NCBI GenBank assembly: GCA_046254885.1
Contig: CM100994.1
Span: 93,638,727 to 93,702,726, forward strand
DNA length: 64,000 bases
Source of the DNA: Sinanodonta woodiana
Taxonomy: Eukaryota
Direction of reading: 5' to 3'
Shown: one piece after another, positions 1-64,000 of the stretch
Numbering within the stretch: position 1 is the first letter of the stretch
How the letters are laid out: each line of letters starts with the position of its first letter
Made by a program: the position numbers and the translations under genes
Notes under the pieces: generated by a model
What the model saw: the letters and a program-made list of their open reading frames with translations, nothing else
Database searches by the model: none
What the model was told of the DNA's origin: nothing

Positions 1-186
1 GTGTATACTCAGTTGTATGTAAATTGCTGAGAAGACCAATGTGTATACTCAGTTGTATGTAAATTGCTGAGAAGACCACTGTGTATACTCAGTTGTATGT
101 AAATTGCTGAGAAGACCACTGTGTATACTCAGTTGTATGTAAATTGCTGAGAAGACCACTGTGTATACTCAGTTGTATGTAAATTT
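1..186. repeat. 40-bp tandem satellite, ~4.6 units (gtgtatactcagttgtatgtaaattgctgagaagaccac/at)
   Basis: Direct reading: identical 40-mer at 1,41,81,121,161 (last unit partial); only the final units 2-4 differ from unit 1 by one base. Confidence 0.9.
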
Positions 187-1084
187 CAACTGCAACATAA
201 TATACAGTGCTCTGCCATCATATGTGTCAGCAGACTAAGGAATGTGTTGCTTGTCCTTCTGATTATTTTTTTAAAAATTGCATCAACTATTAATACAAAG
301 ATTTTATATAGGGTTGATCAGTCAGGATGGAAATATTTCATAAAAACAAAGCTTACTTTGCAATCACAACCCACTGGTGAAAATATATTTGCAAATCATA
401 AATATTTTGGTGTAGGTAATTATTAAAAAATGTTTGTTTTTTTAAGGTGGGTGGTTAATCCAGATCATGAACTATAGATACATGTTGTGATGGCTTGTTT
501 CAAGAGCAAAAGTTAATGTAATGATATGGTGAAATAAGATGGAGAAATATCAAATTCTCAGAAACTACTAAATAGAATTTGAACATTTTTGTGACAAAGT
601 GTCTTTAAATTTAGCATTCTGAATAGGGCAGATTTGACAGAAAATGTCCTGGAATGAAGAACTTTCAAATCTTTGCAAATGTCAGTTTCCCTTCAAATAT
701 GGCTGCTATTAACAAACAAGCTTGTCTAGAGATCACAGTTGATGGTTGCAGTATTATGTTCACCAGATATGTAATGCAGTTGTCCATGAGGGTTTATTAT
801 TATATGCAAGAGAGGGGACATGCTATGGGTGCAACTTGTCTCATGAAATAATAACAAATATTCTTATATAATTTTTTATAATTGCAATGACAGCGCAGTG
901 GAAAAAATTGCAGTCAATGAAAGCTATATACATGTAACCCCTTTTAAATTCTTTAGTGACTTTGGAATTTGCTATAAATTTGATGCATTATTTACTGTTG
1001 CAAAACTTAAATGTGATCTGTTGTACTGAAATCACCAATTTAAACCTTTCTTTGTGAAATTGATATAAGGAGTCTATGATCATC

Positions 1085-1230
1085 AGCCAATGAAACTTTT
1101 ATGAATATCCTATAAACTAGTATAAATTTATGAATATGCTATAAACATTTATAAATTTATGAATATACTATTGGCTATTATAAATTTGTGAATATACTAT
1201 AAAGTTTTATAAATTTATTAGCTATTATTT
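1085..1230. repeat. degenerate AT-rich ~23-bp tandem repeat (tataaatttatgaatatRctataaac)
   Basis: Imperfect direct repeats of ttatgaatat[a/c/g]ctataaa seen 5-6 times. Confidence 0.4.
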
Positions 1231-1974
1231 TTGGTAATTAGTCACATAGTTACCAAAACTTTCTCAAAAAATGATCCTTAGTTTTTAGCTGAGAGCAAAT
1301 GACATTGTGATATATTGTGTAGCTTTCATAGCTTAAACTTTAGCCGTGTAGTTAACCTTTTGGGGTGTTAAATATTCATGTAATTTACAAGCAATCATCT
1401 TAATATACCATGAAGTTTAAACCATGATTATTTTTTTTTATACAAACAATTCCTTAATAATAGTTTGTATGCATGTTAGGATTAAAATATCTACATAATT
1501 AGTATGTCCATCCTGAAGCCAGGTGTTTACTAAGTGTGGTACAGGGACGACTGGGGCCCCAAGTGGTCTAAAGCGCTCTCCGTTATGGATCACTACCGTC
1601 TCACCTCTGCGTCAGCTCAAGTCTAAGATTTGGCTAATTTAGTTATGTAAGAAAGCTTGCCAGTAGCTTCTCGTGGGTCGGTGATTCTAACTGAAGTGTT
1701 TCCTGGGTTCTCCACCAATAATACTGGCCATGGCGAATAGCCTATCGTGTGCTGAAAAATATGGCGTTAAAGCCTAACCTAAAACAACAAAAACAACTCG
1801 GACCACTGGTGGTACGTTAAAGGGTTTCAAGGGTAAGTGGCAGACAATACCTGAGTAAATTTTGCACACACAAAAGCATTACGATGGTACTGGTAGAATG
1901 GGTTTGCCGATGAGACCGAAATGGGGTACACAAATGTCTTGGCACGCTTGTATATCCTAGCCTCCCGCGTCTAC

Positions 1975-3251
1975 CCATAGTCCCAGTGTTGATGTTGAGC
2001 CAGCAAGTCAACTGTAGACATGATCTTCTCACTATGTCAGCTGCAGGAGAAGTATCATGAGCAGCAGATGTTCCTCTACATTGTCTTCATAGACCTGATG
2101 AAGGCATTTTAACTTTTCAGCCGGAGTGAACTCTTCAGACTCTTGCAAAAGATTGGCTGCCCCGATGCCTACTTGCTGCCCTCATGTCATTCCGCAAGAA
2201 CATGCACATCACAGTGTACTTCAGTGGCGCAACATCAGAGGCCTTCCCTGTAATCAGTAGAGTCAATCAAGGCTGTGTGCTTGCGTCGACGATCTTCGCC
2301 ATATTATTATCCATACTTCTCCTGTACGCCTTCGAGGACTGCAGCGATGAGGTGTACATCCATAACAGGGCTGATGGAAAGCTGTTCAACATTACCCATC
2401 TCCGTGCTAATTAATAAAAACACAAAGGTACTCATCCGTGAATTACTTTCGGCGACGATGCAGCCTTGACATCCCACACAGAAGACGGACTATAGCAGCT
2501 GGTATGCCGCCTCTCCAATAATTGCAAAGAATTTAGACTATCAGCTTGAGAAAACAAAAAAAAAACGGATGTCATGGTGCAAGATGCAAACTCCTGTCCA
2601 TCTATCACCATCGATGGGTACAACTTGAAATTTGTCAAGAACTTCACATACCTCAAGTCCAACATCTCCAGTTTACTCATTTGATTATGAGGTGAACGAC
2701 AGGATTGCCAAGGCAGCTGGAGTGTCAGACTTAATCTTAGGATATGGAACAACCCCAGCCTCACCGAGAAGACCAAACTGCGTGTCTACCAAGGCTGCGT
2801 GATCAGCTCACTCCTCTACAGCAGTAAAACATGGACCATCGATGCAAGACACGAGAGAAAACTCAACAGCTTCCACCTGAGATGTCTGCGGTGCATTATG
2901 CTTATCAAATTGTAGGACAAAGTTCCCAACACAGAGGTTCTAGAGCGCACCAACATCATCAGCATGTTCTCCATTCTCAGCTCGGCCATGTCAAGAGAAT
3001 TGACACAGGCCGCATTCCTAAGGACCTGTTGGATGGGGAGCTAGCAGAAGATGCACGAAAGATTGGACGTCCACACATATAAAGATGTTTGCAAGAGGGA
3101 CATGAAGACAGCCAACATCGATGTGAACAATTATGAGAGATTTACTAACGACCGTCCCACCTGGCGCTTAGTTGTCAGGCACGGAGTTAGCAAAGATGAG
3201 GATGACAGGAATAGAAAGTATGCTAAAATGAGAGAAAGAAGGAACAGCTGA
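1975..3251 (+). pseudogene. decayed non-LTR retrotransposon (CR1/L2-like LINE) ORF2 reverse-transcriptase fragment
   Basis: Translating across 3 frames gives STVDMIFSLCQLQEKYHEQQMFLYIVFIDLMKAF, SGATSEAFPVISRVNQGCVLASTIF, KLRVYQGCVISSLLYSSKTWT, LRCLRCIMLIKL, PKDLLDGELAEDARKIGRPH, YKDVCKRDMKTANIDVNNYERFTNDRPTWR. These are the typical LINE RT motifs and C-terminal RYKD/DR.xWR tail. Multiple frameshifts and stops. A microsatellite follows the stop. Confidence 0.7.
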
Positions 3252-3295
3252 ATCTGGAGTTATGCCATTGTCTCGCGTAGATGGACGTATGCCAA

Positions 3296-3590
3296 GAAGA
3301 CATGCATGCATGCATGCATGCATACATACATACATACATACATACATACATACATACATACATACATACATACATACATACATACATACATACATACATA
3401 CATACATACATACATACATACATACATACATACATACAGTACATACATACATACATACAGTACATACATACATACATACATACATACATACATACATACA
3501 TACATACATACATACATACATACATACATACATACATACATACATACATACATACATACATACATACATGCATGCATGCATGCAAGAAGC
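3296..3590. repeat. (CATA)n/(CATG)n microsatellite, probable LINE 3' tail
   Basis: Pure tetranucleotide run directly downstream of the LINE ORF2 stop. The overlapping 100-154 aa ORFs are translation artefacts. Confidence 0.9.
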
Positions 3591-4212
3591 CGTCAAGTCA
3601 AAATATAGAAGAAAAAAAGGCGTAGAAACCAACTAGCTGTTCTAGGTTGGCCCTAGTCCTAGCGTACTCCTAACACCGCCTCAGATACATACATACATAC
3701 GTTTCCCGCCCTTATGAGGACATTCAATACCATTTAATTTTTCCGTCAAAACGCACTTCTACTTAAACATTCAATAATCTCTTTATCTTCCTGTTTCTTG
3801 TGGTCTAATTTAGACTAGTTTCAATTCAATAAATGTATGTTTTCTATTTTGTTATTATAGGTTCATTGAGATTGAAATTATATTGCCAACTGGTGGTGGT
3901 GGTTTGTACTGCATGTAAATCAGTCTGTGTGACTTCACACCAGTATGTTTTTAATTTTATGCTCAGCTGTTTTAAATAAATCTATTCTAAATATGTTTTA
4001 AAAGGCATATATTGTTATGCTGTTACATTTTTAATGCTATCCTGCTTTATATACTTTGTATAAATGTACCTTAACATGTATGGAAATTTTTGTGCTGTCA
4101 TGATATGTCGTGTGATTTTTGTTCTGTTGTATGAAATAAGTCGGTTTAAGAGCTCAAACGAGTTCATGTTATATGTTTGTTTCTATGTATATATTTCCGA
4201 CTCAAAATAAAA

Positions 4213-4720
<508 letters not shown>

Positions 4721-5747
4721 GAATGTGCTGTACTAGTTGTGCGGTTGGCAATCCAGATGTCATTTTCTATTCAAATAATGCTAAATATGAATTACGTTTT
4801 TTACACTGGTGTGGCACTTTAAAGTAAAACCTGCTTGAATGAGATTAAGTCTAACTCTAAGTTTGAAACTTGTATACTTTAAATTTATTAGCATTTCATA
4901 AATAGTTTTATGTATCGTTCTATTTCCACCTCATCTGTTCCTTGAACTTACATTTTAGTAGCGTTTTGCTATTACAACCACATATGTATCTTTATTCCAT
5001 TTATTAATTTAACAACTTTATAACTATCACTAATGTTAATCGCGATTCGCTACTCAAACGACCACATATGTTTTGTTGTTTTTTTTTTGTGGGCTTTTGT
5101 TGTTGTTGTTTGTATGTTATTTTGCTTTGGCGAGTTTTTTTTTTTTCTTTCTTCTTCTTCATTTTTTTCTCCCGATGCATATGTTTTAACACCACGCTTA
5201 CATAATGTTAATTGCATTTTGCAGCTCTGAGAATGGCCCCCCCCCCCTTTTTTTTTCTCTGTACATTTCCACATACCTTACCATTGAACTTAATGGTGAC
5301 CAAAGTGTTTGCTGTTCTGGCCTAGTTTCCCCACAACCACAACTACCCCCATCGTACTTTCACGAATCCTTGTAACACCACTCATGGATAGCAACATTCT
5401 TCTGATAAGCATCGACATCGATATTTGCTTTTTTTTTTCTGTCAGCTTCTAGACAGATTTGGACAATGCATAAACATTCTACTGATTGTCAGGCATTTTT
5501 AGTAATGTAATAAATCTGAAATATGCGCATTTGTTTATAGTTTTCCGCTGTACGGATTTCTTATATTGTTGTGATTACTAGTTTGATTATTGGTATCCAG
5601 TCCTGGGGAAATATTCATCAGACCGAAATAATTAGCCAATAAATAGGAACAAACGTCACGGTGTGAAGTTGTAGTGAGTTTCCACGGTGCCAAGGTTCTC
5701 GGTTGATGAATTCAGATCAGAATTACACGAGGATCCCTGTGTGTTCA

Positions 5748-5957
5748 AGCAGCAGTGGGGGTAAACCCACCATTACTTTTTTCATCATTACTATACACTC
5801 ATAAGCAAATACCATGATAGAACCCTTAGATTGCCAAACTAACAGAAAAAAAATGTCACGATGAATAGCTGCGTGTGTGGTGTATACCTGGGGTGGTACT
5901 CTTAGATATATATATACGTAACCGGTCATTAACATGCTTGTGCGCGTACGTGATCTT
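5748..5957. repeat. terminal inverted repeat (left) of element I-A
   Basis: Inverse complement of 37150-37359 at ~80-85% identity over ~210 bp; begins AGCAGCAG. Confidence 0.7.
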
Positions 5958-6788
5958 TCAGCCGAAGATTTTGTCTAATCCGATACGATATCGTGTTCGA
6001 GGGTCGTGTATGTTTATCGTTATAAATCCATGCGGGGTTGATTTAGCATGACTGAAAAAGTTCATGAATTTATTATACTCCATGTCGGAACACCACGTTT
6101 GCCAAATATTTCTTAGCGTGTGTATATCAACGCCGTTAAATACACATAACAGATTACAGTTATCTCTGATCACTTTTGGTATTTGAGTATACCGCTGAGT
6201 CAAATAAAATACATCAGTGTTTTTATGTCTGCCTCTGGAAAATATCCTAGCGGGATTTTTTTGTTTATCTAACATTACATCACCGTATACTACCATGTTA
6301 TTTATGTTTTCGTTGAGGTCTTCCACAGATGGTGATTCGTCCATATCGGTTATAAACTCAATAACGTCATCGCCGGCAATTTCTTTCGCGGACTCATTGT
6401 AATCTTTTAACACTTGATAACAATGTTGGTCATCTGCGCTTGGCGCAACTAAATATAATTTATCCCATGTGGTAAATTTCATTATCAGCGATAACAGCAA
6501 CTGTGTTTTACCAGACCCGGATGGCAATACAATGATACATCTGATAGAATTTGGTAGCATTTTATGGTGTTTTACTGCTTGTTTTTTCTTTAACGCGGAG
6601 AAATCGATTATTTTCATTAGATATACTCGTTTATAATATAAACAAATTATGAATTTATACTGTGTAAAATGTAAGACTCGTACACCGACAACCGACCAAA
6701 CAACAATTGTTACAAAAAATAGTCGGACAGCAATTACTGGTAGGTGTAAAATATGTGGTATAAAAAATTTAGATTTAAAAAAAAACAT
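5958..6788 (-). CDS. FtsK/HerA-type (A32-like) DNA packaging ATPase
   Basis: 276-aa ORF with Walker A LPSGSGKTQLLL, Walker B MVVYGDVMLD and the RGRHKNTDVFYLTQRYTQIPKVIRDNCNLL motif typical of Polinton, virophage and adenovirus packaging ATPases. Four paralogs in the window. Confidence 0.7.
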   Translation of the reverse strand: MFFFKSKFFIPHILHLPVIAVRLFFVTIVVWSVVGVRVLHFTQYKFIICLYYKRVYLMKIIDFSALKKKQAVKHHKMLPNSIRCIIVLPSGSGKTQLLLSLIMKFTTWDKLYLVAPSADDQHCYQVLKDYNESAKEIAGDDVIEFITDMDESPSVEDLNENINNMVVYGDVMLDKQKNPARIFSRGRHKNTDVFYLTQRYTQIPKVIRDNCNLLCVFNGVDIHTLRNIWQTWCSDMEYNKFMNFFSHAKSTPHGFITINIHDPRTRYRIGLDKIFG

Positions 6789-7160
6789 GGAGGTGACATC
6801 GCTGCCAACTTAACTAAACTCACAGGATTACCATGGGCAAAGTATCCCGGTGAGAAGCACCTTCCGGGTTATCGTTATTGTGGTACGGGGAATCGATTAG
6901 ATATCAGACTCGATAACAACGATCAACCACGACGCGGTGAGGAACCGATAAATACTATCGATGAAGCATGTCGGATACATGATATCGCTTATCGTAGTGG
7001 TGATTTACAACAACGTCATCTCGCCGACGTAAACTTAATTCATGCGATAATTGCTATTCCTGATAAATCCCTCAGGGAAAAAATGGCGTCAACGATTATC
7101 AAGGTTGCCATGAAATGTAAATTGTTATTTGGAAATGGAGTCTCTCGTGCAAGTATATAA
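6649..7160 (+). CDS. C4 zinc-finger / secreted-PLA2 domain protein (parvovirus VP1u-like phospholipase A2); +1 frame break in a poly-A run
   Basis: N-terminus MNLYCVKCKTRT...GRCKICG (CxxC...CxxC). The PLA2 frame has YRYCGTGNRLD (YxGxG Ca-loop) and CRIHDIAY (HDxxY catalytic). The two frames join if the A9 run at 6777-6785 is read as A10. Confidence 0.65.
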
Positions 7161-7173
7161 TGGATCATCGTAA

Positions 7174-8135
7174 AGTAATTTTAATAGAAAAATATATTAT
7201 TCTCCTCGTGGATATTTTATGGGAAAATCTGCTATTGATAAATTAGCTAGCGCTGCAAAGGTTTCACGTGATATTGCCGCGGATTGGTTAGCTCGACAAA
7301 CAATATGGCAAATTTATCTACCTGGCCCTGCATCGATCAACTATGGATCATTTGATGTTCATGTTCCCAATGAGGTTCATTAAGCTGATATATTATATTT
7401 ACCGCATGATAAAAAGGGATTGGTTTATAAATATGCGCTAACAATTGTTGACGTAGCAAGTAGATACAAGGATGCATTTCCGTTATCAACAAAGTCATCA
7501 TCTGAGGTCGCTTCTGCATTCAAAAAAATATATCAGAATTGTCCTCTGCGCTGGCCAAATCTATTGCAGGCTGATCCTGGTAGAGAGTTTTTCGGTGAGG
7601 TGTCATCGTTGATGGCGCAACATAATGTTATAATTCGACGAGGACATACTGCAATGCATCGCGATCAGGCAATTGTTGAGCGATTTAATAGAACTCTCGC
7701 TGATAAATTATTTTATTATCAAACCGCGAGGGAATTTATTCAGCAAGAACGATTACGTGAATGGGTAAAACGACTTCCCGATGCTATCGCATCGATTAAC
7801 AATCAGGTTACTTCAGCGATAAATGATAAGCCGGCCATCGCGATCACAACAAAATATATAACTGGGAAAACAAAAAAGGTTTTAGATGATTTACCGCTAC
7901 CACGAAATGCCACCGTGAGATATTTATATGAACCTGGTGAGCTTGAAGTGGAGTTAGAAGATCAACGGATCCAACATGGAGTATTACAACACATAAAATC
8001 CACGATATGATATCATCGGCGCATCGTCGTACCTATTAAAAATTGGATCCAACTGCGCCACAACGAAGTTTAACTCGGGAAGAGCTTCAAGTTATCCCTG
8101 AGGACACTCAGTTGCCACCAACGAATTTAGCGTAA
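7174..8135 (+). pseudogene. retroviral-type rve integrase (DD35E) with N-terminal HTH and C-terminal SH3-like domain; in-frame TAA and C-terminal frameshift
   Basis: LTIVDVASRY ... QADPGREF ... 35 aa ... ERFNRTL. In-frame TAA at 7381-7383 where the paralog at 39862 has CAA (NEVHQAD). The C-terminal YKLDPTAPQRSLTREELQVIPEDTQLPP is in another frame. Confidence 0.8.
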
Positions 8136-8199
8136 CAGCGACGCGCTTAAGTTGACTAATCCGTCGTACTCGTGAAACGGCTAAGTATATTAAATTGTC

Positions 8200-9617
8200 T
8201 CATTCGATGAAATAATCTATGATCCACATAATCGTATCCGTGATAGTTAATCCTTGTGATGAGTGTATCGTGGTTGCGTAACCTAGCCTCCACGGAGAAT
8301 TTTTTGCGTTTATTGCATCTCGGGTCACAGATAGATCAACTTCAACGATATCATTTAACACAAGTGTTTGCTGGATATCTTGACCTGGTATGTCAACTAA
8401 AATATTTTGCCGTCGAGTATCTTTAGATGGATAGCACAGCGGAACCTTCTCGTGGCGAAATTTCTTCTCTTGAAAATAAAATAACTTTTTCACGATGATA
8501 TCTCTTGTGTTCTTCCTACTTGCTACAACCATATCTGATGGTTTCCACGTGTTATAAAATTCTTCCAACGACGTTGCTGAAATTACTTCACGTAATTTTT
8601 CTCTTTGATTGTTACTACTAGTGCATCTAATATTAGCTTTCAACGTGGTTAATTCTTCATCGAGGGATCTTCGGTCGATTGTCATCTCCTCATAGTAGTC
8701 AACGAAATTCTTTAACCAGCAATGTGGAGATATACTTCCAAATGGTGGTGGCTGACCATGATCTCCGCATAGTATTACAACAGTATTCTTTGTACTCAAC
8801 CAATCTAAAAACATTTTTAATATTTTTTTGAAACTAATCAGGCTTTATCCCATAAAAGTGCATCAGGAATATTCTTAGTTCCCATTCGTTCGGGTGACCA
8901 ATCACCGCCACTATATCTGAAAAAACTATGATAGGTACTTGCGCTAACTTCTTTCTCAGTGAAATCTCTTGCAAGTCGATGAGTTGGAGTTAACGCGATT
9001 AAGTTAGTTCCGCGAAATAACTCAATTACTCGTGTTGTTTTTCCACAGCCACCTGGACCATTTAAATATACTAGTCGGTGTCGCGCAATCGGATCGTGTG
9101 CACTTGGAGCTGTTGAAATTTTCTCGATGACATTGCTATGAAATTCAGGTTTATCTTCAACATCCGCGTGCTCTCGATATGCATGTAACAACTCATCCTT
9201 GATTCGCCATGTTCCCCATGTTGTACCATCTCCGAGATATTCTTTGACGGGGTCATGATGTATTTTATCGTAATAAAATGAGTCAGTGGCAACTCTTACC
9301 GCGATGTCAGGAAATCTGTTTACGTTACTGAGTAAATTTATTGTCGCGTACGCTAGCATGTATGATCGCAAATGTGTCCACTGAGGCATTTCATCGCTGA
9401 AATATTCTACGACGGTTCCAAACGGTTCTCCGGATAGTTCTACATTGGATTGTCTAGCGAATACTCCCTTGGTCACTGCATCATCGATGACAAATTTTAA
9501 TTCTCCAGGATCTAAAATCAATTTGGCCGTTTTACGTTTACGAGTTTCATCACCATTTTCATCACTAATATTTGCTCCCTGTGTAAACTTTCCAATTATA
9601 ATCCTACCTAAAGCCTT
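8200..9617 (-). pseudogene. replicase C-terminal part: superfamily-1 helicase domain (truncated 5' by the I-B insertion, one frameshift)
   Basis: VYLNGPGGCGKTTRVIELF (Walker A), LTPTHRLA, ILCGDHGQPPPF (motif III GDxxQ), TIHSSQGLTITDTIMWII (motif V/VI). Frameshift near 8815-8837. The ORF-track start at 9644 reads into I-B TIR sequence. Confidence 0.75.
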
Positions 9618-9882
9618 AGCAGCAGAGCAGACAGGACCGACCATTTTTATCCTGTCAATGAGACGGCTCCATCATCAATAACTACATAGAAGGCTCAGAT
9701 TAACAATCTGACAGTAAAAAAAGTGTCACGTACATGGCTGGGGTATGTTAGGGTACCCCGTGGACCTTATCAATGATGACACTGTAGTTGATGAGACGGC
9801 ACCATCATCAATAACTACATGAAAAATTCGAAGAATTTTCAATGATATATTCTGCAATTTCAAGGGAAACTATTATATATAA
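9618..9882. repeat. TIR-L of I-B / upstream region of the structural module
   Basis: Contains a 2x direct repeat tgagacggc[t/a]ccatcatcaataactacat and the palindrome ggggtacccc. Inverse complement of 26338-26589. Confidence 0.75.
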
Positions 9883-10359
9883 ATGCCAGTCGGAGAAGCT
9901 CAAATAACTCGATTAAAAAGAGAGCGCTTAGAGGCTATCAAGAAATTTCTTCCTGTCAGGGATGCATTTCGTGAAAATTTAAAACGACAACAACAACGTA
10001 CTGAGTTTACAATTGGTAGTTCAGAATTATTTAAACCGATTACTGAGGTAACTAAACAGGTTGGTACTGAGGTCGCTAAGGTTGGTACTGAGGTCGCTAA
10101 GGTTGGTACTGAGGTCGCTAAGGTTAGTACAGAGGTTGCAAACGTTGGTACAGATACCACTAAGATTGCATTAAGAACTAAACAAATGAAAAAATCTTTA
10201 AAAACTCTTCCAGGTGATATAATTGCTACACAACCTAACCCTGTTGATGTACAGCAAGTTGATATTATTCTACCGGCGCCTGAATTTATTGATGAACCAC
10301 AACAAGAAATACAAAAAAGTAAACAACGAAGAGATCTTGACCCTAAAAAAAATATTTAA
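9883..10359 (+). CDS. structural-module protein A (unknown; 4x tandem VGTEVAK repeat)
   Basis: 158-aa ORF. The 21-bp unit gttggtactgaggtcgctaag repeats 4x at 10059-10142. Paralogs at 36699(-) and 47270(+). Confidence 0.5.
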   Translation: MPVGEAQITRLKRERLEAIKKFLPVRDAFRENLKRQQQRTEFTIGSSELFKPITEVTKQVGTEVAKVGTEVAKVGTEVAKVSTEVANVGTDTTKIALRTKQMKKSLKTLPGDIIATQPNPVDVQQVDIILPAPEFIDEPQQEIQKSKQRRDLDPKKNI

Positions 10360-10373
10360 TGTTGATTTGATAA

Positions 10374-10916
10374 ATGATATTAAAATTTTTAGGGTTGATG
10401 ATAAAGATTTTGCTCGATTCATCGTTGATACATCTGAAAAGGAAGGATCAGCGAGATAGCTATTTAAATGATGATTATAAGGGCGCAGTAAGTAGGCAAA
10501 ATTGGCCTAAAAAGGTATATTTAGTAAAAATTGGTAAGTCGCAATTAAAACCAAATGATCAGAATTTGATAAAACTTGAAAAATTGATAAAACAGATACA
10601 AAATCCGCCAATAGCGGTTGTACCTTTTGTATCTCAACCGATTCCAAAAACAGATGATGATGGTCAAGATTTACCTAAAAAGCAAACATCGGGTGATGGT
10701 TATCATGGTGGTAATATACCTTGTTCACGGAGTATCATCGACGATATATCACGTCTAGATATTCTTATTGGTGGAAAACGAACTGGAAATAATTCTCCGG
10801 AATTGATCCATGAGGCAACTGAAATTTGTCAACGATTATTTCGTGGACATGTTATGGATATTGGTATGTATCGAAGTTTTGTTAATGGACTCATTGATGA
10901 TTATTATAGTGATTAA
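10374..10916 (+). CDS. structural-module protein B (unknown; conserved C-terminal GGNIPxSRSIIDDISRL...DDYYSD domain)
   Basis: 180-aa ORF. Paralogs at 36168(-) and 47736-48376(+). The II-a copy has an RG-rich N-terminal stretch. Confidence 0.5.
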   Translation: MILKFLGLMIKILLDSSLIHLKRKDQRDSYLNDDYKGAVSRQNWPKKVYLVKIGKSQLKPNDQNLIKLEKLIKQIQNPPIAVVPFVSQPIPKTDDDGQDLPKKQTSGDGYHGGNIPCSRSIIDDISRLDILIGGKRTGNNSPELIHEATEICQRLFRGHVMDIGMYRSFVNGLIDDYYSD

Positions 10917-10955
10917 TCACCACGATTAATATTAGATAGATAGTATTTTAATATA

Positions 10956-11306
10956 ATGATTGTATATCGTAGTATGAATCGAGCTAAACCAGTTCATGTT
11001 ATAAATTCACGATTACCAGTTTATAAATTAATGTACGGAGATGAACTCGGTGATGTTGTTACAGGTTTATTTACAAGAATTGCTCCGAAAATACTTCCAA
11101 TCGGAAAAGAGTTGGCGTCAAAAGCTATTGGGGTAATCGGAGATACTGCCGCAAAAGATACTGGTACATATTTGTATAATTTCGCAAAAGAAAAACTTAC
11201 CTCGTTGATGAAACCAAAGAAACCCACTAAAGTTGTATTACCGTCGACGGATGAAATGTCAACATATATTGCCAATGAAATTAATTCACTTGCAAGAAAA
11301 AATTAA
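10956..11306 (+). CDS. structural-module protein C (small basic protein, unknown)
   Basis: 116-aa ORF with NSRLPVYKLxYGDxLGDVVTGLFTR conserved in paralogs at 35733-36099(-) and 48480-48927(+). Confidence 0.45.
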   Translation: MIVYRSMNRAKPVHVINSRLPVYKLMYGDELGDVVTGLFTRIAPKILPIGKELASKAIGVIGDTAAKDTGTYLYNFAKEKLTSLMKPKKPTKVVLPSTDEMSTYIANEINSLARKN

Positions 11307-11359
11307 AAACTGTCGGTTCAGGTTTGAAATTATCGATTTAAATCGTTGGCGTTAATATA

Positions 11360-24153: not shown

Positions 24154-25162
24154 TCAATTCATTGGTGGCAACTGAGTGTCCTCAGGAATAACTTGAAGTT
24201 GTTCTCGAGTAAAACTTCTTTGTGACGCAGTAGGGTCCAATTTGTAATACGTTGGCTTATGTGCCGACGATACCGTATCGTAGATTTGATGCGTTGTTGT
24301 ACTCCATATCGGATCTGTTGATCTTCTAACCCCGCCTTCAAGTTCACCGGGTTCATATAAATATCCTACTATGGCATTTCGTGGTAATGGTGCATCGTTG
24401 GAAACTCTTCGATTTTCACCTTTAGATTTTTTATTTATATATATTTTTGTGACCGCGATGGCCGGCTTATCATTTATCGACGATGTGATCTGATTGTTAA
24501 GTGACGCAATAACTTCAGGAAGTCGTTTACCCATTCACGAGATCTATCTTGTTGAATAAATTCTTTTGCTGTCTGATAATAAAATAATTTATCAGCGAGA
24601 GTTCTATTAAATCGTTCAACAATCGCCTGATCACGATGAATTGCAGTATGTCCTCGTCGAATTTTAACATTATGTTGAGCCATCAACGATGACACCTCAC
24701 CGAGAAACTCTCTACCAGGATCAACCTGCAATAGTTTTGGCCAACGTAGAGGACCTTTTTGATATATTTTTTGAACGCCTCAGCAACCTCCGATGATGAT
24801 TTTGTTGATAACGGAAATGCATCCTTGTATCTACTAGCAATATCAACAATTGTTAACGCATACTTGCAAACTTTTCGTTGTCGGAAATTATTCATAATTT
24901 TGTCATGCGGTAAATATAATATATCAGCTTGATGAACCTCATTGGGAACATGAACATCAAATGATCCATAGTTAATCGATGCGGCCTAAGGTAGGTAAAT
25001 CTGCCATATTGCTTGTCGAGTTAACCAATCCTCGGCAACCTTATGTATGAGTTTAGCCATATTAGCTAATTTACCAATAGCGGATATACCCATAAAATAT
25101 CCCTTAGGAGAATAATAAACTTTTTCCATGGAAACTCTTTGAGTTTTAACTTTACTCGCCAT
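24154..25162 (-). pseudogene. rve integrase of I-B (fragmented)
   Basis: N-terminus MASKVKTQRVSMEKVYYSPKGYF, core KYALTIVDIASRY..VDPGREF..ERFNRTL, C-terminus LPRNAIVGYLYEPGELE...YKLDPTASQRSFTREQLQVIPEDTQLPP, spread over 3 frames. Confidence 0.75.
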
Positions 25163-25294
25163 TATACACTTACACGGGAAATTCCATTTCCAAATAACAA
25201 TGTACCTTTCATAGCGGATTTAATAATCGCCGACGCCACGTTTTCCCTAAAAGATTTATCTGGGATGGCATTTATCGCATGAATCAAGTTGACA

Positions 25295-25641
25295 TCAGCA
25301 AGATGACGTTGTTGTACATGCTTCATCGATAGCATTTATAGGTTTTTTTCCGGGATTAGGTTGATCATTGTTGTCAAGAGTGATGTCTAATCGTGTTCCT
25401 GGTCCGCAATAACTATATCCTGGAAGGTGTTTCTCACCTGGATATTTTCCCCATGGAAGTCCTGGTAAACCACTTAATTTGGCGGCGATGTCACCACCTC
25501 GCATTTTTTTTTAAAATCTAAATTTTTTTGTGCCACACGTCGCACAGTTACCAGTAAGTGCATTCCTATTATTTTTGTAACAGTTGTTGTTTCGTTAATT
25601 GTTTGTGTACGCGCCTTACATTTCACACAATATAAATCCAT
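25295..25641 (-). pseudogene. zinc-finger/PLA2 protein of I-B (frameshift plus in-frame TAA)
   Basis: MDLYCVKCKARTQ..., then YSYCGPGTRLD, PINAIDEAC; disrupted. Confidence 0.55.
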
Positions 25642-25671
25642 AATATTATGTATAATACATAGTTATATCTA

Positions 25672-26337
25672 ATGGAAGTGATAAATTTCTCAGCGCTAAA
25701 AATGAAACCACAATGGAAACATCATCCAATGTTACCAAATTCAATTAGAAGTATTATTATAGGTCCATCCGGATGTGGTAAAACTCAACTATTACTAACA
25801 CTAATAATGAAATATACCAACTGGGATAAATTATATTTGATAGCTCCGTCCGTAGATGATCAACGTTGTTATCAAATACTAAAAGATTATAATGAATCAG
25901 CTAAAGAGAGTACCGGTGATGATGTCATCGATGTAATAACTGATATTGATGATGCGCCATCTGTAGATGATCTACATGCAGGAATAAATAACATGATAGT
26001 ATACGATGATGTCATGTTGGATAAACAAACAAAAAATCCAGCTCGGATATTTTCCCGAGGTAGGCATAAGAACGCTGACGTGATATATTTAACTCAGCGG
26101 TATACACAAATACCAAAAGTAATCAGAGACAATTGTAATTTTCTATGTGTATTTAACGGCATCGATATACACACGCTAAGAAATATTTGGCAAACTTGGT
26201 GCTCCGACATGGATTATAATAAATTAAAAACTTTTTTAGTGGAGCTCAATCAACTCCTCATGGGTTTGTTACAATAGCGATGCATGACCCAAACTCACGA
26301 TACCGAATCGGACTTGATAGAATATATCACTGAAAAT
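25672..26337 (+). CDS. packaging ATPase of I-B (C-terminal frameshift)
   Basis: IIGPSGCGKTQLLL, MIVYDDVMLD, RGRHKNADVIYLTQRYTQIPKVIRDNCNFL. The last ~20 aa (HGFVTIAMHDPNSRYRIGLDRIYH) are in another frame. Confidence 0.7.
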
Positions 26338-26589
26338 TTTCCGAATTTTTCACCGACCATCCATAGGATTTTCGTCCTTAAAATTGCAAAGCAATTTCCT
26401 CAATGGTGCCGTCTCATCAACTACAGTGTCATCATTGATAAGGTCTACGGGGTACCCTAACATACCCCAGACATGTACGTGACACTTTTTTTACTGTCAG
26501 ATTGTCAATCTGAGCCTTCTATGTAGTTATTGATGATGGAGCCGTCTCATTGACAGAATAAAAATGATTGGTCCACCCGCTCTGCTGCT
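26338..26589. repeat. TIR-R of I-B
   Basis: Inverse complement of 9618-9882; ends ...gctctgctgct. Confidence 0.75.
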
Positions 26590-28202
26590 GCCTTACACTC
26601 ATCGGTTATTACTTTGCGAAGAAATTCTATTTCATATATGGGAGGTGATGGTAACCAAACATTGGTTTGTTTATCACAGCTAAAAATTACTTCAGATATT
26701 ATCAAATCTATTAAAATATTAACATCTAGCATCCACCGTAATAACACGGTTGGACACCATCGTTTTTCATGTAAATGTCGTCCAATCCAAACATATACGA
26801 TTGGATGTAATCCTTCAGCGAATTTAAACGAAATAACCTCAGCGAATCCCGTTAAAGTATAATCGGGTAATGGTCCATTAACGGATCTTTGAACCATTCT
26901 ATGTGTTGGTAATCCAAATTCGTTATACCATTTATTACATTCACCGCCACCGAGAAAACTTTCTGGGTAGCATGGAATCATGTCAACGGACATCATATCG
27001 GGAAAATTATATTTGGTATTTCACAGTCCGCCTTGGCCGTATTTAACACAGCTCGCACGGACATCCGCGATAAACTTTTTCCTGGTTGGTTCCCAGGAAT
27101 TTTTCTCTCTGGTAAATTGGGCTGCTATCCATGATGCTGTGAAACTTGTTGTCGTGGATATATCTGCTAGCGAATTCTTCCCTGTCGCGTTGCAATGATT
27201 CCGTTCTATAGATGATTGCATCTGCGGTAACAAATTGGTCATATTTGTCACCATCACTTGAGAACAACCAAACATTTACCGGGTTAATATTATCTTTGAT
27301 CCACGTGAACATATCACCGGTATAGTATCTGATTCGTTTTTCACGTGGAAAATCACCTTCGTTAACTCCCCAAGCATGAAAATTGTGGTCGATAATCTCG
27401 ATTGGTGATCCACCCTTGCGATAACAACCAGAATCATAAAATATCCTATCTGGGAGCATTTTCACTATAATCGGGATTTTTAATCTTCGCTCTAACATTT
27501 CAACGTCTTTTCTCGTTGCACCATTTCATTTCTTATCAATGTAATCATTCCATGAATTAATTATATTAAGCCTTTTATCGTTCAGCTTCAAACCTCGCCG
27601 TGAGTTTCTGAAATGTTCAAATACTTGCTCGGTTACACAATTTAGCGTTGTTGATAATCTCATTCTGTCAACTTTTCGTTCATTTGGAGTTTCAACTGGA
27701 TATAATCCATACACGATAATGTTATACGGGTATGCTACGTTGTAATGACTATCAATACCAACTAACACACCAGGTTTAGTTTTTTTCGTTAACACGAATA
27801 ATTTTTTATTATATGTTACTCGTTGACGATGACGGGCTACCTTCCATGACGGGGTTGGTTCACCAAATAGCAAATCAAGGATATCTTGTTTTTTTTACGT
27901 TTTCATCGAGATGGTCTCCGTAAAAAAATACTATAAAATACATCTAACGTATATGGGCAATCAAGATTAATCATCGATGCTATTTCTCGGGCGCGTTTTT
28001 CTGTCATAGTTTCATCGTCGTAGTTTGTTCTGTATGTTGCAAATACGTACGCGGCACCATTCTGCAGATGTTGATATTTAGCTTCACGAATACTATTTAT
28101 AATTCGAGATTTATACTTTGTCGGGGATATTTTCCCATCAAGGTCAACGCGGGTACGATTCCTCGGTTGATTCACCTCGGTAATTTTAGATAATTTTGTC
28201 AT
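26590..28202 (-). pseudogene. replicase N-terminal part of I-A (unknown-function domains; 3 frame breaks), separated from its helicase part by I-B
   Basis: ORF pieces 27903..28202, 27526..27873, 27043..27498 and 26590..26996 are collinear with II-a replicase pieces 44284..42813. Conserved IIDHNxHAW and MxSVDMxxCYPxSFLGxGEC...NGPLPD..LTGFA..SF.FAxxLH..xYVWIG.H motifs. Confidence 0.6.
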
Positions 28203-28262
28203 ATATTATAGTACAGATTTTTTTATTCAATTAAAAATTCTGATTTTTATATAATAATTAAA

Positions 28263-28568
28263 ATGATATACAATAAGTGCTCTTGGAAAAAACTTTCCGC
28301 AGAATACTGTAATCAACGCTGCATTGGAAAATATTGCGCGCACCATAATCATCGATTAAAAAAGGGTGCCCCAGGTACTATCAACTGTGCTAAATGTGAT
28401 AAAATTTTAAAAGGTAAAACCCCGTTATGTGCTGAATGTGGTAGTAAAATTTTTAGGGAGATTGTTAGATACTACAAACAACGATACGGCATCATTGTCA
28501 CCGTAGAAGAATATATAAATGGTAATTACAAGAAAAAACAATTAAAAGAATCAAATCTTGTATTATAA
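28263..28568 (+). CDS. small Cys-rich zinc-ribbon protein
   Basis: 101-aa intact ORF CSWKKLSAEYCNQRCIGKYCAHHNHRL...CAKCDKILKGKTPLCAECG. Confidence 0.5.
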   Translation: MIYNKCSWKKLSAEYCNQRCIGKYCAHHNHRLKKGAPGTINCAKCDKILKGKTPLCAECGSKIFREIVRYYKQRYGIIVTVEEYINGNYKKKQLKESNLVL

Positions 28569-28584
28569 TTTATGGATAAAAATA

Positions 28585-29029
28585 TATTTATTTCTCACCC
28601 TGTGTATGATGATTACGAAGCTTCCAACGATGGAATCATACGACATAAACGATTTAAGAAAAATCTTGGTAATATTAATATATATGGTTATAAACAGGTT
28701 ACTATTTATAAATGTGGAAAATGAAAGTTTATCGTTCTAATAGATTTATCATTGAATGTTCTCACGGGTTGATCCCGAAAGGTTTAGTTGTTGATCACAT
28801 TAACCGAGGTAAACTTGATAACAGATTAGAGAATCTTCGTGTGGTAACTTCACGAGAAAATAATCTAAATTCTGCACCGAGAATTAAATCACAACAACGT
28901 AGACCTGTTATCGGTGTAGTGAATATCTCAGAAAAACTTTTTCCTTCGACGTATTCTACTGGAAAATATTATAATATTCATAGACAATCTATCAAACTAG
29001 TTTCCGATGATATTTATCTAAGTACGTAA
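28585..29029 (+). pseudogene. HNH endonuclease (frameshifted)
   Basis: GIIRHKRFKKNLGNINIYGYKQVTIY then a frame change to RSNRFIIECSHGLIPKGLVVDHINRGKLDNRLENLRVVTSRENN. Confidence 0.55.
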
Positions 29030-29099
29030 TCGAAAAAATTTAAATGTTGGGTGTCTTTTTTATACGTGTAAGATTATGTATATCAGGGTATCACCAATT

Positions 29100-29460
29100 A
29101 GACATAAAATTTCCTTATAGTATAATGGACGACGAAAGATATACTCAACTATGTACCGAACTTGACAAACTTTCTGAGCTAGTCCCGGCAGGAAATAATT
29201 TTACATCGGAATGACTCGATGTGGTATCAATAAGAGATCAGGGAAGGCCATCCTATCGAAACGAATACAGAATTATAAAACTTCTCATTGAATCTCGAAA
29301 TAGGTTGTTTGCGAAAAAGGGGATCGATGTAAAGCTGTTTGTTCCAATAAGTAGAATTATCAGAGATATTGAAAATGATCTCAAAGAAGCATTTAATGAA
29401 CGAGCTCAAATTAAAGCTGCGAATGCTGAATTGGAAAGTTTTCTTAATGCTACACTGTAA
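29100..29460 (+). pseudogene. protein J (in-frame stop)
   Basis: MDDERYTQLCTELDKLSELVPAGNNFTSE* ... RDQGRPSYRNEYRIIKLLIESR. Confidence 0.4.
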
Positions 29461-29477
29461 AAAATTCTAAAATAATT

Positions 29478-30130
29478 TTATTTCACGTTGTCGTTGAAAT
29501 CTTTTTTCTTCATATGATTTTTATTCGTAGATTTCCTTGGAGGCGGTTCTGCCTTCACCTTGTGAATTACTTCTACGGGTTTTACCTCGATGGTTTCTGT
29601 AATCTTGACCAGGATAAATACTTCATATATATTAATTTTTTTAAAGATAATATCAGCTTGCATCTCATCTTTGATATCCCTTATCTGAAGAATGGTGTTT
29701 ACAAATCTATTATAAATCATTATTGCATCATTCTCTTGCTTTCTTGCCGATGCTATCATTTTTTCCAATTCTTCAATCCTCGTTGTGAGTCTAGTAGTTG
29801 ATTCCTTTATTTTTTTTTTCGATATAGTTTTTACGTTCAGCTTCCCAGTTGAAAATTTCTTGTTGTAGTTGTTGTCGTTGAATATTTAACTCGGCAATTT
29901 CATTTCGTAACGCGGTATACTCCTCCGCGAGAACTCTTTTCTTTTCCATATAAATTCGCTTTGTCTCGATATATTCTGTTAGATCTCCCTTTGTAACGGC
30001 GGATTGCGGTGTCTCAGACCAAATTTTATGTAATCGTGATAATCCAATTTTATATTCCCGGGAAACCTCACAAGGTCTTCTTATACCTCGCAGTTAAATT
30101 ATTTCTTTGATGTCTTCGTCGGTGAGATAT
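29478..30130 (-). pseudogene. HTH plus coiled-coil protein I
   Basis: MRAPRYLTDEDIKEII.LRGIRRPCEVSREYKIGLSRLHKIW is continuous with the coiled-coil part here; frameshifted near 29770-29830. Confidence 0.4.
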
Positions 30131-30394
30131 CTTGGCGCGCGCATATATAACAAGGAAAATAAATCATAAAAAAAATAATAGTCAGCAACGATAGATAAAA
30201 AAACGATAATGATAATCCGGGAATTGGAAATCGTGGTTGGAAATTTTAGTCAACAATAATATTTTTTTTAAAAAAAGCTGAAATTTTTTAATATTTTTTT
30301 TCTTTGCTAAACTATTTTCTTGATTTTATTTCACGACGAGGTTATCGCGATGGCAGCGCCGCCAATGAAAACAATGGAAATAATTTTCCCGTTA

Positions 30395-30745
30395 TTATTT
30401 AATTTCAAATGTCATCTGTAATTGTTCACCACGAAGATCAATCAATGAAAAATCCTGATCGGTTATTCTGAAATTTATCCTGGTGATGAAATCATGTATA
30501 GTTCTAAAAAACACTACATTTGGTGGGGTCATCAAGATGAGAGATCTCGGAGATACATTAGGGGAAAATGTATATAATATATATCCTGGAACCGCGATTG
30601 ATTTCGTTGATATATCAATGGAGTAACTATCGAAGATAACATCCGCGATGACATGTATCGCTGTCGTCGATGTGATATTGGCGGAATTGGGTGATCTATG
30701 TTTACCAGTACCCCACGGTGAGTTGTTTGAGCTTAAAATTTTCAA
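30395..30745 (-). CDS. structural-module protein H
   Basis: 116-aa intact ORF, paralog of 58520-58864. Confidence 0.45.
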   Translation of the reverse strand: MKILSSNNSPWGTGKHRSPNSANITSTTAIHVIADVIFDSYSIDISTKSIAVPGYILYTFSPNVSPRSLILMTPPNVVFFRTIHDFITRINFRITDQDFSLIDLRGEQLQMTFEIK

Positions 30746-30877
30746 CGCGGGGTTAATTTTTACCCATAACGCATGAATCTGTGGAAGATATTCATTGATT
30801 AAATATAGTAATGATTTTTTTAGCTCGCGTGCACACCAACCAGGAAATTTATCGTGTAATATATCGTTGTCGGTGAG

Positions 30878-31935
30878 TTAAAATACTCTTTTGAATATTT
30901 CCTTGAGGGGAGATTTATCTTTGTTGATTAACGAAATAAATTTATCATTGATGAAGTTCATATCTGCGAGAATTTGATTGAGTTGCTGTTGCTGTTGCAA
31001 GATTGAACATCTCCCTGTTGTTACATCGAGAAGTAACGACTGTTGAAAGTCACGTCGAAGTTGTTGTAACCGAGATTGAACTGTGCGCATTGACCATTAA
31101 AATACCCGGTGATATCTCTTATCGAATATTCATACGAACGACGATCACCAAGAGCAAACCGAAACACTAAATTACCATGTTGTCGACGCTCCTCCCTTGA
31201 AATAATATCTGTTTAAGTACCATCAAATACTTCGAACGAATACTTACTGTCGATGTCACCTTGTCGTAGAAATTAAAAATTGTATAAATAACCCCGCGAT
31301 GATAAATTACAAACAGGTGAATCGGGTATTTTATTCGTGTAGAAATTAGAGTATTTTGGCTCATGTAATTTATGGTGGACCACATGAAGATTATCCAACC
31401 ATGTGCTACGAGCCTGCGAAAACGATTTATCATAAGGGTACTTATCTCGCTGTGGTTCCGGTGATAAATCGGCAATGTCAACAACACCTGGTGGATACTC
31501 TGGCCAACCCAACAGCGTTCTAATAGTGGAATTATATATATATCAACGGAGTAATTGGGTGAATTTATCTCGATGGAAGTACCTAACAATGGTTCTTTCA
31601 CATGTATTTCAATTGGGAATTTATCGGGTTAATCAGCGATATGTATTTTATTTGGTCCGGTAATTCCTTCGATACGATATGATTTCGCTACTGATATCTT
31701 CAATGTCGTATGCGCCAGTTGGTAACAATATCGTGTGTGATTCTGGTGGCGATTGTGGGGTTTTCTTGTACAAGAACACAAAGCTGTTATTTGGTAGTTT
31801 ACGCTGATACGGTTCAGATCTAACATTTGGCCAACTATAATAAACTCGAAGTTGAGTCAACACGATTCTATTTGCTGGTATCGGGGTTGGAAACTCCACT
31901 GTGAACTCCGGTGATCTTGTTGTCAACGAGATCAT
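30878..31935 (-). pseudogene. candidate minor capsid protein G plus G' (fragmented)
   Basis: Pieces 31648..31935, 31167..31601 and 30878..31090, matching 15547-17172. Confidence 0.4.
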
Positions 31936-32345
31936 TGAAGTTTTTTTCTGTCGTCATTGTTATTATTATTATCTTCCTCTAATTTTGTCATCGCGGAATT
32001 GTACAGCGTGGACATCGTAGAAAATTCCTCAGCGGTGATAACCTCATCATCTATCCCCGCTGAGATCATCGATGATAATTGTAAGTGGGCATCTGACACA
32101 ATTGTATATCTACGATGATAATTACTCAGCTTGGATTGCGAACACGATGATATTTTTTTAGTTATCGCGGTGGTAACCCCGGCTAGCATTGTAATTGTTG
32201 AAATTGCAATGGGAACTGCAATGGGAGCTATCATAGTCACCAAAGATAATATAATACCGGCTGATGCCAATATGCCACATATTGAATAAACTGTGACATC
32301 GATTGCGGTTATTTTTCGTTGATATTTTTTTTAATCTTTGCTCGA
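31932..32345 (-). pseudogene. membrane protein F (N-terminal frame problem)
   Basis: MASAGIILSLVTMIAPIAVPIAISTITMLAGVTTAI. The upstream YQRKITAIDVTVYSICGI is in another frame. Confidence 0.45.
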
Positions 32346-32461
32346 TATTGTTCCGAGAGGGATTTTAACGTCAACGAGTACTCGTTGATGGTATCGTATC
32401 TGTAACGTGATGATGATTCCATTATTGTAAAATGTTTACATGATAATAAATATTAACTCTA

Positions 32462-33430
32462 TTAATTATCCGGCGGAAGATTTGATACATATTCCACCGT
32501 GTAGTATAATCCTGCTCTCACCACGGTATCATCGGGATGAGTTATTGTAATTGATATACTTGTATCATTGATAGCATTTCTCGAAACTTTAAACATTGTC
32601 ATGTTATTAGTCCCCCTCCCAGTATTACCCCTATACGTCCCATCATCAGAAATGCTAGAAGTTTCTAATGAAATATTAAATAAAGGAGAAATAACATCTA
32701 ACAAATCTATTTCAATAAGATTTCTAACAAAAAATATAATCCGATAAATACCCACCACAGATGGAATATTAAATTGTAATTGTTCATTGGTGGTTTTAAC
32801 CCAATCAAATCTTCCACGCGCAACCGTGTATACTATATTGTTAACATTTTTTGCCGGGTGGGGAATTTTTATCCTTCCATGGATATTATTAATTTCCTAT
32901 TCAAGAATTTGTAACCAAATAATATCCGAGTTTATCGTAGAAATTTTTTCTTTAGCGTCATCGATAGATGTTTTAATTTCAGCGAGAGTGGGGGTAATTG
33001 AAATTGGCAACCCAAAGAATTTCGCGATGACATTTCTACGAAAATTGTTATAATCTTTTATATGATCGTCGAGTTCTTTACCGGAATCAGTGATTAGATC
33101 TAACATCAACGACTTAAGTGTTCCAGATTTAAGTACACCGTTGACGTTGTATGATGTCTTAGTGTCCTCGGTGATTCCTGTCGTTGACGTTAAAATTTAA
33201 AATATCCTTCACGGGTAAATTACTAGTTTTTAATGTTCAGTTTTCCTTCTCCGCGAATACAACTATTTCATCCGAGTCTACCTCAGTAAGATTCAATATT
33301 TGTTCGATGTTATCTCGAAGTGTTTTCTTGATATCGTCACCGATGATCTTCGAAATGGCGTCTCTGATGAGTTGTTTTACTATCGCGATTGTAACATCAG
33401 ATTTGAAATACGAAGTTGATCTTCAATAAA
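32462..33430 (-). pseudogene. proteins D and E (fused/fragmented)
   Basis: 32462..32758 carries both the D C-terminal (FNISLETSS) and E (MFKVSRNAINDTSISITITHPDDTVVRAGLYYTVEY) homology. 32897..33109 matches D. Confidence 0.35.
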
Positions 33431-33438
33431 TATCAGCA

Positions 33439-34230
33439 TTATATAACATTGTTACGTCTAATCGTGTATTCATGGATGGCTTTATGCGGTGGTAATGAAC
33501 TTGTCGACGTTGCTACGAGCACGTTAAGAACTTCCCGTCCACATATTGGCGGATCAGTTAATGTCTGAGTGGGTAACGTTGAATACCAAATTGGAAATTT
33601 TTTATTTTCAAGTTCGTGCACATATTTTATAAATTCCCGTGGAGGAGGTAATCCATATGAGTCAAAGTAAACAATACTTCGCGGTGATATTACGTAACAT
33701 ACCCAATGTGTACCAGGTCCGGCATGATCATCTATATTAATTATTCCGGTTTCGGGCATATTTGGTAGTGCTGGTAATTTATCCCTGTTGAAGATACCTC
33801 TGAAATGTTTTATGGGTAACGAGGAAACAGCAAATTCAAGATCAAAATTAGATACGGAACTATTTGCGAAGGATGTTTCACCCCGGATAAACCCGTGTAA
33901 ATCTGCTCCCGGGAAGCCTTAGTCCGGATCCATTTTTTTCCATTGATGGCACCACCGGTAACCTTATCAAGAAGTTTTGATACCCCCCAACCTGCACCAC
34001 CAGATAACACACCAGTTGCCAACGCTGAAAGAGCTGGAATTAGCAGTGGAAGAAATCCTCCATGCTTTATCATGTCGGCGATTGATTTTGCTGAGAATTT
34101 TATCTGAACACCTTTTTTGCTATTTATTTCATCATCGTAATGTTTTTTTCTGACGTGCAGACAACTATAATTTATGTTCTCCAGTGTTCATCTGTGTTGG
34201 CTTTAACGTAATTGTAGTGCCACACTCGCT
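33439..34230 (-). pseudogene. adenain-like protease (fragmented)
   Basis: 33439..33759 carries GPGTHWVCYVISPRSIVYFDSYGLPPP...TQTLTDPPICGREVLNVL. The N-terminal parts are in other frames. Confidence 0.6.
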
Positions 34231-34331
34231 AGCAGACTTTGATTTTAATTTATTAATTTGACCCGGAGACAACTTAACACTGACATACGTATATGGCATT
34301 TTATATTCTAAACATGATCCATCTAATTGTG

Positions 34332-35729
34332 TTATATATTTTCCACCAGTGCATCAAGGACTCGCATTCGTCCTCCACCACCCTCAATTATCATAGATTT
34401 ATCACTGAGTAGAACCGCAATAGCTATAATTCCACCTACCGGAGATTCTCCAACACGAGCTTGAAATTTAACGTCAACGACAGAATGCTTAGATAAATCA
34501 AGATGTTGCAATGAAAAGTAATAGATAGGATAAAGAGTTTTAAAATCCAATTCAGATATTTGTAAACCGGTATCGATATTTTGATCTCACCCCATGAATG
34601 ACCATAGTCGATGATAAGCTCGTCCAATTTGATTATTATCGTAATCGAGAATAAGATTTTCGGCTGGTTCCTGCTGATTACTAATCCGAAGTGAAACCTC
34701 ACTAACTTTATATGAATCAAATATCATATGAGATTGTTCGTGAAGTTCAGCGTGTTGAGTCCTATTATTAGCTTGCAATGAAACAAAGACATGTCTTGGC
34801 GCTGAAACGTTTTTCGTTAGCGCGAGTTGCCAAGTCATTGTACCACCCCCAGAAAATTTTGTAGTGGTCGTTGTAGTATCCATTCATGACAATAATGATC
34901 TTCCTCCTTGATCCATAAAAGATAGCAATCTGGTTTCAGTATATATCGATGGTGTCAATACTGGCATCCACAGTGCTAGCTTTGATAATATTACAAATCC
35001 ATTAGCGACGCTATCAGCTTTCCATAGCGCCAAGTCATCAGATTGTCTTCGTTGTAATACAACCGCATGACTAGCTCCATATATAACTTTTCGGACATCT
35101 CTACAGAAACCAAATATATGAGATAATGGAATAACACATGAAAATCTACCATTGGGGTCCAACATTTTCTTTCGTGTTGCAAAACCTGAATTAAAATTAG
35201 CATTTCTCGAAACCATCACATCCGGAGTTTCATCAGGATAACCTTTAATAGCATGAACGGTAAACTCAGATTGATTTGCAGTATCTTTTGTATCCTTTGA
35301 AAACATCATCGAATGACCAGCAGATTTAATAAAATCATCAGAGTACCTAGCTAACCCGACAATTGTTGTAGCAACATCAACATCGTTATCAATTGCTTTA
35401 ATTTTAGTAGTTCCGATTATATATTGCGTTGAGGCAAATAACGTCATGATACCATTATTGACAAATCGTATATTGGTAGTATCCAAGTTAGCATAATTAG
35501 CACCCGCCTGATTAGATGCTAGCTTACCCTCGACTTCAATAAAGGCCTCAGACGGCAAGAAGTATTTAGATGTGTCATCAAATCTAAGTTCAATACGTGT
35601 TCTCGCATCTGGGTTACTTGCATTATATGAAAAATATTGATAATCTTTCACTGAGTTATTCTTACGTGTTTTAGCATCAATGGCAAAGGCATCATCAATC
35701 TCGTATTCAATCATTATATTGATGACCAT
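34332..35729 (-). pseudogene. candidate major capsid protein (3 ORF pieces)
   Basis: 34884..35729, 34587..34883 and 34332..34550 are collinear with 11360-12734. Confidence 0.4.
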
Positions 35730-35732
35730 GAT

Positions 35733-36099
35733 CTAAATTGATAATTTTAATCCTGAACCATCAATTATTTTTAATTTTTTTCTCGCTAATTTGTTAATTT
35801 CATCAGCGATATCATTTGGCATCTCCTCGGTAGACGGGAATACAACCTGAGTGGGATTTTCATCGGGAGATTTTTTTGAAGATTTTTGCAAGATTATACA
35901 AGTATACACCCGCATCCTTTGCAGCGGTATCACCAATTACCCCGATAGCCTTTAACGCCAACTCTTTCCCGATTGGAAGTATTTTTGGGGCAACTCTTGT
36001 AAATAATCTCGTTACAACATCACCGAGTCCATTTCCGTAGGTTAATTTATAAACAGGTAATCGTGAATTTATTACATGAACTGGTTTAGCTCGATTCAT
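35733..36099 (-). pseudogene. protein C (frameshift)
   Basis: NSRLPVYKLTYGNGLGDVVTRLFTRVAPKILPIGKELALKAIGVIGDTAAKD. Confidence 0.4.
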
Positions 36100-36167
36100 A
36101 CTGCGATGTACATCATGTTATAAAAAACTAATGCTTTCAATATGACGCCGGTGATAAATCACAGTGA

Positions 36168-36590
36168 TCAATCACTGTAGTAATCATCGATGAGTTCATT
36201 AAGAAAACTACGATACATTCCAATATCCATGGCGTGTCCACGAAATAATCGCTGGCAGATTTCAGTAGCCTCGTTGATCAACTCCGGAGAATGATTTCCA
36301 GCACGTTTTTCCCCAATGAGAACTTTCAATCGTGATATATCGTCGATGATACTCCGTGAGAAAGGGATATTACCACCGTGATAAACCTTACCGGATTTTG
36401 TAGGTAACGGTGTAGATAAATCTGCCTCGGCGACGACTTTTCCTTCTTCTGGAACAGCTTCCTCATATGATGGAAGACCTTGTAATATATCTCTTATTTT
36501 ATTTTCATGCCTGGAAAATCGGCCACCCCTCTCTCTACCAGGTACAGATACATCATATTTCCAGCTATACATTTTTATACCACTGATCAA
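36168..36590 (-). CDS. protein B
   Basis: 140-aa ORF ending GGNIPFSRSIIDDISRLKVLIGEKRAGNHSPELINEATEICQRLFRGHAMDIGMYRSFLNELIDDYYSD. Confidence 0.45.
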   Translation of the reverse strand: MISGIKMYSWKYDVSVPGRERGGRFSRHENKIRDILQGLPSYEEAVPEEGKVVAEADLSTPLPTKSGKVYHGGNIPFSRSIIDDISRLKVLIGEKRAGNHSPELINEATEICQRLFRGHAMDIGMYRSFLNELIDDYYSD

Positions 36591-36698
36591 AATCTATACT
36601 TTTTTATAACTAGTATATTTTATGATCTTTCATGTTTTTATATGTATCAATTGCATACTTAGCTAACTCATTAATGTTATCTTTAGATCTAATTTCTT

Positions 36699-37145
36699 CT
36701 AACGTATTTTGAATACATATATACTTCGGCGAAATAACCCTCCATGCTCTTCTTGTTCTACCGGTATAGGTTGTGTAACCACATCTCCGACATCTATCTC
36801 ACCAAATTGTTTCAAAGCTTCCTCCTGTTGTTGTTGTTGACGTTGAGCGGTTACGATACGACCAGGAATAGTTTGTAAAGTTTCCTCCGTTTGCTTAGTT
36901 TGTTCTACTATTTTAGTAGTATCCGCAGCAACCTTAGCAACCTCGGTACCAACATGTGCAGTTACTTCACTGATCGGTTTAAATAATTCTGAGTTAGAAA
37001 TCAAAGATTCAGTACGTGCTTGTTGTTGTCGTTGTGAATTATCTCGAAACGCATCCTGGAGAAGAAGAAATTTTTTGATAGCAGCTAATCTTTCTCTATT
37101 TAATCTAGCTATTTGAGCTTCTCCGACTGGCATTATATAATACAA
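36699..37145 (-). CDS. protein A
   Basis: MPVGEAQIARLNRERLAAIKKF...; single VGTEVAK unit. Confidence 0.45.
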   Translation of the reverse strand: MYYIMPVGEAQIARLNRERLAAIKKFLLLQDAFRDNSQRQQQARTESLISNSELFKPISEVTAHVGTEVAKVAADTTKIVEQTKQTEETLQTIPGRIVTAQRQQQQQEEALKQFGEIDVGDVVTQPIPVEQEEHGGLFRRSIYVFKIR

Positions 37146-37149
37146 TAAT

Positions 37150-37359
37150 CTTCATTGAAATCTTCGGCTGAAAGATCACGTACGCACACAAGCATGTTTA
37201 TGTTGCTAACGCAACAACTATGACGAATTACCCGGTTACATTTTCTTGCTATGTTCGACGATATTATTTTGGCATTATGAGGCGTTATCATGTATTTTGC
37301 TTATCGGTATATAACAATGATGAGAAGAAAAAAAGTTCTGGGTTTACCCCCGTTGCTGC
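37150..37359. repeat. terminal inverted repeat (right) of I-A
   Basis: Inverse complement of 5748-5957; terminus ...ccccgttgctgct followed by the TSD gttca. Confidence 0.7.
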
Positions 37360-38487
37360 TGTTCAGTATGTAGTCGCTATTAAAATCTAGTTGTCACAGT
37401 AAACTAACTGTGTGACTCCAGGTGCAGTAGTTATGATTGGAAACTGATATATTATATAACGGAATCAACGGGGAAGGACTATTTCACCGTTGGCCTGTGT
37501 TATTCCAATGGTGGGAACTATGGTGCAAGTACAGACAAAAAAATGTGTCATAATCTCATAAGCTTGCGTAGTATGAGTAGTTCTATGCATAAGGTGACTT
37601 AGTTATATAGTTTCACAACTTAAAACACAGGCGGTACGTTTATGAAGAGAATTCATGCAGTTGCGTGGTTGATACATAATTGGGAAATTTGGAAATTTGT
37701 CGTGTTCTATATTAATTAGAATAAAACTATTTATAGACTGGACATTCCAGTTTACAACAGGAATCAGCAGAAACAATTATGGCTACAACTGAGATTCGCG
37801 CCAGAGTTTGACATCGCTCTGTCAAGAAACCTCTTTGATTGTATTTTCAACTAATATTTTGAATTGGCGTCATAATGCAGAGCCATTTAAGACTGTTTCT
37901 TCCTGATTCACACATAGAAGACTGCAGTACACTTTACAGGTTTCATTGTGTTACGTGCTTAGGCTTGAATAAGCAACAACACAGAAAGAGTGAAAAATAA
38001 CAAACATGTAAAACTTTAATAAACTATTTATTGAGTATACATATTTTCATAAAAGAAAATAAATAACTTACGATTTTAGGGAATAAGTCAAAATTTCATG
38101 AATCCAAAAGAATTCACAATATAATCCACTAAGAATTAACAAGTATAATCCACTTGTGGAATCGTTAAAGTCCTGCTAGTAAAATGTTATATTAGTTTCT
38201 CGGTTTGAATCTTGACGATGTAATAATAATAAAAAATGGCATACGATGTCACGTGATGCAGTTCTGATTTTAATCTTACGAAAGTTTAATGAGCACACGA
38301 TTTAAGTATCACAAATAAATTCCTTTTGAATCAAAACGAGTTGAAATATTTTACCAGTACAAGGTAATAATATATAAAATTCATCTTTTCCCAAACGAAT
38401 TTAAATAAATTTACGATATATCTCAAAACACAACTATTTTTTTAAAGCCCACTCTGCTCTTAGCTTGCAACACTCCACTATATAAAT

Positions 38488-38653
38488 ATATAAAGCCTGA
38501 TTTTAAGATGTCAATTTGTCAATCCAGAGTGGTCAAATCCTACAAAGCTTTTCCAGGCATCGAATCGTTAATTTAAGCCTTCCTCCAAATAGCAAAAAAA
38601 TAAAATGATGCCCCTGCGTCCGAGATAGGCTGCTCAGGGTAATCCTATGGATT
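38488..38653. repeat. left TIR of II-a (outer ~70 bp missing)
   Basis: ataaagcctgattttaagatgtcaatttgtcaatccagag...ccgagataggctgctcagggtaatcctatgg is mirrored at 53930-54130. Confidence 0.6.
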
Positions 38654-39313
38654 TTAAGTGGATATTTGATCAAGTCTGATACGATATCGTGTCCTAGGGT
38701 CATACAAATTAATTGTAACAAATCCGTGTGCGGTCGACTGAGCATGACTGAAAAAGTTTTTAAATTTATTGAAGTCCATGTCGGAACACCATGTCTGCCA
38801 AATATTTCGTAGCGTATGTGTATCAACGCCATTGAATACAGCAAGAATATTACAGTTATCCCTGATTACTTTTGGTATTTGAGTGTACCGCTGAGTGACA
38901 TATATCACATCAGTGTTTTTATGCCTGCCTCTGGAAAATATCCTAGCAGGGCTTTTTTGATTGTCTAACATTACATCATCGTATACGACTAAATTATTTA
39001 CGCTTCCATCGAGGTCCTCAACGGATGGCGCATCATTGATATCAGTTATAAACTCAATGACGTTTTCTCCTGCAATCTCTGAAGCGTTTTCGTTAAATTC
39101 TTTTAACACTTCATAGCACCGTTGATCATCTACGGACGGGGCAACTAAATACAACTTGTTCCACCTGATCCATCTCATTTTTAAATTAAGTAGCAATTGC
39201 GTCTTGCCGGATCCAGATGGTCCAATGATAATCATCCGAACAGAGTTTGGTAACGCTGCGACGTGTTTTATTGGTTCTCTTGTTTTAGTCGCTGAAAAAT
39301 CAATTACATTCAC
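38654..39313 (-). CDS. FtsK/HerA-type packaging ATPase (intact, 219 aa)
   Basis: IIGPSGSGKTQLLL, LVVYDDVMLD, RGRHKNTDVIYVTQRYTQIPKVIRDNCNIL. Confidence 0.75.
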   Translation of the reverse strand: MNVIDFSATKTREPIKHVAALPNSVRMIIIGPSGSGKTQLLLNLKMRWIRWNKLYLVAPSVDDQRCYEVLKEFNENASEIAGENVIEFITDINDAPSVEDLDGSVNNLVVYDDVMLDNQKSPARIFSRGRHKNTDVIYVTQRYTQIPKVIRDNCNILAVFNGVDTHTLRNIWQTWCSDMDFNKFKNFFSHAQSTAHGFVTINLYDPRTRYRIRLDQIST

Positions 39314-39330
39314 AACGCTATATATAAATT

Positions 39331-39859
39331 ATGGATTTATATTGTGTGAAGTGTAAAACGCGTACTAGCAGAAATGATGTGACGACAATTACAACTAAAA
39401 ATAATCGAACAGCACTTAATGGTAAGTGTGCGACATGTGGTATAAAAAAATTAGATTTGTTTCCTCTGACAGCATCAAGGGTGTTTAAAAAAAACAACTC
39501 GGAGTTGATATTGCAGCCAAATTAGCAAAACTCACAGGAACCCCATGGGAAAAGTATCCCGGAGAAAAGCACCTTCCAGGATATAGCTACTGTGGCCCGG
39601 GAACACGATTAGATATCAGACTAGATGAACAAAATCAACCCCGACCTGGCGAGAATCCGATAAATGCTATTGATAATACGTGTCATGCTCATGATGTTGC
39701 TTATAAAAGTAGCAATTTGCAGCAAAGGCATATCGCTGATGTAAAATTAATTCATGCGCTAAATGCTATTCCTGATAAATCCTTCAAAGAAAAATTGGCT
39801 TCATGGTTGGTAAAAACAGCTATGAAAGGTAAGTTGGTGATGGGCGCTAATTATAAATA
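39331..39859 (+). CDS. C4 zinc-finger / PLA2 protein; +1 frame break in A8 at 39487-39494
   Basis: MDLYCVKCKTRT...GKCATCG, then in the next frame YSYCGPGTRLD (YxGxG) and CHAHDVAY (HDxxY). Contiguous if the A-run is read one base longer, the same site and direction as in the I-A copy. Confidence 0.65.
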
Positions 39860-39861
39860 AT

Positions 39862-40796
39862 ATGGAATATATTTATTATTCTCCGAGAGGATACTGGAGG
39901 GGTAAAGCTGCAATTAGTAAACTCGCAAGTGCCGCAAGGGTAAAAAAGACAACTGCGGATAATTGGTTATCCAAACAAGCTATTTGGCAAATTTTTCTAC
40001 CACGCCCTAAACAAATCAACTTTTCGCATTTTGATGTTACTGTACCTAATGAAGTTCATCAAGCTGATTTATTATTTTTGCCACATGATAACGGTTACAA
40101 ATACGCGCTAACAGTAGTTGATGTAGCGAGTCGATACAAACAGACAGAGCCATTGAAAACAAAGTCGGCATCTGAAGATGCTTCTGCATTTGAAAGGATT
40201 TATCGTAGAGGTCCTCTGCGCTGGCCAAATCTACTACAGGTTGATCCTGGTAAGGAATTTCAAGGTGTTGTTGCATCTTCAATGAAACATCATAATGCCG
40301 CCATCAGACGAGGACATACTGCACTACATCGTGATCAGGCAATTATTGAACGATTCAATCGGACTCTTGCTGAGCGGTTATTTGGATATCAATACGCAAA
40401 AGAATTCATTCAGGATAAAAGATCTCGTGAATGGGTTAAAAGGTTACCAGGAGTAGTTGCAGCTCTAAATAATGAGATTACCAGAACAATCAATATGAAA
40501 CCCAGCGACGCAATAAAAAAAGTATATACCCGGACAACCACGAGATGGTTATTCCCAGCCAATTCTTGGTAATGTCACTGTGAGATATTTATACGAGCCA
40601 GGAGAGCTTGAAGGTGGTACAGCGAGGGCTACTGATCCTATTTGGAGTGTTACATAGGATATCTACTATAACACGATCAACTGGTACACCTCCAATCTAT
40701 AAGTTGGATTCAACTGCACCTCAGCGGGGTTTTACACGAGAACAACTACAAGTGATTCCTGACGATACTCAATTGTCTCCATGCGGCCTTAACTAG
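39862..40796 (+). CDS. rve integrase (DD35E; 236-aa ORF intact through the core; C-terminal SH3-like region frameshifted)
   Basis: LTVVDVASRY..VDPGKEF..35 aa..ERFNRTL. C-terminal VRYLYEPGELEGG and YKLDSTAPQRGFTREQLQVIPDDTQL are in other frames. Confidence 0.8.
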
Positions 40797-41193
40797 CGCC
40801 TTTTCGTCTATTACACTCAAGATATGTCAACATCACATTATCGCGTATATGCCCGAGATTGTTATTTTTTCTGTCTACGGTAAATTGACGAGGGTCTTTA
40901 TCCGAATACTGCCAGCGCATTATACAATTGCAACTCGCACAGTGATTATTATGTTGCTGTTTCAAAACAATTATAAATTCAGCATCAATATCAAATTCCC
41001 GTTTATTTTTTTATCCTGTTGTTTGTATCCAGAGAGTTTTTTATTCATAATTTTAATATCGAAAATGCTGGTATTTTTAATATCACTGATTGTGGTTTCT
41101 GCGTCATCATCGAAAACAATTCTTCGAAGTTAATTTAATCGCCGCACTCTGGATACTGCAAGATATACTAAATTCGACCACTCAATGCGATTA

Positions 41194-44100
41194 TCAACTA
41201 TCCAAACAATTGTATCCGTGATGATTAATCCCTGCGAAGAGTATTGTTGCTGCGTAACCTAGCGTCCATGGTGATTTATCAGCACGCAACGCATCTTCGA
41301 CAGCACTAATATCAACCAGTACAATATCATTTAATACTAAAATCTGTTTTTCTGTCAACCGGCCTGGAACTTCAACTTCAATATTTTGTCGCCGTGTGTC
41401 CGAAGGCCTGTAACACAACGGTACTGGCACCGTTGGAAATTTTTCTTTATGCAACTCGAATAACTTTCTCTGAAGTGTATCTCTGACTATTTTTCTACTT
41501 GCGATTATCAAATCATTTGGTCTCCACGTTTCCCAAAAGTCATTCATGGTAGTTTCTGGAATTATTTCACGCGCTACTTCACATTGAATTCTATCGGGTT
41601 GTAATCTGATTAGTTTCTTGAATTCTCGTAATGGTTCATCAAGTGCTCTATGGTCAGTATCGATTTCTTCATAATAGTCAACAAACCCTTTCAGGTAATC
41701 ATGTGGACTCTTGCCAACAAATGGTGGTGGTTGACCATGATCGCCACACATTATCACTTTTGTATTCGAACGCAACAACCAATCAATAAACATTTGTAGC
41801 ACATCTAGCGAAACAGTGCATATTACATCCCATATAATGATTTCAGGAATAAATTTCTCGCCCATTCTTTCAGGGGTCCACTCATCACCTTTATATCTAA
41901 AAAAGCTGTGATAAGTACATGCATCTACGTTTCGTTGTTTTCTCTCTCTCGCTAGTCTGTGAGTCGGTGTAAGCACAATCATATTTGCACGATCTCGATA
42001 TAATTCTATCGCACGTGTTGTTTTCCCTGACCCGCCACATCCGTTTAAATAAACTGTTTTATACCTACAAATCGGGTCAGATACCACTGGTGCATTAGAC
42101 CACTTTGATAAATTATCACCGCGTAAGTAATTATCGGCCATCGGGACATCTGCTGATTTGAAATAATCACGTCGTATTTCATTTTTAATTCTCCATGTGC
42201 CCCAACTCTCATTTGGATTAGTAAATTCAGCCACTTCGTTTATGTAATTGCGGTCAATATACATTGAATCAATTGCAACTCTAACCGCAGTATTAGGAAA
42301 TCTATTTATCATTGAAAATAAATTGATAGAAGCATAACCCAGCATAGATGCCCTCAAATGTGCATACGGAGAACTTTCACCGTCGTTGTAAGTAACAATT
42401 GTACCTAACTTTACCCCATTGGACAAGAAAGCTGTTTTACAATTCGCATATCTATTTTTTGCTACTGCATCTTTGATTACAAAATCGTATTCGGCGTCAT
42501 CTATAATCAGCCGTGAAGAATATCTTTTATAATCGTAGTTTTCCCCCCTTGAGTAAATTTGCCAATTATTCTCCTGCCGAGATCTTTTGCTTCGATGTTT
42601 CGTTGGTTGAATATCTTTTTGGATCACTCAATGATATATTCTTCGTTGCAATCTCGAAGATGTTTTCTTGATTCGTCAATTATACTATCAAGACGCTCTG
42701 GTTATGGCAGCCAGACATCAGTCTGCGCTCGATATGATATAATTGCCTCGCTGACAATCAACGAAATTTGCATTTTACAATCAATCATATATCGCAATAA
42801 CACTATTGGCAGTCATATTTTTTCAGACATATGTCTACCAATCCAAACATAACAACACGGATGCAGTCCAGTTGCGAATTCAAATGATACTACTTTAGCA
42901 AATCCGGTTAAATCAAAATCAGGTAATGGTCCATTAATAGCAACACGAGTCATTTCATGTACTGGGTGACCAAATCGTTTGTAATACTCAGCACACTCCC
43001 CATACCCGAGGAAACTCCCTGGATAACAAGCAACCATATCAACGGAAATCATACTATCTCGGTCGTATTTATTATTCCATAAACCACCGTGATTAAGTTT
43101 CAAAAAGCTTGATTGTACATCTGGTAAAAAATCTCTGCGTGTTGGTTTTCACGCATTTTTCTTTCTTGCAGCATGGGCTGCAATCGATGGAATTGTAAAA
43201 CAATTTGTCAGTAATTGTTCGTCTGATTTTCCATCATTGAATTCCATGGCGAGTTTTTTCATCCGTGTATGGAGATCTTCAGTGCGGTATAATTCACCGT
43301 TAGGTCTTACAAATTGATTGAATCCACACTCTTCATCTTCAGCACTGCGAAGTAACCACACTGACACAGGGTCATTTTTACACGCACACGCAATAGCATC
43401 GAATAGTCTTTCTTCCGTGAGAAGTCCATCCCTGGTGAATTCTTTAGGGATAGACTTCAATGTTCTATCCCGTGGGAATATTGTAATCGTGGGTGTCCAA
43501 GCGTGTTTGTTATGATCAATAATTTTGATTGGAGCTCCGTTTTTATTGTATTTCAATTCGTATAACACCTCAGCGGTAATCGTTATAACGGTTATTGGAA
43601 ATCTTAGCAGTGTTTCTAATTTAGATATATCAGTAATAGTTACTACATTCTCTTTCACAGTTAAATCCCATTCATTAATTTTCTTACGCCGCAGCTCAGT
43701 CAATTTATTTCCACAGAGTGCATTTGTAAAATATTCCATTACTCGTGCTGCTACACAATTCAATGAAGCCCCTGACGAGAGTTTCATTTGTGCTAGTTTT
43801 CCAATATCAGGCTTCTTACTCAACGGGTATATCCCATAAACAACTGCTGTTTCAGGATAAGCTCGTTCATAGCATGGTCTGTCAATTCCAGTTTACAAAC
43901 CCGGATTGGAATCACGGCTAACAGTTAATGTTTTCTTGTCGCTAAGAATTGGAACTAATTTGTCTCTTATAATCCAATCACCTCATTCCAATTCCGCATG
44001 GATAATAAATTTCACTCTAAAAAATACTTTTTACTGTCAAGTTGTGATTACATCGCAGCAGCAGTTTCATCATTCATGGTGGCATCAACAACGCCATCAA

Positions 44101-44284
44101 ATTTAAATCTCGACCAGCTATGAGATGCACCGTCGTGCTTTAATTCCTCTGCACAGTCACAAATTTTATTTATTAAACTTCTATCCGTTATTGCCTTTTT
44201 GAGGGTATTTTTGAGGGGTCTATCGAGATTAAATTTAATATTTTTCGAAGGCTTAATCGCCGATAATCTCTCGAACTCCTTCAT
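41194..44284 (-). CDS. replicase, ~1,030 aa: N-terminal unknown domains plus intact 477-aa SF1 helicase (upstream part in 4 frame-shifted pieces)
   Basis: 41194..42627: VYLNGCGGSGKTTRAIELY, LTPTHRLA, IMCGDHGQPPPF, motif-VI region degraded (TILFAGINHHG). Upstream pieces 42813..43103 (MISVDMVACYPGSFLGYGEC), 43149..43823 (IKIIDHNKHAW) and 44048..44284. Confidence 0.7.
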
Positions 44285-44329
44285 GTTATAATTAAAACAA
44301 GTATTTAAATAAAAAAAATTATTATATGA

Positions 44330-44663
44330 TGAATAATTGCAAATGGCTTATGATAGGTTCGACAACTCCATGTAACAAGTCTTGTAGAAATGAATACTGT
44401 GGATATCATTTACAGAGTGTTCGAAAGGGTCGAAAGGTCCCTTAAAATGCCTTGCTTGCGGAATTGGCGTGAGAGGATATTCACAACTTTGCGTGGTGTG
44501 TGGAGGCAAGCGGTATAGAGAATTAAAACGTTACTATGACAAGCGAATAGAAAATGCAGTGATTGACCCTACCCTTGACTCTGTCAAAGACAAAATCATC
44601 AAAACCCCACATGACTACATTAATAGATTTATAATTAAGACAAATAATAAATTAGACAAATAG
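44330..44663 (+). pseudogene. small Cys-rich zinc-ribbon protein (frameshift)
   Basis: STTPCNKSCRNEYCGYHLQS then LKCLACGIGVRGYSQLCVVCGGKRYRELKRYY. Confidence 0.45.
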
Positions 44664-44689
44664 TATTTTTTTTACAAATGAGCTAAGAA

Positions 44690-45237
44690 TTCAAACCTCA
44701 TCCAGTGCTAAGTAATTCTGAAGCATCTCGTGATGGCATTGTTAGAAATCGTATTCTAAAGAATACATTAAAGAAGATGTATAATACCACGGGGTATTTG
44801 ATGTTCATTGCTGGTTGAAAAGTATTACATTCACAGAACCATCTATGAAGCATTTAACGGATTAATCGAGGACGGATTTGTGATTGATCATAAAAATGGC
44901 GTAAAAACTGATGACTCTCTTCAGAATCTCCAAGTTGTTACTCAAAGTTAGAATACAAAATTCGGTGGAACTGGCAAATATGGAAAACAAAAAAAAAAGG
45001 GTTGTGAAATCATTTGACACAGCAACTAACAAAAAAGAAATATTTCAGTCAATAAATGCTGCTGGAAAATGTTTCGATATTTGTCCACTCTCAGTACAAA
45101 AAGTAGCAGAAGGAATATATCGGACACCGACTTCCAGGCGAAATAAACTCAAAATTCGATTTGAATACATTACACCAAGTGGAGATTATTCCTGCGTGGA
45201 TATTCCAGAGTGTAGAGTTATGCCGCTTTATCCATGA
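44690..45237 (+). pseudogene. HNH endonuclease remnant (heavily degraded)
   Basis: GFVIDHKNGVKTDDSLQNLQVVTQS then a stop. The C-terminal AGKCFDICPLSVQKV matches the SAGKYYDICQQSLKRV tail of the other copies. Confidence 0.45.
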
Positions 45238-46984
45238 TTACAACGTCAATGGGTTTAGTCACTTTGCCTTACATGTGTATTGATGACGTATTCTTTTGTT
45301 GTTATTTATACTTCCTGATATAAATACAATGAAAGAATTAGTTCGTATATTTTACAAAAATAACCTGCATATGTGTGATTTAAACTAAATTGTAAATCAC
45401 TTATTGTTAGATGGGGGTTGGGAAAATTCACAGTCAAAACAGCTATAATGTACTAGATCTGTATCAAAGGTTTTTTTGCTTGTTCACCGTGTGAAAAGAT
45501 TTTATCTGACGCGCGGGTCGGCTATTGTTATTAATTTCGAAAGAATTTTCTCCAAGTGTTTTACTGATTTTTTTACCACACATACCTTGCAGACGACTAT
45601 ACTAGTATATACATCTCTGTGAATTTGGTCCTGTTACATCAGTATCAAATCAATTGAACAATTAAAATGTCAATTGTCATTTCCTTACCGAAACAGTCTT
45701 TAATATAAACTATGAAGGAATTGTTGATGATAATGATATCATTTTTTACCCTGTAATACAGCGGTTTTCGGATTAAAGGTAAACAGACGATTATAATACG
45801 TAGTGGTCACGTGATCGGTAACTGTCTTCTCTTGTACAACATACATAGATTAAAAACTCTCTTATTGCTAAGTGTGACCCGTGGTCTAGTGCAAACGTGT
45901 TGGCTTGTGGAACTCTACCAAGCTGACTGCTGCGGGTTCACGCCCCATTGCAGGCGAATGCCCGGTGGTAGCGACGTATGCTTTTTTCTTTATAATTGAG
46001 AAGGAGAGGCGACCTCCTTGTCGAAATTCAAAATGAAACCAAAAGATGCAATCCATGGCTATCTATTCACGGTAGCTTTGGGATTGAAGATTTTACTTCA
46101 ACCATGCAATCAATGAATTTGATTTTCATTGATTGCATTTTTGGTTCTATTTTGAATTTCGACCATTATGACTCAATCATTTCATTATATCATCATTTAT
46201 CCATTCATTGTATATATGCTCTTTGTATGTCTCCTCCCCTTTGGGCTTACTTGGATGTGAAGGCGCAACCAAGGAGTTCCAAAGATGTATTGTATATATG
46301 TCAGCTACAGTCTGCCAAAACACTCGATATTGGAGATTAATGGCTTTCGTAAATGTCCTTAATTAAGTTAATTAAGTTAGTTAAGTTATCATTGTATATA
46401 AATCATAAATCATAAATCATTGTATATAATCATATGATAAAAACGGAGGTCTCAAAGAGACCTCCCGATATTTTTTCATTAAAAATTACTTTGCAATTTT
46501 CATAATTAAATAAATATATTTTAATATATTATGGATAATCAGGATTTACATCTTATAATTTCTGAAATTTCAAATTTGAAAAATCGTAGAATAAAATCAG
46601 AAGTTCTCAACACAGATTTCATTACTTCTGAATTTAGTCGAATAGACGGTAAGTTAAAACACGGTTACTATGTTTTACCTAAAATGTATTCATTAATATA
46701 AAAAAATACAGACATCAATAAATTCATCTCTGTTTGGAATGACATAGACGAATTGATACAGTTATTTAGCATTGTTGAATCCGTCAGACAAAAACTATGA
46801 TGTGAATATAATCGAAGGGCAGAAATAGCTTTAAAACTTAAAAATATTAAACAAATTATTAATGAAGACTCTAGAAATTGCAAAGCTGAAAATCCTACGG
46901 ATTTTTCAGTAGAATTATCTCATGAGGTACCTCACACGCATTAAATTTTCACAATTACATTCCTGACTAATCAAGGGAAAACCC

Positions 46985-47225
46985 TATGGTAAAAATACTT
47001 CCTAGATTATGACTTGTAAGAGTTCTTTTTTTCAGGGTAAAATTCAACTTGCGTTAACAAAGCGCTATTCACTTCCTTGATTATGACTTGTATTGTAAGA
47101 GTTCTTTTTCAAGGTAATATTCAACTTTGAAAATGCTTTGCATTTTTACGATACATAAATAACAAAGCGTGATTCACTTCTTGATTGTAATGATAAAAAT
47201 CAACGCGCGCGCTTAAACTCTAACA
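46985..47225. promoter_or_regulatory. direct-repeat array upstream of the II-a structural module (candidate late promoter/enhancer)
   Basis: cttcctagattatgacttgtaagagttctttttttcagggtaaaattcaact occurs twice, and aacaaagcg[c/t][t/g]attcacttc[c]ttgatt occurs twice, within 240 bp before gene A (47270). Confidence 0.35.
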
Positions 47226-47269
47226 CGGAATCTATTCACAATTGAAAACATTAATGGGAAATTAGAATA

Positions 47270-47734
47270 ATGATCGCAGAAGCGATGACTTCGAGAATAA
47301 ATAAGGAACGACTCGTGGCCCTTAAAAGGTTCATACTGATTAGGGACCGTCTAAGGGACAAATTACAACAGCAAGCTCAAACGGACTTTTCTATTGAGCC
47401 TGAAGACCTTTTTGCCCCTGTAACGAGTGCAACAAGAGAGGTTAAAACCGCAGCAGAGCGTGTCATATACGGTGATATACCCAAAGAAGGAAAGCGACAT
47501 GAGATGCCTGTCCTTGGTGTACTTGAAAAGATAGCAGCTGAAACTGAAAAGACACAGCAAGGGATAAAGAAATTATCCAGTGATATAAAAACCCAACGAG
47601 AGTTTGAGCGATTAGCTGATATTGATGATGAAAATATACCAGCGCCTGAACCAGCAAAAGAAAAATCTCAACGAGGTGTTCCTTTTATAAATAAATTTGA
47701 TGAGGATGCTATAAAAAGAATAAGAGAGGGTTGA
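47270..47734 (+). CDS. protein A
   Basis: 154-aa ORF; N-terminal RINKERLVALKRFILIRD aligns with the I-B copy. Confidence 0.45.
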   Translation: MIAEAMTSRINKERLVALKRFILIRDRLRDKLQQQAQTDFSIEPEDLFAPVTSATREVKTAAERVIYGDIPKEGKRHEMPVLGVLEKIAAETEKTQQGIKKLSSDIKTQREFERLADIDDENIPAPEPAKEKSQRGVPFINKFDEDAIKRIREG

Positions 47735-47735
47735 A

Positions 47736-48376
47736 TTGAATAAACTAGAGGATTATACAACCTTTGGTGATTTTGCTATCAAAAATTATTATCAAAGGGA
47801 ACAATTTTTAAACGACCAGTATAAAAATAGTGAAATAAGCAAAAACGACTGGGTTGATTGGTTATATAAAATAAATAAGGGAATTACTGGCAATTTAAAA
47901 AGGGATACACTAGAGTACAGAGCTTTTAGATTAGGGGCTGATAGTTATGGTATACAGCGACAACAACTACGAGTGCAAGAACTACAATGACGACGAGAAG
48001 AACGAGGACGGGGTCGAGGACGGGGTCAAGGGAGGGGTCAAGGCGGGGTCGAGGTCGAGGTCAACAAGCGCAATCACCTGATGATAGTCAAGGAGCAACT
48101 GGTACAACTAAGGAGGTGATTGCTAGTGGGTATTCAAGTGGTGGCAACATTGGAAATTCAGCTGTGACATGTCCTGGCAATATTCTCAGTGATATACCAC
48201 GGCTAGAAGTTCTAATTGGTGCAAAACGATCTGGAAATAATTCTACGGAAATAATTTATGATTCAGCTGATATTTATCGAAGACTATTTCAAGGTGGTGT
48301 CATGGACATTAATTTATATCGTGAGCTTATTGAAGAGTTAGTGGAAGGTCACCGAGATGGTTATTACAGCGACTGA
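47736..48376 (+). CDS. protein B (two ORFs joined by a frameshift; RG-rich linker)
   Basis: 47736..47990 plus 47987..48376. A GA-rich repeat encodes RTRTGSRTGSREGSRRGRGRGQ. C-terminal GGNIGNSAVTCPGNILSDIPRLEVLIG...GYYSD. Confidence 0.45.
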
Positions 48377-48479
48377 ATTTTCACAATTGGAAAACCAGTA
48401 CTTAGAAACTGTTAGCAATTGAAAACACTAGTATTTTTATAATAAGATGATCAAACACTATAATCATGATAAACCAACT

Positions 48480-48927
48480 AGCGTCTACGTGGCAAACTCA
48501 CGACTGCCTGTGTATAGCGCATGCTACGGTGACGGTCTTGGCAATAATATTGTAGGTTTATTTACAAAAAATGGCCCCAAAAGTGTCACCGCTAGCTAAA
48601 CAATTAGGGATGAAAGCTATTGATGTTATTCGTGATAGGGGAATTAGCGCTGTTGGAGATCTTGCTGAAAATGCATTTTTTGGAGCAAAGGATAAAATAG
48701 TATCACTGGTAAAATCCAGAAGAAAAATGCCAATAGTGCTACCATCTACAACAGTGATGCCTGCAAGTGTTAGTAAAGTAATAAATAGCGCAGCGGAGCA
48801 AAAACTAGCATCATTAGTAACTTCACCAGTGCCATCAATGACTTCGTCGGATACAACAAATAACGCTATCATGAGTGCGATATCGGGGAGTGGATTAAAG
48901 CCACGAAGAAGAAAAAAAAACAATTAA
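48480..48927 (+). pseudogene. protein C (N-terminal frameshift)
   Basis: ANSRLPVYSACYGDGLGNNIVGLFTKNGPK is in a different frame from ORF 48571..48927. Confidence 0.4.
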
Positions 48928-49018
48928 AAATTCATTGAATTTGAAAATCCTCTGGATTTTTATACTAATGCTGGCATTAGTATTTAGAAATTTTTATAGC
49001 AATTGAAAATACTAGTAT

Positions 49019-50449
49019 TTGAATATAATGTTTAAACGAACAGTCGACACTGCGTTTGACATAGACGCACCAGTACGTAAATATGATTCAGTTCGTGATT
49101 ATCAGTGTTATTCCTATCATGCTATGCAACCTAACTTACGATCACGAATTGAACTTCAAGTCCAGGATACCAGTAAATACTTTTTGCCATGTGAAGTATT
49201 TATTGAAGTCGAAGGAGAACTAGTAACAAATGTTGCAGCCGATACACCATATGATAATAACCAAAATATCCGAGTTGGATTTGTCAACAATGGTATCATG
49301 GCGCTATTTGAAAGTGCAAGATATCTCATTGATGGAAAAGACATTGAATCAATCGACCGTGAGGTTGATATTGCAACAACAATAATCGGACTAGCAAGAT
49401 ATTCTGATGATTATACAAGGTCAGTTGGTCCGTCTATGATGTTTGCCAAGGATACTTCTGATCAACCTGACCACCTTCAGTACATCAGTTAACTCCATAA
49501 GACACTTCAGTTGCTAATCAACAAGAAGCAGCTAATCCAGAATGCCGAGCTAGACCAGGTGCGGATTTCGACATTATAAAAGGTGTTAACGAAAATTACA
49601 ATCTAGGATTTGCAACACGAAAGGCAACATTACATGGACAACGCAGACAGTTTTCATGTGCGATTCCGCTTCATCATATATTTGGATTCTGCAGAAATGT
49701 CAGAAAAGTCATTTATGGAGCAAAGCATACAATCGCGCTAGTACGAAAAGGTGATGACAATGATGCAATCTGGCGTGCTGCTGGTGTTGCTGCTGGTAAA
49801 GTTGTTTTAAGAAAATTAGCGCTGTGGATGCCAGTAATGACCCCGTCAATTACCGAAGAACAACGGTTACTTTCATTTATGGACACAGGAGGTAAATCAT
49901 TGCTAAGTTGGCTAACAACAACGACTGATACCAAGGATGATGATGCTGCAGGGACTTTTACATGGCACTTAGCAGCAAAACAAGGTGTTTCAGCTCCACG
50001 TCATATAGTTATTGCGCTACAAGATCGTGCACGATTAAATTCCCAAGAACACAGTCATATGATATTTAATCCACTCGGTGTTAGTGAGGTTTCGCTGAGA
50101 ATAAATGGCCAGCAGGAACCAACCGAGGATATACAACTCGATTATGGTCAAAACCAGGTTGCACGTGTGTATCATCGGATGCTGTCATTTATGGGTCGTG
50201 ATCAAAATGTCGATACTGGTTAACAAATATCGCAACTTGATTTTAAAAGCCTATATCCGATATATACTTTTCACTGGAACATCTTGATTTAATAAGACAA
50301 TCTGTCGTTGACATACACTTTAGAGCTCGTATTGCCCCTGCTGGTGTTAATAATAGAGCGGTTGCTGTCATTCTCAGTGATAAATCAATGCTGTTGGAAG
50401 GGGTTGGTGGACGAATGAGACTTATTGATGCACCAGTGGAAAATATGTA
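49019..50449 (+). pseudogene. candidate major capsid protein (3-4 ORF pieces)
   Basis: 49019..49492, ~49560-49830, 49828..50223 and 50240..50449 are collinear with the II-b copy 62606-64000. Confidence 0.4.
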
Positions 50450-50518
50450 GTTGAAATGGAAAATATTTCAGATTTTTACAATTAGATCAATTGAAAGCAT
50501 AAATGATTTTACAATAAA

Positions 50519-51425
50519 ATGCCATATAATGTTGTTAGTGTCTCACTGACCGATGGCCAGGTCAAGAAATTGCGATCAAAGTCAGCTAAAGAATGTGGAA
50601 CCACAATAACGCTAAAGCCGTCACAAATGACTGGTGGTACACATATAATCTCATTAACGGATCGTCAAATCAAACATTTCAATGATGCAATGAAGAATAA
50701 AAAAGGTGTTCAGGTAGATTTTTCAAAGGCTGCAATCGATAATATGATAAAATCCGGTGGTATATTTCCGTTGTTAGCTGCTATGCCAGCGCTAATTGCA
50801 GCGGCTTCCCCAGCGGTGGCGAAAGCAGAGGCGCTAGGAGCTGTTGGTACTGCTGCAGGGATGGCACTAAAAAAGGCAACCGGTCAAGGATATAAAAAAA
50901 GTGAAAGGGTTTAAGACTACCAGGAACTCCGCATACATGGTGCAAGGGAAGCGGATTAAGAATACCAGGAATGGTTTATTAGCAAAATCCTACGGATTTG
51001 GGCCTATTGTTCCCATGTCTAATTTTGATTTAATTGATGCCGCTAGATCATTATCGCTGAAAAATTTCAGAGGAGTATTTATGAGAGATCAATTACCGAA
51101 AATTCCTAATGACGTTGAAACCGGCATAATCAATCTTGATAATTCCACAATGGGAACTCATTGGGTTGCATACGCGATTGATCCGCGTGGGATTGTCTAT
51201 TTTGATTAATATGGGTTAGCACCGCCGAAAGAATTTATGCGGTATATAACAAAACTAAAAAAAAATCCTGTTTTCTATTCCACGCTGCCAACACAACAAT
51301 TAAACGACCCGCCGATATGTGGCCGTGAAGTGTTAAATGTACTCGCGGAGATATCATTGAAATCCTCAAAACCACCTCATGTGGTTGTAAATGAATATAC
51401 CAATGGGAAGTTTTTAGAGAAATAA
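50519..51425 (+). pseudogene. adenain-like protease (frameshift in A7 at 50894-50900; in-frame TAA at 51207-51209)
   Basis: GTHWVAYAIDPRGIVYFD then a stop, then YGLAPPKEF...TQQLNDPPICGREVLNVL. The paralog has TCA (Ser) at the stop position. Confidence 0.65.
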
Positions 51426-51439
51426 AACATATCTTAATA

Positions 51440-51680
51440 ATCATGATTGATATTTGGGGACGACCTCTTTCAACAGCAGAAAAACCCAGCACGGAAACAC
51501 GAGCGCTTGATTCCATCAAGGATGTAAAAAAAAATAATAATCGAAGACGAAATCGCTGAGACGTTGAACTTAGCAAGTGTTGACCCGGGAGAAATAGTTA
51601 TATTTCAGGATCGCCAGGGTAAATTTAAATCCAGTAATGTGTCCCTGGATGTTCTTTTAACAAAAAAAACCACCATTCAG
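51440..51680 (+). pseudogene. protein D remnant (internal deletion)
   Basis: MIDIWGRPLSTAEKPSTE... and NLASVDPGEIVIFQDRQGKFKSSNVSLD match the N-terminus of 60811-61626. The rest is missing. Confidence 0.4.
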
Positions 51681-51687
51681 CAATATT

Positions 51688-51960
51688 GTGTACACGCTTG
51701 AATCCGGATCATTTGTTTGGGCTGTTACAAGTAATATACTACCTTACACTGCAGCCGTCAAGGGTATTTATCGATTAACACTAGTGTCGCCAACTCGGTG
51801 TAATATATCATCGCCGAGTTCATATGGAGACAATAACGTGATATCAACAATCATTGACAAAGATGCAACTGAACGGTTTACAATAACAAGCACAGACGCT
51901 CATTTAGCCAGGGCATCAGTGACATGGTATATAGAATCTGTAGCAGATCTAAGCAAATGA
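51688..51960 (+). CDS. protein E (90 aa)
   Basis: Nearly identical to 60425-60751. Confidence 0.45.
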   Translation: MYTLESGSFVWAVTSNILPYTAAVKGIYRLTLVSPTRCNISSPSSYGDNNVISTIIDKDATERFTITSTDAHLARASVTWYIESVADLSK

Positions 51961-52065
51961 AAAATCTTTTAAGAGTTTCGAAATCGAAAACACTATCATA
52001 TAAAATATAAAATGACTTCATCGTCACCATCATAATATCGCTATGATACCATCACGAAATTTTCA

Positions 52066-52542
52066 ATGGAACTCAAAGCACTAGCTGAAGAGTACGCAAT
52101 AAAAATTAAAAAATACAGCAGGAGAATTACCGTCATTGACGTTACAGTGTACTCAGTAAGCGGTGTAATGGCAGGAACTGGTATTATACTATCTTCAGTG
52201 ACAATGATAGCTCCGATTGCAGTTCCAACCGCTATCTCTGCGGTGACAACAATTGCCGGGGTTGCAAATGCAATCACGAAGAAATTATCATCATGTGCTC
52301 AGGAAAAACTTAACGAGTATACAGTAAAACATCAAATTGCATCAAACGGCTACACTCAATTATCCTCGCTGATATCATCGATTGATGACTCATTAATTAC
52401 CGACGATGAATTTTCCGCGATGGTTCGTATTTATGATTCCGCTATATCGAAATTAGAAACTATAAACAATAATAATAATGTCATCAGTAGAAATACTTCA
52501 ACGAATAGCAACAAATACAACTCCGGTACAAACAAAGCATGA
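52066..52542 (+). CDS. membrane protein F (intact, 158 aa)
   Basis: MELKALAEEYAIKIKKYSRRITVIDVTVYSVSGVMAGTGIILSSVTMIAPIAVPTAISAVTTIAGVANAI; one predicted TM helix. Confidence 0.5.
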   Translation: MELKALAEEYAIKIKKYSRRITVIDVTVYSVSGVMAGTGIILSSVTMIAPIAVPTAISAVTTIAGVANAITKKLSSCAQEKLNEYTVKHQIASNGYTQLSSLISSIDDSLITDDEFSAMVRIYDSAISKLETINNNNNVISRNTSTNSNKYNSGTNKA

Positions 52543-53478
52543 TATCAATAACATCAACAAACCCGGAATTTAGCGTGAACTTCCCCTCGCCGGTTTCAGT
52601 GAGCGAGATCGCGCTGGCAAAATTACGAGTATATCATAGTTGGCCTAATATTAGATCAGTAGCATTCGGCGGTCAACAACCCAACAATTCACTGGTGTTT
52701 GCACACAAGAATAAATCCGATGGGACACCAGACTGGCAGATTATTTCATTACCAACGGGGTCATACCAAATTGAACAAATCGATAAAGAATTTCAGCGTA
52801 GGATAAAATCAATTACTGGAAAAGAATCAAAAATTTCTATTAGCGTCCATGAACTGACGCTGTCATCTACAACTGAGATATCCACGGAGGGATACGTCGT
52901 AGACATTTATCGAAGCTCAATAAGAACCGTATTAGGTTGGCCTGAAAGACCACCTCAAAAAGAAACCGTTGATATACCCGAACCTGAAAAATTTAATTAT
53001 ATCACTAATAAAATAGCACCTGATAATCCAATAAAAAGTCATCACGATTATGAATTCAACAGATTCATGGTCGCGGTAAAAACATCCAACCTCCCGCCCA
53101 TAGATTATTATCGGATTAACTCAGTCGAGATTAATGAAAATTGTGTAGCTATGACTAATGATCTTGCATTGTTGTTGGTGTCATTGAGATCTGGTGAACT
53201 TTCCAGAGATGAATTTATCAACATCATAGAAACATGTAATAAAATCTTAGACGATGCAAAAATATTTCATGATAAGGTGATTTCTGATATTTATAATAGA
53301 CTTAATACTTCTAGTGCTAGTGACCTTTCTACCAGAACAAAATAATTTTTTGCCACACAATTTAATATCCGCGTAGAGGATATACCTAATTTTAAGTTGC
53401 CGGACTATCCGGTTCCCTCGATGAAACAATCTCTCAACGATGCCGTCTGGGAAGGTTTAAAAAAAACAACACGATAAT
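52539..53478 (+). CDS. candidate minor capsid protein G (C-terminal frameshift near 53340)
   Basis: STNPEFSVNFPSPV...LRVYHSWPNIRS. The C-terminal FATQFNIRVEDIPNFKLPDYP is in the next frame. Confidence 0.4.
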
Positions 53479-53511
53479 TGGTTAAAACGTCAGCAACCAC
53501 AAACAAATATC

Positions 53512-53859
53512 TTGACACACAATAATGCTCTAGATGGCACCGGTAGACATATTGCGCCAGGAAATGCGAATATTTCATCAGTGATTGCACTTAATTTAGT
53601 ATGTGATGTCATCAAAGGAAGCTATCACATTAATCTAGAACAATCAAATCAGGCCCAGCAAGGATATATTTTATACTCATTTGCACCAACAGCGCCACCT
53701 GGATTCTTAATTGTTGAGGACCCGGTTAATCCTGTATATATGCGATGTCATAATAAATCATTAACGAGAATCAATTTCCGGGTTACTGACCAGGCAAATA
53801 ATTTGATTGATCTACGCGGCGAAGTGTTAGCGATTAGTCTATTTGTGAATCGTAAATGA
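53512..53859 (+). CDS. protein H (115 aa)
   Basis: QGYILYSFAPTAPPGFLIVEDPVNPVYMRCHNKSLTRINFRVTDQANNLIDLRGE. Confidence 0.45.
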   Translation: MTHNNALDGTGRHIAPGNANISSVIALNLVCDVIKGSYHINLEQSNQAQQGYILYSFAPTAPPGFLIVEDPVNPVYMRCHNKSLTRINFRVTDQANNLIDLRGEVLAISLFVNRK

Positions 53860-53861
53860 AA

Positions 53862-54203
53862 AATCCATAGGATTTTCAGCTTTGCAATTTCAAAGGACTT
53901 TCAGTAAAATCATAAAAAATATTCACTTAAAAATCCTATGGTGAAAATCGAAGATTTTCCATTTCCAATCAAAGATTACCCTGAGCAGCCTATCTCGGGC
54001 GCAGGGGCGCAGGGCATCATTTTTTTTTGGTTGTTGCTATTTGGAGGAAAGCTTAGATTAACGATTCGATGACTGGATAAACTTTGTAGGATTTGACTGC
54101 TCTGGATTGACAAATAGACATCTTAAAATCAGGCTTTATAGGAAGCGTTAGATTAACGATTCGATGCCTGGAAAGCTTTGTAGGATTCGCCCTCTCTGCT
54201 GCT
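53862..54203. repeat. right TIR of II-a (with internal tandem duplication)
   Basis: Inverse complement of 38488-38653. The gcttagattaacgattcgatg[a/c]ctgga[t]aa[a/g]ctttgtaggatt unit is present twice. Terminus ctctctgctgct. Confidence 0.6.
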
Positions 54204-54602
54204 TGTCATGTGAGTCTCGAAGGTAATAGAATGAACGGTACGATCATAAAACACGTATGTATGGAGCGATCTAGAAAAAAAATCAGCCATTTTCACCCTC
54301 CAAGACTTAAAATAAATAAATTTCCTTGAAGCTATCCAACCGTTTTAAAGACTTATTTATACTCTCTGAAACAATGTCAGAAACAAGGCCACACCTGTTG
54401 TTTATAAATAGAGTCTAGGTCAAGCTGAATTTTCAGAAAACACTTCCCAACTTAATAAATTATAAAATGAAAACCCCAAATTGACAGACTTGAACTTGAT
54501 AATGATAAATAAATTTCTTTAAATCAAATAGACGTAACAATTGTATATTTGTAGTACTTTACACGTGCTTCCTTTAAGATGTGGTACAAATCCCCAACTT
54601 CC

Positions 54603-54606
<4 letters not shown>

Positions 54607-54660
<54 letters not shown>
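54607..54660. repeat. (GT)27 microsatellite
   Basis: Direct reading. Confidence 0.95.
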
Positions 54661-54662
<2 letters not shown>

Positions 54663-55010
54663 GCGAATGCAATTACATATACAATCTTGACGAATGAATT
54701 CAAACTAGGCAGTTTATTCAGCAAGTTAGAATAAATATTATAAACAGTTTATAAATGAATTCTTTAGTTTTGTTATAAGAGATTAAGGATAAATGAGGTA
54801 AATGTTGACTTTATAAAGTAAAGGAGGGGGATGTTATTGTGTTTTAACATTAGGAAACCTGTTCGCTGAATTAGTGTACTTAATTATATGCAAAAGTATT
54901 TTTCAATTATATCTTTGTTTGCTGTTGTACGCTTTTGGTCCGCTTTATACGGCTTTTATAAATTGTTCTCATTCTCTCACTACAAATTGACACCAATCGA
55001 ATGATTAAAA

Positions 55011-55026
55011 CACACACACACACACA

Positions 55027-55065
<39 letters not shown>
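55011..55065. repeat. (CA)n microsatellite
   Basis: Direct reading; one CG interruption. Confidence 0.9.
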
Positions 55066-55068
<3 letters not shown>

Positions 55069-55419
55069 CGCAAATAATCAATTGTAACATGTGCAACGAC
55101 AACGTGCACCATAAGTACAAAAATATAAATTATAACCAAAATGATAGATGACCAAATATCGAGTTTTACAAATAAGATTAAGAGCAACTAAATGAAACGA
55201 GACCTAGAAAGAAAGGTGTAATTTACAGAAATATTCGGTTTTACAATAATAGTAAAACAGATTACTTGTAAAAGATGGTCAATGCAAATATGGCCCGGAA
55301 CGAATCACTATGCAGGAAGGCGCAGAATCATAGAGTACGAGTGCAAGAGCGGGAAAATAATGCTAAATTAAAAGTAGATTGCGAATTACACCAACAAAAC
55401 AAAACAGTTGACTTGGTAA

Positions 55420-55524
<105 letters not shown>

Positions 55525-56011
55525 CTTTCGTTATAGCGTTTAGGTCTTTTCCTAGTTTCTAAAGCATCTTCGCCTCTTCGCGCTATTGACCGTTTGTTGA
55601 CACTCCTTAGCCCCACCCTAGCATATATGGCTAATTAGGACTTTGAGGTAACGCCACGTTTTCCTATTAAAAACAAGGTGTTTTGTTTATAAGGTATTAC
55701 GTTCTCCATTAATATAATAGTTTAGTATAATAAGTGAACTTTGCAGGGCTGCTAGTTGCTTTGCTCATGACAGCCTTTTTCTTTCTTTTTTTTTTAAATT
55801 TATTATAAAAGCTACGGAGTAAAAACGTAATTCAATCTCTACCTATGCTGCGCGGGGCATGGGTTCCGTTTCCTTCTTAGCTTGAAGCTTGGGACTTTAC
55901 TCCTAATTCTTTTAACTAGATGTCCATGAGTTAGTGTCTACCCCCCCCCCCCGTTTGTACAATGCTTTATTGAGTTTGTTTAATTTTAAAGAATCATTAA
56001 GGGTCTTCTTA

Positions 56012-56679
56012 CACAGGGGCTCGTATCGTTGTTTACAATCGACCGGTCCTACATATAGTATAATAACTAGTACTCGTACAGAGCGCCGTTTGTTTGTACC
56101 CCCCTACTTATTTCAGTAACGAAAAGCATTATCAAAATAAAAAGTCCACAAATCTTACTCATTTCATTCATTGATTTATGATTTCTAACCCGATTGCGAC
56201 CAGGTTGTCCAGAACACCTTTATCGTCTGCGTGGTTTATACATTGCGGAAGTTCTCGTTACAACAATGGCCGCCCTTACATCAATTTCAGGCAGCTGGAC
56301 AAGTCCCGTTCTCAGCGAAAGGGCGTATTTGTCATCGTGGGACGTATCCGAGAGTAAACCAAATAGGAAAATGACGTCACTTTGGCACATAGATTTGACC
56401 CATTTGTGTGCAATATGGCGTCGTCTTATTATGGAAAATTCCGCAATGCTTGAAACGCACAGGAGCTGAAGGTGTTCTGGACAACCTGGTCGCAATCGGA
56501 TTAGAAATCATAAATCAATGAATGAAATGAGTAAGATTTTTGGACTTTTTATTTTGATAATGTCTTTCGTTACTAAAATAAGTAGGGGGTACAAACAAAC
56601 GGCGTTCTGTACGACTACTATAGTTATTATACTATATATAGGACCGGTCGATTGTAAGCAACGATATGAGCCCCTGTGT
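56012..56679. mobile_element. foldback / long inverted-repeat element (two ~210-bp arms, 246-bp spacer), MITE-like
   Basis: 56012-56221 is the reverse complement of 56468-56679 at ~95% identity (cacaggggctcgtatcgttgtttacaatcgaccggtcc...ccgattgcgaccaggttgtccagaacacctt). The mirrored ORFs 56194..56469(+) and 56220..56495(-), both starting MRPGCPEHL, are artefacts of it. Confidence 0.7.
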
Positions 56680-57990
56680 CTTCTTAGAGGGAAGTTATTG
56701 TTGCTGCTCTTGTTGTTACTGCTTCATTCTGTTTTTGTAAGCTGCTTCTCCGTTGGTCATTCTAAAATTTCTGCAAGAATCTGTTATTGTGTTATATATT
56801 AACTTTGCGCCTCTTCTCAACCTTTTGTGTTTCGTTGCGATATTTTGGTAACTTTGATGGTTAGATTAAAATGTGCAAAGAAAAAATGCATTGCAATGGA
56901 AAGAAAATATGCAACTATTGTAACTAAATGTGGTTTCTGGTGATAAATTGACATACAATCATAATCAATGACTACTTACTTTAAATGATAGAGAAAATTT
57001 ACTCAAACGTCACCGAACTGCTACGCAATGGAGCTCATTATGCGCAATAGAGATTTCAGAATTTTTTTAATTATTTTAGTAGTCTTCATCTGTAAATATG
57101 GATAAATGTTGTTTTTTTTTTTTTTTTTTTATCATTAACGTATTTGACATATTACAATATAATAAAATACAAAATATGGTATGCTAATCAATATAAATGC
57201 GACACAGAACAGAAATATGCACGCTCTTTGGGATTTAAAATTTGTTTAATTATTAATCAAAAGACCTTTTAAAAATAATATTATCATTTATGAATATTTC
57301 TTATTGTGATATATTTCGACTTGCAAAATTACCTCAAATAATGAAAAGATTTAGTGTAATGAGTTTCATATGATTGCATGATGCACACAGGAAAACGAAA
57401 TAGAACTACTGTATCTTAAGACTCGGCTCGACAAGCTTGATATTTAATATATATGTAATTCTATCAGCGACAGTAACTTGTATCAGTAAACGATGAGGGA
57501 AAAGCAGAAATCTGTAAGATAAGATAAGATAAGATAAGAAACTCTATTTAAAGTCGGATTTTACATACAAATAACATAAGCTCTGTAGAGCTTTTAACCG
57601 ACAAACAATAACAACATGCATGATACTGCAATACATATTAAGCACACTAAGACACATAAAACAGATTAGTTTATAAAACTATGTTAACTATCTGTATTTG
57701 CCAAACAAGATTACTGGCATATTTTAGTGATATTCATATTAGTTGCCTGTAAAAATGGAGGAAATTATTTAAAAAAATCCCTAAAATGATAAAGTCCCTC
57801 ACTCCCACTCTAGAATGCCTCCAACAACATTGAACTGCTTTAAGGAAAGAAAAAAAAATGAGATTGACCCTTAATTGAACGTTGGGGATGGAATTTGATT
57901 TAATTAAGTCTATTGTGAACTTTAATTCATGTTGATGTTTTCTTTGTAATGTATGACGCTTAGAATATGCACCTGATCACGAAATTCTTC

Positions 57991-58519
57991 AGCAGCAGAG
58001 GGGGAGAACTTACTTTTGCCTGAAACATATACCTAATCATCGGGGGATAAAAAAATTATTTTTTTTGCAACTAGATATTTCTATGATACAGCTGCGATAA
58101 TGTTGTCATGAATATTTTTCTAGCACAGAGGGAGAACTGTACTTTTTACCACCCTTCATTACTATATGCCATAAGCAGATTTCCAATATAGAAACCTTAT
58201 TTTGGTAATCTAACGGTAAAAAAATATTTCTATGTTACAGCTGCGACAACGAGAAAACTGCATTTTTCCACCAGGGGGAGAACTGTACTTTTTGCCGAAA
58301 CATATACCGAGGATTAACTGTACTTTTTGCCCGAAACATATACCCGATCATCGGGGATAAAAAAAAATATTTCGTTTTTTTGCAACTAGATTTTTCACTA
58401 AACAAGCTGCGTTGTATCATAACGTTACTCTGTAACGAGGGTAGCAAATAGGAAATTTATATGTGTTATCCAAAGATTCTATCTAATCCGATACGATATC
58501 GTGTTCACGATGAAAGTCT
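57991..58519. repeat. terminal region of II-b: 3x ~135-bp subterminal tandem repeats plus a captured 3' fragment of an ATPase gene
   Basis: Units beginning cagagggggagaact[t/g]tactttt[t]gcc[t]gaaacatatacc at ~57995, 58130 and 58268. 58460-58513 (minus strand) encodes ...TRYRIGLDRIFG*, the ATPase C-terminus, adjacent to gene H. Confidence 0.55.
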
Positions 58520-58864
58520 TTAAGATTTCACAAATAAACTAATCGCTAACACTTCGCCACGTAAATCAATCAAATTATTGGCTTGATCAGTAAGCCGGAA
58601 ATTTACTCTTGTTAGAAATTTATTATGACAACGCATATAGACAGGATTTACTGGATTTTCAACAATTAGAAATCCAGGTGGCACTGTTGGTGAAAATGAA
58701 TATAGGATATACCCTTGTTGAGCTTGATTTGATTGCTCGAGATTAACTTGATAGCTTCCTGCTATGGCGTCACATACTAAATTAAGTGCAATCACCGATG
58801 AAATATTAACATTGTTCGGTGCAATATGTCTACCGCCGCCGTCTGGGCCATTATTGTACGTCAA
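58520..58864 (-). CDS. protein H (114 aa)
   Basis: Intact ORF, paralog of 53512-53859. Confidence 0.45.
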   Translation of the reverse strand: MTYNNGPDGGGRHIAPNNVNISSVIALNLVCDAIAGSYQVNLEQSNQAQQGYILYSFSPTVPPGFLIVENPVNPVYMRCHNKFLTRVNFRLTDQANNLIDLRGEVLAISLFVKS

Positions 58865-59888
58865 AATATTTGTTTGTATTTGTTGTTTTGGATTTTTTTA
58901 CCCATTTATCATGTATTTTTTTAAAACCCTCATCGATGGCATCGCCGAGAGATCTTTTCATCGCCGTGATTGGGTAGTTGGGAAGTTTAAATGTTGGAAT
59001 CTCTTCCACGCGTATATTAAATTTTTTGGCAAACTCTATTCTTAATTCAGGTTCAGTAATGCTTAATACTGCTTGAATAACTTTCAAATGAAATATTTCC
59101 GCATCATCAATAATTTTGTTGCATATTTCTACGACACTGATAAATTCATCTCGAGTGAGAGTACCAGATTTGATTGATATCAACGATAATAAAAGATCAT
59201 TCATCATCGCTGTGAAATTTTTAGTAATTTCATCCTCGTCAATTAGTATAACCAACTTCTCTCCATCTATTGTTCCTATAAAAAAATTAGATTTTTCATA
59301 TTCGATATAACTTTTTATTGGATTGCGAGGTGCTATCTTGTCAGTGACATAATCAGATTTTTTCGGTTCAGGTGTTGGAAATCTACGATTTTCCAATAAT
59401 GGCCTTTCAGGCCAACCTAATATGGATCTTATTGAGCTTCGATAAATCTCTACGACGTATCCCTCCGTGGGTATCTCAATTGCAGATGACAGTGTTGGCT
59501 CATGAACACTTATAGCAATTTTTGATTCTTTTCCAGTAATCGATTTTATTCTTCGTTGAAATTCGGCATTAATTTGTTCAATTTGGTATGATCCAGTTGG
59601 TATTGAAACAATCTGCCAATCCGGTGTTCCATCTTCTTTATTCTTCCACGCAAATACCAATGAATTATTAGGTTGTTGACCGCCAAATGCTTCTGATCTG
59701 ATATTGGGCCAGCTATGATAAACTCGTAATTTTGCTAACGCGAGTTCACTCACTGGAATCGGCGAGGGGAAGTTCACGCTAAATTCCGGTTTTGTTGATG
59801 ATATTGATATCATCCTCATTTGTACCGGATTTATATTTTTTACTGTTTGATCGGTATTTACCACTATTTGTTGAAGTAATTCCGTCAT
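58851..59888 (-). CDS. candidate minor capsid protein G (intact, 345 aa)
   Basis: STKPEFSVNFPSPIPVSELALAKLRVYHSWPNIRSE...; longest intact version of G. Confidence 0.45.
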   Translation of the reverse strand: MTELLQQIVVNTDQTVKNINPVQMRMISISSTKPEFSVNFPSPIPVSELALAKLRVYHSWPNIRSEAFGGQQPNNSLVFAWKNKEDGTPDWQIVSIPTGSYQIEQINAEFQRRIKSITGKESKIAISVHEPTLSSAIEIPTEGYVVEIYRSSIRSILGWPERPLLENRRFPTPEPKKSDYVTDKIAPRNPIKSYIEYEKSNFFIGTIDGEKLVILIDEDEITKNFTAMMNDLLLSLISIKSGTLTRDEFISVVEICNKIIDDAEIFHLKVIQAVLSITEPELRIEFAKKFNIRVEEIPTFKLPNYPITAMKRSLGDAIDEGFKKIHDKWVKKSKTTNTNKYFDVQ

Positions 59889-60346
59889 TATTATTATTTG
59901 TAGTTTCTAATTTCGATATCGCGGAATCATAAATATTCACCATCGCGGTAAACTCCTCTGCGGTAATCAATGAGTCATCAATCGATGATGACATCAACGT
60001 GGACAATTGAGTGTAGCCATTTGATGCTATTTGATGTTTTAATGTGTAATCGTTAAGTTTTTCTTGAGAACAAGATGATAATTTTTTCGTGATTGCATTT
60101 GCAACCCCGGCAATTGTTGTCACCGCAGAAATAGCAATTGGAACTGCAATCGGAGCTATCATTGTCACCGAAGACAGTATAATACCAGTGCCTGCCATTA
60201 TACCGCTCACTGAGTACACTGCAACATCAATGGCGGTAATTCTCCTGCGGTATTTTTTTAATTTTTATTGCATATTCTTCGGCTAGTGCTTTTAGTTCCG
60301 TTGAAAATTTCGTGATGGTATCATAACGATATTGTGATGGTGTATT
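59779..60346 (-). pseudogene. membrane protein F (1-nt homopolymer frameshift, A7 vs A6 in II-a)
   Basis: MNTPSQYRYDTITKFSTELKALAEEYAIKIKK | (frame change in the T-run 60251-60257) | YRRRITAIDVAVYSVSGIMAGTGIILSSVTMIAPIAVPIAISAV. Confidence 0.5.
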
Positions 60347-60424
60347 CATTTTATATTTTATATAATAGTGTTTTCAATGGGAAAATCTTTGATTTTCATC
60401 GGAGAATTTTCACTAAAAGATTTT

Positions 60425-60751
60425 TCATTTGCTTAGATCTGCTATGAACTCTATATACCATGTTACTGATGCCCTAGCGAGATGAGCATCATTGCTTGTT
60501 ATTGTAAACCGTTCAGTTGCATCTTTGTCAATGATTGTTGATATCACGTTATTGTCTCCATATGAACTCGGCGATGATATATTAAACCGAGTTGGTGATA
60601 TTAGTGTTAATCGATAAATACCCTTGACGGTTGCAGTGTAAGGTAGTATATTACTTGTAACAGCCCAAACAAATGATCCGGATTCAAGCGTGTACACAAT
60701 ATTACTGAATTGCCTATGAGGAATTTTTACTTTATCGAGTCGTTCGACCAT
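60425..60751 (-). CDS. protein E (108 aa)
   Basis: Intact ORF. Confidence 0.45.
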   Translation of the reverse strand: MVERLDKVKIPHRQFSNIVYTLESGSFVWAVTSNILPYTATVKGIYRLTLISPTRFNISSPSSYGDNNVISTIIDKDATERFTITSNDAHLARASVTWYIEFIADLSK

Positions 60752-60810
60752 TTTAGGAAAATCGTCTTTGACGGCGTCCGTTATTGTTTTACTTTCATCA
60801 TCGGATTTTT

Positions 60811-61626
60811 TTAGATCTTAACGGATTTTTTATTAATCGCGATTAAGTCTGAAATAGATTTATTCTCATGAATTACCCCTAATAGATTTTTCAACGCTGT
60901 GACATTTGTGTCAACTGTACCTAGTTGAGCACCAAGTAAGGCTATTTCATTGAATTTTACAGCGATTTCATCTAGAGTTGTTTTAACATCTTCGGGTTTG
61001 ATATTTTTTTTACCAAAAAATTTAACAACACCTTCATCGATATTATTAAAGTTTTTTCGTAGTGTACTAAATTGAGCTACATGTGTATCATATTCAGATC
61101 GCAATTTTGCTAATTTATCGATTGCGGTTTTTATTGCTGCAAGATTCGGTGTAGTCACTGGTGGATCTCCAAGAAATTCTGTCAGCGGCTTGTCAATGTT
61201 GTCCACGATTGAGTCTTGTAAGTCTGTATATTTTTTAAATTCAGCTATATGGTTATCATATTTATCGCTGAGTGATTTTACAGCGCTGTCTACGCTTGTT
61301 ATTTTATCTGTGACAGTCGAAACAATTACACCTGGTTTGAGTTTACCATGTTCAAACAACGAAATAGAGTTATCTGCGGCGTCACGTCTTCGTATTAAAA
61401 TGTCATCCAGGGAAACATTACTAGATTTCAATTTACCCTGGCGATCTTGAAATACAACTATTTCTCCTGGGTCAACACTTGATAAGTTCAACGTCTCAGC
61501 GATTTCATCTTCGATTATTTTTTTTACATCTTCAATTCCTTTTGTTTCCGTGGTAGGTGTTTCTGCTGCTGAAAGGGGTCGTCCCCAAATATCAATCATT
61601 ATTGTAAATACTTCGTATTTCAGCAA
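60811..61626 (-). CDS. protein D (271 aa, intact; coiled-coil-like)
   Basis: The only uninterrupted copy of D. Confidence 0.45.
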   Translation of the reverse strand: MLKYEVFTIMIDIWGRPLSAAETPTTETKGIEDVKKIIEDEIAETLNLSSVDPGEIVVFQDRQGKLKSSNVSLDDILIRRRDAADNSISLFEHGKLKPGVIVSTVTDKITSVDSAVKSLSDKYDNHIAEFKKYTDLQDSIVDNIDKPLTEFLGDPPVTTPNLAAIKTAIDKLAKLRSEYDTHVAQFSTLRKNFNNIDEGVVKFFGKKNIKPEDVKTTLDEIAVKFNEIALLGAQLGTVDTNVTALKNLLGVIHENKSISDLIAINKKSVKI

Positions 61627-61679
61627 TTATAAATATTTTTGGTTCTCTAAAAACTTTCCACTGGTATATTCATTTACAA

Positions 61680-64000: not shown

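What the first reader, a model, noticed from the sequence alone, without database searches (positions are those of the whole stretch)
6649..7160. Zinc-finger-PLA2 gene is broken by the same +1 frame change in a poly-A run in two diverged copies
In I-A (A9 at 6777-6785) and II-a (A8 at 39487-39494) the N-terminal CxxC...CxxC domain and the PLA2 domain (YxGxG, HDxxY) sit in adjacent frames, and both copies need exactly one extra A to be contiguous. The proteins are only ~60% identical, so a shared error is not expected by chance. Three explanations fit: programmed transcriptional slippage or +1 ribosomal frameshifting (as at the Ebola GP or potyvirus PIPO A-runs), a systematic homopolymer under-call, or convergent decay. 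A virion PLA2 in a Polinton-like element is itself unusual. It suggests a parvovirus-like endosome-escape function.
Basis: partly seen in the sequence, partly recalled or inferred. Interest (0 to 1): 0.7.

Follow-up and report, generated by a model that had tools for sequence, protein, structure and literature searches.

The report
Viral lipase gene split at A-run
Two decaying virus-like insertions carry a zinc-finger/phospholipase gene whose halves are one base out of frame at a run of A's; many independent relatives share this, so the lipase is probably made by slippage on the A-run, which is not yet shown.

Summary
In I-A (6649-7160) and II-a (39331-39860) a DUF5679 zinc ribbon (PF18930) and a parvovirus-type PLA2 domain (PF08398) lie in frames 0 and -1. 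One extra A at A9 (6777-6785) or A8 (39487-39494) joins them. This is a -1 shift, not +1.

Public metagenome contigs show it is not a local error. Among relatives with a junction A-run of 8 or more, 10 contigs have PLA2 in the -1 frame, 3 are in frame and 1 is +1. In an unselected sample the split is 5, 0 and 1. In the -1 copies both domains are otherwise intact, and the PLA2 frame is closed upstream in the five copies listed and has no usable ATG. PLA2 dN/dS is 0.04-0.16 at dS 0.35 to above 2. Flanking genes are mostly intact, including a 1162-aa ORF with its own in-frame A9.

Best reading (about 0.55): a maintained -1 recoding site in a Polinton-like virus lineage, by RNA-polymerase slippage or ribosomal -1 slippage on A_AAA_AAN. 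The window copies are decaying relics that inherited it. The main rival is recurrent homopolymer deletion in dead copies. No downstream stimulatory structure was found. By homology, I-A's break maps to the A6 at 6762-6767. PLA2 in polintons is already known.

The parts
6649..6813 (+). I-A zero-frame ORF: DUF5679 zinc ribbon (CxxC...CxxC), then an out-of-frame tail ending at TAA 6811-6813
   Evidence: Pfam PF18930 E 2.5e-10
6762..6768 (+). I-A first A-run (A6, 6762-6767) within the in-phase heptamer A_AAA_AAT. By homology this is where the frame actually breaks; relatives read CG[IT]KKFRF and need A7
   Evidence: The same A6+A9 arrangement occurs in metagenome contig L031, dS 0.82 from I-A
6777..6786 (+). 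I-A second A-run (A9, 6777-6785) plus C. The in-phase slippery heptamer A_AAA_AAC is 6780-6786
6753..7160 (+). I-A -1-frame ORF carrying the PLA2 domain (YCGTG, IHDIAY). Two conserved residues of YCGPGTRLD are altered (a nearly invariant P to T and a nearly invariant T to N)
39331..39525 (+). II-a zero-frame ORF: zinc ribbon, a linker read in a non-homologous frame, the A8 run, and stop TAG 39523-39525
39444..39452 (+). II-a first run A7 followed by TT. One T is missing relative to L001 and L036, which puts the linker into the PLA2 frame
39486..39495 (+). II-a A8 (39487-39494). TAA 39486-39488 closes the PLA2 frame. The in-phase heptamer A_AAA_AAC is 39489-39495
39489..39860 (+). II-a PLA2 domain in the -1 frame (YCGPG, HAHDVAY), stop 39858-39860
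25162..25641 (-). I-B, third copy, a pseudogene. It has a 1-nt deletion in the zinc finger, TAA before its A9, and a 35-nt deletion that removes the HD motif
5964..6617 (-). I-A packaging ATPase (Pox_A32 type), divergently transcribed from the ZnF-PLA2 gene
7192..8129 (+). I-A rve integrase, broken by TAA 7381-7383 (CAA in II-a) and by a frameshift near 7947
39862..42995 (.). II-a integrase (+, two frame changes) and SF1 helicase-like gene (-, three frame changes). These show that this element is also decaying
   Evidence: Pfam

Best explanation
The gene encodes one protein: an N-terminal DUF5679 zinc ribbon, a short lysine-rich linker, and a parvovirus-type phospholipase A2 domain. It belongs to an integrating Polinton-like virus that also carries an A32-type ATPase, an rve integrase, an SF1 helicase, a double-jelly-roll capsid protein and a Ulp1-like protease.

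In several lineages of this virus family the linker contains an uninterrupted run of 8-10 A, and the PLA2 domain sits in the -1 frame. I propose that this arrangement is maintained. Standard decoding would give a zinc-ribbon-only product. A minority of products would be the ZnF-PLA2 fusion, made in one of two ways:
- the RNA polymerase adds one A on the run (transcriptional slippage; I lean slightly this way because runs are 8 or longer and no 3' stimulator is seen); or
- ribosomes slip -1 on the in-phase A_AAA_AAN heptamer.

The two window copies (I-A, II-a) are endogenous, decaying relics that inherited the -1 arrangement. They did not acquire it through an assembly error.

**Shown:** the frames, the domains, recurrence of the -1 state, purifying selection in both frames, and the lack of a separate start codon.

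**Inferred:** that slippage or frameshifting actually happens, its efficiency, which polymerase or ribosome step is involved, and that PLA2 dosage is what is being controlled.
For: 1. Both domains are real, and many relatives encode them as one in-frame ORF. The two halves therefore belong to one protein.
2. Among relatives with DNA in hand and a junction A-run of 8 or more:
   - PLA2 is in the -1 frame in L001, L002, L005, L006, L009, L010, L012, L032, L034 and L035, plus the window copies and L031.
   - It is in frame in L030, L033 and L036.
   - It is +1 in L008.
   - In the pattern-selected sample, which was blind to junction state, the counts are 5 (-1), 0 in frame and 1 (+1).
3. Observed run length is always the in-frame length minus 1, whether 8, 9 or 10. 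Linker lengths among the -1 copies listed (71 to 113 nt) are all 2 mod 3.
4. In L001, L002, L006, L009 and L012 the PLA2 frame has stop codons right up to the run, and no ATG until near the C-terminus. PLA2 therefore cannot be initiated separately.
5. Pairwise PLA2 dN/dS among -1 copies is mostly 0.04-0.16 at dS 0.35 to above 2. L005 and L010 share an identical junction yet differ at 22 PLA2 sites, 18 of them at third positions of the -1 frame. The zinc finger shows the same bias in frame 0.
6. The -1 contigs have otherwise intact neighbours.
   - L006 has a 346-aa integrase ORF and a 1162-aa helicase ORF with its own in-frame A9.
   - About 8 kb of flanking coding sequence is unbroken across nine -1 contigs.
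   - In contrast, the +1 copy L008, the first-run copy L014, and the in-frame long-run copies L030 and L033 each carry other defects.
7. A search with the conceptually fused L005 protein found no in-frame protein above 78% identity. All hits at 86-94% identity are PLA2-only ORFs, in clusters of 14, 14, 6 and 1 members from JGI, ENA, NCBI and Logan.
8. A_AAA_AAC is among the most shift-prone -1 heptamers for mammalian ribosomes. Runs of 9 A/T give efficient polymerase slippage in bacteria (PMC5009743).
Against: - There is no RNA or protein evidence.
- No conserved or unusually stable structure follows the run. The consensus fold is -12.7 kcal/mol with no covariation. Single-sequence z-scores range from +0.5 to -2.0. 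A canonical stimulated -1 PRF signal is therefore not supported.
- Many family members, and the more distant ones, are plainly in frame. One intact in-frame copy with A9 exists (L036). The shift is therefore not obligatory for the family.
- Homopolymers are mutational hot spots. L008 has an ATPase frameshift at a 9-run, and all three first-run breaks are deletions. Parallel one-base deletions in recently dead endogenous copies could mimic much of the pattern.
- In the NJ tree the -1 state is scattered over at least five clades. That means either repeated gain or repeated decay.
- In I-A and II-a the homologous break is not at the long run, and both elements are degraded.
- RNA polymerase II slippage on A8-A10 is not known to be efficient (my own knowledge).
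Confidence: 0.55

Rival explanations
1. Recurrent homopolymer deletion in dead endogenous copies. The functional virus gene is always in frame. After integration the A9-A11 run quickly loses one A, and that is the first lesion to appear. No recoding occurs.
For: - The window copies are clearly decaying.
- Homopolymer indels do occur in these elements: the L008 ATPase is frameshifted at a 9-run, L011 carries two indels, and L009's integrase breaks at an A-run.
- In-frame relatives exist in every major clade, including L036 with A9.
- First-run breaks (I-A/L031, L014/L011, II-a) are all deletions, which suggests a deletion bias.
Against: - The skew of 10:3:1 (5:0:1 in the unselected sample) toward a single out-of-frame phase is not what a random walk in run length predicts.
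- L005, L010 and the P0009 cluster share an identical junction, so the -1 state predates their divergence. PLA2 nevertheless shows dN/dS 0.035 at dS 0.35.
- About 8 kb of flanking ORFs in -1 contigs carry no lesion. Other A8 and A9 runs on the same contigs are in frame.
- No in-frame member of the L005/P0009 lineage is present among 5.8 billion proteins.
- The run stays uninterrupted in all -1 copies despite dS above 0.5.
Confidence: 0.25
2. Reversible DNA-level phase variation. The hypermutable A-run toggles the PLA2 domain on and off in the replicating virus population, and assemblies report the majority (off) length.
For: Run length varies (8, 9, 10, 13) among close relatives. In-frame, -1 and +1 states all occur. 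The state changes repeatedly across the tree.
Against: - Off states should include both n-1 and n+1, but n-1 dominates by about 10:1.
- Lineages at dS 0.3-0.5 keep the same state and the same run length (L005, L006, L010).
- No read-level data are available to show within-sample length heterogeneity.
Confidence: 0.08
3. Sequencing or assembly artefact: a systematic one-base under-call of the homopolymer.
For: Both window breaks can be repaired by adding one A to a homopolymer. The sequencing technology behind the window is unknown.
Against: - The same deficit appears in contigs whose names indicate short-read assemblers (NODE_..cov.., k141_..), from several unrelated projects and at coverage up to 14.7x. 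The assembler is inferred from contig naming only.
- Other A8 and A9 runs in long ORFs of the same contigs are in frame.
- By homology, I-A's break is at an A6, which no platform routinely miscalls.
Confidence: 0.04
4. Two separate genes. The zinc ribbon and the PLA2 are expressed independently from overlapping ORFs, or the frames are joined by a small intron.
For: In I-A and II-a the PLA2-frame ORF starts with an ATG (MWYKK...) created by the ACA/ATA-TGT-GGT of the second CxxC.
Against: - In L001, L002, L006, L009 and L012 that ATG is followed by stop codons before the run. II-a also has TAA at 39486-39488.
- Homologous coding sequence abuts the run on both sides, so there is no room for an intron of length 3n+2.
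- In-frame relatives show a single continuous protein.
Confidence: 0.02

Closest known systems
Parvovirus VP1-unique-region phospholipase A2 (Pfam PF08398, Phospholip_A2_4)
   Same: The domain family is the same. The YxGxG calcium loop and the HDxxY catalytic motif are present. The profile match is above threshold. The only PDB sequence matches are AAV VP1 N-termini, aligned over LPGYxYxGPG...HDxxY (weak, E about 1). In parvoviruses the PLA2-bearing VP1 is likewise a minor product relative to the PLA2-less forms (my own knowledge).
   Different: Here the domain is fused to a zinc ribbon rather than to a capsid protein. It sits in a dsDNA Polinton-like element. The proposed way of keeping it a minor product is a frame change at an A-run, not alternative splicing or leaky scanning.
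PLA2 genes of Polintons and adintoviruses (PLA2X; Yutin et al. 2013 PMC3671162; Starrett et al. 2021 PMC8502044)
   Same: A parvovirus-like PLA2 encoded by Polinton-type integrating dsDNA elements next to the virion and packaging genes.
   Different: PLA2X carries a C-terminal adenovirus pX-like domain. This gene carries an N-terminal DUF5679 zinc ribbon, and the element has an SF1 helicase-type replication gene rather than an identified pPolB. Neither slippage nor a programmed frameshift is reported in the adintovirus paper; its one use of 'frameshift' refers to decay mutations in pseudogenes. A search of the literature on Polinton-like viruses found nothing on frameshifting.
Transcriptional slippage on A/T runs (Thermus dnaX T9; Ebola GP A7; potyvirus P3N-PIPO GA6; endosymbiont poly(A) tracts)
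   Same: A homopolymer A-run lies between two frames. Adding one A to the mRNA yields a trans-frame fusion. Run length is about the length of the RNA:DNA hybrid (PMC5009743; PMC4552492).
   Different: The polymerase here would be host Pol II or a helper giant-virus RNA polymerase, not a bacterial RNAP or a viral RdRp. No transcript data are available.
-1 programmed ribosomal frameshifting at A_AAA_AAC (listed among the most shift-prone heptamers in PMC5009743; MMTV gag-pro and astrovirus ORF1a/1b use it, from my own knowledge)
   Same: The identical heptamer is in the correct phase in I-A, II-a, L001, L002, L031, L034 and L035. A_AAA_AAA is in phase in the rest.
   Different: No 3' pseudoknot or stem-loop was detected. 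The heptamer is embedded in a longer run, which PRF itself does not require.
Herpes simplex thymidine kinase G-string 'savior' indel with compensatory frameshifting (PMC5009743)
   Same: A dsDNA virus gene is put out of frame by a homopolymer indel, yet low-level frameshifting still yields some full-length product.
   Different: The herpes case is a drug-selected mutant. Here the out-of-frame state is shared by many diverged natural lineages.

Membership tests
Viral PLA2 (PF08398) | Profile match above the Pfam gathering score | tested here: met
   43.4 and 45.9 bits against a cut-off of 23.9
Viral PLA2 (PF08398) | YxGxG calcium-binding loop and HDxxY catalytic dyad | tested here: met
   II-a has YCGPG and HAHDVAY. 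I-A has YCGTG (a conserved P changed to T) and IHDIAY. I-B has lost the HD motif.
Viral PLA2 (PF08398) | Phospholipase activity and presence in the virion | not testable with these tools
   Needs biochemistry and proteomics.
DUF5679 zinc ribbon (PF18930) | Profile match above the gathering score, with two CxxC pairs | tested here: met
   40.8 and 42.8 bits against a cut-off of 27. CVKC...CKIC and CVKC...CATC are present.
Programmed -1 ribosomal frameshifting | Slippery heptamer X_XXY_YYZ in the zero-frame phase at the frame junction | tested here: met
   A_AAA_AAC at 6780-6786 and 39489-39495, and A_AAA_AAT at 6762-6768. A_AAA_AAC or A_AAA_AAA is in phase in all -1 relatives. Any in-frame lysine run that has lost one A gives this automatically.
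Programmed -1 ribosomal frameshifting | Stimulatory stem-loop or pseudoknot 5-9 nt downstream | tested here: not met
   RNAalifold gives -12.7 kcal/mol, a positive covariation term, and one compensatory pair. Single-sequence z-scores are +0.5 to -2.0 with no common structure. Pseudoknots were not searched for explicitly.
Programmed -1 ribosomal frameshifting or transcriptional slippage | The frame arrangement and shift site are conserved across diverged relatives, with purifying selection on the downstream frame | tested here: met
   The -1 state holds in 10 of 14 relatives with a long run. dN/dS is 0.04-0.16. Substitutions are biased to the third position in both frames. The arrangement is not universal; in-frame lineages exist.
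Transcriptional slippage | Uninterrupted homopolymer of about hybrid length (8-9 nt or more) | tested here: met
   A8-A10 in all second-run -1 copies; A9 in I-A and A8 in II-a. L014 has only A6 and looks dead.
Transcriptional slippage | mRNA population containing extra A's that are absent from the DNA | not testable with these tools
   No transcript reads are available.
Polinton-like virus / polintovirus endogenous element | Double-jelly-roll capsid protein, A32-type packaging ATPase, Ulp1/adenain-like protease | tested here: met
   DJR-like_dom E 6e-15; Pox_A32 E 3e-11; Peptidase_C48 weak at E 0.0024, below its cut-off.
Polinton-like virus / polintovirus endogenous element | rve-family integrase | tested here: met
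   PF00665 is recorded on the intact orthologue in L003. The window fragment scores below threshold at E 3.6e-4.
Polinton sensu stricto (Maverick) | Protein-primed family B DNA polymerase | tested here: inconclusive
   No PolB domain was found in the ORFs scanned. Instead there is a 1162-aa SF1 helicase-like protein in L006 and its fragments in the window. Not every ORF of the window was scanned.
Pseudogene / decaying endogenous viral element (window copies) | Independent disabling lesions in the gene or its neighbours | tested here: met
   I-B has three lesions. The I-A integrase has TAA 7381-7383 plus a frameshift, and its helicase is split. The II-a integrase and helicase show five frame changes in total.

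The most novel reading that the evidence does not exclude
A lineage of integrating Polinton-like viruses obligatorily uses a poly-A slippage site (RNA-polymerase stuttering or unstimulated -1 ribosomal slippage) to make a small amount of a zinc-ribbon-PLA2 fusion from a gene whose default product is the zinc ribbon alone. As far as my literature searches show, this would be the first recoding signal described in this virus group. It would be a dsDNA-virus counterpart of the way parvoviruses keep their PLA2-bearing VP1 a minor species.
Probability: 0.5. Interest if true: 0.7.

Novelty: new member of a known kind. Interest (0 to 1): 0.55.

Why it matters
If the shift is real, three things follow.

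1. **A new recoding example.** It would add Polinton-like viruses to the short list of eukaryotic dsDNA viruses that use recoding. The signal is compact and easy to clone: fewer than 20 nt, with no obvious stimulator. That makes it suitable for studying polymerase or ribosome slippage on A8-A10 in eukaryotic cells.

2. **A dosage mechanism.** It suggests that the dosage of a membrane-lytic lipase is set by slippage frequency.

3. **Annotation.** Gene callers currently split this gene into a zinc-finger ORF with a nonsense tail and a start-less PLA2 ORF. Dozens of such entries are in public protein sets. Surveys of endogenous viral elements would score these copies as broken when they may be intact.

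If the shift is not real, the locus is still a clean natural example of a homopolymer that fails first, and in one direction, during decay of an endogenous virus.

Tried and rejected
- **Alternative genetic code** (prompted by TAA at 7381-7383 aligning with CAA in II-a). ORF lengths under every subset of stop codons show no gain. Rejected.
- **Small intron joining the frames.** Homologous coding sequence abuts the run on both sides, and in-frame relatives are continuous. Rejected.
- **Independent initiation of PLA2.** The frame is closed upstream and has no ATG. Rejected.
- **Source of the window.** An exact-product look-up found nothing, and cluster members carry no organism names. The host remains unknown. 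A MULE transposase ORF and nested degraded copies indicate a eukaryotic repeat-rich region.
- **IMG/VR viral contigs.** No relative was found.
- **DNA for the in-frame P0003.** Not retrievable.
- **PDB sequence search.** Only marginal AAV VP1 matches.
- **Downstream stimulatory RNA structure.** Nothing convincing.
- **Compensated indel pairs.** II-a against L001, and L031 against L034, can each be read as a pair of deletions (-1 and -2) that preserve the -1 architecture. A single deletion from an in-frame ancestor explains them equally well, so I did not use this as evidence.
- **Literature on frameshifting in Polinton-like viruses.** Nothing relevant was found.
Full report
**1. What is in the window**

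The coordinates in the finding are exact.

- In copy I-A an ATG at 6649 opens a 54-codon ORF with two CxxC pairs. It runs through an A6 (6762-6767) and an A9 (6777-6785) and stops at TAA 6811-6813.
- A 135-codon ORF at 6753-7160, one base behind it, carries YCGTG and IHDIAY.
- In copy II-a the corresponding ORFs are 39331-39525 and the frame ending at 39858-39860. An A7 lies at 39444-39450 and an A8 at 39487-39494.

Pfam places the N-terminal part in DUF5679 (PF18930) and the C-terminal part in Phospholip_A2_4 (PF08398). All four matches are above the gathering scores. Adding one A at either long run gives a continuous ORF. The PLA2 frame is therefore -1 relative to the zinc-finger frame, not +1 as the title says.

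The two copies are 68-70% identical in protein and about 70% in DNA. PLA2 dS is 0.79.

A third copy, I-B (25641-25162, minus strand), is a plain pseudogene. It has a 1-nt deletion in the zinc finger, a TAA before its A9, and a 35-nt deletion that removes the HD motif.

**2. Context**

Self-comparison shows several diverged, partly inverted copies of one kind of element. The element encodes:

- a Pox_A32-type packaging ATPase;
- an rve integrase;
- a large SF1 helicase-like protein;
- a double-jelly-roll capsid protein;
- a weak Ulp1-like protease.

This is an integrated Polinton-like virus. The window copies are decaying.

- The I-A integrase has TAA at 7381-7383, where II-a has CAA, plus a frameshift. 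Its helicase is split.
- The II-a integrase and helicase show five frame changes in total.
- A MULE transposase ORF lies between I-A and I-B.

An alternative genetic code does not rescue the ORFs.

**3. The gene is normally one protein**

A search of 5.8 billion proteins found 79 relatives. Many are single ORFs of 160-190 aa with both domains. Their junction reads ...CxxCG[TI]KKFRF-(K-rich linker)-GGDIAAKL...PW.KYPGEKHLPGY.YCGPGTRLD.

This consensus locates the breaks in the window copies.

- In I-A the PLA2 frame already reads KKFRFKKKHGGD, whereas the zinc-finger frame reads KNLDLKKN. By homology the missing base is therefore in the A6 at 6762-6767, not in the A9.
- In II-a the linker reads KKIRFVSSDSIKGV in the PLA2 frame, against KKFRFVSLDKVKGV in the in-frame relative L036. 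The primary break is thus a missing T after the A7. The PLA2 frame then meets TAA at 39486-39488.
- Both long runs nevertheless sit in the zero frame as A_AAA_AAC, at 6780-6786 and 39489-39495. A -1 shift there would bypass the TAA and yield a fusion.

**4. The same deficit recurs in independent data**

I retrieved DNA for 22 close relatives from public metagenome assemblies.

| State, among relatives with a junction A-run of 8 or more | Contigs |
|---|---|
| PLA2 in the -1 frame | L001, L005, L006, L010 (A8); L034, L035 (A9); L002, L009, L012, L032 (A10) |
| In frame | L030, L033, L036 |
| +1 | L008 |

- L031 repeats the A6+A9 arrangement of I-A, at dS 0.82 from it.
- The loci were selected by PLA2 motifs, blind to junction state. 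Among those with a long run the split is 5 (-1), 0 in frame and 1 (+1).
- In every -1 copy the run is one shorter than an in-frame length. Linker lengths in the set (71, 74, 80, 83, 101, 113 nt) are all 2 mod 3.
- Contig names (NODE_x_cov_y, k141_x) indicate short-read assemblers. Coverage reaches 14.7x. The assembler is inferred from naming only.
- On the same contigs, other A8 and A9 runs inside long ORFs are in frame.

A systematic under-call is therefore unlikely.

**5. Evidence that the -1 copies are, or recently were, functional**

- (a) Both domains are uninterrupted over their full length in all ten -1 contigs.
- (b) In the five copies where I checked (L001, L002, L006, L009, L012) the PLA2 frame has stop codons right up to the run. 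It has no ATG until near the C-terminus. PLA2 could only be made by changing frame.
- (c) Pairwise dN/dS for PLA2 among -1 copies is mostly 0.04-0.16 at dS 0.35 to above 2.
- (d) L005 and L010 have an identical junction, TTTCGATTTATTTCTTTAAAAAAAAGCGA. The -1 state therefore predates their split. They nevertheless differ at 22 PLA2 sites, 18 of which are third positions of the -1 frame. Zinc-finger differences are third-position-biased in frame 0.
- (e) L006 is a 5.6-kb contig with a -1 copy. It has a 346-aa integrase ORF and a 1162-aa helicase ORF that contains an in-frame A9.
- (f) Across nine -1 contigs, about 8 kb of flanking coding sequence shows no frame break. L009 is the exception.
- (g) The copies that are not -1 tend to be defective elsewhere.
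  - L008 (+1) has a frameshifted ATPase.
  - L030 (in frame) has HD changed to QD and a PLA2 frameshift.
  - L033 (in frame, A13) lacks the first CxxC.
  - L014 (A6 only) has a frameshifted ATPase.
  - L036 is an intact in-frame A9 copy and counts against a strict rule.
- (h) A search with the conceptually fused L005 protein found no in-frame protein above 78% identity. All hits at 86-94% identity are PLA2-only ORFs, in clusters of 14, 14, 6 and 1 members drawn from JGI, ENA, NCBI and Logan. Several of them begin MWYKK..., which is the -1 reading of CG[IT]KK.

**6. Mechanism**

Two known mechanisms fit a one-base deficit at an A-run.

*Ribosomal -1 slippage.* It needs an in-phase X_XXY_YYZ heptamer, and all copies have A_AAA_AAC or A_AAA_AAA. 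That phase follows automatically from losing one A in a lysine run, so it does not discriminate between the two mechanisms. A_AAA_AAC is among the most shift-prone heptamers for mammalian ribosomes (PMC5009743).

I found no conserved or unusually stable structure downstream.

- The alignment fold is -12.7 kcal/mol with no covariation.
- Single-sequence z-scores are +0.5 to -2.0 with no common structure.

*Transcriptional slippage.* It needs a homopolymer of about the RNA:DNA hybrid length. The runs in -1 copies are 8-10 and uninterrupted, whereas in-frame lineages mostly have shorter or interrupted lysine codons.

I lean slightly toward polymerase slippage, with ribosome slippage or sliding on poly-A (PMC4363877) as the alternative. 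Neither is shown here.

A plausible rationale is dosage. The default product is the zinc ribbon alone, and the lipase fusion is a minor species. Parvoviruses likewise keep PLA2-bearing VP1 a minor product. This rationale is my inference.

**7. The main rival**

Homopolymers are mutational hot spots, and these elements are endogenous. If each copy quickly loses one A after integration, much of the pattern follows without recoding.

In favour of this rival:

- the -1 state is scattered over at least five clades among in-frame relatives;
- first-run breaks are all deletions;
- the L008 ATPase shows such a hot-spot event;
- the window copies are degraded.

Against it:

- the strong skew to one phase;
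- the shared junctions with low dN/dS afterwards;
- intact neighbours, and other intact A8 and A9 runs;
- the absence of in-frame members in the best-sampled lineage.

I put recoding at about 0.55, hot-spot decay at 0.25, DNA-level phase variation at 0.08, artefact at 0.04, and separate genes or an intron at 0.02.

**8. Comparison with what is known**

A parvovirus-like PLA2 in Polinton-type elements is already described (Yutin et al. 2013, PMC3671162; adintovirus PLA2X, PMC8502044). DUF5679 is common in coral polintoviruses and mavirus-related elements (PMC11131425, PMC13215967).

The fusion of DUF5679 to PLA2 is abundant in metagenomes. I found no report of frameshifting or slippage in these viruses.

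The proposed site would be a new member of a known kind of signal, not a new kind.

**9. Verdict**

- For this window the two breaks are inherited features of decaying viral relics, not assembly errors.
- For the virus lineage they most likely mark a maintained -1 recoding site. That awaits transcript or protein evidence.

Noticed in passing
window 5968-9296 vs 26323-22968; 9857-20211 vs 37161-28184; 5968-9072 vs 38664-42055: Elements I and II share two modules: ATPase/ZnF-PLA2/integrase/helicase, and capsid/protease plus other genes. The first module is inverted relative to the second in II compared with I. I-B is an inverted partial duplicate of the first module only.
   Followed up: partly
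window 21742-22470 (-): An ORF with a MULE transposase domain (E 1e-13) lies between I-A and I-B. This suggests a Mutator-like element inserted in the viral array.
   Followed up: no
window 4214-4720: A perfect tandem array with a 52-bp period (100% identity between shifted copies) overlaps ORFs 4173-4721 and 4177-4827.
   Followed up: no
window 49061-53856 vs 64000-58519: A third, more distant element family is present as an inverted pair at about 80% identity. It includes a double-jelly-roll capsid gene (62606-63385). tblastn detected no ZnF-PLA2 gene in the part inside the window.
   Followed up: partly
window 7381-7383 vs 40060-40062: An in-frame TAA in the I-A integrase aligns with CAA (Gln) in II-a. 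I checked this as a possible stop-codon reassignment and found no support, so it is ordinary decay.
   Followed up: yes
window 56011-56253 vs 56679-56436; 38489-38644 vs 54140-53974: An inverted repeat of about 245 bp (90% identity) has its arms about 180 bp apart. A separate 160-bp repeat (87% identity) links the left edge of element II-a to 53974-54140. These may be element termini.
   Followed up: no
L006 1648-5136 (-): The intact 1162-aa replication protein has an SF1 helicase core (AAA_19/AAA_30, UvrD_C_2) and a C-terminal Cys/His-rich segment. No PolB domain was seen, so these elements may replicate differently from classical Polintons.
   Followed up: partly
L008 6-522 (-): The only +1 copy of the ZnF-PLA2 gene also has a frameshift in its ATPase, at a 9-base homopolymer. 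This is direct evidence that homopolymer indels do accumulate in dead copies.
   Followed up: partly
window 6800-6815 and 39515-39530: Both window copies read KLTG where the family consensus has KLPG, just before the conserved PW. I-A also alters the conserved YCGPGTRLD to YCGTGNRLD, and II-a changes GGD to GVD. This is consistent with relaxed constraint in the window copies.
   Followed up: partly

Follow-up and report, generated by a model that had tools for sequence, protein, structure and literature searches.

A Mutator-like element nested in a Maverick/Polinton-type element that interrupts the replicase gene of a relative

Results

Base-by-base reading of the 64-kb window (the whole stretch of DNA analyzed here) revealed a three-deep transposon stack, in which a Mutator-like element (MULE) lies within a virus-like element, I-B, and I-B lies within the replicase gene of a related element, I-A. 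Both I-A and I-B are degraded Maverick/Polinton-type virus-like transposons. Very probably, I-A inserted into host DNA, I-B later inserted into I-A, and the MULE into I-B, with all three elements now pseudogenized. We favor nested insertion because perfect target site duplications (TSDs) are found at the ends of terminal inverted repeats (TIRs), the interrupted frame is restored after each excision, and the rejoined halves are collinear with paralogues.

The outermost element, I-A (14.6 kb), would have integrated into host DNA via its own rve integrase, duplicating GTTCA. Replicase residues below are numbered on a full-length homologue, P0002. The features of I-A are:

5743-5747: left TSD copy (GTTCA), directly abutting terminus AGCAGCAGTGGGGG
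5748-5975: left TIR, ~225 bp, ~65% identical to the right TIR; the terminal 21 nt match at 19/21
5958-6788, minus strand: A32-like packaging ATPase, degraded (Pfam Pox_A32, 3e-11)
6750-7157, plus strand: ORF with a PLA2-like domain (Pfam PF08398, 2.6e-11)
7384-8010, plus strand: rve integrase fragment (Pfam rve, 1.6e-5; 25.6 bits, below the gathering score of 32.6)
8134-9617, minus strand: replicase 3' part, polymerase motif-C region and SF1B helicase (P0002 aa 554-1041)
26595-28205, minus strand: replicase 5' part, comprising the N-terminal domain and the region of polymerase motif A, SVDMIPCYPES (P0002 aa 121-541)
28712-29026, plus strand: HNH endonuclease ORF (Pfam HNH_3, 2.6e-14)
34884-35729, minus strand: major capsid protein fragment, homologous to that of I-B
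37155-37360: right TIR, ending ...CCCCCGTTGCTGCT at 37360
37361-37365: right TSD copy (GTTCA), read from the sequence

The left GTTCA was correctly placed by the initial annotation, but the right copy, given there as 37360-37364, reads TGTTC; the right terminus of I-A, ...GTTGCTGCT, stops at 37360, and the true copy lies one base further on. In a tblastn search with P0002, aa 121-541 and aa 554-1041 fall on opposite sides of I-B, and the two replicase halves (8134-9617 and 26595-28205) together amount to ~3.0-3.1 kb. This agrees with the 3.03 kb reported earlier, but the 3.09-kb II-a gene (44278-41151) that had served as the intact comparator aligns to the full-length homologue in four frame segments, with at least three frameshifts, and is free of large insertions only, not intact.

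The second element, I-B, is a relative of ~15 kb, with 70-78% nucleotide identity, that probably integrated later and in the opposite orientation, duplicating GCCTT. Its landing site lies between polymerase motifs A and C of the I-A replicase. The features of I-B are:

9613-9617: TSD copy 1 (GCCTT), directly abutting terminus AGCAGCAGAGC...
9618-26589, minus strand: element I-B, inverted relative to I-A; 16,972 bp, or 14,982 bp once the MULE is removed with one of its TSD copies
9618-9805: left TIR arm, 94.7% identity over 188 bp
11360-12436, plus strand: double-jelly-roll (DJR) major capsid protein (Pfam PF21738, 6e-15)
13030-13578, plus strand: adenain/Ulp1-like cysteine protease, a weak match (Pfam C48, E 0.0033, below cut-off)
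20212-20986, plus strand: replicase part 1 (P0002 aa 417-658)
22977-24149, plus strand: replicase part 2, from motif C (TDS) onward, with SF1B helicase (P0002 aa 656-1041)
24157-24985, minus strand: integrase remnant, homologous to the I-A integrase region
25672-26277, plus strand: A32-like ATPase with Walker A GPSGCGK, 78% nucleotide identity to the I-A ATPase region
26403-26589: right TIR arm, 187 bp, ~95% identical to the left arm
26590-26594: TSD copy 2 (GCCTT), directly abutting ...GCTCTGCTGCT

As previously proposed, the two GCCTT copies abut the inverted-repeat ends of I-B, whose termini, like those of I-A, are AGCAGCAG...CTGCTGCT. In silico excision of 9618-26594 yields a continuous I-A replicase frame, ...IEFLRKVITDECKALGRIIIGKFTQGANISDENG... 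(...DECK|ALGRIIIGKF...), which matches the copy in I-B, ...ISECKALGRIIIGKFTQG..., uninterrupted at ~20621, as had been claimed. The I-B replicase itself lacks the N-terminal ~416 aa, owing to a 1.18-kb deletion relative to I-A 27001-28183.

The innermost element probably entered the I-B replicase immediately before polymerase motif C, duplicating 9 bp. Its features are:

20978-20986: TSD copy 1 (AGAGTTGCC, 9 bp), read from the sequence
20987-22967, minus strand: MULE, 1,981 bp; TIRs start GG..CCCGACAAAAGAGCGCGCGACAAAAGAGCGCCGACAAAA, and the first 50 bp match at 45/50
21742-22470, minus strand: transposase remnant, the remainder frameshifted (Pfam PF10551, 1.2e-13; 51.7 bits against a cut-off of 27.6)
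22968-22976: TSD copy 2 (AGAGTTGCC), a perfect 9-bp repeat

In the MULE superfamily, TIRs are long and TSDs usually measure 9 bp, within a range of 8-11 bp. The earlier assignment of this insertion to the superfamily is confirmed by the PF10551 match and the 9-bp TSD. It also resembles other Mutator-like elements in its GC-rich TIRs, whose match degrades beyond the first 50 bp, and in its 14-bp subterminal repeats, but it differs in being only 1,981 bp long, with a frameshifted and truncated transposase, and in being single-copy in the window. Its excision restores the I-B replicase, ...NRFPDIAVRVA|TDSFYYDK..., identical in register to I-A. Similarly to the arrangement around I-B, tblastn places aa 417-658 and aa 656-1041 of P0002 on opposite sides of the MULE.

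At both levels, removal of the inner element with one TSD copy thus leaves the outer sequence colinear and in frame, with paralogues as comparators. A self-comparison of the window, which the initial annotation had suggested, bears this out, the I-A arms being collinear with I-B across the I-B insertion and the I-B arms collinear with I-A across the MULE. Two independent features fix the insertion boundaries, namely the TIR ends and the breakpoints of I-A/I-B homology. At this base composition, the chance of a match at fixed positions is ~1.4e-3 for a 5-mer and ~7e-6 for a 9-mer.

Related elements are densely clustered in the window, lying in both orientations, and the neighboring family-II copies appear rearranged or deleted. 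In place of insertion, one might invoke two or three truncated elements, originally separate, that were brought together by ectopic recombination or rearrangement. Recombination, however, does not place perfect direct repeats of 5 and 9 bp precisely at TIR ends, and the flanks rejoin in frame with zero bases lost or gained; we regard this origin as extremely improbable. Repeat-rich regions are also prone to mis-assembly, by which repeats could have been collapsed or chimerically joined. This is scarcely credible here, as I-A and I-B, only 65-78% identical in nucleotide sequence, are too divergent for assembler confusion and the junctions show the TSD and TIR hallmarks of genuine integration. 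Both origins are rejected because of the TSD and frame-restoration evidence.

The order of events calls for more caution. A chronology of I-A, then I-B, then the MULE had been proposed together with exact boundaries; the boundaries hold, apart from the one-base shift at the right end of I-A, but nesting by itself does not establish that I-B arrived first and the MULE afterwards. I-B could in principle have carried the MULE before reaching this site, and I-A with I-B inside it could in principle have moved together. A MULE already residing in a replicase-defective I-B mobilized in trans, and analogously an I-A that arrived carrying I-B, would leave the same structure, so that nesting would imply containment without a full chronology. 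The missing ~416 N-terminal residues suggest that a defective I-B may have moved, and the ATPase-integrase-replicase module is missing from at least two related copies in the window, II-b and II-c, an indication that defective copies can propagate in trans; moreover, the window offers no means of dating the MULE against I-B integration. On the other hand, a 17-kb element with a broken replicase, or a 31.6-kb composite of I-A and I-B, would need replication, integration and possibly packaging in trans, and the window holds no second copy of the composite. In addition, the TIRs of I-A are far more diverged than those of I-B (~65% vs. ~95% identity), which is consistent with an older I-A, as judged from sequence identity, and fits sequential arrival here. 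We therefore consider the other order unlikely, and sequential insertion of I-A, I-B and the MULE remains the preferred reading.

The initial annotation attributed 5-bp TSDs to this family. A 5-bp duplication occurs in I-A, I-B and a distant relative, L002, and is the sole reading that fits all three complete elements. L002 is intact, with the same termini, 307-bp TIRs that are 99% identical, and the TSD GTAGT; among six related loci (L001-L006), it alone is a complete element with both ends. The end pair of L004 is ambiguous. Assigning the 3'-terminal T to the target would allow a 6-bp TSD (T plus the 5-mer) for I-A and L002; this reading fails for I-B, L005 and L006. The T found at position -6 in five of eight left flanks is not a significant preference, and GCCTT, GTTCA, GTAGT, TGTCA, TCTTC, GGTTC, CCTGG, TATCG and CCCTC share no target-site consensus. 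The rve integrase is the probable maker of the staggered 5-bp cut.

The label "replicase" proved justified. Fold comparison shows that the protein combines, in one fusion, a family-B polymerase fold of phi29-like type with an SF1B (Pif1/RecD-type) helicase, the polymerase assignment coming from a structural model (mean pLDDT 76.7) of a homologue with 52% identity. Pfam searches for a classical, stand-alone pPolB returned no PolB match; a profile search of PDB sequences found the helicase only, and PHROGs contributed "Dda-like helicase" alone. On the strength of this model, the polymerase of these elements is recognizable by fold and motifs only. The phi29-like fold of the model, together with the reiterated AGC termini, suggests protein-primed replication and is consistent with a "jumping-back" mechanism.

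Discussion

The assignment of I-A and I-B to the Maverick/Polinton type (Polintoviricetes) is based on size (~15 kb), an animal host, termini and gene content. Across the elements, Pfam searches identify Pox_A32, rve, DJR capsid, C48, PLA2 and HNH domains. A retroviral-type (rve) DDE integrase is represented by the I-A fragment, below its gathering score, and by PF00665 in the adjacent gene of the intact relatives L001 and L002. The virion module comprises the DJR capsid protein (PF21738, 6e-15), the A32 ATPase (Pox_A32, 3e-11) and an adenain-like protease (C48, 0.0033; weak and below cut-off); neither Pfam nor PHROGs yielded a match to a penton protein. All TIRs, of 187 bp in I-B, ~225 bp in I-A and 307 bp in L002 (190-310 bp in round figures), start with AGCAGCAG and fall within the ~100-1000 bp, AG-initial reiterated-trinucleotide ends of this class. 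The 5-bp duplications likewise agree with the known Maverick TSDs of 5-6 bp (PMC8547959). Vertebrate Mavericks differ in having a 6-bp TSD, and in termini of (AGT)2 or (AG)3 (PMC8097293) rather than the (AGC)2AG found here.

Relative to Maverick/Polinton elements in general, those described here lack a Pfam-detectable stand-alone pPolB, the polymerase being fused to a Pif1/RecD-like helicase. Group-2 animal Maverick-Polintons, in which the replication modules are substituted or fused, have been reported to carry polymerase-SF1 helicase replicases and a phospholipase (bioRxiv 10.64898/2026.06.19.733378); our elements may belong to this group, an assignment by gene content only (helicase-fused replicase, phospholipase). 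[quoted passage not shown] A first guess of Trichomonas Mavericks or Tetrahymena Tlr elements was dropped, the protein matches being molluscan. The best-matching proteins belong to Sinanodonta woodiana (74%), Potamilus and Elysia; judged by these matches, this transposon-dense stretch comes from a mollusc, probably a unionid bivalve.

Unionid genomes are reported to be 12-16% Polinton/PLV-derived, and Polinton activity has been reported in a unionid, Megalonaias (PMC9976758). The endogenous Polinton/PLV "viral regions" surveyed in unionids (bioRxiv 10.1101/2025.04.19.649669; PMC9976758) resemble the present elements in being dense, mostly degraded and non-identical, and our best protein matches are also unionid; those surveys give region counts and appear not to describe TIR/TSD anatomy or nesting at base resolution. 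Nested transposons have served as relative clocks in maize LTR nests and for Ngaro retrotransposons inside endogenous mavirus-like elements (PMC8547959), where, as here, the inner element interrupts the outer and TSDs made of the outer element's sequence give the relative order. The present case differs in that I-A and I-B, outer and inner, are both of Maverick type, which is expected by chance where such elements make up at least a tenth of a genome.

That the family can insert into its own relatives, as the initial annotation stated, is true, and no special targeting is needed in a genome this element-rich. It is a long shot that these (AGC)2AG-terminated, 5-bp-TSD, polymerase-helicase elements form a distinct, not yet formally described, mollusc-centered lineage of Maverick-like viruses whose integrase prefers sites in or beside resident relatives; such a preference, if true, would account both for the insertion into a relative's replicase and for the presence of four to five copies within 64 kb.

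Since up to 16% of unionid genomes reportedly consists of such elements, nesting here is expected, and the nest, correct and tidy, is exact but ordinary rather than novel. Current understanding is unchanged: nested insertions are commonplace, Mavericks were already known to have TSDs of 5-6 bp, animal Maverick-Polintons have been reported to carry polymerase-SF1 helicase replicases, and unionid genomes are known to be saturated with these elements. What the nest yields is a small relative chronology, together with base-exact ends, a TSD length and an end motif for the helicase-fused-polymerase branch of Maverick/Polinton in bivalves, which are useful for transposable element libraries, for mussel genome annotation and as clean training cases in boundary detection.

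Nested insertions in the replicase genes

The Maverick/Polinton-type element I-A carries within its replicase gene a relative, I-B, which in turn holds a Mutator-like insert (MULE). The features on which this arrangement is based are as follows.

5743-5747: GTTCA, left target site duplication (TSD) of I-A
5748: start of I-A, immediately 3' of GTTCA
9613-9617: GCCTT, left TSD of I-B
9618-26589: I-B, from AGCAGCAGAGCAG... to ...GCTCTGCTGCT
20978-20986: AGAGTTGCC, left 9-bp direct repeat of the MULE
20987-22967: MULE
22968-22976: AGAGTTGCC, right direct repeat of the MULE
26590-26594: GCCTT, right TSD of I-B
37360: last base of I-A, right terminus ...CCCCCGTTGCTGCT
37361-37365: GTTCA, right TSD of I-A

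Both I-B junctions were read directly, and TSD positions were set independently, from the ends of the terminal inverted repeats (TIRs) and homology breakpoints in a self-comparison. The ends of I-B form an inverted repeat of ~187 bp with ~95% identity, and the GCCTT copies adjoin these ends, as initially proposed; given the base composition of the window, two fixed positions would share a 5-mer by chance with a probability of ~1.4e-3. In-silico deletion of 9618-26594 and re-translation gave a single open minus-strand frame across the join (...PIYEIEFLRKVITDECKALGRIIIGKFTQGANISDENG...), confirming that excision rejoins the I-A replicase as in the uninterrupted counterpart within I-B at ~20621 (...EFLRGGIISECKALGRIIIGKFTQG...). 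The insertion point lies between polymerase motifs A and C, at approximately residue 545-554 of P0002, a full-length homologue used as reference. The MULE, a 1,981-bp insert with a transposase domain (Pfam 1.2e-13), is located directly ahead of the motif C TDS of the I-B replicase, flanked, as described, by an exact 9-bp repeat (chance ~7e-6 on the same basis), and its removal restores ...NRFPDIAVRVATDSFYYDK..., identical to I-A residue for residue. For I-A itself, the left GTTCA stands where the initial annotation placed it, whereas the right-hand coordinates were one base low.

Self-BLAST aligns the two elements collinearly across both interruptions.

Collinear matches between I-A and I-B (self-BLAST)
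I-A 5968-9296, I-B 26323-22968: collinear match
I-A 9288-9547, I-B 20986-20727: match across the MULE
I-A 26617-27000, I-B 20604-20212: match across I-B itself
up to I-A 37161, I-B 9857: further extent of the alignment

Nucleotide identity over these matches is 65-78%, indicating two subfamilies rather than recent sister copies. I-A measures 14,636 bp without I-B, and I-B 14,982 bp without the MULE. Stops or frameshifts occur in every gene of both. I-B also contains an (AT)57 microsatellite at 14840-14953, and very long microsatellites occur elsewhere in the window, (TTAC)127 with 100% identity at 4214-4720 and (ACAT)70 at 3300-3581.

Order of insertions

Since the I-B TSD consists of I-A sequence, the I-A replicase sequence is older than the entry of I-B, and likewise the I-B replicase existed ahead of MULE entry. 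TIR identities of ~65% for I-A versus ~95% for I-B fit I-A as the probable older resident. The proposed chronology of I-A, then I-B, then MULE therefore holds insofar as each host replicase predates its insert, but nesting does not establish that the MULE entered after I-B had arrived at this locus. The MULE may instead have travelled here within I-B, an order that we consider unlikely, although the 5'-truncated I-B replicase gives it some footing in that I-B may have been moved in trans as a defective copy. Relative to I-A, I-B is missing 1.18 kb (27001-28183 of I-A; a clean deletion, breakpoint 20211/20212) that code for the N-terminal ~416 residues of the replicase, and hence it was replication-defective, from the outset or later, for a reason other than the MULE.

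Replicase and gene content

The Pfam domains of the replicase are those of an SF1 helicase only (AAA_19 and AAA_30). Of 5.8 billion proteins searched, 56 were homologues; the best named ones belong to the unionid mussels Sinanodonta woodiana (74% and 53% identity) and Potamilus and to Elysia sea slugs, and these best hits point to a mollusc, probably a freshwater mussel, as the host. Full-length homologues have ~1,050 residues, of which the last ~400 form the helicase and the first ~650 have no Pfam match; a sequence-profile search of the PDB likewise returned only RecD/Pif1 helicases. A structure model of P0002 (52% identical to the window protein; 32-sequence alignment, mean pLDDT 76.7), compared with the PDB by Foldseek, matched both Pif1/RecD2 (E 3e-13) and phi29 DNA polymerase (E 4e-8), and in the replicase alignment Asp is invariant within SVDMxxCYPxS, which resembles motif A, and within RVATDS, which resembles motif C. 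Together, the fold matches and motifs identify the gene as a predicted fusion of a phi29-like family-B polymerase to an SF1B helicase, making "replicase" a fair label. The comparison gene in the family-II copy II-a, originally called intact, contains no large insertion, but its alignment to P0002 breaks into four frame segments (44278-41151), with at least three frameshifts, and its C-terminus is out of frame.

Other genes detected by Pfam
I-A/I-B elements: poxvirus-A32-type packaging ATPase, 3e-11
Degraded copy: rve integrase core, 1.6e-5, under the gathering score
I-A/I-B elements: double-jelly-roll capsid domain, 6e-15
I-A/I-B elements: Ulp1/adenain-type protease, 0.0033, weak
I-A 6750-7157: ORF with PLA2-like domain, parvovirus-VP1-type, 2.6e-11
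I-A 28712-29026: HNH endonuclease ORF, a separate gene, 2.6e-14

In some relatives the replicase itself carries an HNH motif as a C-terminal fusion (e.g., the homologue P0017, and alignment A1 in its C-terminal consensus).

Family-II copies

A family-II element spans 38489-54203. Its ATPase, integrase and replicase lie in the left part (38489 to ~46870), oriented as in I-A, and its capsid module (46874-53856) is oriented opposite to that of family I. Its outer TIRs (38489-38644 and 54140-53974) are 87% identical; the right end is ...CTCTCTGCTGCT at 54203, followed by TGTCA, and the left end is missing its outermost ~64 bp and hence the AGCAGCAG terminus. Either a single element whose structural module is inverted, or an R-only fragment next to an S-only element, could account for this layout. 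II-c (57991-64000) begins TCTTC|AGCAGCAGAGGGGG at 57991 and runs past the window end; its ~500-bp TIR leads directly into a capsid module at 58519, which in inverted orientation shares ~80% identity with 53856-49061, and within the window the ATPase-integrase-replicase block is missing from its left end. The sequence suggests that II-c may be a deletion derivative sharing a junction with the 46874-54203 copy.

On the two strands together, the palindrome AAATCC-N3-GGATTT has nine occurrences where 0.16 would be expected (positions 13240, 38640, 46890, 48945, 50985, 53861 and 62587). Most are at gene or module boundaries of family-II elements, and the motif may be a common promoter or terminator, or a site of recombination. 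The 3.8-kb spacer between family-II copies contains two short inverted-repeat structures (54607-55065 and 56011-56679), one a (TG)n-based hairpin and the other, 245 bp at 90% identity, possibly a MITE.

Target site duplications in related elements

Among related loci from other contigs, L002 (ENA assembly, 48% GC), whose replicase shares 41% identity with the window protein, contains at 8378-21018 an intact element of 12.6 kb with 307-bp TIRs of 99% identity, termini AGCAGCAGGGGGGG...CCCCCCCTGCTGCT and the 5-bp TSD GTAGT. Left ends in L001, L003, L005 and L006 likewise begin with AGCAGCAG, and thus the end motif and 5-bp duplication are traits of the lineage. A 6-bp TSD, with the terminal T given to the target, is compatible with I-A and L002 but not with I-B, and the base before the 5-mer is not T in either L005 or L006. 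Five bp with symmetric termini is the only reading fitting all three complete elements, in agreement with the 5-bp TSDs first attributed to the family.

In L003, a distant relative, the left end GGGTTCCTGG|AGCAGCAGGAGGGATGATCAT is present twice in identical form, at 1507 and 7177; the copies are directly repeated at a distance of 5.7 kb and share their 10-bp flank. A duplication, tandem or segmental, could explain the pair, as could a partial array of elements. L004 (ENA ERZ25069786 ctg48657, name suffix _c) is a 30-kb contig, labelled as if circular, with a related element whose right terminus ...CCCCCCCTGCTGCT lies at 6195 and whose 200-bp inverted repeat partner lies at 7564-7762; no AGCAGCAG end is recognisable within the contig.

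Relation to known Maverick/Polinton elements

In vertebrate Mavericks the TSD is 6 bp long and the end motif is (AGT)2 or (AG)3 (PMC8097293), and TSDs of 5-6 bp are cited for mavirus and Maverick/Polintons (PMC8547959). According to a 2026 preprint, animal Maverick-Polintons fall into two groups, and members of group 2 commonly have a phospholipase and often have pPolB swapped for SF1 or SF3 helicases fused to polymerase/primase (bioRxiv 10.64898/2026.06.19.733378). I-A and I-B belong to these known animal elements, with a polymerase-helicase replicase.

Polinton activity is reported in the unionid Megalonaias (PMC9976758), and a 2025-26 survey reports in unionid mussels the highest Polinton/PLV-derived load among the eukaryotes it examined (16% in Unio delphinus, 13% in Sinohyriopsis), with copies mostly not near-identical (bioRxiv 10.1101/2025.04.19.649669). 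Approximately 80% of the window derives from Maverick/Polinton-type elements. Collectively, the nested-insertion interpretation is supported, and given the heavy Polinton/PLV load of unionid genomes such nesting is ordinary, as random integration predicts, with roughly one insertion in ten expected to land within another element.

What the first reader, a model, noticed from the sequence alone, without database searches (positions are those of the whole stretch)
38488..54203. Structural gene block (A-H) is inverted relative to the replication/integration block between subfamily I and subfamily II
In I-B the order is TIR, A to H (+), X, I (+), then J, HNH and Zn (-), replicase (+), integrase and PLA2 (-), ATPase (+), TIR. 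In II-a the genes A to H lie on the same strand as Zn and HNH, and opposite to the replicase, with H rather than A next to the terminus. II-b confirms that H is adjacent to the terminus. So an approximately 6.6-kb module inversion distinguishes the two lineages. The degraded 2-kb stretch 45240-47270 lies at the inversion boundary, where the I and J genes are lost.
Basis: seen in the sequence. Interest (0 to 1): 0.6.

Follow-up and report, generated by a model that had tools for sequence, protein, structure and literature searches.

The report
Flipped capsid-gene block in mussel endogenous virus
Two old lineages of a virus-like mobile element packed into this (probably freshwater-mussel) DNA carry their 6.6-kb capsid/assembly gene block in opposite orientations; the rearrangement is real and inherited, but it is an ordinary kind of difference for this class of elements.

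Summary
The window holds four copies of a 16-17 kb element with terminal inverted repeats (TIRs). It encodes a double-jelly-roll capsid protein, an A32-type packaging ATPase, a Ulp1-like protease, an rve integrase, PLA2, HNH, and a large replicase ending in a Pif1-like SF1 helicase. That is a Tlr1-type Polinton-like virus, endogenised in a mollusc genome.

Copies I-A and I-B have the order TIR, A..H(+), HNH/Zn(-), replicase(+), integrase/PLA2(-), ATPase(+), TIR. In II-a (38489-54203) everything from the ATPase to HNH is inverted relative to I-B, while A..H (47270-53859) is co-oriented, so H abuts the terminus. II-b (57991 onward) also has H next to the terminus. Contigs from other samples carry traces of the same H-next-to-terminus layout. 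It is therefore not a one-off or an assembly error.

New findings:
- A 44-51-bp inverted repeat brackets the flipped block in II-a.
- The H-side terminal repeats contain 3' pieces of the ATPase gene, so that end was rebuilt from the other end.

I favour a flip of the terminal block together with its TIR, followed by TIR repair. This mechanism is inferred, not shown.

Lineages I and II are deeply diverged (capsid about 55% amino-acid identity), and relatives show still other gene orders. Loss of genes I and J is unsupported. Interest is low to moderate.

The parts
38489..54203 (.). Copy II-a, the whole element. The left TIR lacks the outermost ~63 bp. The right end is complete and finishes in CTCTGCTGCT.
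   Evidence: TIR pairs 38489-38605/54024-54140 and 38610-38644/53974-54008; terminus motif at 54194; end alignment.
38654..39313 (-). Packaging ATPase (Pox_A32), transcribed towards the left terminus.
   Evidence: Pfam PF04665, E=3.5e-12; 67-73% amino-acid identity to the subfamily I ATPase.
39331..40796 (+). DUF5679 zinc ribbon / PLA2 region and rve integrase. Reading frames are partly broken.
   Evidence: PF18930 and PF00665. PLA2 (PF08398) is confirmed in the I-A orthologue 6753-7160 and in L007/L008.
41194..43823 (-). Replicase: an unassigned N-terminal region plus a C-terminal Pif1/RecD-like SF1 helicase, split into 3 ORFs.
   Evidence: AAA_19/AAA_30; profile hits to PIF1 helicases in the PDB; homologues in molluscs and Glomeromycota.
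44469..45237 (+). Zn-ribbon gene and HNH endonuclease gene, on the same strand as A-H in II-a.
   Evidence: tBLASTN map; HNH_3 in the I-B orthologue.
45240..47269 (.). Spacer at the inner boundary of the flipped block. It has no long ORF and no detectable homology to X/I/J, to subfamily I or to L001-L007.
46859..46908 (+). Inner arm of the inverted repeat that brackets the A-H block. It is a subterminal-type sequence containing the hairpin motif AAATCCTACGGATTT and points towards gene A.
   Evidence: BLASTN 51 nt, 86%, E=5e-9. The 22-mer GAAATTGCAAAGCTGAAAATCC occurs exactly twice in the window against 0 expected. It is the second-best inverted repeat of the element. It resembles the I-B ATPase-side subterminal region 26359-26392.
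47270..53859 (+). Structural / morphogenesis block A-H: A, B, C, DJR major capsid protein, Ulp1-like protease, F, F2, G, G2, H. It is co-oriented with I-B 9883-17583, whereas the rest of II-a is inverted.
   Evidence: DJR-like_dom PF21738 E=6e-15 and a weak Peptidase_C48 match in the I-B orthologues.
53857..53907 (-). Outer arm of the bracketing inverted repeat, immediately after the H stop codon.
53917..53941 (-). Copy of the ATPase stop-codon region (compare 38644-38667), lying inside the H-side terminal region.
   Evidence: Read from the sequence and the end alignments. A 15-nt exact match between the II-a ATPase end and H end was reported.
53974..54203 (.). Right TIR of II-a, carrying a tandem duplication of a ~64-bp unit.
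57991..64000 (.). Copy II-b, which runs off the window. Order: terminus, ~480-bp TIR, then H, G2, G, F2, F, protease and capsid protein, all on the minus strand.
   Evidence: Terminus motif at 57991; about 80% DNA identity to II-a 49061-53856, inverted; gene map.
58473..58506 (+). 34-nt fragment of the 3' coding end of the ATPase gene, lying between the TIR and the H stop codon of II-b.
   Evidence: 94% match to I-A 5965-5998; 18/18 nt match to the L001 ATPase end.
9618..26589 (+). Copy I-B, the reference arrangement, with exact ends and a 5-bp target duplication GCCTT at 9613-9617 and 26590-26594.
5931..37198 (-). Copy I-A (5931-9617 plus 26590-37198). It is interrupted by I-B, has the same gene order as I-B, and lacks gene X.

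Best explanation
What it is (shown). The window is a pile-up of four endogenous copies of a Tlr1-type Polinton-like virus or transposon in a mollusc genome, most similar to the unionid mussel Sinanodonta. The copies belong to two deep lineages.

The difference between lineages (shown). The lineages differ by a true inversion of the 6.6-kb morphogenesis block (A-H, including the capsid protein and protease) relative to the replication/integration/ATPase part. In lineage I, gene A and the ATPase gene are the terminal genes. In lineage II, gene H and the ATPase gene are the terminal genes, and both are transcribed outwards. The lineage II order was inherited: it predates the roughly 20% DNA divergence between II-a and II-b.

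How it most likely arose (inferred). The terminal structural block was flipped together with its terminal repeat. This could happen by breakage at the block boundary and rejoining through the natural genome end. Equivalently, it could happen through a head-to-head dimer or a nested opposite-orientation pair of copies, followed by deletion. Either route puts the old subterminal sequence inside the element, upstream of A, and leaves H at a bare end. That end was then given a new terminal repeat by copying from the ATPase end.

What this accounts for:
- The relic upstream of A and the rebuilt H-side copy now form the 44-51-bp inverted repeat that brackets the block in II-a.
- The copying carried bits of the ATPase 3' end to the H side.
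- In other lineage II relatives, later copying in the reverse direction carried the H 3' end to the ATPase side.
For: Gene content.

Host affinity: the G2 protein is 94% identical to a Sinanodonta woodiana protein. Helicase relatives occur in Sinanodonta, Elysia and contaminant contigs of lucinid clams.

Inversion.

Lineage-level status:
- II-b has the terminus motif at 57991 and H ending at 58520.
- L007, from a JGI metagenome, has ATPase, then a 22-nt stretch 95% identical to the H 3' end, then a TIR, terminus and flank.
- L001 has a 29-nt, 97% identical copy of its own H 3' end next to its ATPase.

Inverted repeat bracket. Its sequence is of the subterminal type found beside the ATPase in I-B. 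The inner arm points towards A, as expected for a former A-side end.

End rebuilding from the ATPase side: a 34-nt ATPase coding fragment lies between the TIR and H in II-b, and an ATPase stop-region copy sits at 53917-53941 in II-a.

Opportunity for recombination between opposite-orientation copies: I-B sits inside I-A in the opposite orientation.

Precedent: recombination between Polinton copies or their TIRs has been proposed as the cause of inversions at the C. elegans eri-6/7 locus (PMC11414722).
Against: - Only 44-51 bp of terminal-type sequence is recognisable upstream of A. The rest of the 2-kb spacer has no similarity to any TIR, so a full internalised TIR is not demonstrated.
- The H-side arm of the repeat lies inside (on the gene side of) the ATPase-derived fragment. 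It was therefore not part of the most recent end copy, and layered events must be assumed.
- The repeat contains a hairpin motif that recurs at intergenic sites (8 copies). It could be a regulatory cassette rather than a relic.
- II-b and L001 lack the 44-bp motif next to H.
- Polarity (I to II, or II to I) is unresolved.
- Only two copies per lineage are in the window, and the external contigs are short or mosaic.
Confidence: 0.5

Rival explanations
1. In-place homologous inversion. An ancestor already had short inverted copies of the subterminal or hairpin sequence on both sides of A-H. Recombination between them inverted the block, leaving hybrid repeats at both boundaries and the original TIR untouched.
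For: The A-H block of II-a is bracketed by a 44-51-bp inverted repeat with a 22-nt exact core. After the TIRs, this is the strongest inverted repeat in the element. Recombination between Polinton copies or their TIRs has been proposed to cause inversions elsewhere (PMC11414722).
Against: No inverted repeats bracket A-H in I-A or I-B. II-b and L001 lack the motif at the H end. This model does not explain why the H-side terminal repeats contain 3' fragments of the ATPase gene. Repeats of 44 bp at 89% identity are short substrates for homologous recombination.
Confidence: 0.2
2. Module reassortment rather than inversion. Lineages I and II were assembled independently by recombination between different viruses, joining a morphogenesis module to a replication/integration module in either orientation.
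For: Relatives L003-L006 have a replicase and integrase 51-63% identical to II-a, about as close as lineage I is. Their ATPase is only 24-26% identical, and their structural genes are undetectable by tBLASTN. So modules are exchanged in this wider family. Other junction variants exist (L001/L012 with HNH next to the ATPase, L008 with ATPase then Zn).
Against: Between I and II both modules are diverged to a similar degree: ATPase 67-73%, integrase 64%, capsid 51-58%, helicase 49-54%. All A-H genes are shared in the same internal order. This fits co-divergence after a rearrangement better than the import of a foreign module.
Confidence: 0.15
3. Flip-flop isomerisation. The block is an invertible segment that switches orientation frequently during replication, as herpesvirus segments flanked by inverted repeats do. 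On this view the endogenous copies simply sample both isomers.
For: An inverted repeat brackets a terminal segment in II-a. L001 has an inverted 50-nt duplication of the ATPase/DUF5679 promoter region flanking its replication block. This shows that blocks flanked by inverted repeats recur in the family.
Against: Orientation follows lineage in all four window copies: two I copies and two II copies, about 65-70% DNA identity between lineages and 76-80% within them. The terminal genes have had time to leave lineage-specific footprints in the TIRs. The lineage I copies have no bracket.
Confidence: 0.05
4. Artefact or private event. The II-a order is an assembly mis-join, or a chromosomal rearrangement after integration that affects this one copy.
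For: II-a is degraded: it has broken ORFs, a truncated left TIR and an unexplained 2-kb spacer.
Against: II-b independently has H next to the terminus. H-derived sequence sits at ATPase ends in contigs from other samples. II-a retains TIRs at both ends, enclosing the rearranged order.
Confidence: 0.03

Closest known systems
Tlr1-type Polinton-like viruses (Tlr1 of Tetrahymena and PLVs with a 'Tlr1-like helicase'; Yutin 2015 PMC4642659, Krupovic 2016 PMC5499653)
   Same: DJR capsid protein, A32-type packaging ATPase and rve integrase, with no detectable protein-primed PolB gene. The replicase is large (about 1,200 aa in relative L004) with a Pif1-like SF1 helicase at the C-terminal end. There is an associated HNH endonuclease, and some relatives have it fused to the helicase C-terminus (consensus). 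The element is linear with TIRs.
   Different: The host is an animal (mollusc) and the copies are endogenous and multi-copy. The element also carries a parvovirus-type PLA2 domain fused or adjacent to a DUF5679 zinc ribbon, and a Ulp1-like protease. The inactivated PolB domain that defines Tlr1-like helicases was not detectable here by Pfam or PDB sequence searches.
Polintons / Mavericks (Orthopolintovirales)
   Same: Size class of about 15-20 kb, TIRs, a short target-site duplication (5 bp here), rve integrase, Ulp1/adenain-like protease, DJR capsid protein and A32 ATPase. Integration is into animal genomes, with nested insertions.
   Different: No protein-primed family B polymerase was found. 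Replication relies on an SF1-helicase protein instead.
Mass endogenisation of Polinton/PLV elements in unionid mussels (bioRxiv 10.1101/2025.04.19.649669)
   Same: [quoted passage not shown] This fits a window in which about 46 of 64 kb is made of such copies, whose closest protein matches are from Sinanodonta.
   Different: In the passages I read, that survey counts and classifies regions. Those passages do not mention gene-order variants, nested insertions or terminal-repeat footprints.
Polinton-associated inversions at the C. elegans eri-6/7 locus (PMC11414722)
   Same: Several Polinton copies or TIRs in inverted orientation at one locus, with inversion of the DNA between them attributed to ectopic recombination.
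   Different: There host genes are inverted by recombination after integration. Here a module of the element itself is inverted, and the new order has become the inherited layout of a lineage.
Terminal-repeat repair and expansion in linear dsDNA viruses such as adenoviruses and poxviruses (recalled from general knowledge, not tested here)
   Same: One genome end is used as the template for the other, so the inner TIR boundary moves and can engulf the 3' end of the terminal gene. Reciprocal H and ATPase fragments are seen here.
   Different: Whether these elements replicate as linear episomes, or are only cut and pasted by the integrase, is unknown. They have no terminal-protein or PolB system.

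Membership tests
Polinton-like viruses, Tlr1-type | Double jelly-roll major capsid protein | tested here: met
   I-B 11360-12436 matches PF21738 DJR-like_dom, E=6e-15, 55.7 bits against a cut-off of 27. Orthologues are present in all four copies.
Polinton-like viruses, Tlr1-type | A32/FtsK-type genome-packaging ATPase | tested here: met
   II-a 38654-39313 matches PF04665 Pox_A32, E=3.5e-12, 46.8 bits against a cut-off of 22.8.
Polinton-like viruses, Tlr1-type | Minor (penton) capsid protein | not tested
   Candidates G2 and H have no Pfam match. No structure prediction was run.
Polinton-like viruses, Tlr1-type | Large replication protein (1,000-1,400 aa) with the SF1 helicase domain in its C-terminal part (PMC5499653) | tested here: met
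   AAA_19/AAA_30 in II-a 41194-42627. PIF1 helicases are the best PDB matches to the family profile. In the better-preserved relative L004 the gene is called as two overlapping ORFs of 729 and 493 aa, with the helicase in the second. In the window the reading frame is broken.
Polinton-like viruses, Tlr1-type | Inactivated protein-primed PolB domain upstream of the helicase | tested here: inconclusive
   No Pfam hit for II-a 43149-43823 or for the 729-aa L004 N-terminal protein. No PDB sequence hit. The published detection needed profile-profile searches, which were not available here against PolB.
Polinton / Maverick in the strict sense | [quoted passage not shown] | tested here: not met
   No polymerase domain in any scanned ORF. 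Every stretch of the 16-17 kb copies is accounted for by other genes. Not every small ORF was scanned.
Polinton / Maverick in the strict sense | Retroviral-type (rve) integrase | tested here: met
   II-a 39862-40572 matches PF00665, E=1e-6, 29.3 bits, slightly below the cut-off of 32.6 because the copy is decayed. Unmarked rve hits are on record for the orthologues in L003, L004, L005 and L006.
Polinton / Maverick in the strict sense | TIRs and a short (5-6 bp) target-site duplication | tested here: met
   The I-B TIR is 172 nt at 97%. A 5-bp GCCTT duplication is present, and the interrupted host ORF is precisely restored on removal.
Polinton / Maverick in the strict sense | Ulp1/adenain-like cysteine protease | tested here: inconclusive
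   I-B 13030-13578 matches PF02902, E=0.0024, 18.2 bits, below the cut-off of 20.7. The intact II-b orthologue (290 aa) gave no Pfam hit.
Programmed invertible segment (flip-flop isomers) | Inverted repeats flanking the segment | tested here: inconclusive
   Present in II-a (44-51 bp). Absent around A-H in I-A and I-B. Absent at the H end of II-b and L001.
Programmed invertible segment (flip-flop isomers) | Both orientations among closely related genomes | tested here: not met
   Orientation is the same within each lineage and differs only between lineages about 65-70% identical in DNA. The sample is only four copies.

The most novel reading that the evidence does not exclude
Flipping of a terminal gene block together with its terminal repeat, followed by rebuilding of the lost repeat from the other end, may be a recurrent route by which linear Polinton-like virus genomes reshuffle their modules. 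It might even be promoted by the element's own integrase acting on the inverted copies of the terminal 14-mer that bound the terminal regions. In that case the terminal-repeat relics at module junctions (II-a spacer, L001 junctions) and the reciprocal ATPase and H fragments would be a readable record of successive flips.
Probability: 0.12. Interest if true: 0.55.

Novelty: new member of a known kind. Interest (0 to 1): 0.3.

Why it matters
If the reading is right, these mussel elements give a worked example of how gene order changes in Polinton-like viruses. They offer molecular footprints (internal repeat relics, terminal-gene fragments inside the TIRs) rather than just a comparison of maps.

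The footprints also suggest that the two ends of the element are repaired from each other. That bears on whether such PolB-less elements exist as linear replicating genomes or only as cut-and-paste transposons.

In practical terms, anyone annotating the very large load of such elements in unionid mussel genomes needs to know two things. At least two or three gene orders coexist, and copies are nested within each other. Beyond that, a module inversion between lineages this diverged is expected for this class and does not change current views.

Tried and rejected
1. Circular permutation as an explanation. Rejected: on circular maps the A-H block is still inverted relative to the rest (derived).

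2. Assembly artefact or one-off event. Rejected on the evidence of II-b and the footprints in external contigs.

3. Remnants of X, I or J in the 2-kb spacer. tBLASTX at E<=1 found only the HNH C-terminal part. BLASTN of the spacer against the rest of the window and against L001-L007 found only the 51-nt inverted repeat and one weak 54-nt match.

4. Inverted repeats around A-H in the lineage I copies. None found.

5. More full-length relatives.
- The metagenome scan gave one 5-kb locus.
- IMG/VR scans with the protein and with a family alignment gave nothing.
- Sinanodonta chromosome loci could not be fetched.
- Exact window proteins are not in the protein collection.

6. L001 as a clean lineage II genome. 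Rejected. It is a mosaic or rearranged copy: TIR fragments sit at each module junction, the ATPase is joined to HNH, and both contig ends fall in gene F repeats at 80-82% identity. However, the short-read contig L012 reproduces its HNH-to-ATPase junction, so that junction is real.

7. An early misreading corrected. I first took the 29-nt repeat next to the L001 ATPase for ATPase sequence, and the AGCAGCAGAG beside it for an element terminus. Alignment to L007 showed that the repeat is the H 3' end and that the motif is an inner copy within the ATPase-side terminal region.

8. Identity of the replicase N-terminal region. No Pfam or PDB sequence hit. Structure prediction was not run, because it would not bear on the inversion.

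9. Polarity from relatives L003-L006. Their structural modules are too different to serve as an outgroup.

Full report
**What is in the window**

The DNA is AT-rich (about 36% GC) with microsatellites. Most of it consists of four related copies of one element.

Pfam assigns the following:
- a double-jelly-roll major capsid protein, a Pox_A32 packaging ATPase, an rve integrase, AAA_19/AAA_30 (SF1 helicase), HNH_3 and a DUF5679 zinc ribbon;
- a weak Ulp1-type protease match;
- a parvovirus-type PLA2 domain.

A profile of the replicase family hits PIF1 helicases in the PDB, while the roughly 700 residues upstream of the helicase match nothing. No family B polymerase was found.

This gene set, together with a large protein carrying a C-terminal SF1 helicase, is that of Tlr1-type Polinton-like viruses (PMC4642659, PMC5499653).

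The closest database proteins are from the freshwater mussel Sinanodonta woodiana (94% for protein G2). Others come from Elysia, from clam-derived contaminants of Thiodiazotropha genome bins, and from Glomeromycota. A recent survey reports that such endogenous elements make up as much as 16% of unionid mussel genome assemblies (bioRxiv 10.1101/2025.04.19.649669). The window is therefore a typical piece of such a genome. The exact source remains unknown.

**Copy boundaries**

I-B spans 9618-26589, and its ends are AGCAGCAGAG...CTCTGCTGCT. It lies inside the replicase gene of I-A, in the opposite orientation. Deleting I-B and one copy of the 5-bp duplication GCCTT restores a continuous I-A replicase frame that is collinear with the I-B protein. 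This fixes the termini to the base and shows integrase-type insertion.

I-B in turn carries a 2-kb MULE transposon with a 9-bp duplication in its own replicase gene.

II-a ends at 54203 with the same terminal motif, and its left TIR starts at 38489 and lacks the outer ~63 bp. II-b starts with the motif at 57991 and runs off the window.

**The observation**

A tBLASTN map with reference proteins and tBLASTX give these orders.

- I-B: TIR, A B C MCP PRO F G G2 H (+), X I (+), J HNH Zn (-), replicase (+), integrase PLA2 (-), ATPase (+), TIR.
- I-A: the same order on the other strand, without X.
- II-a: TIR, ATPase (-), PLA2 and integrase (+), replicase (-), Zn HNH (+), a 2-kb spacer, A..H (+), TIR.

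So II-a 38650-45171 is inverted relative to I-B, and II-a 47273-53922 is co-oriented with it. On a circular map the difference remains, so it is a genuine inversion of the 6.59-kb block and not a shifted linearisation point. II-b has TIR, then H(-) ... MCP(-).

**Is it a lineage trait?**

II-a and II-b are about 80% identical in DNA. Lineage I and lineage II copies are about 65-70% identical.

Independent evidence comes from other samples.
- In contig L007, the ATPase stop is followed by 22 nt that are 95% identical to the 3' end of gene H, then about 300 bp of terminal repeat, a terminus and unrelated flank.
- L001 has a 29-nt, 97% copy of its own H 3' end beside its ATPase.
- Conversely, II-b has 34 nt of the ATPase 3' coding sequence between its TIR and the H stop.
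- II-a has a copy of the ATPase stop region at 53917-53941.

These reciprocal fragments are what one expects if H and the ATPase are the two terminal genes and the terminal repeats are repaired from each other, with the inner boundary of the copy slipping into the neighbouring gene. They show that the H-terminal layout is old and widespread in lineage II.

**The boundaries**

The spacer 45240-47269 has no long ORF. It has no trace of X, I or J, and no similarity to lineage I or to the external contigs.

It does contain, at 46859-46908, a sequence that recurs in inverted orientation directly after the H stop (53857-53907). The match is 51 nt at 86%, with a 22-nt exact core found nowhere else in the window. 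After the TIRs, it is the strongest inverted repeat of the element. It brackets the flipped block.

The repeat is of a subterminal type. A related sequence sits between the TIR and the ATPase stop in I-B. It also contains a hairpin motif, AAATCC-TAT-GGATTT, that occurs eight times in the window against 0.45 expected, at TIR inner edges and intergenic sites.

No such bracket exists around A-H in I-A or I-B, and II-b and L001 lack it at the H end.

**Mechanism**

Three facts need explaining together:
1. the block is terminal;
2. a terminal-type sequence now lies internally, upstream of A, and points towards A as a left end would in lineage I;
3. the H-side repeats contain ATPase-derived sequence.

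The simplest account is that the terminal block was turned round together with its repeat. This could happen by a break at the block boundary and rejoining through the natural end. It could equally happen through a head-to-head dimer or nested opposite-orientation copies (as seen for I-B inside I-A) followed by deletion. The bare H end was then given a new repeat copied from the ATPase end.

This is inference. Only 44-51 bp of the presumed relic survives. The direction of change is unknown. The H-side arm lies inside the ATPase-derived fragment, which requires more than one round of end repair.

The main rival is homologous inversion between pre-existing short inverted repeats. It explains the bracket but not the ATPase fragments, and it lacks support in the lineage I copies.

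Reassortment of modules between viruses does occur in the wider family. L003-L006 share the replication module at 51-63% identity, but their ATPase is only 24-26% identical. Between I and II, however, both modules are about equally diverged.

Frequent flip-flop is disfavoured because orientation tracks lineage.

**Further plasticity**

II-like relatives show other layouts.
- L001 and the independent short-read contig L012 (86% identical over 1.4 kb) join HNH directly to the ATPase and terminal repeat. A 50-nt inverted duplication of the ATPase/DUF5679 promoter region lies at the two ends of the replication block.
- L008 has the Zn gene between the ATPase and the TIR.
- In L007, L008 and L012 the terminal region itself is bounded by inverted copies of the terminal 14-mer.

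Gene order in this clade is thus fluid, and junctions tend to involve terminal-repeat or promoter fragments.

**Assessment**

For specialists, a module inversion between lineages with about 55% capsid identity is unsurprising. The added value lies in the bracket repeat, the end-copy footprints and the precisely resolved nested insertions. I rate interest at about 0.3, as a new member of a known kind.

Noticed in passing
window 9613-9617 and 26590-26594; I-A 5931-9617 plus 26590-37198: I-B is nested, in opposite orientation, inside the replicase gene of I-A. It has a 5-bp target duplication GCCTT. Removing it in silico restores the I-A reading frame exactly.
   Followed up: yes
window 20987-22967: A ~2-kb MULE transposon lies inside the replicase gene of I-B. 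It has a PF10551 transposase and 14-bp subterminal tandem repeats (CCGACAAAAGAGCG). It is flanked by a 9-bp duplication AGAGTTGCC, and the empty site is seen in I-A.
   Followed up: yes
window 58473-58506 and 53917-53941; L007 2603-2630; L001 5709-5737: Reciprocal gene fragments lie inside the terminal regions. Pieces of the ATPase 3' end sit beside H in II-b and II-a. Pieces of the H 3' end sit beside the ATPase in L007 and L001. This implies that one end is copied onto the other, with a shifting inner boundary.
   Followed up: partly
window 13240, 26357, 38640, 46890, 48945, 50985, 53861, 62587: The hairpin-forming motif AAATCCTATGGATTT (6-bp arms, 3-nt loop) occurs 8 times against 0.45 expected. 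It lies next to the stop codons of terminal genes and at some intergenic sites, so it may be a terminator or a promoter element.
   Followed up: partly
L001 5563-6907 and 12312-12360; L012 1-1403: A further gene order is found in II-like relatives. HNH is joined directly to the ATPase and terminal repeat, and a ~50-nt inverted duplication of the ATPase/DUF5679 promoter region lies at both ends of the replication block. It is seen in two independent assemblies that are 86% identical.
   Followed up: partly
L003, L004, L005, L006: The replicase and integrase are 51-63% identical to II-a, but the ATPase is only 24-26% identical and the structural genes are not detectable. This points to exchange of whole modules in the wider family.
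   Followed up: partly
L007 ~2650-2920; L008 2398-2547; L012 1156-1403: The terminal regions are themselves bounded by inverted copies of the terminal 14-mer (AGCAGCAGRGGGGG ... CCCYCTCTGCTGCT), like a miniature element. This could allow alternative use of ends by the integrase.
   Followed up: no
L008 2041-2343: In this relative, a Zn-ribbon gene homologous to II-a 44469-44663 sits between the ATPase and the terminal repeat. This is yet another gene order.
   Followed up: no
window 17619-17963: Gene X (114 aa, no Pfam match) is present in I-B but has no counterpart in I-A, where the equivalent gap is about 110 bp. The accessory genes between H and HNH therefore vary even within lineage I.
   Followed up: partly
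window 38489-38644 versus 53974-54203: The right TIR of II-a carries a tandem duplication of a ~64-bp unit, and the left TIR lacks the outermost ~63 bp. The ~480-bp TIR of II-b is largely different in sequence and contains several direct subrepeats of the terminal motif.
   Followed up: partly
window 56011-56253 and 56436-56679; also 1-185, 3300-3581, 4214-4720: The DNA between II-a and II-b holds a 245-bp foldback at 90% identity, possibly a MITE. The left part of the window has a 40-bp tandem repeat and long (ACAT)n and (TTAC)n arrays.
   Followed up: no
window 14015-14335 and 14840-14953; L001 1-820 and 14170-14727: Gene F is repeat-rich and variable in length. I-B has lysine-rich short repeats and an (AT)57 tract, L001 has ~194-bp tandem repeats, and in II-a the gene is largely deleted.
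   Followed up: no

What the first reader, a model, noticed from the sequence alone, without database searches (positions are those of the whole stretch)
41194..44284. Large replicase: conserved but unidentifiable N-terminal domains fused to an SF1 helicase
The ~1,020-aa protein has, in order:
- a 150-aa N-terminal region;
- a domain with an invariant IIDHNxHAW motif plus VWL..S and YRTE.L;
- a highly conserved ~100-aa domain (MxSVDMxxCYPGSFLGxGEC...NGPLPDxxLTGFAxVxSFxFAxxLHxxxYVWIGxH);
- a complete SF1 helicase (Walker A GxGGxGKTT, GDHGQPPPF, TIHSxQGLT).

No primase or polymerase motifs (AEP DxD/sxH, PolB) were recognisable by eye. The His-rich motif could be a metal-dependent nuclease or primase active site. 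This is the element's only candidate replication protein.
Basis: partly seen in the sequence, partly recalled or inferred. Interest (0 to 1): 0.7.

Follow-up and report, generated by a model that had tools for sequence, protein, structure and literature searches.

The report
Dead polymerase-helicase gene of integrated virus
This is a decayed copy of the replication gene of a polinton-like virus integrated in a probably invertebrate genome; its "unidentifiable" front half is a protease plus a stripped-down protein-primed DNA polymerase, an architecture published in 2016 and 2024, so the finding is real but ordinary.

Summary
The gene, however, is a pseudogene with 4 frame changes and 8 in-frame stops.

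- "SVDMxACYPGSF" is PolB motif A.
- "IIGKFTQG" corresponds to motif B.
- "RVA(T/I)DS" corresponds to motif C.
- "LNC" plus "HNxHAW" are the Cys and His of a vOTU-like protease, not a nuclease or primase site.

The C-terminal half is a Pif1-like SF1B helicase.

This is the TP?-vOTU-palm-S1H-HNH "Tlr1-like helicase" or pPolB-S1H replicase of polinton-like viruses (Krupovic et al. 2016, 2024). The surroundings fit: RVE integrase, A32 ATPase, DJR capsid protein and Ulp1-like protease. Named relatives come from a coral and a mussel.

Verdict: a new member of a known kind, of low interest.

The parts
40789..44284 (-). Whole pseudogene of the pPolB-S1H ('Tlr1-like helicase') replicase, about 1,165 codons including the stop codon, with 4 frame changes and 8 in-frame stops
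   Evidence: tblastn of intact homologs P0001 and P0003 covers aa 3-1168 in 5 HSPs. Stop codons are listed and motif coordinates.
43890..44284 (-). N-terminal alpha/beta domain of about 130 aa at the position of the terminal protein; fold not identified
   Evidence: Modelled confidently in P0003 residues 30-113. No specific fold hit was seen. It is the least constrained domain, dN/dS 0.32. The TP role is inferred from PMC11161782 only.
43272..43800 (-). vOTU-like cysteine protease domain. Candidate catalytic Cys in LNCVAARV (43740-43763) and His in IIDHNKHAW (43497-43523); also contains VSVWLLRS and ELYRTEDL
42080..43091 (-). [quoted passage not shown] Motif A SVDMVACYPGSF 43011-43046; motif B RRIIGKFTQGG 42543-42575; motif C VRVAIDSMYI 42256-42285; WGTWRIKNE 42178-42204
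41139..42079 (-). SF1B Pif1-like helicase. Walker A 42016-42042; Walker B 41812-41841 (mutated to DV in this copy); CGDHGQPPPF 41719-41748; YSSQGLIIT 41217-41243; LVYLAVSRVRR 41139-41171
   Evidence: Pfam AAA_19 1.6e-8 on the window piece. AAA_19 2e-10, AAA_30 2.3e-7 and UvrD_C_2 0.011 on P0003. phmmer against PDB finds Pif1 helicases at 2.4e-8.
40789..40944 (-).
   Evidence: Aligns at 85% identity to the P0001 tail. Pfam HNH is sub-threshold, E 0.002-0.08, in 3 of 7 family tails tested; the window's own tail gave no HNH hit there. Also Pfam HNH E 0.082 on full P0003 and PacI HNH E 0.26.
39862..40572 (+). Neighbouring RVE (retrovirus-type) integrase ORF of the same element
   Evidence: Pfam rve E 1e-6, 29.3 bits, below the 32.6-bit cut-off. 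The same ATPase-integrase-replicase synteny is seen at 5967-9626 and 20210-26324.
38654..39313 (-). Neighbouring A32/FtsK-type genome-packaging ATPase of the same element
   Evidence: Pfam Pox_A32 E 3.5e-12.
38489..38621 (.). Candidate terminal inverted repeat of the element; its partner is at 53974-54140
   Evidence: Inverted repeat of 117-167 nt at 87-90% identity. That it marks the element's ends is an inference.
53974..54140 (.). Partner arm of the candidate terminal inverted repeat

Best explanation
The locus is a dead copy of the replicase gene of an integrated polinton-like virus (PLV, Maverick-related element).

The encoded protein belongs to the published 'Tlr1-like helicase' or pPolB-S1H class. 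From N to C terminus it has:
1. a domain of about 130 aa with unknown fold, at the position of the terminal protein;
2. a vOTU-like cysteine protease, with Cys in 'LNC' and His in 'HNxHAW';
4. a Pif1-like SF1B helicase;
5. an HNH-type endonuclease.

Shown here: the domain identities, their order, their conservation, purifying selection on every domain, the viral gene context, and the pseudogene state of this copy.

Inferred from the literature on this class (PMC11161782) and from phi29/adenovirus-type replication:
- In an intact copy, the N-terminal domain would prime DNA synthesis at the ends of the linear genome with inverted terminal repeats.
- The vOTU domain would cleave the primer domain from the polyprotein.
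- The palm domain would extend the strand.
- The fused 5'-3' helicase would unwind ahead of it, taking over from the lost exonuclease/thumb functions.
- The RVE integrase next door would insert the genome into the host chromosome.

The copy in this window can do none of this. The confidence of 0.85 applies to the identity of the locus; that the palm domain is an active polymerase I put at about 0.5-0.6.
For: Pseudogene state: 5 HSPs in different frames and 8 stops.

Family:
- 6 full-length homologs at 34-72% identity.
- 771 HMM hits at E<=1e-3.
- Named relatives only in Desmophyllum pertusum, Sinanodonta woodiana and Thiodiazotropha MAGs.

Structure: AF2 of P0003 residues 1-744 with a 118-sequence alignment gave pLDDT 87.6 and pTM 0.84.

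Polymerase:
- Foldseek against PDB: the 7 significant hits were all phi29 pol.
- BFVD: bidnavirus-like pPolB 6.4e-12, mavirus pPolB 1.6e-10, adintovirus, tectivirus and picovirinae pPolBs.
- Conservation: D408 53/59, Y413 53/59, D670 32/38, K706 28/28.

Helicase: Pfam and Pif1 matches.

HNH: weak Pfam and PacI matches.

Selection: dN/dS against the intact P0001 gene is 0.16 overall, 0.20 for vOTU and 0.15 for palm.

Context:
- In the window: rve (below the Pfam cut-off), Pox_A32, DJR-like MCP, and Ulp1/adenain-like protease, whose Pfam hits are weak and below cut-off.
- On the metagenomic contig L001: replicase, rve and DJR MCP.

Published architecture: PMC5499653 and PMC11161782.
Against: - No sequence-only method linked the N-terminal half to PolB or OTU. 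Pfam found nothing, HMM against PDB found nothing, and hhalign against phi29+PRD1 gave probability 0.15. The domain calls therefore rest on one predicted structure plus motifs.
- I could not align the family with a named Tlr1, Bigelowiella PLV or transpoviron protein, so clade membership is by architecture, not phylogeny.
- Motif B lacks the canonical N, S and Y. The first Asp of motif C (DTD) is Ala. The KxY motif and the thumb are absent. Polymerase activity is therefore a prediction, and the 2016 paper read the same features as inactivation.
- The terminal-protein role of the first domain has no support from this work.
Confidence: 0.85

Rival explanations
1. The family and architecture are the same, but the palm domain is an inactivated polymerase remnant that serves only as a structural or DNA-binding module. 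In this view the protein works as a helicase (plus protease and endonuclease), and DNA synthesis is done by a host or helper-virus polymerase.
For: - Motif B has lost the canonical Asn, Ser and Tyr: the consensus is (K/R)Dxx(C/R)x(I/V)IGKFTQG.
- The first Asp of DTD is Ala in 32 of 38 sequences.
- There is no KxY motif and no thumb. The model ends the palm about 40 residues before the helicase.
- This was the original published reading (PMC5499653).
Against: - Both metal-binding Asp residues that matter (motif A D408, motif C D670), the steric-gate Tyr413 and K706 are near-invariant across a family that is only about 35% identical.
- The palm evolves under dN/dS 0.15, as tightly as the helicase.
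- The 2024 paper notes that the same first-Asp loss occurs in active polymerases (mavirus, pipolins, mitochondrial plasmids) and now predicts activity (PMC11161782).
- Conservation alone cannot separate catalysis from a structural role.
Confidence: 0.3
2. A Helitron-like or rolling-circle Rep-helicase. In this view the His-rich 'HNxHAW' motif is an HUH-type metal-binding nuclease site fused to a Pif1-like helicase.
For: Helitrons also fuse an N-terminal nuclease to a Pif1-family SF1B helicase, and the helicase here is Pif1-like. The motif contains two His residues.
Against: - A PolB palm lies between it and the helicase.
- The element carries capsid, packaging ATPase, protease and RVE integrase genes and candidate inverted terminal repeats, which is not Helitron structure.
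Confidence: 0.02
3. A primase-helicase of the AEP or D5 type, as in other polinton-like viruses, with the N-terminal half acting as a primase-polymerase.
For: Some PLVs do encode AEP-S3H or PolA-S3H replicases (PMC11161782).
Against: Those fusions use SF3 helicases, whereas this one is SF1B. No AEP, PrimPol or PolA structure appears among the significant fold matches, which are protein-primed PolBs.
Confidence: 0.02

Closest known systems
Tlr1-like helicase / pPolB-S1H replicase of polinton-like viruses (Bigelowiella natans PLVs, metagenomic PLVs), the Tetrahymena Tlr1 element and mimivirus transpovirons (Krupovic, Yutin & Koonin 2016, PMC5499653; Krupovic et al. 2024, PMC11161782)
   Same: - Same size range: 1,000-1,400 aa in the papers, 949-1,336 aa here.
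- Same domain order: variable N-terminal domain(s), vOTU with Cys and His, pPolB palm without exonuclease, first Asp of motif C missing, motif 4 missing, SF1B Pif1-like helicase, and a C-terminal HNH as in PLVs.
- Encoded next to DJR capsid and A32 ATPase genes.
- Accompanied by an RVE integrase, as in Tlr1.
   Different: - Motif B is more degenerate than the 'conserved' motif B described in the paper.
- The elements here also carry a Ulp1/adenain-like protease gene (weak, sub-cut-off Pfam hits), which the 2016 paper says PLVs and Tlr1 lack.
- The named relatives are from animals (a coral and a mussel) rather than protists.
- No direct alignment or tree with the named members was made here.
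Mavirus virophage pPolB and other 'palm-retaining truncated pPolBs' / pMVREs (PMC11161782; Virol Sin 2026, PMC13215967)
   Same: - TP-vOTU-palm organisation with the exonuclease lost.
- Foldseek E 1.6e-10 to the mavirus pPolB model.
- pMVRE groups 2-3 include SF1-helicase fusions, and pMVREs were reported in animal genomes including 10 of 67 cnidarians.
   Different: Mavirus has no fused helicase; it encodes a separate SF3 helicase.
Canonical Polinton/Maverick, adintovirus and bidnavirus pPolB
   Same: - Protein-primed PolB palm preceded by TP and vOTU domains. The best BFVD hit is a bidnavirus-like pPolB at E 6.4e-12 over 992 alignment columns, and adintovirus pPolB scores 6.5e-7.
- The element shares integrase, protease, ATPase and DJR capsid genes with polintons.
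   Different: Those polymerases keep the 3'-5' exonuclease domain, the thumb, and full motifs B, C and KxY, and they have no fused helicase.
Oxyrrhis marina OmPLV helicase SF1-pPolB fusion (PMC12721341)
   Same: An SF1 helicase fused to a pPolB in an endogenised PLV. Genomic copies are likewise broken into several ORFs.
   Different: The domain order is opposite (helicase N-terminal), the pPolB is complete with its exonuclease, and the authors consider it an independent fusion.
phi29 DNA polymerase (PDB 1XHX, 2PYJ)
   Different: About 10% sequence identity. phi29 pol has an exonuclease domain and a thumb, a separate terminal protein, and no protease or helicase.

Membership tests
pPolB-S1H / Tlr1-like helicase | SF1B (Pif1-related) helicase domain in the C-terminal part of a protein of 1,000-1,400 aa | tested here: met
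   Pfam AAA_19 (41.4 bits, cut-off 25.1) and AAA_30 (31.2, cut-off 27) on P0003. AAA_19 35.2 bits on the window piece. phmmer against PDB: Pif1 helicases at E 2.4e-8 to 1e-6.
pPolB-S1H / Tlr1-like helicase | Family-B DNA polymerase polymerisation (palm) domain with motifs A, B and C upstream of the helicase | tested here: met
pPolB-S1H / Tlr1-like helicase | Palm of the protein-primed type (TPR1 and TPR2 insertions) | tested here: inconclusive
pPolB-S1H / Tlr1-like helicase | 3'-5' exonuclease domain absent | tested here: met
   Only 287 of the 571 phi29 residues align. The about 250 residues upstream of the palm match OTU proteases instead. No Exo I-III motifs were seen in the alignment.
pPolB-S1H / Tlr1-like helicase | vOTU cysteine protease domain next to the palm, with conserved catalytic Cys and His | tested here: met
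pPolB-S1H / Tlr1-like helicase | C-terminal homing-endonuclease domain (HNH in PLVs, GIY-YIG in Tlr1) | tested here: inconclusive
   Pfam HNH is below the gathering score (E 0.002-0.08) in 3 of 7 tails tested; the window's own tail gave no HNH hit. PacI HNH nuclease E 0.26. The CxxC...GH...N...CxxCN pattern is conserved in P0001, P0003, P0005, P0008, P0037, P0051, P0153 and the window copy.
pPolB-S1H / Tlr1-like helicase | Encoded by a PLV-, Tlr1- or transpoviron-type element (DJR MCP, A32 ATPase, terminal inverted repeats) | tested here: met
   Pox_A32, DJR-like_dom, rve (below the Pfam cut-off) and weak sub-cut-off Ulp1/adenain protease hits in the window. L001 carries the replicase, rve and a DJR MCP. 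TIRs of 172-188 nt at 95-97% identity bound the element at 9.6-26.6 kb.
pPolB-S1H / Tlr1-like helicase | Groups phylogenetically with named Tlr1, PLV or transpoviron proteins | not tested
   No named reference sequence was available in the tools. BFVD hit H6WBE3 (999 aa, E 6.4e-11) has no name in the tables and could not be identified.
Canonical Polinton/Maverick pPolB | Complete pPolB with exonuclease (Exo I-III) and polymerase motifs A, B, C and KxY | tested here: not met
   No exonuclease domain, no KxY motif, no thumb, and a fused helicase instead.
Helitron Rep/Hel | HUH (Rep) endonuclease domain N-terminal to the Pif1-like helicase | tested here: not met
   No HUH fold among the fold matches. 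The N-terminal half is OTU plus PolB palm.
AEP/D5 primase-helicase of PLVs | AEP primase-polymerase fused to an SF3 helicase | tested here: not met
   The helicase is SF1B. No AEP fold matches were found.

The most novel reading that the evidence does not exclude
The coral/bivalve-associated proteins found here may form a distinct, not yet described animal lineage of integrating viruses. This lineage would combine a polinton-type gene set (RVE integrase, a Ulp1-like protease supported only by weak Pfam hits, A32 ATPase, DJR capsid) with the PLV-type pPolB-S1H-HNH replicase, making it a living intermediate between polintons and PLVs. Its strongly modified motif B could mean the palm domain only performs the protein-priming step, or has an altered nucleotide specificity, rather than acting as a full replicative polymerase. 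Intact copies exist (P0001 and P0003, 1,168 and 1,176 aa), so the lineage may still be active in some invertebrates.
Probability: 0.2. Interest if true: 0.45.

Novelty: new member of a known kind. Interest (0 to 1): 0.2.

Why it matters
It matters little beyond annotation. The result explains a large 'orphan' gene that recurs in this window, and evidently in coral and bivalve assemblies where it is labelled 'hypothetical protein', as the replicase of endogenous polinton-like viruses.

It also provides a well-modelled, deeply aligned example of the TP?-vOTU-palm-S1H-HNH architecture from animal-associated elements. The conserved-residue table (C177, H258/H261, D408, Y413, D670, K706) could guide a biochemical test of an open question in this field: whether these exonuclease-less palm domains are active polymerases (the 2024 view) or inactivated remnants (the 2016 view).

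The pseudogene in this window has no function of its own.

Tried and rejected
- Pfam on the window pieces and on six N-terminal halves, up to E<=10, found nothing relevant for residues 1-740.
- HMM profiles of 6 and 118 sequences against all PDB sequences gave no polymerase or OTU hit, only a weak PacI/HNH match to the tail.
- hhalign of a 14-sequence palm alignment against phi29+PRD1 polymerases gave probability 0.15. This is not significant, although the motif B and C columns co-aligned.
- The first AF2 run, with only 6 sequences, was too poor to use (pLDDT 56).
- The afdb50 fold library was unavailable.
- A scan of IMG/VR viral contigs with degenerate patterns found no relatives.
- Exact-sequence look-up of six window ORFs found none in the 15-billion-protein collection, so the source organism stays unknown.
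- The contexts of P0001 (4.5-kb contig) and P0163 (13-kb contig, neighbours without Pfam hits) added little.
- A literature search for accession H6WBE3 found nothing.
- I considered that the in-frame stops reflect an alternative genetic code, because 5 are TGA at Trp positions. I rejected this because there are also TAA/TAG stops at Leu, Glu, Gln and Val positions and four frameshifts.
- I considered and rejected the HUH/Helitron and AEP-primase readings (see the rival explanations).
Full report
**Observation**

The region is not an open gene, however.
- The mechanical ORF list shows three separate ORFs: 43149-43823, 42813-43103 and 41194-42627.
- Against the intact homolog P0001 the locus aligns as five pieces in different frames: aa 3-90, 87-588, 585-1024, 1025-1096 and 1096-1168. 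This means four frame changes, and there are eight in-frame stops.
It adds the last helicase motif (LVYLAVSRVRR) and an HNH-like tail. The gene is therefore 40789-44284, about 1,165 codons.
- In this copy Walker B reads DV instead of DE, and TIHSSQG reads TIYSSQG.
- Three more fragments of the same gene lie in the window: 8134-9626(-), 20210-20986/22968-24149(+) and 26595-28169(-). All carry stops.

**Family**

A word-indexed search of 5.8 billion proteins with the reconstructed protein found only six homologs at 34-72% identity. Several are intact at 1,058-1,333 aa. An exhaustive HMM search with the N-terminal 744 residues found 771 proteins at E<=1e-3. Most are short fragments, as expected for decayed genomic copies.

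A profile search returned the only named members:
- hypothetical proteins of the coral Desmophyllum pertusum (KAJ7387317.1);
- hypothetical proteins of the mussel Sinanodonta woodiana (KAL3865473.1);
- proteins of 'Candidatus Thiodiazotropha' MAGs. From background knowledge, these are clam symbionts, so host contamination is likely.

The window's own ORFs are not in the collection, so the source organism is unknown.

**What the N-terminal half is**

Sequence methods fail. Pfam gives nothing, profile against PDB sequences gives nothing, and hhalign against phi29+PRD1 polymerases is not significant.

By eye, 'SVDMxACYPGSF' fits family-B polymerase motif A (DxxSLYPS), 'KDxxRRIIGKF' fits motif B (Kx3NSxYGKF) and 'RVATDS' fits motif C (YxDTDS).

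A first AlphaFold run with 6 sequences was poor (pLDDT 56). With a 118-sequence alignment (A3) the model of P0003 residues 1-744 reached pLDDT 87.6 and pTM 0.84. The fold searches gave:
- Foldseek against PDB: the seven significant hits were all phi29 polymerase (E 3.3e-6 to 2.3e-5). The next hits were OTUD2 (prob 0.85) and the TYMV protease/DUB (prob 0.69).
- Foldseek against BFVD: protein-primed PolBs led the list. These were a bidnavirus-like pPolB (6.4e-12, 992 columns), an unnamed 999-aa protein H6WBE3 (6.4e-11), mavirus pPolB (1.6e-10), adintovirus, tectivirus, picovirinae and His1 polymerases, and the known inactivated-PolB poxvirus proteins.

Across the family the candidate catalytic residues are kept in about 85-100% of sequences, even though many are pseudogene fragments:
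- vOTU: N176 68/71, C177 65/71, H258 61/64, H261 58/63.
- Motif A: D408 53/59, Y413 53/59.
- Motif C: D670 32/38.
- After motif C: K706 28/28.

The position of the first Asp of DTD is Ala in 32 of 38 sequences. The N, S and Y of motif B are not conserved.

**C-terminal half**

Pfam AAA_19 and AAA_30 score above their cut-offs on P0003, and UvrD_C_2 matches weakly (E 0.011). The nearest solved relatives are Pif1 helicases at E 2.4e-8. The tail gives sub-threshold HNH hits and a weak PacI match.

**Selection**

Comparing the window copy codon by codon with the intact P0001 gene (L004) gives dN/dS 0.16 overall. By domain the values are 0.32 (first domain), 0.20 (vOTU), 0.15 (palm), 0.11 (helicase) and 0.13 (HNH). 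Every domain was under purifying selection for most of the divergence, and this copy died recently relative to that divergence.

**Context**

The gene sits between an RVE integrase ORF at 39862-40572(+) and, beyond that ORF, an A32-type packaging ATPase at 38654-39313(-). The same ATPase-integrase-replicase synteny recurs at 5967-9626 and, inverted, at 20210-26324. DJR major capsid and Ulp1/adenain-like protease genes lie nearby; the protease hits are weak and below the Pfam cut-offs.

Inverted repeats at 38489-38621 and 53974-54140 (87-90% identical) may mark the ends of a 15.7-kb element.

The metagenomic contig L001 carries the homolog P0006 next to an rve integrase, a PLA2-domain protein and a DJR capsid gene.

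**Comparison with the literature**

This architecture is published.
- Krupovic, Yutin & Koonin 2016 (PMC5499653) showed that the 1,000-1,400-aa 'Tlr1-like helicases' of PLVs, Tlr1 and transpovirons contain a pPolB polymerisation domain. That domain has motifs A, B and C but lacks motif 4 and the exonuclease. It lies upstream of a Pif1-related SF1B helicase, with a C-terminal HNH (PLVs) or GIY-YIG (Tlr1). The N-terminal 450 aa or so were left unannotated.
- Krupovic et al. 2024 (PMC11161782) used AlphaFold to define TP-vOTU-PALM-S1H, with conserved vOTU Cys and His. They argued that the palm is probably active, because the same first-Asp loss occurs in active polymerases, and renamed the proteins pPolB-S1H.
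- A 2026 survey (PMC13215967) found such palm-retaining truncated pPolB elements, many fused to SF1 helicases, in 97 eukaryotic genomes including animals (10 of 67 cnidarians).
- The Oxyrrhis fusion (PMC12721341) has the opposite domain order and a complete pPolB.

**Differences noted here**
- Motif B is more degenerate than described for the class.
- Protease and RVE integrase genes are both present in these elements.
- The named relatives come from invertebrates.
- I could not run a tree with named members, so membership rests on architecture and structure.

**Mechanism (inferred, not shown)**

In an intact copy, replication would be protein-primed from the inverted termini of a linear genome.
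- The vOTU domain would release the priming domain.
- The palm domain would synthesise DNA.
- The fused 5'-3' helicase would unwind ahead of it.
- The RVE integrase would insert the genome into the host chromosome.

The main open alternative is that the palm is catalytically dead and only structural.

**Verdict**

'Unidentifiable domains, no polymerase motifs, His-rich nuclease/primase site' is wrong. The locus is a decayed new member of a known kind, and interest is low.

Noticed in passing
window 9618-26589, flanked by 8134-9626 and 26595-28169: A 16.9-kb element of the same kind lies inside an older copy of the same replicase gene. Its terminal inverted repeats are 172-188 nt long and 95-97% identical (9634-9805 / 26403-26574). 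The halves of the split gene are aa 562-1073 on the left and aa 10-537 on the right. This is a nested virus-in-virus insertion. The inverted similarity seems to run a little beyond 9634/26574, so the exact ends and target-site duplication were not settled.
   Followed up: partly
window 21742-22470 (-): An ORF with a MULE transposase domain (Pfam E 1.2e-13) lies in the 2-kb gap that interrupts the replicase copy at 20210-20986 / 22968-24149. A cut-and-paste transposon has apparently landed in that copy.
   Followed up: no
window 38489-54140: In the element that holds the target gene, the structural block (two unknown ORFs, DJR capsid, protease, a 345-aa-type ORF; 47270-53522) is on the plus strand, while the ATPase and replicase are on the minus strand. 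In the two other elements (5.8-38.6 kb and 9.6-26.6 kb) the structural and replication blocks are co-oriented. This is either a different natural arrangement or an inversion.
   Followed up: partly
window 49061-53849 and 58527-64000: Two structural-gene blocks are inverted copies of each other (79-94% identical over about 5 kb) and lie tail to tail. A separate 154-nt inverted repeat (90%) sits at 56100-56253 / 56436-56589 between them.
   Followed up: no
window 43151, 42815, 42626, 27023, 8202: Five of the in-frame stops in the replicase copies are TGA at positions where homologs have Trp (TGG>TGA), and none is TAG at Trp. Other stops are TAA/TAG at Leu, Glu, Gln or Val. Together with the frameshifts, this looks like ordinary decay rather than a reassigned codon.
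   Followed up: partly
L001 4847-5551: The metagenomic relative's contig encodes a protein with DUF5679 and a parvovirus-type phospholipase A2 domain (Phospholip_A2_4). It lies between the integrase and the capsid block.
   Followed up: no
proteins P0164 and P0176: Homologs of this eukaryotic-virus replicase are deposited as proteins of 'Candidatus Thiodiazotropha' bacterial MAGs on 2-kb contigs. These are probably contigs of the animal host binned by mistake.
   Followed up: no
window 14840-14976: A long (AT)n microsatellite lies inside the inner element.
   Followed up: no
P0003 residues 700-725; window 42178-42204: About 35 residues after motif C there is a motif W-G-x-W-R-x-K-x-E, with W703 and K706 invariant in 28 of 28 sequences. 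A non-significant hhalign run placed it opposite 'LGYWAHE' of phi29 polymerase. It may be a conserved palm element not listed among the classical motifs.
   Followed up: partly
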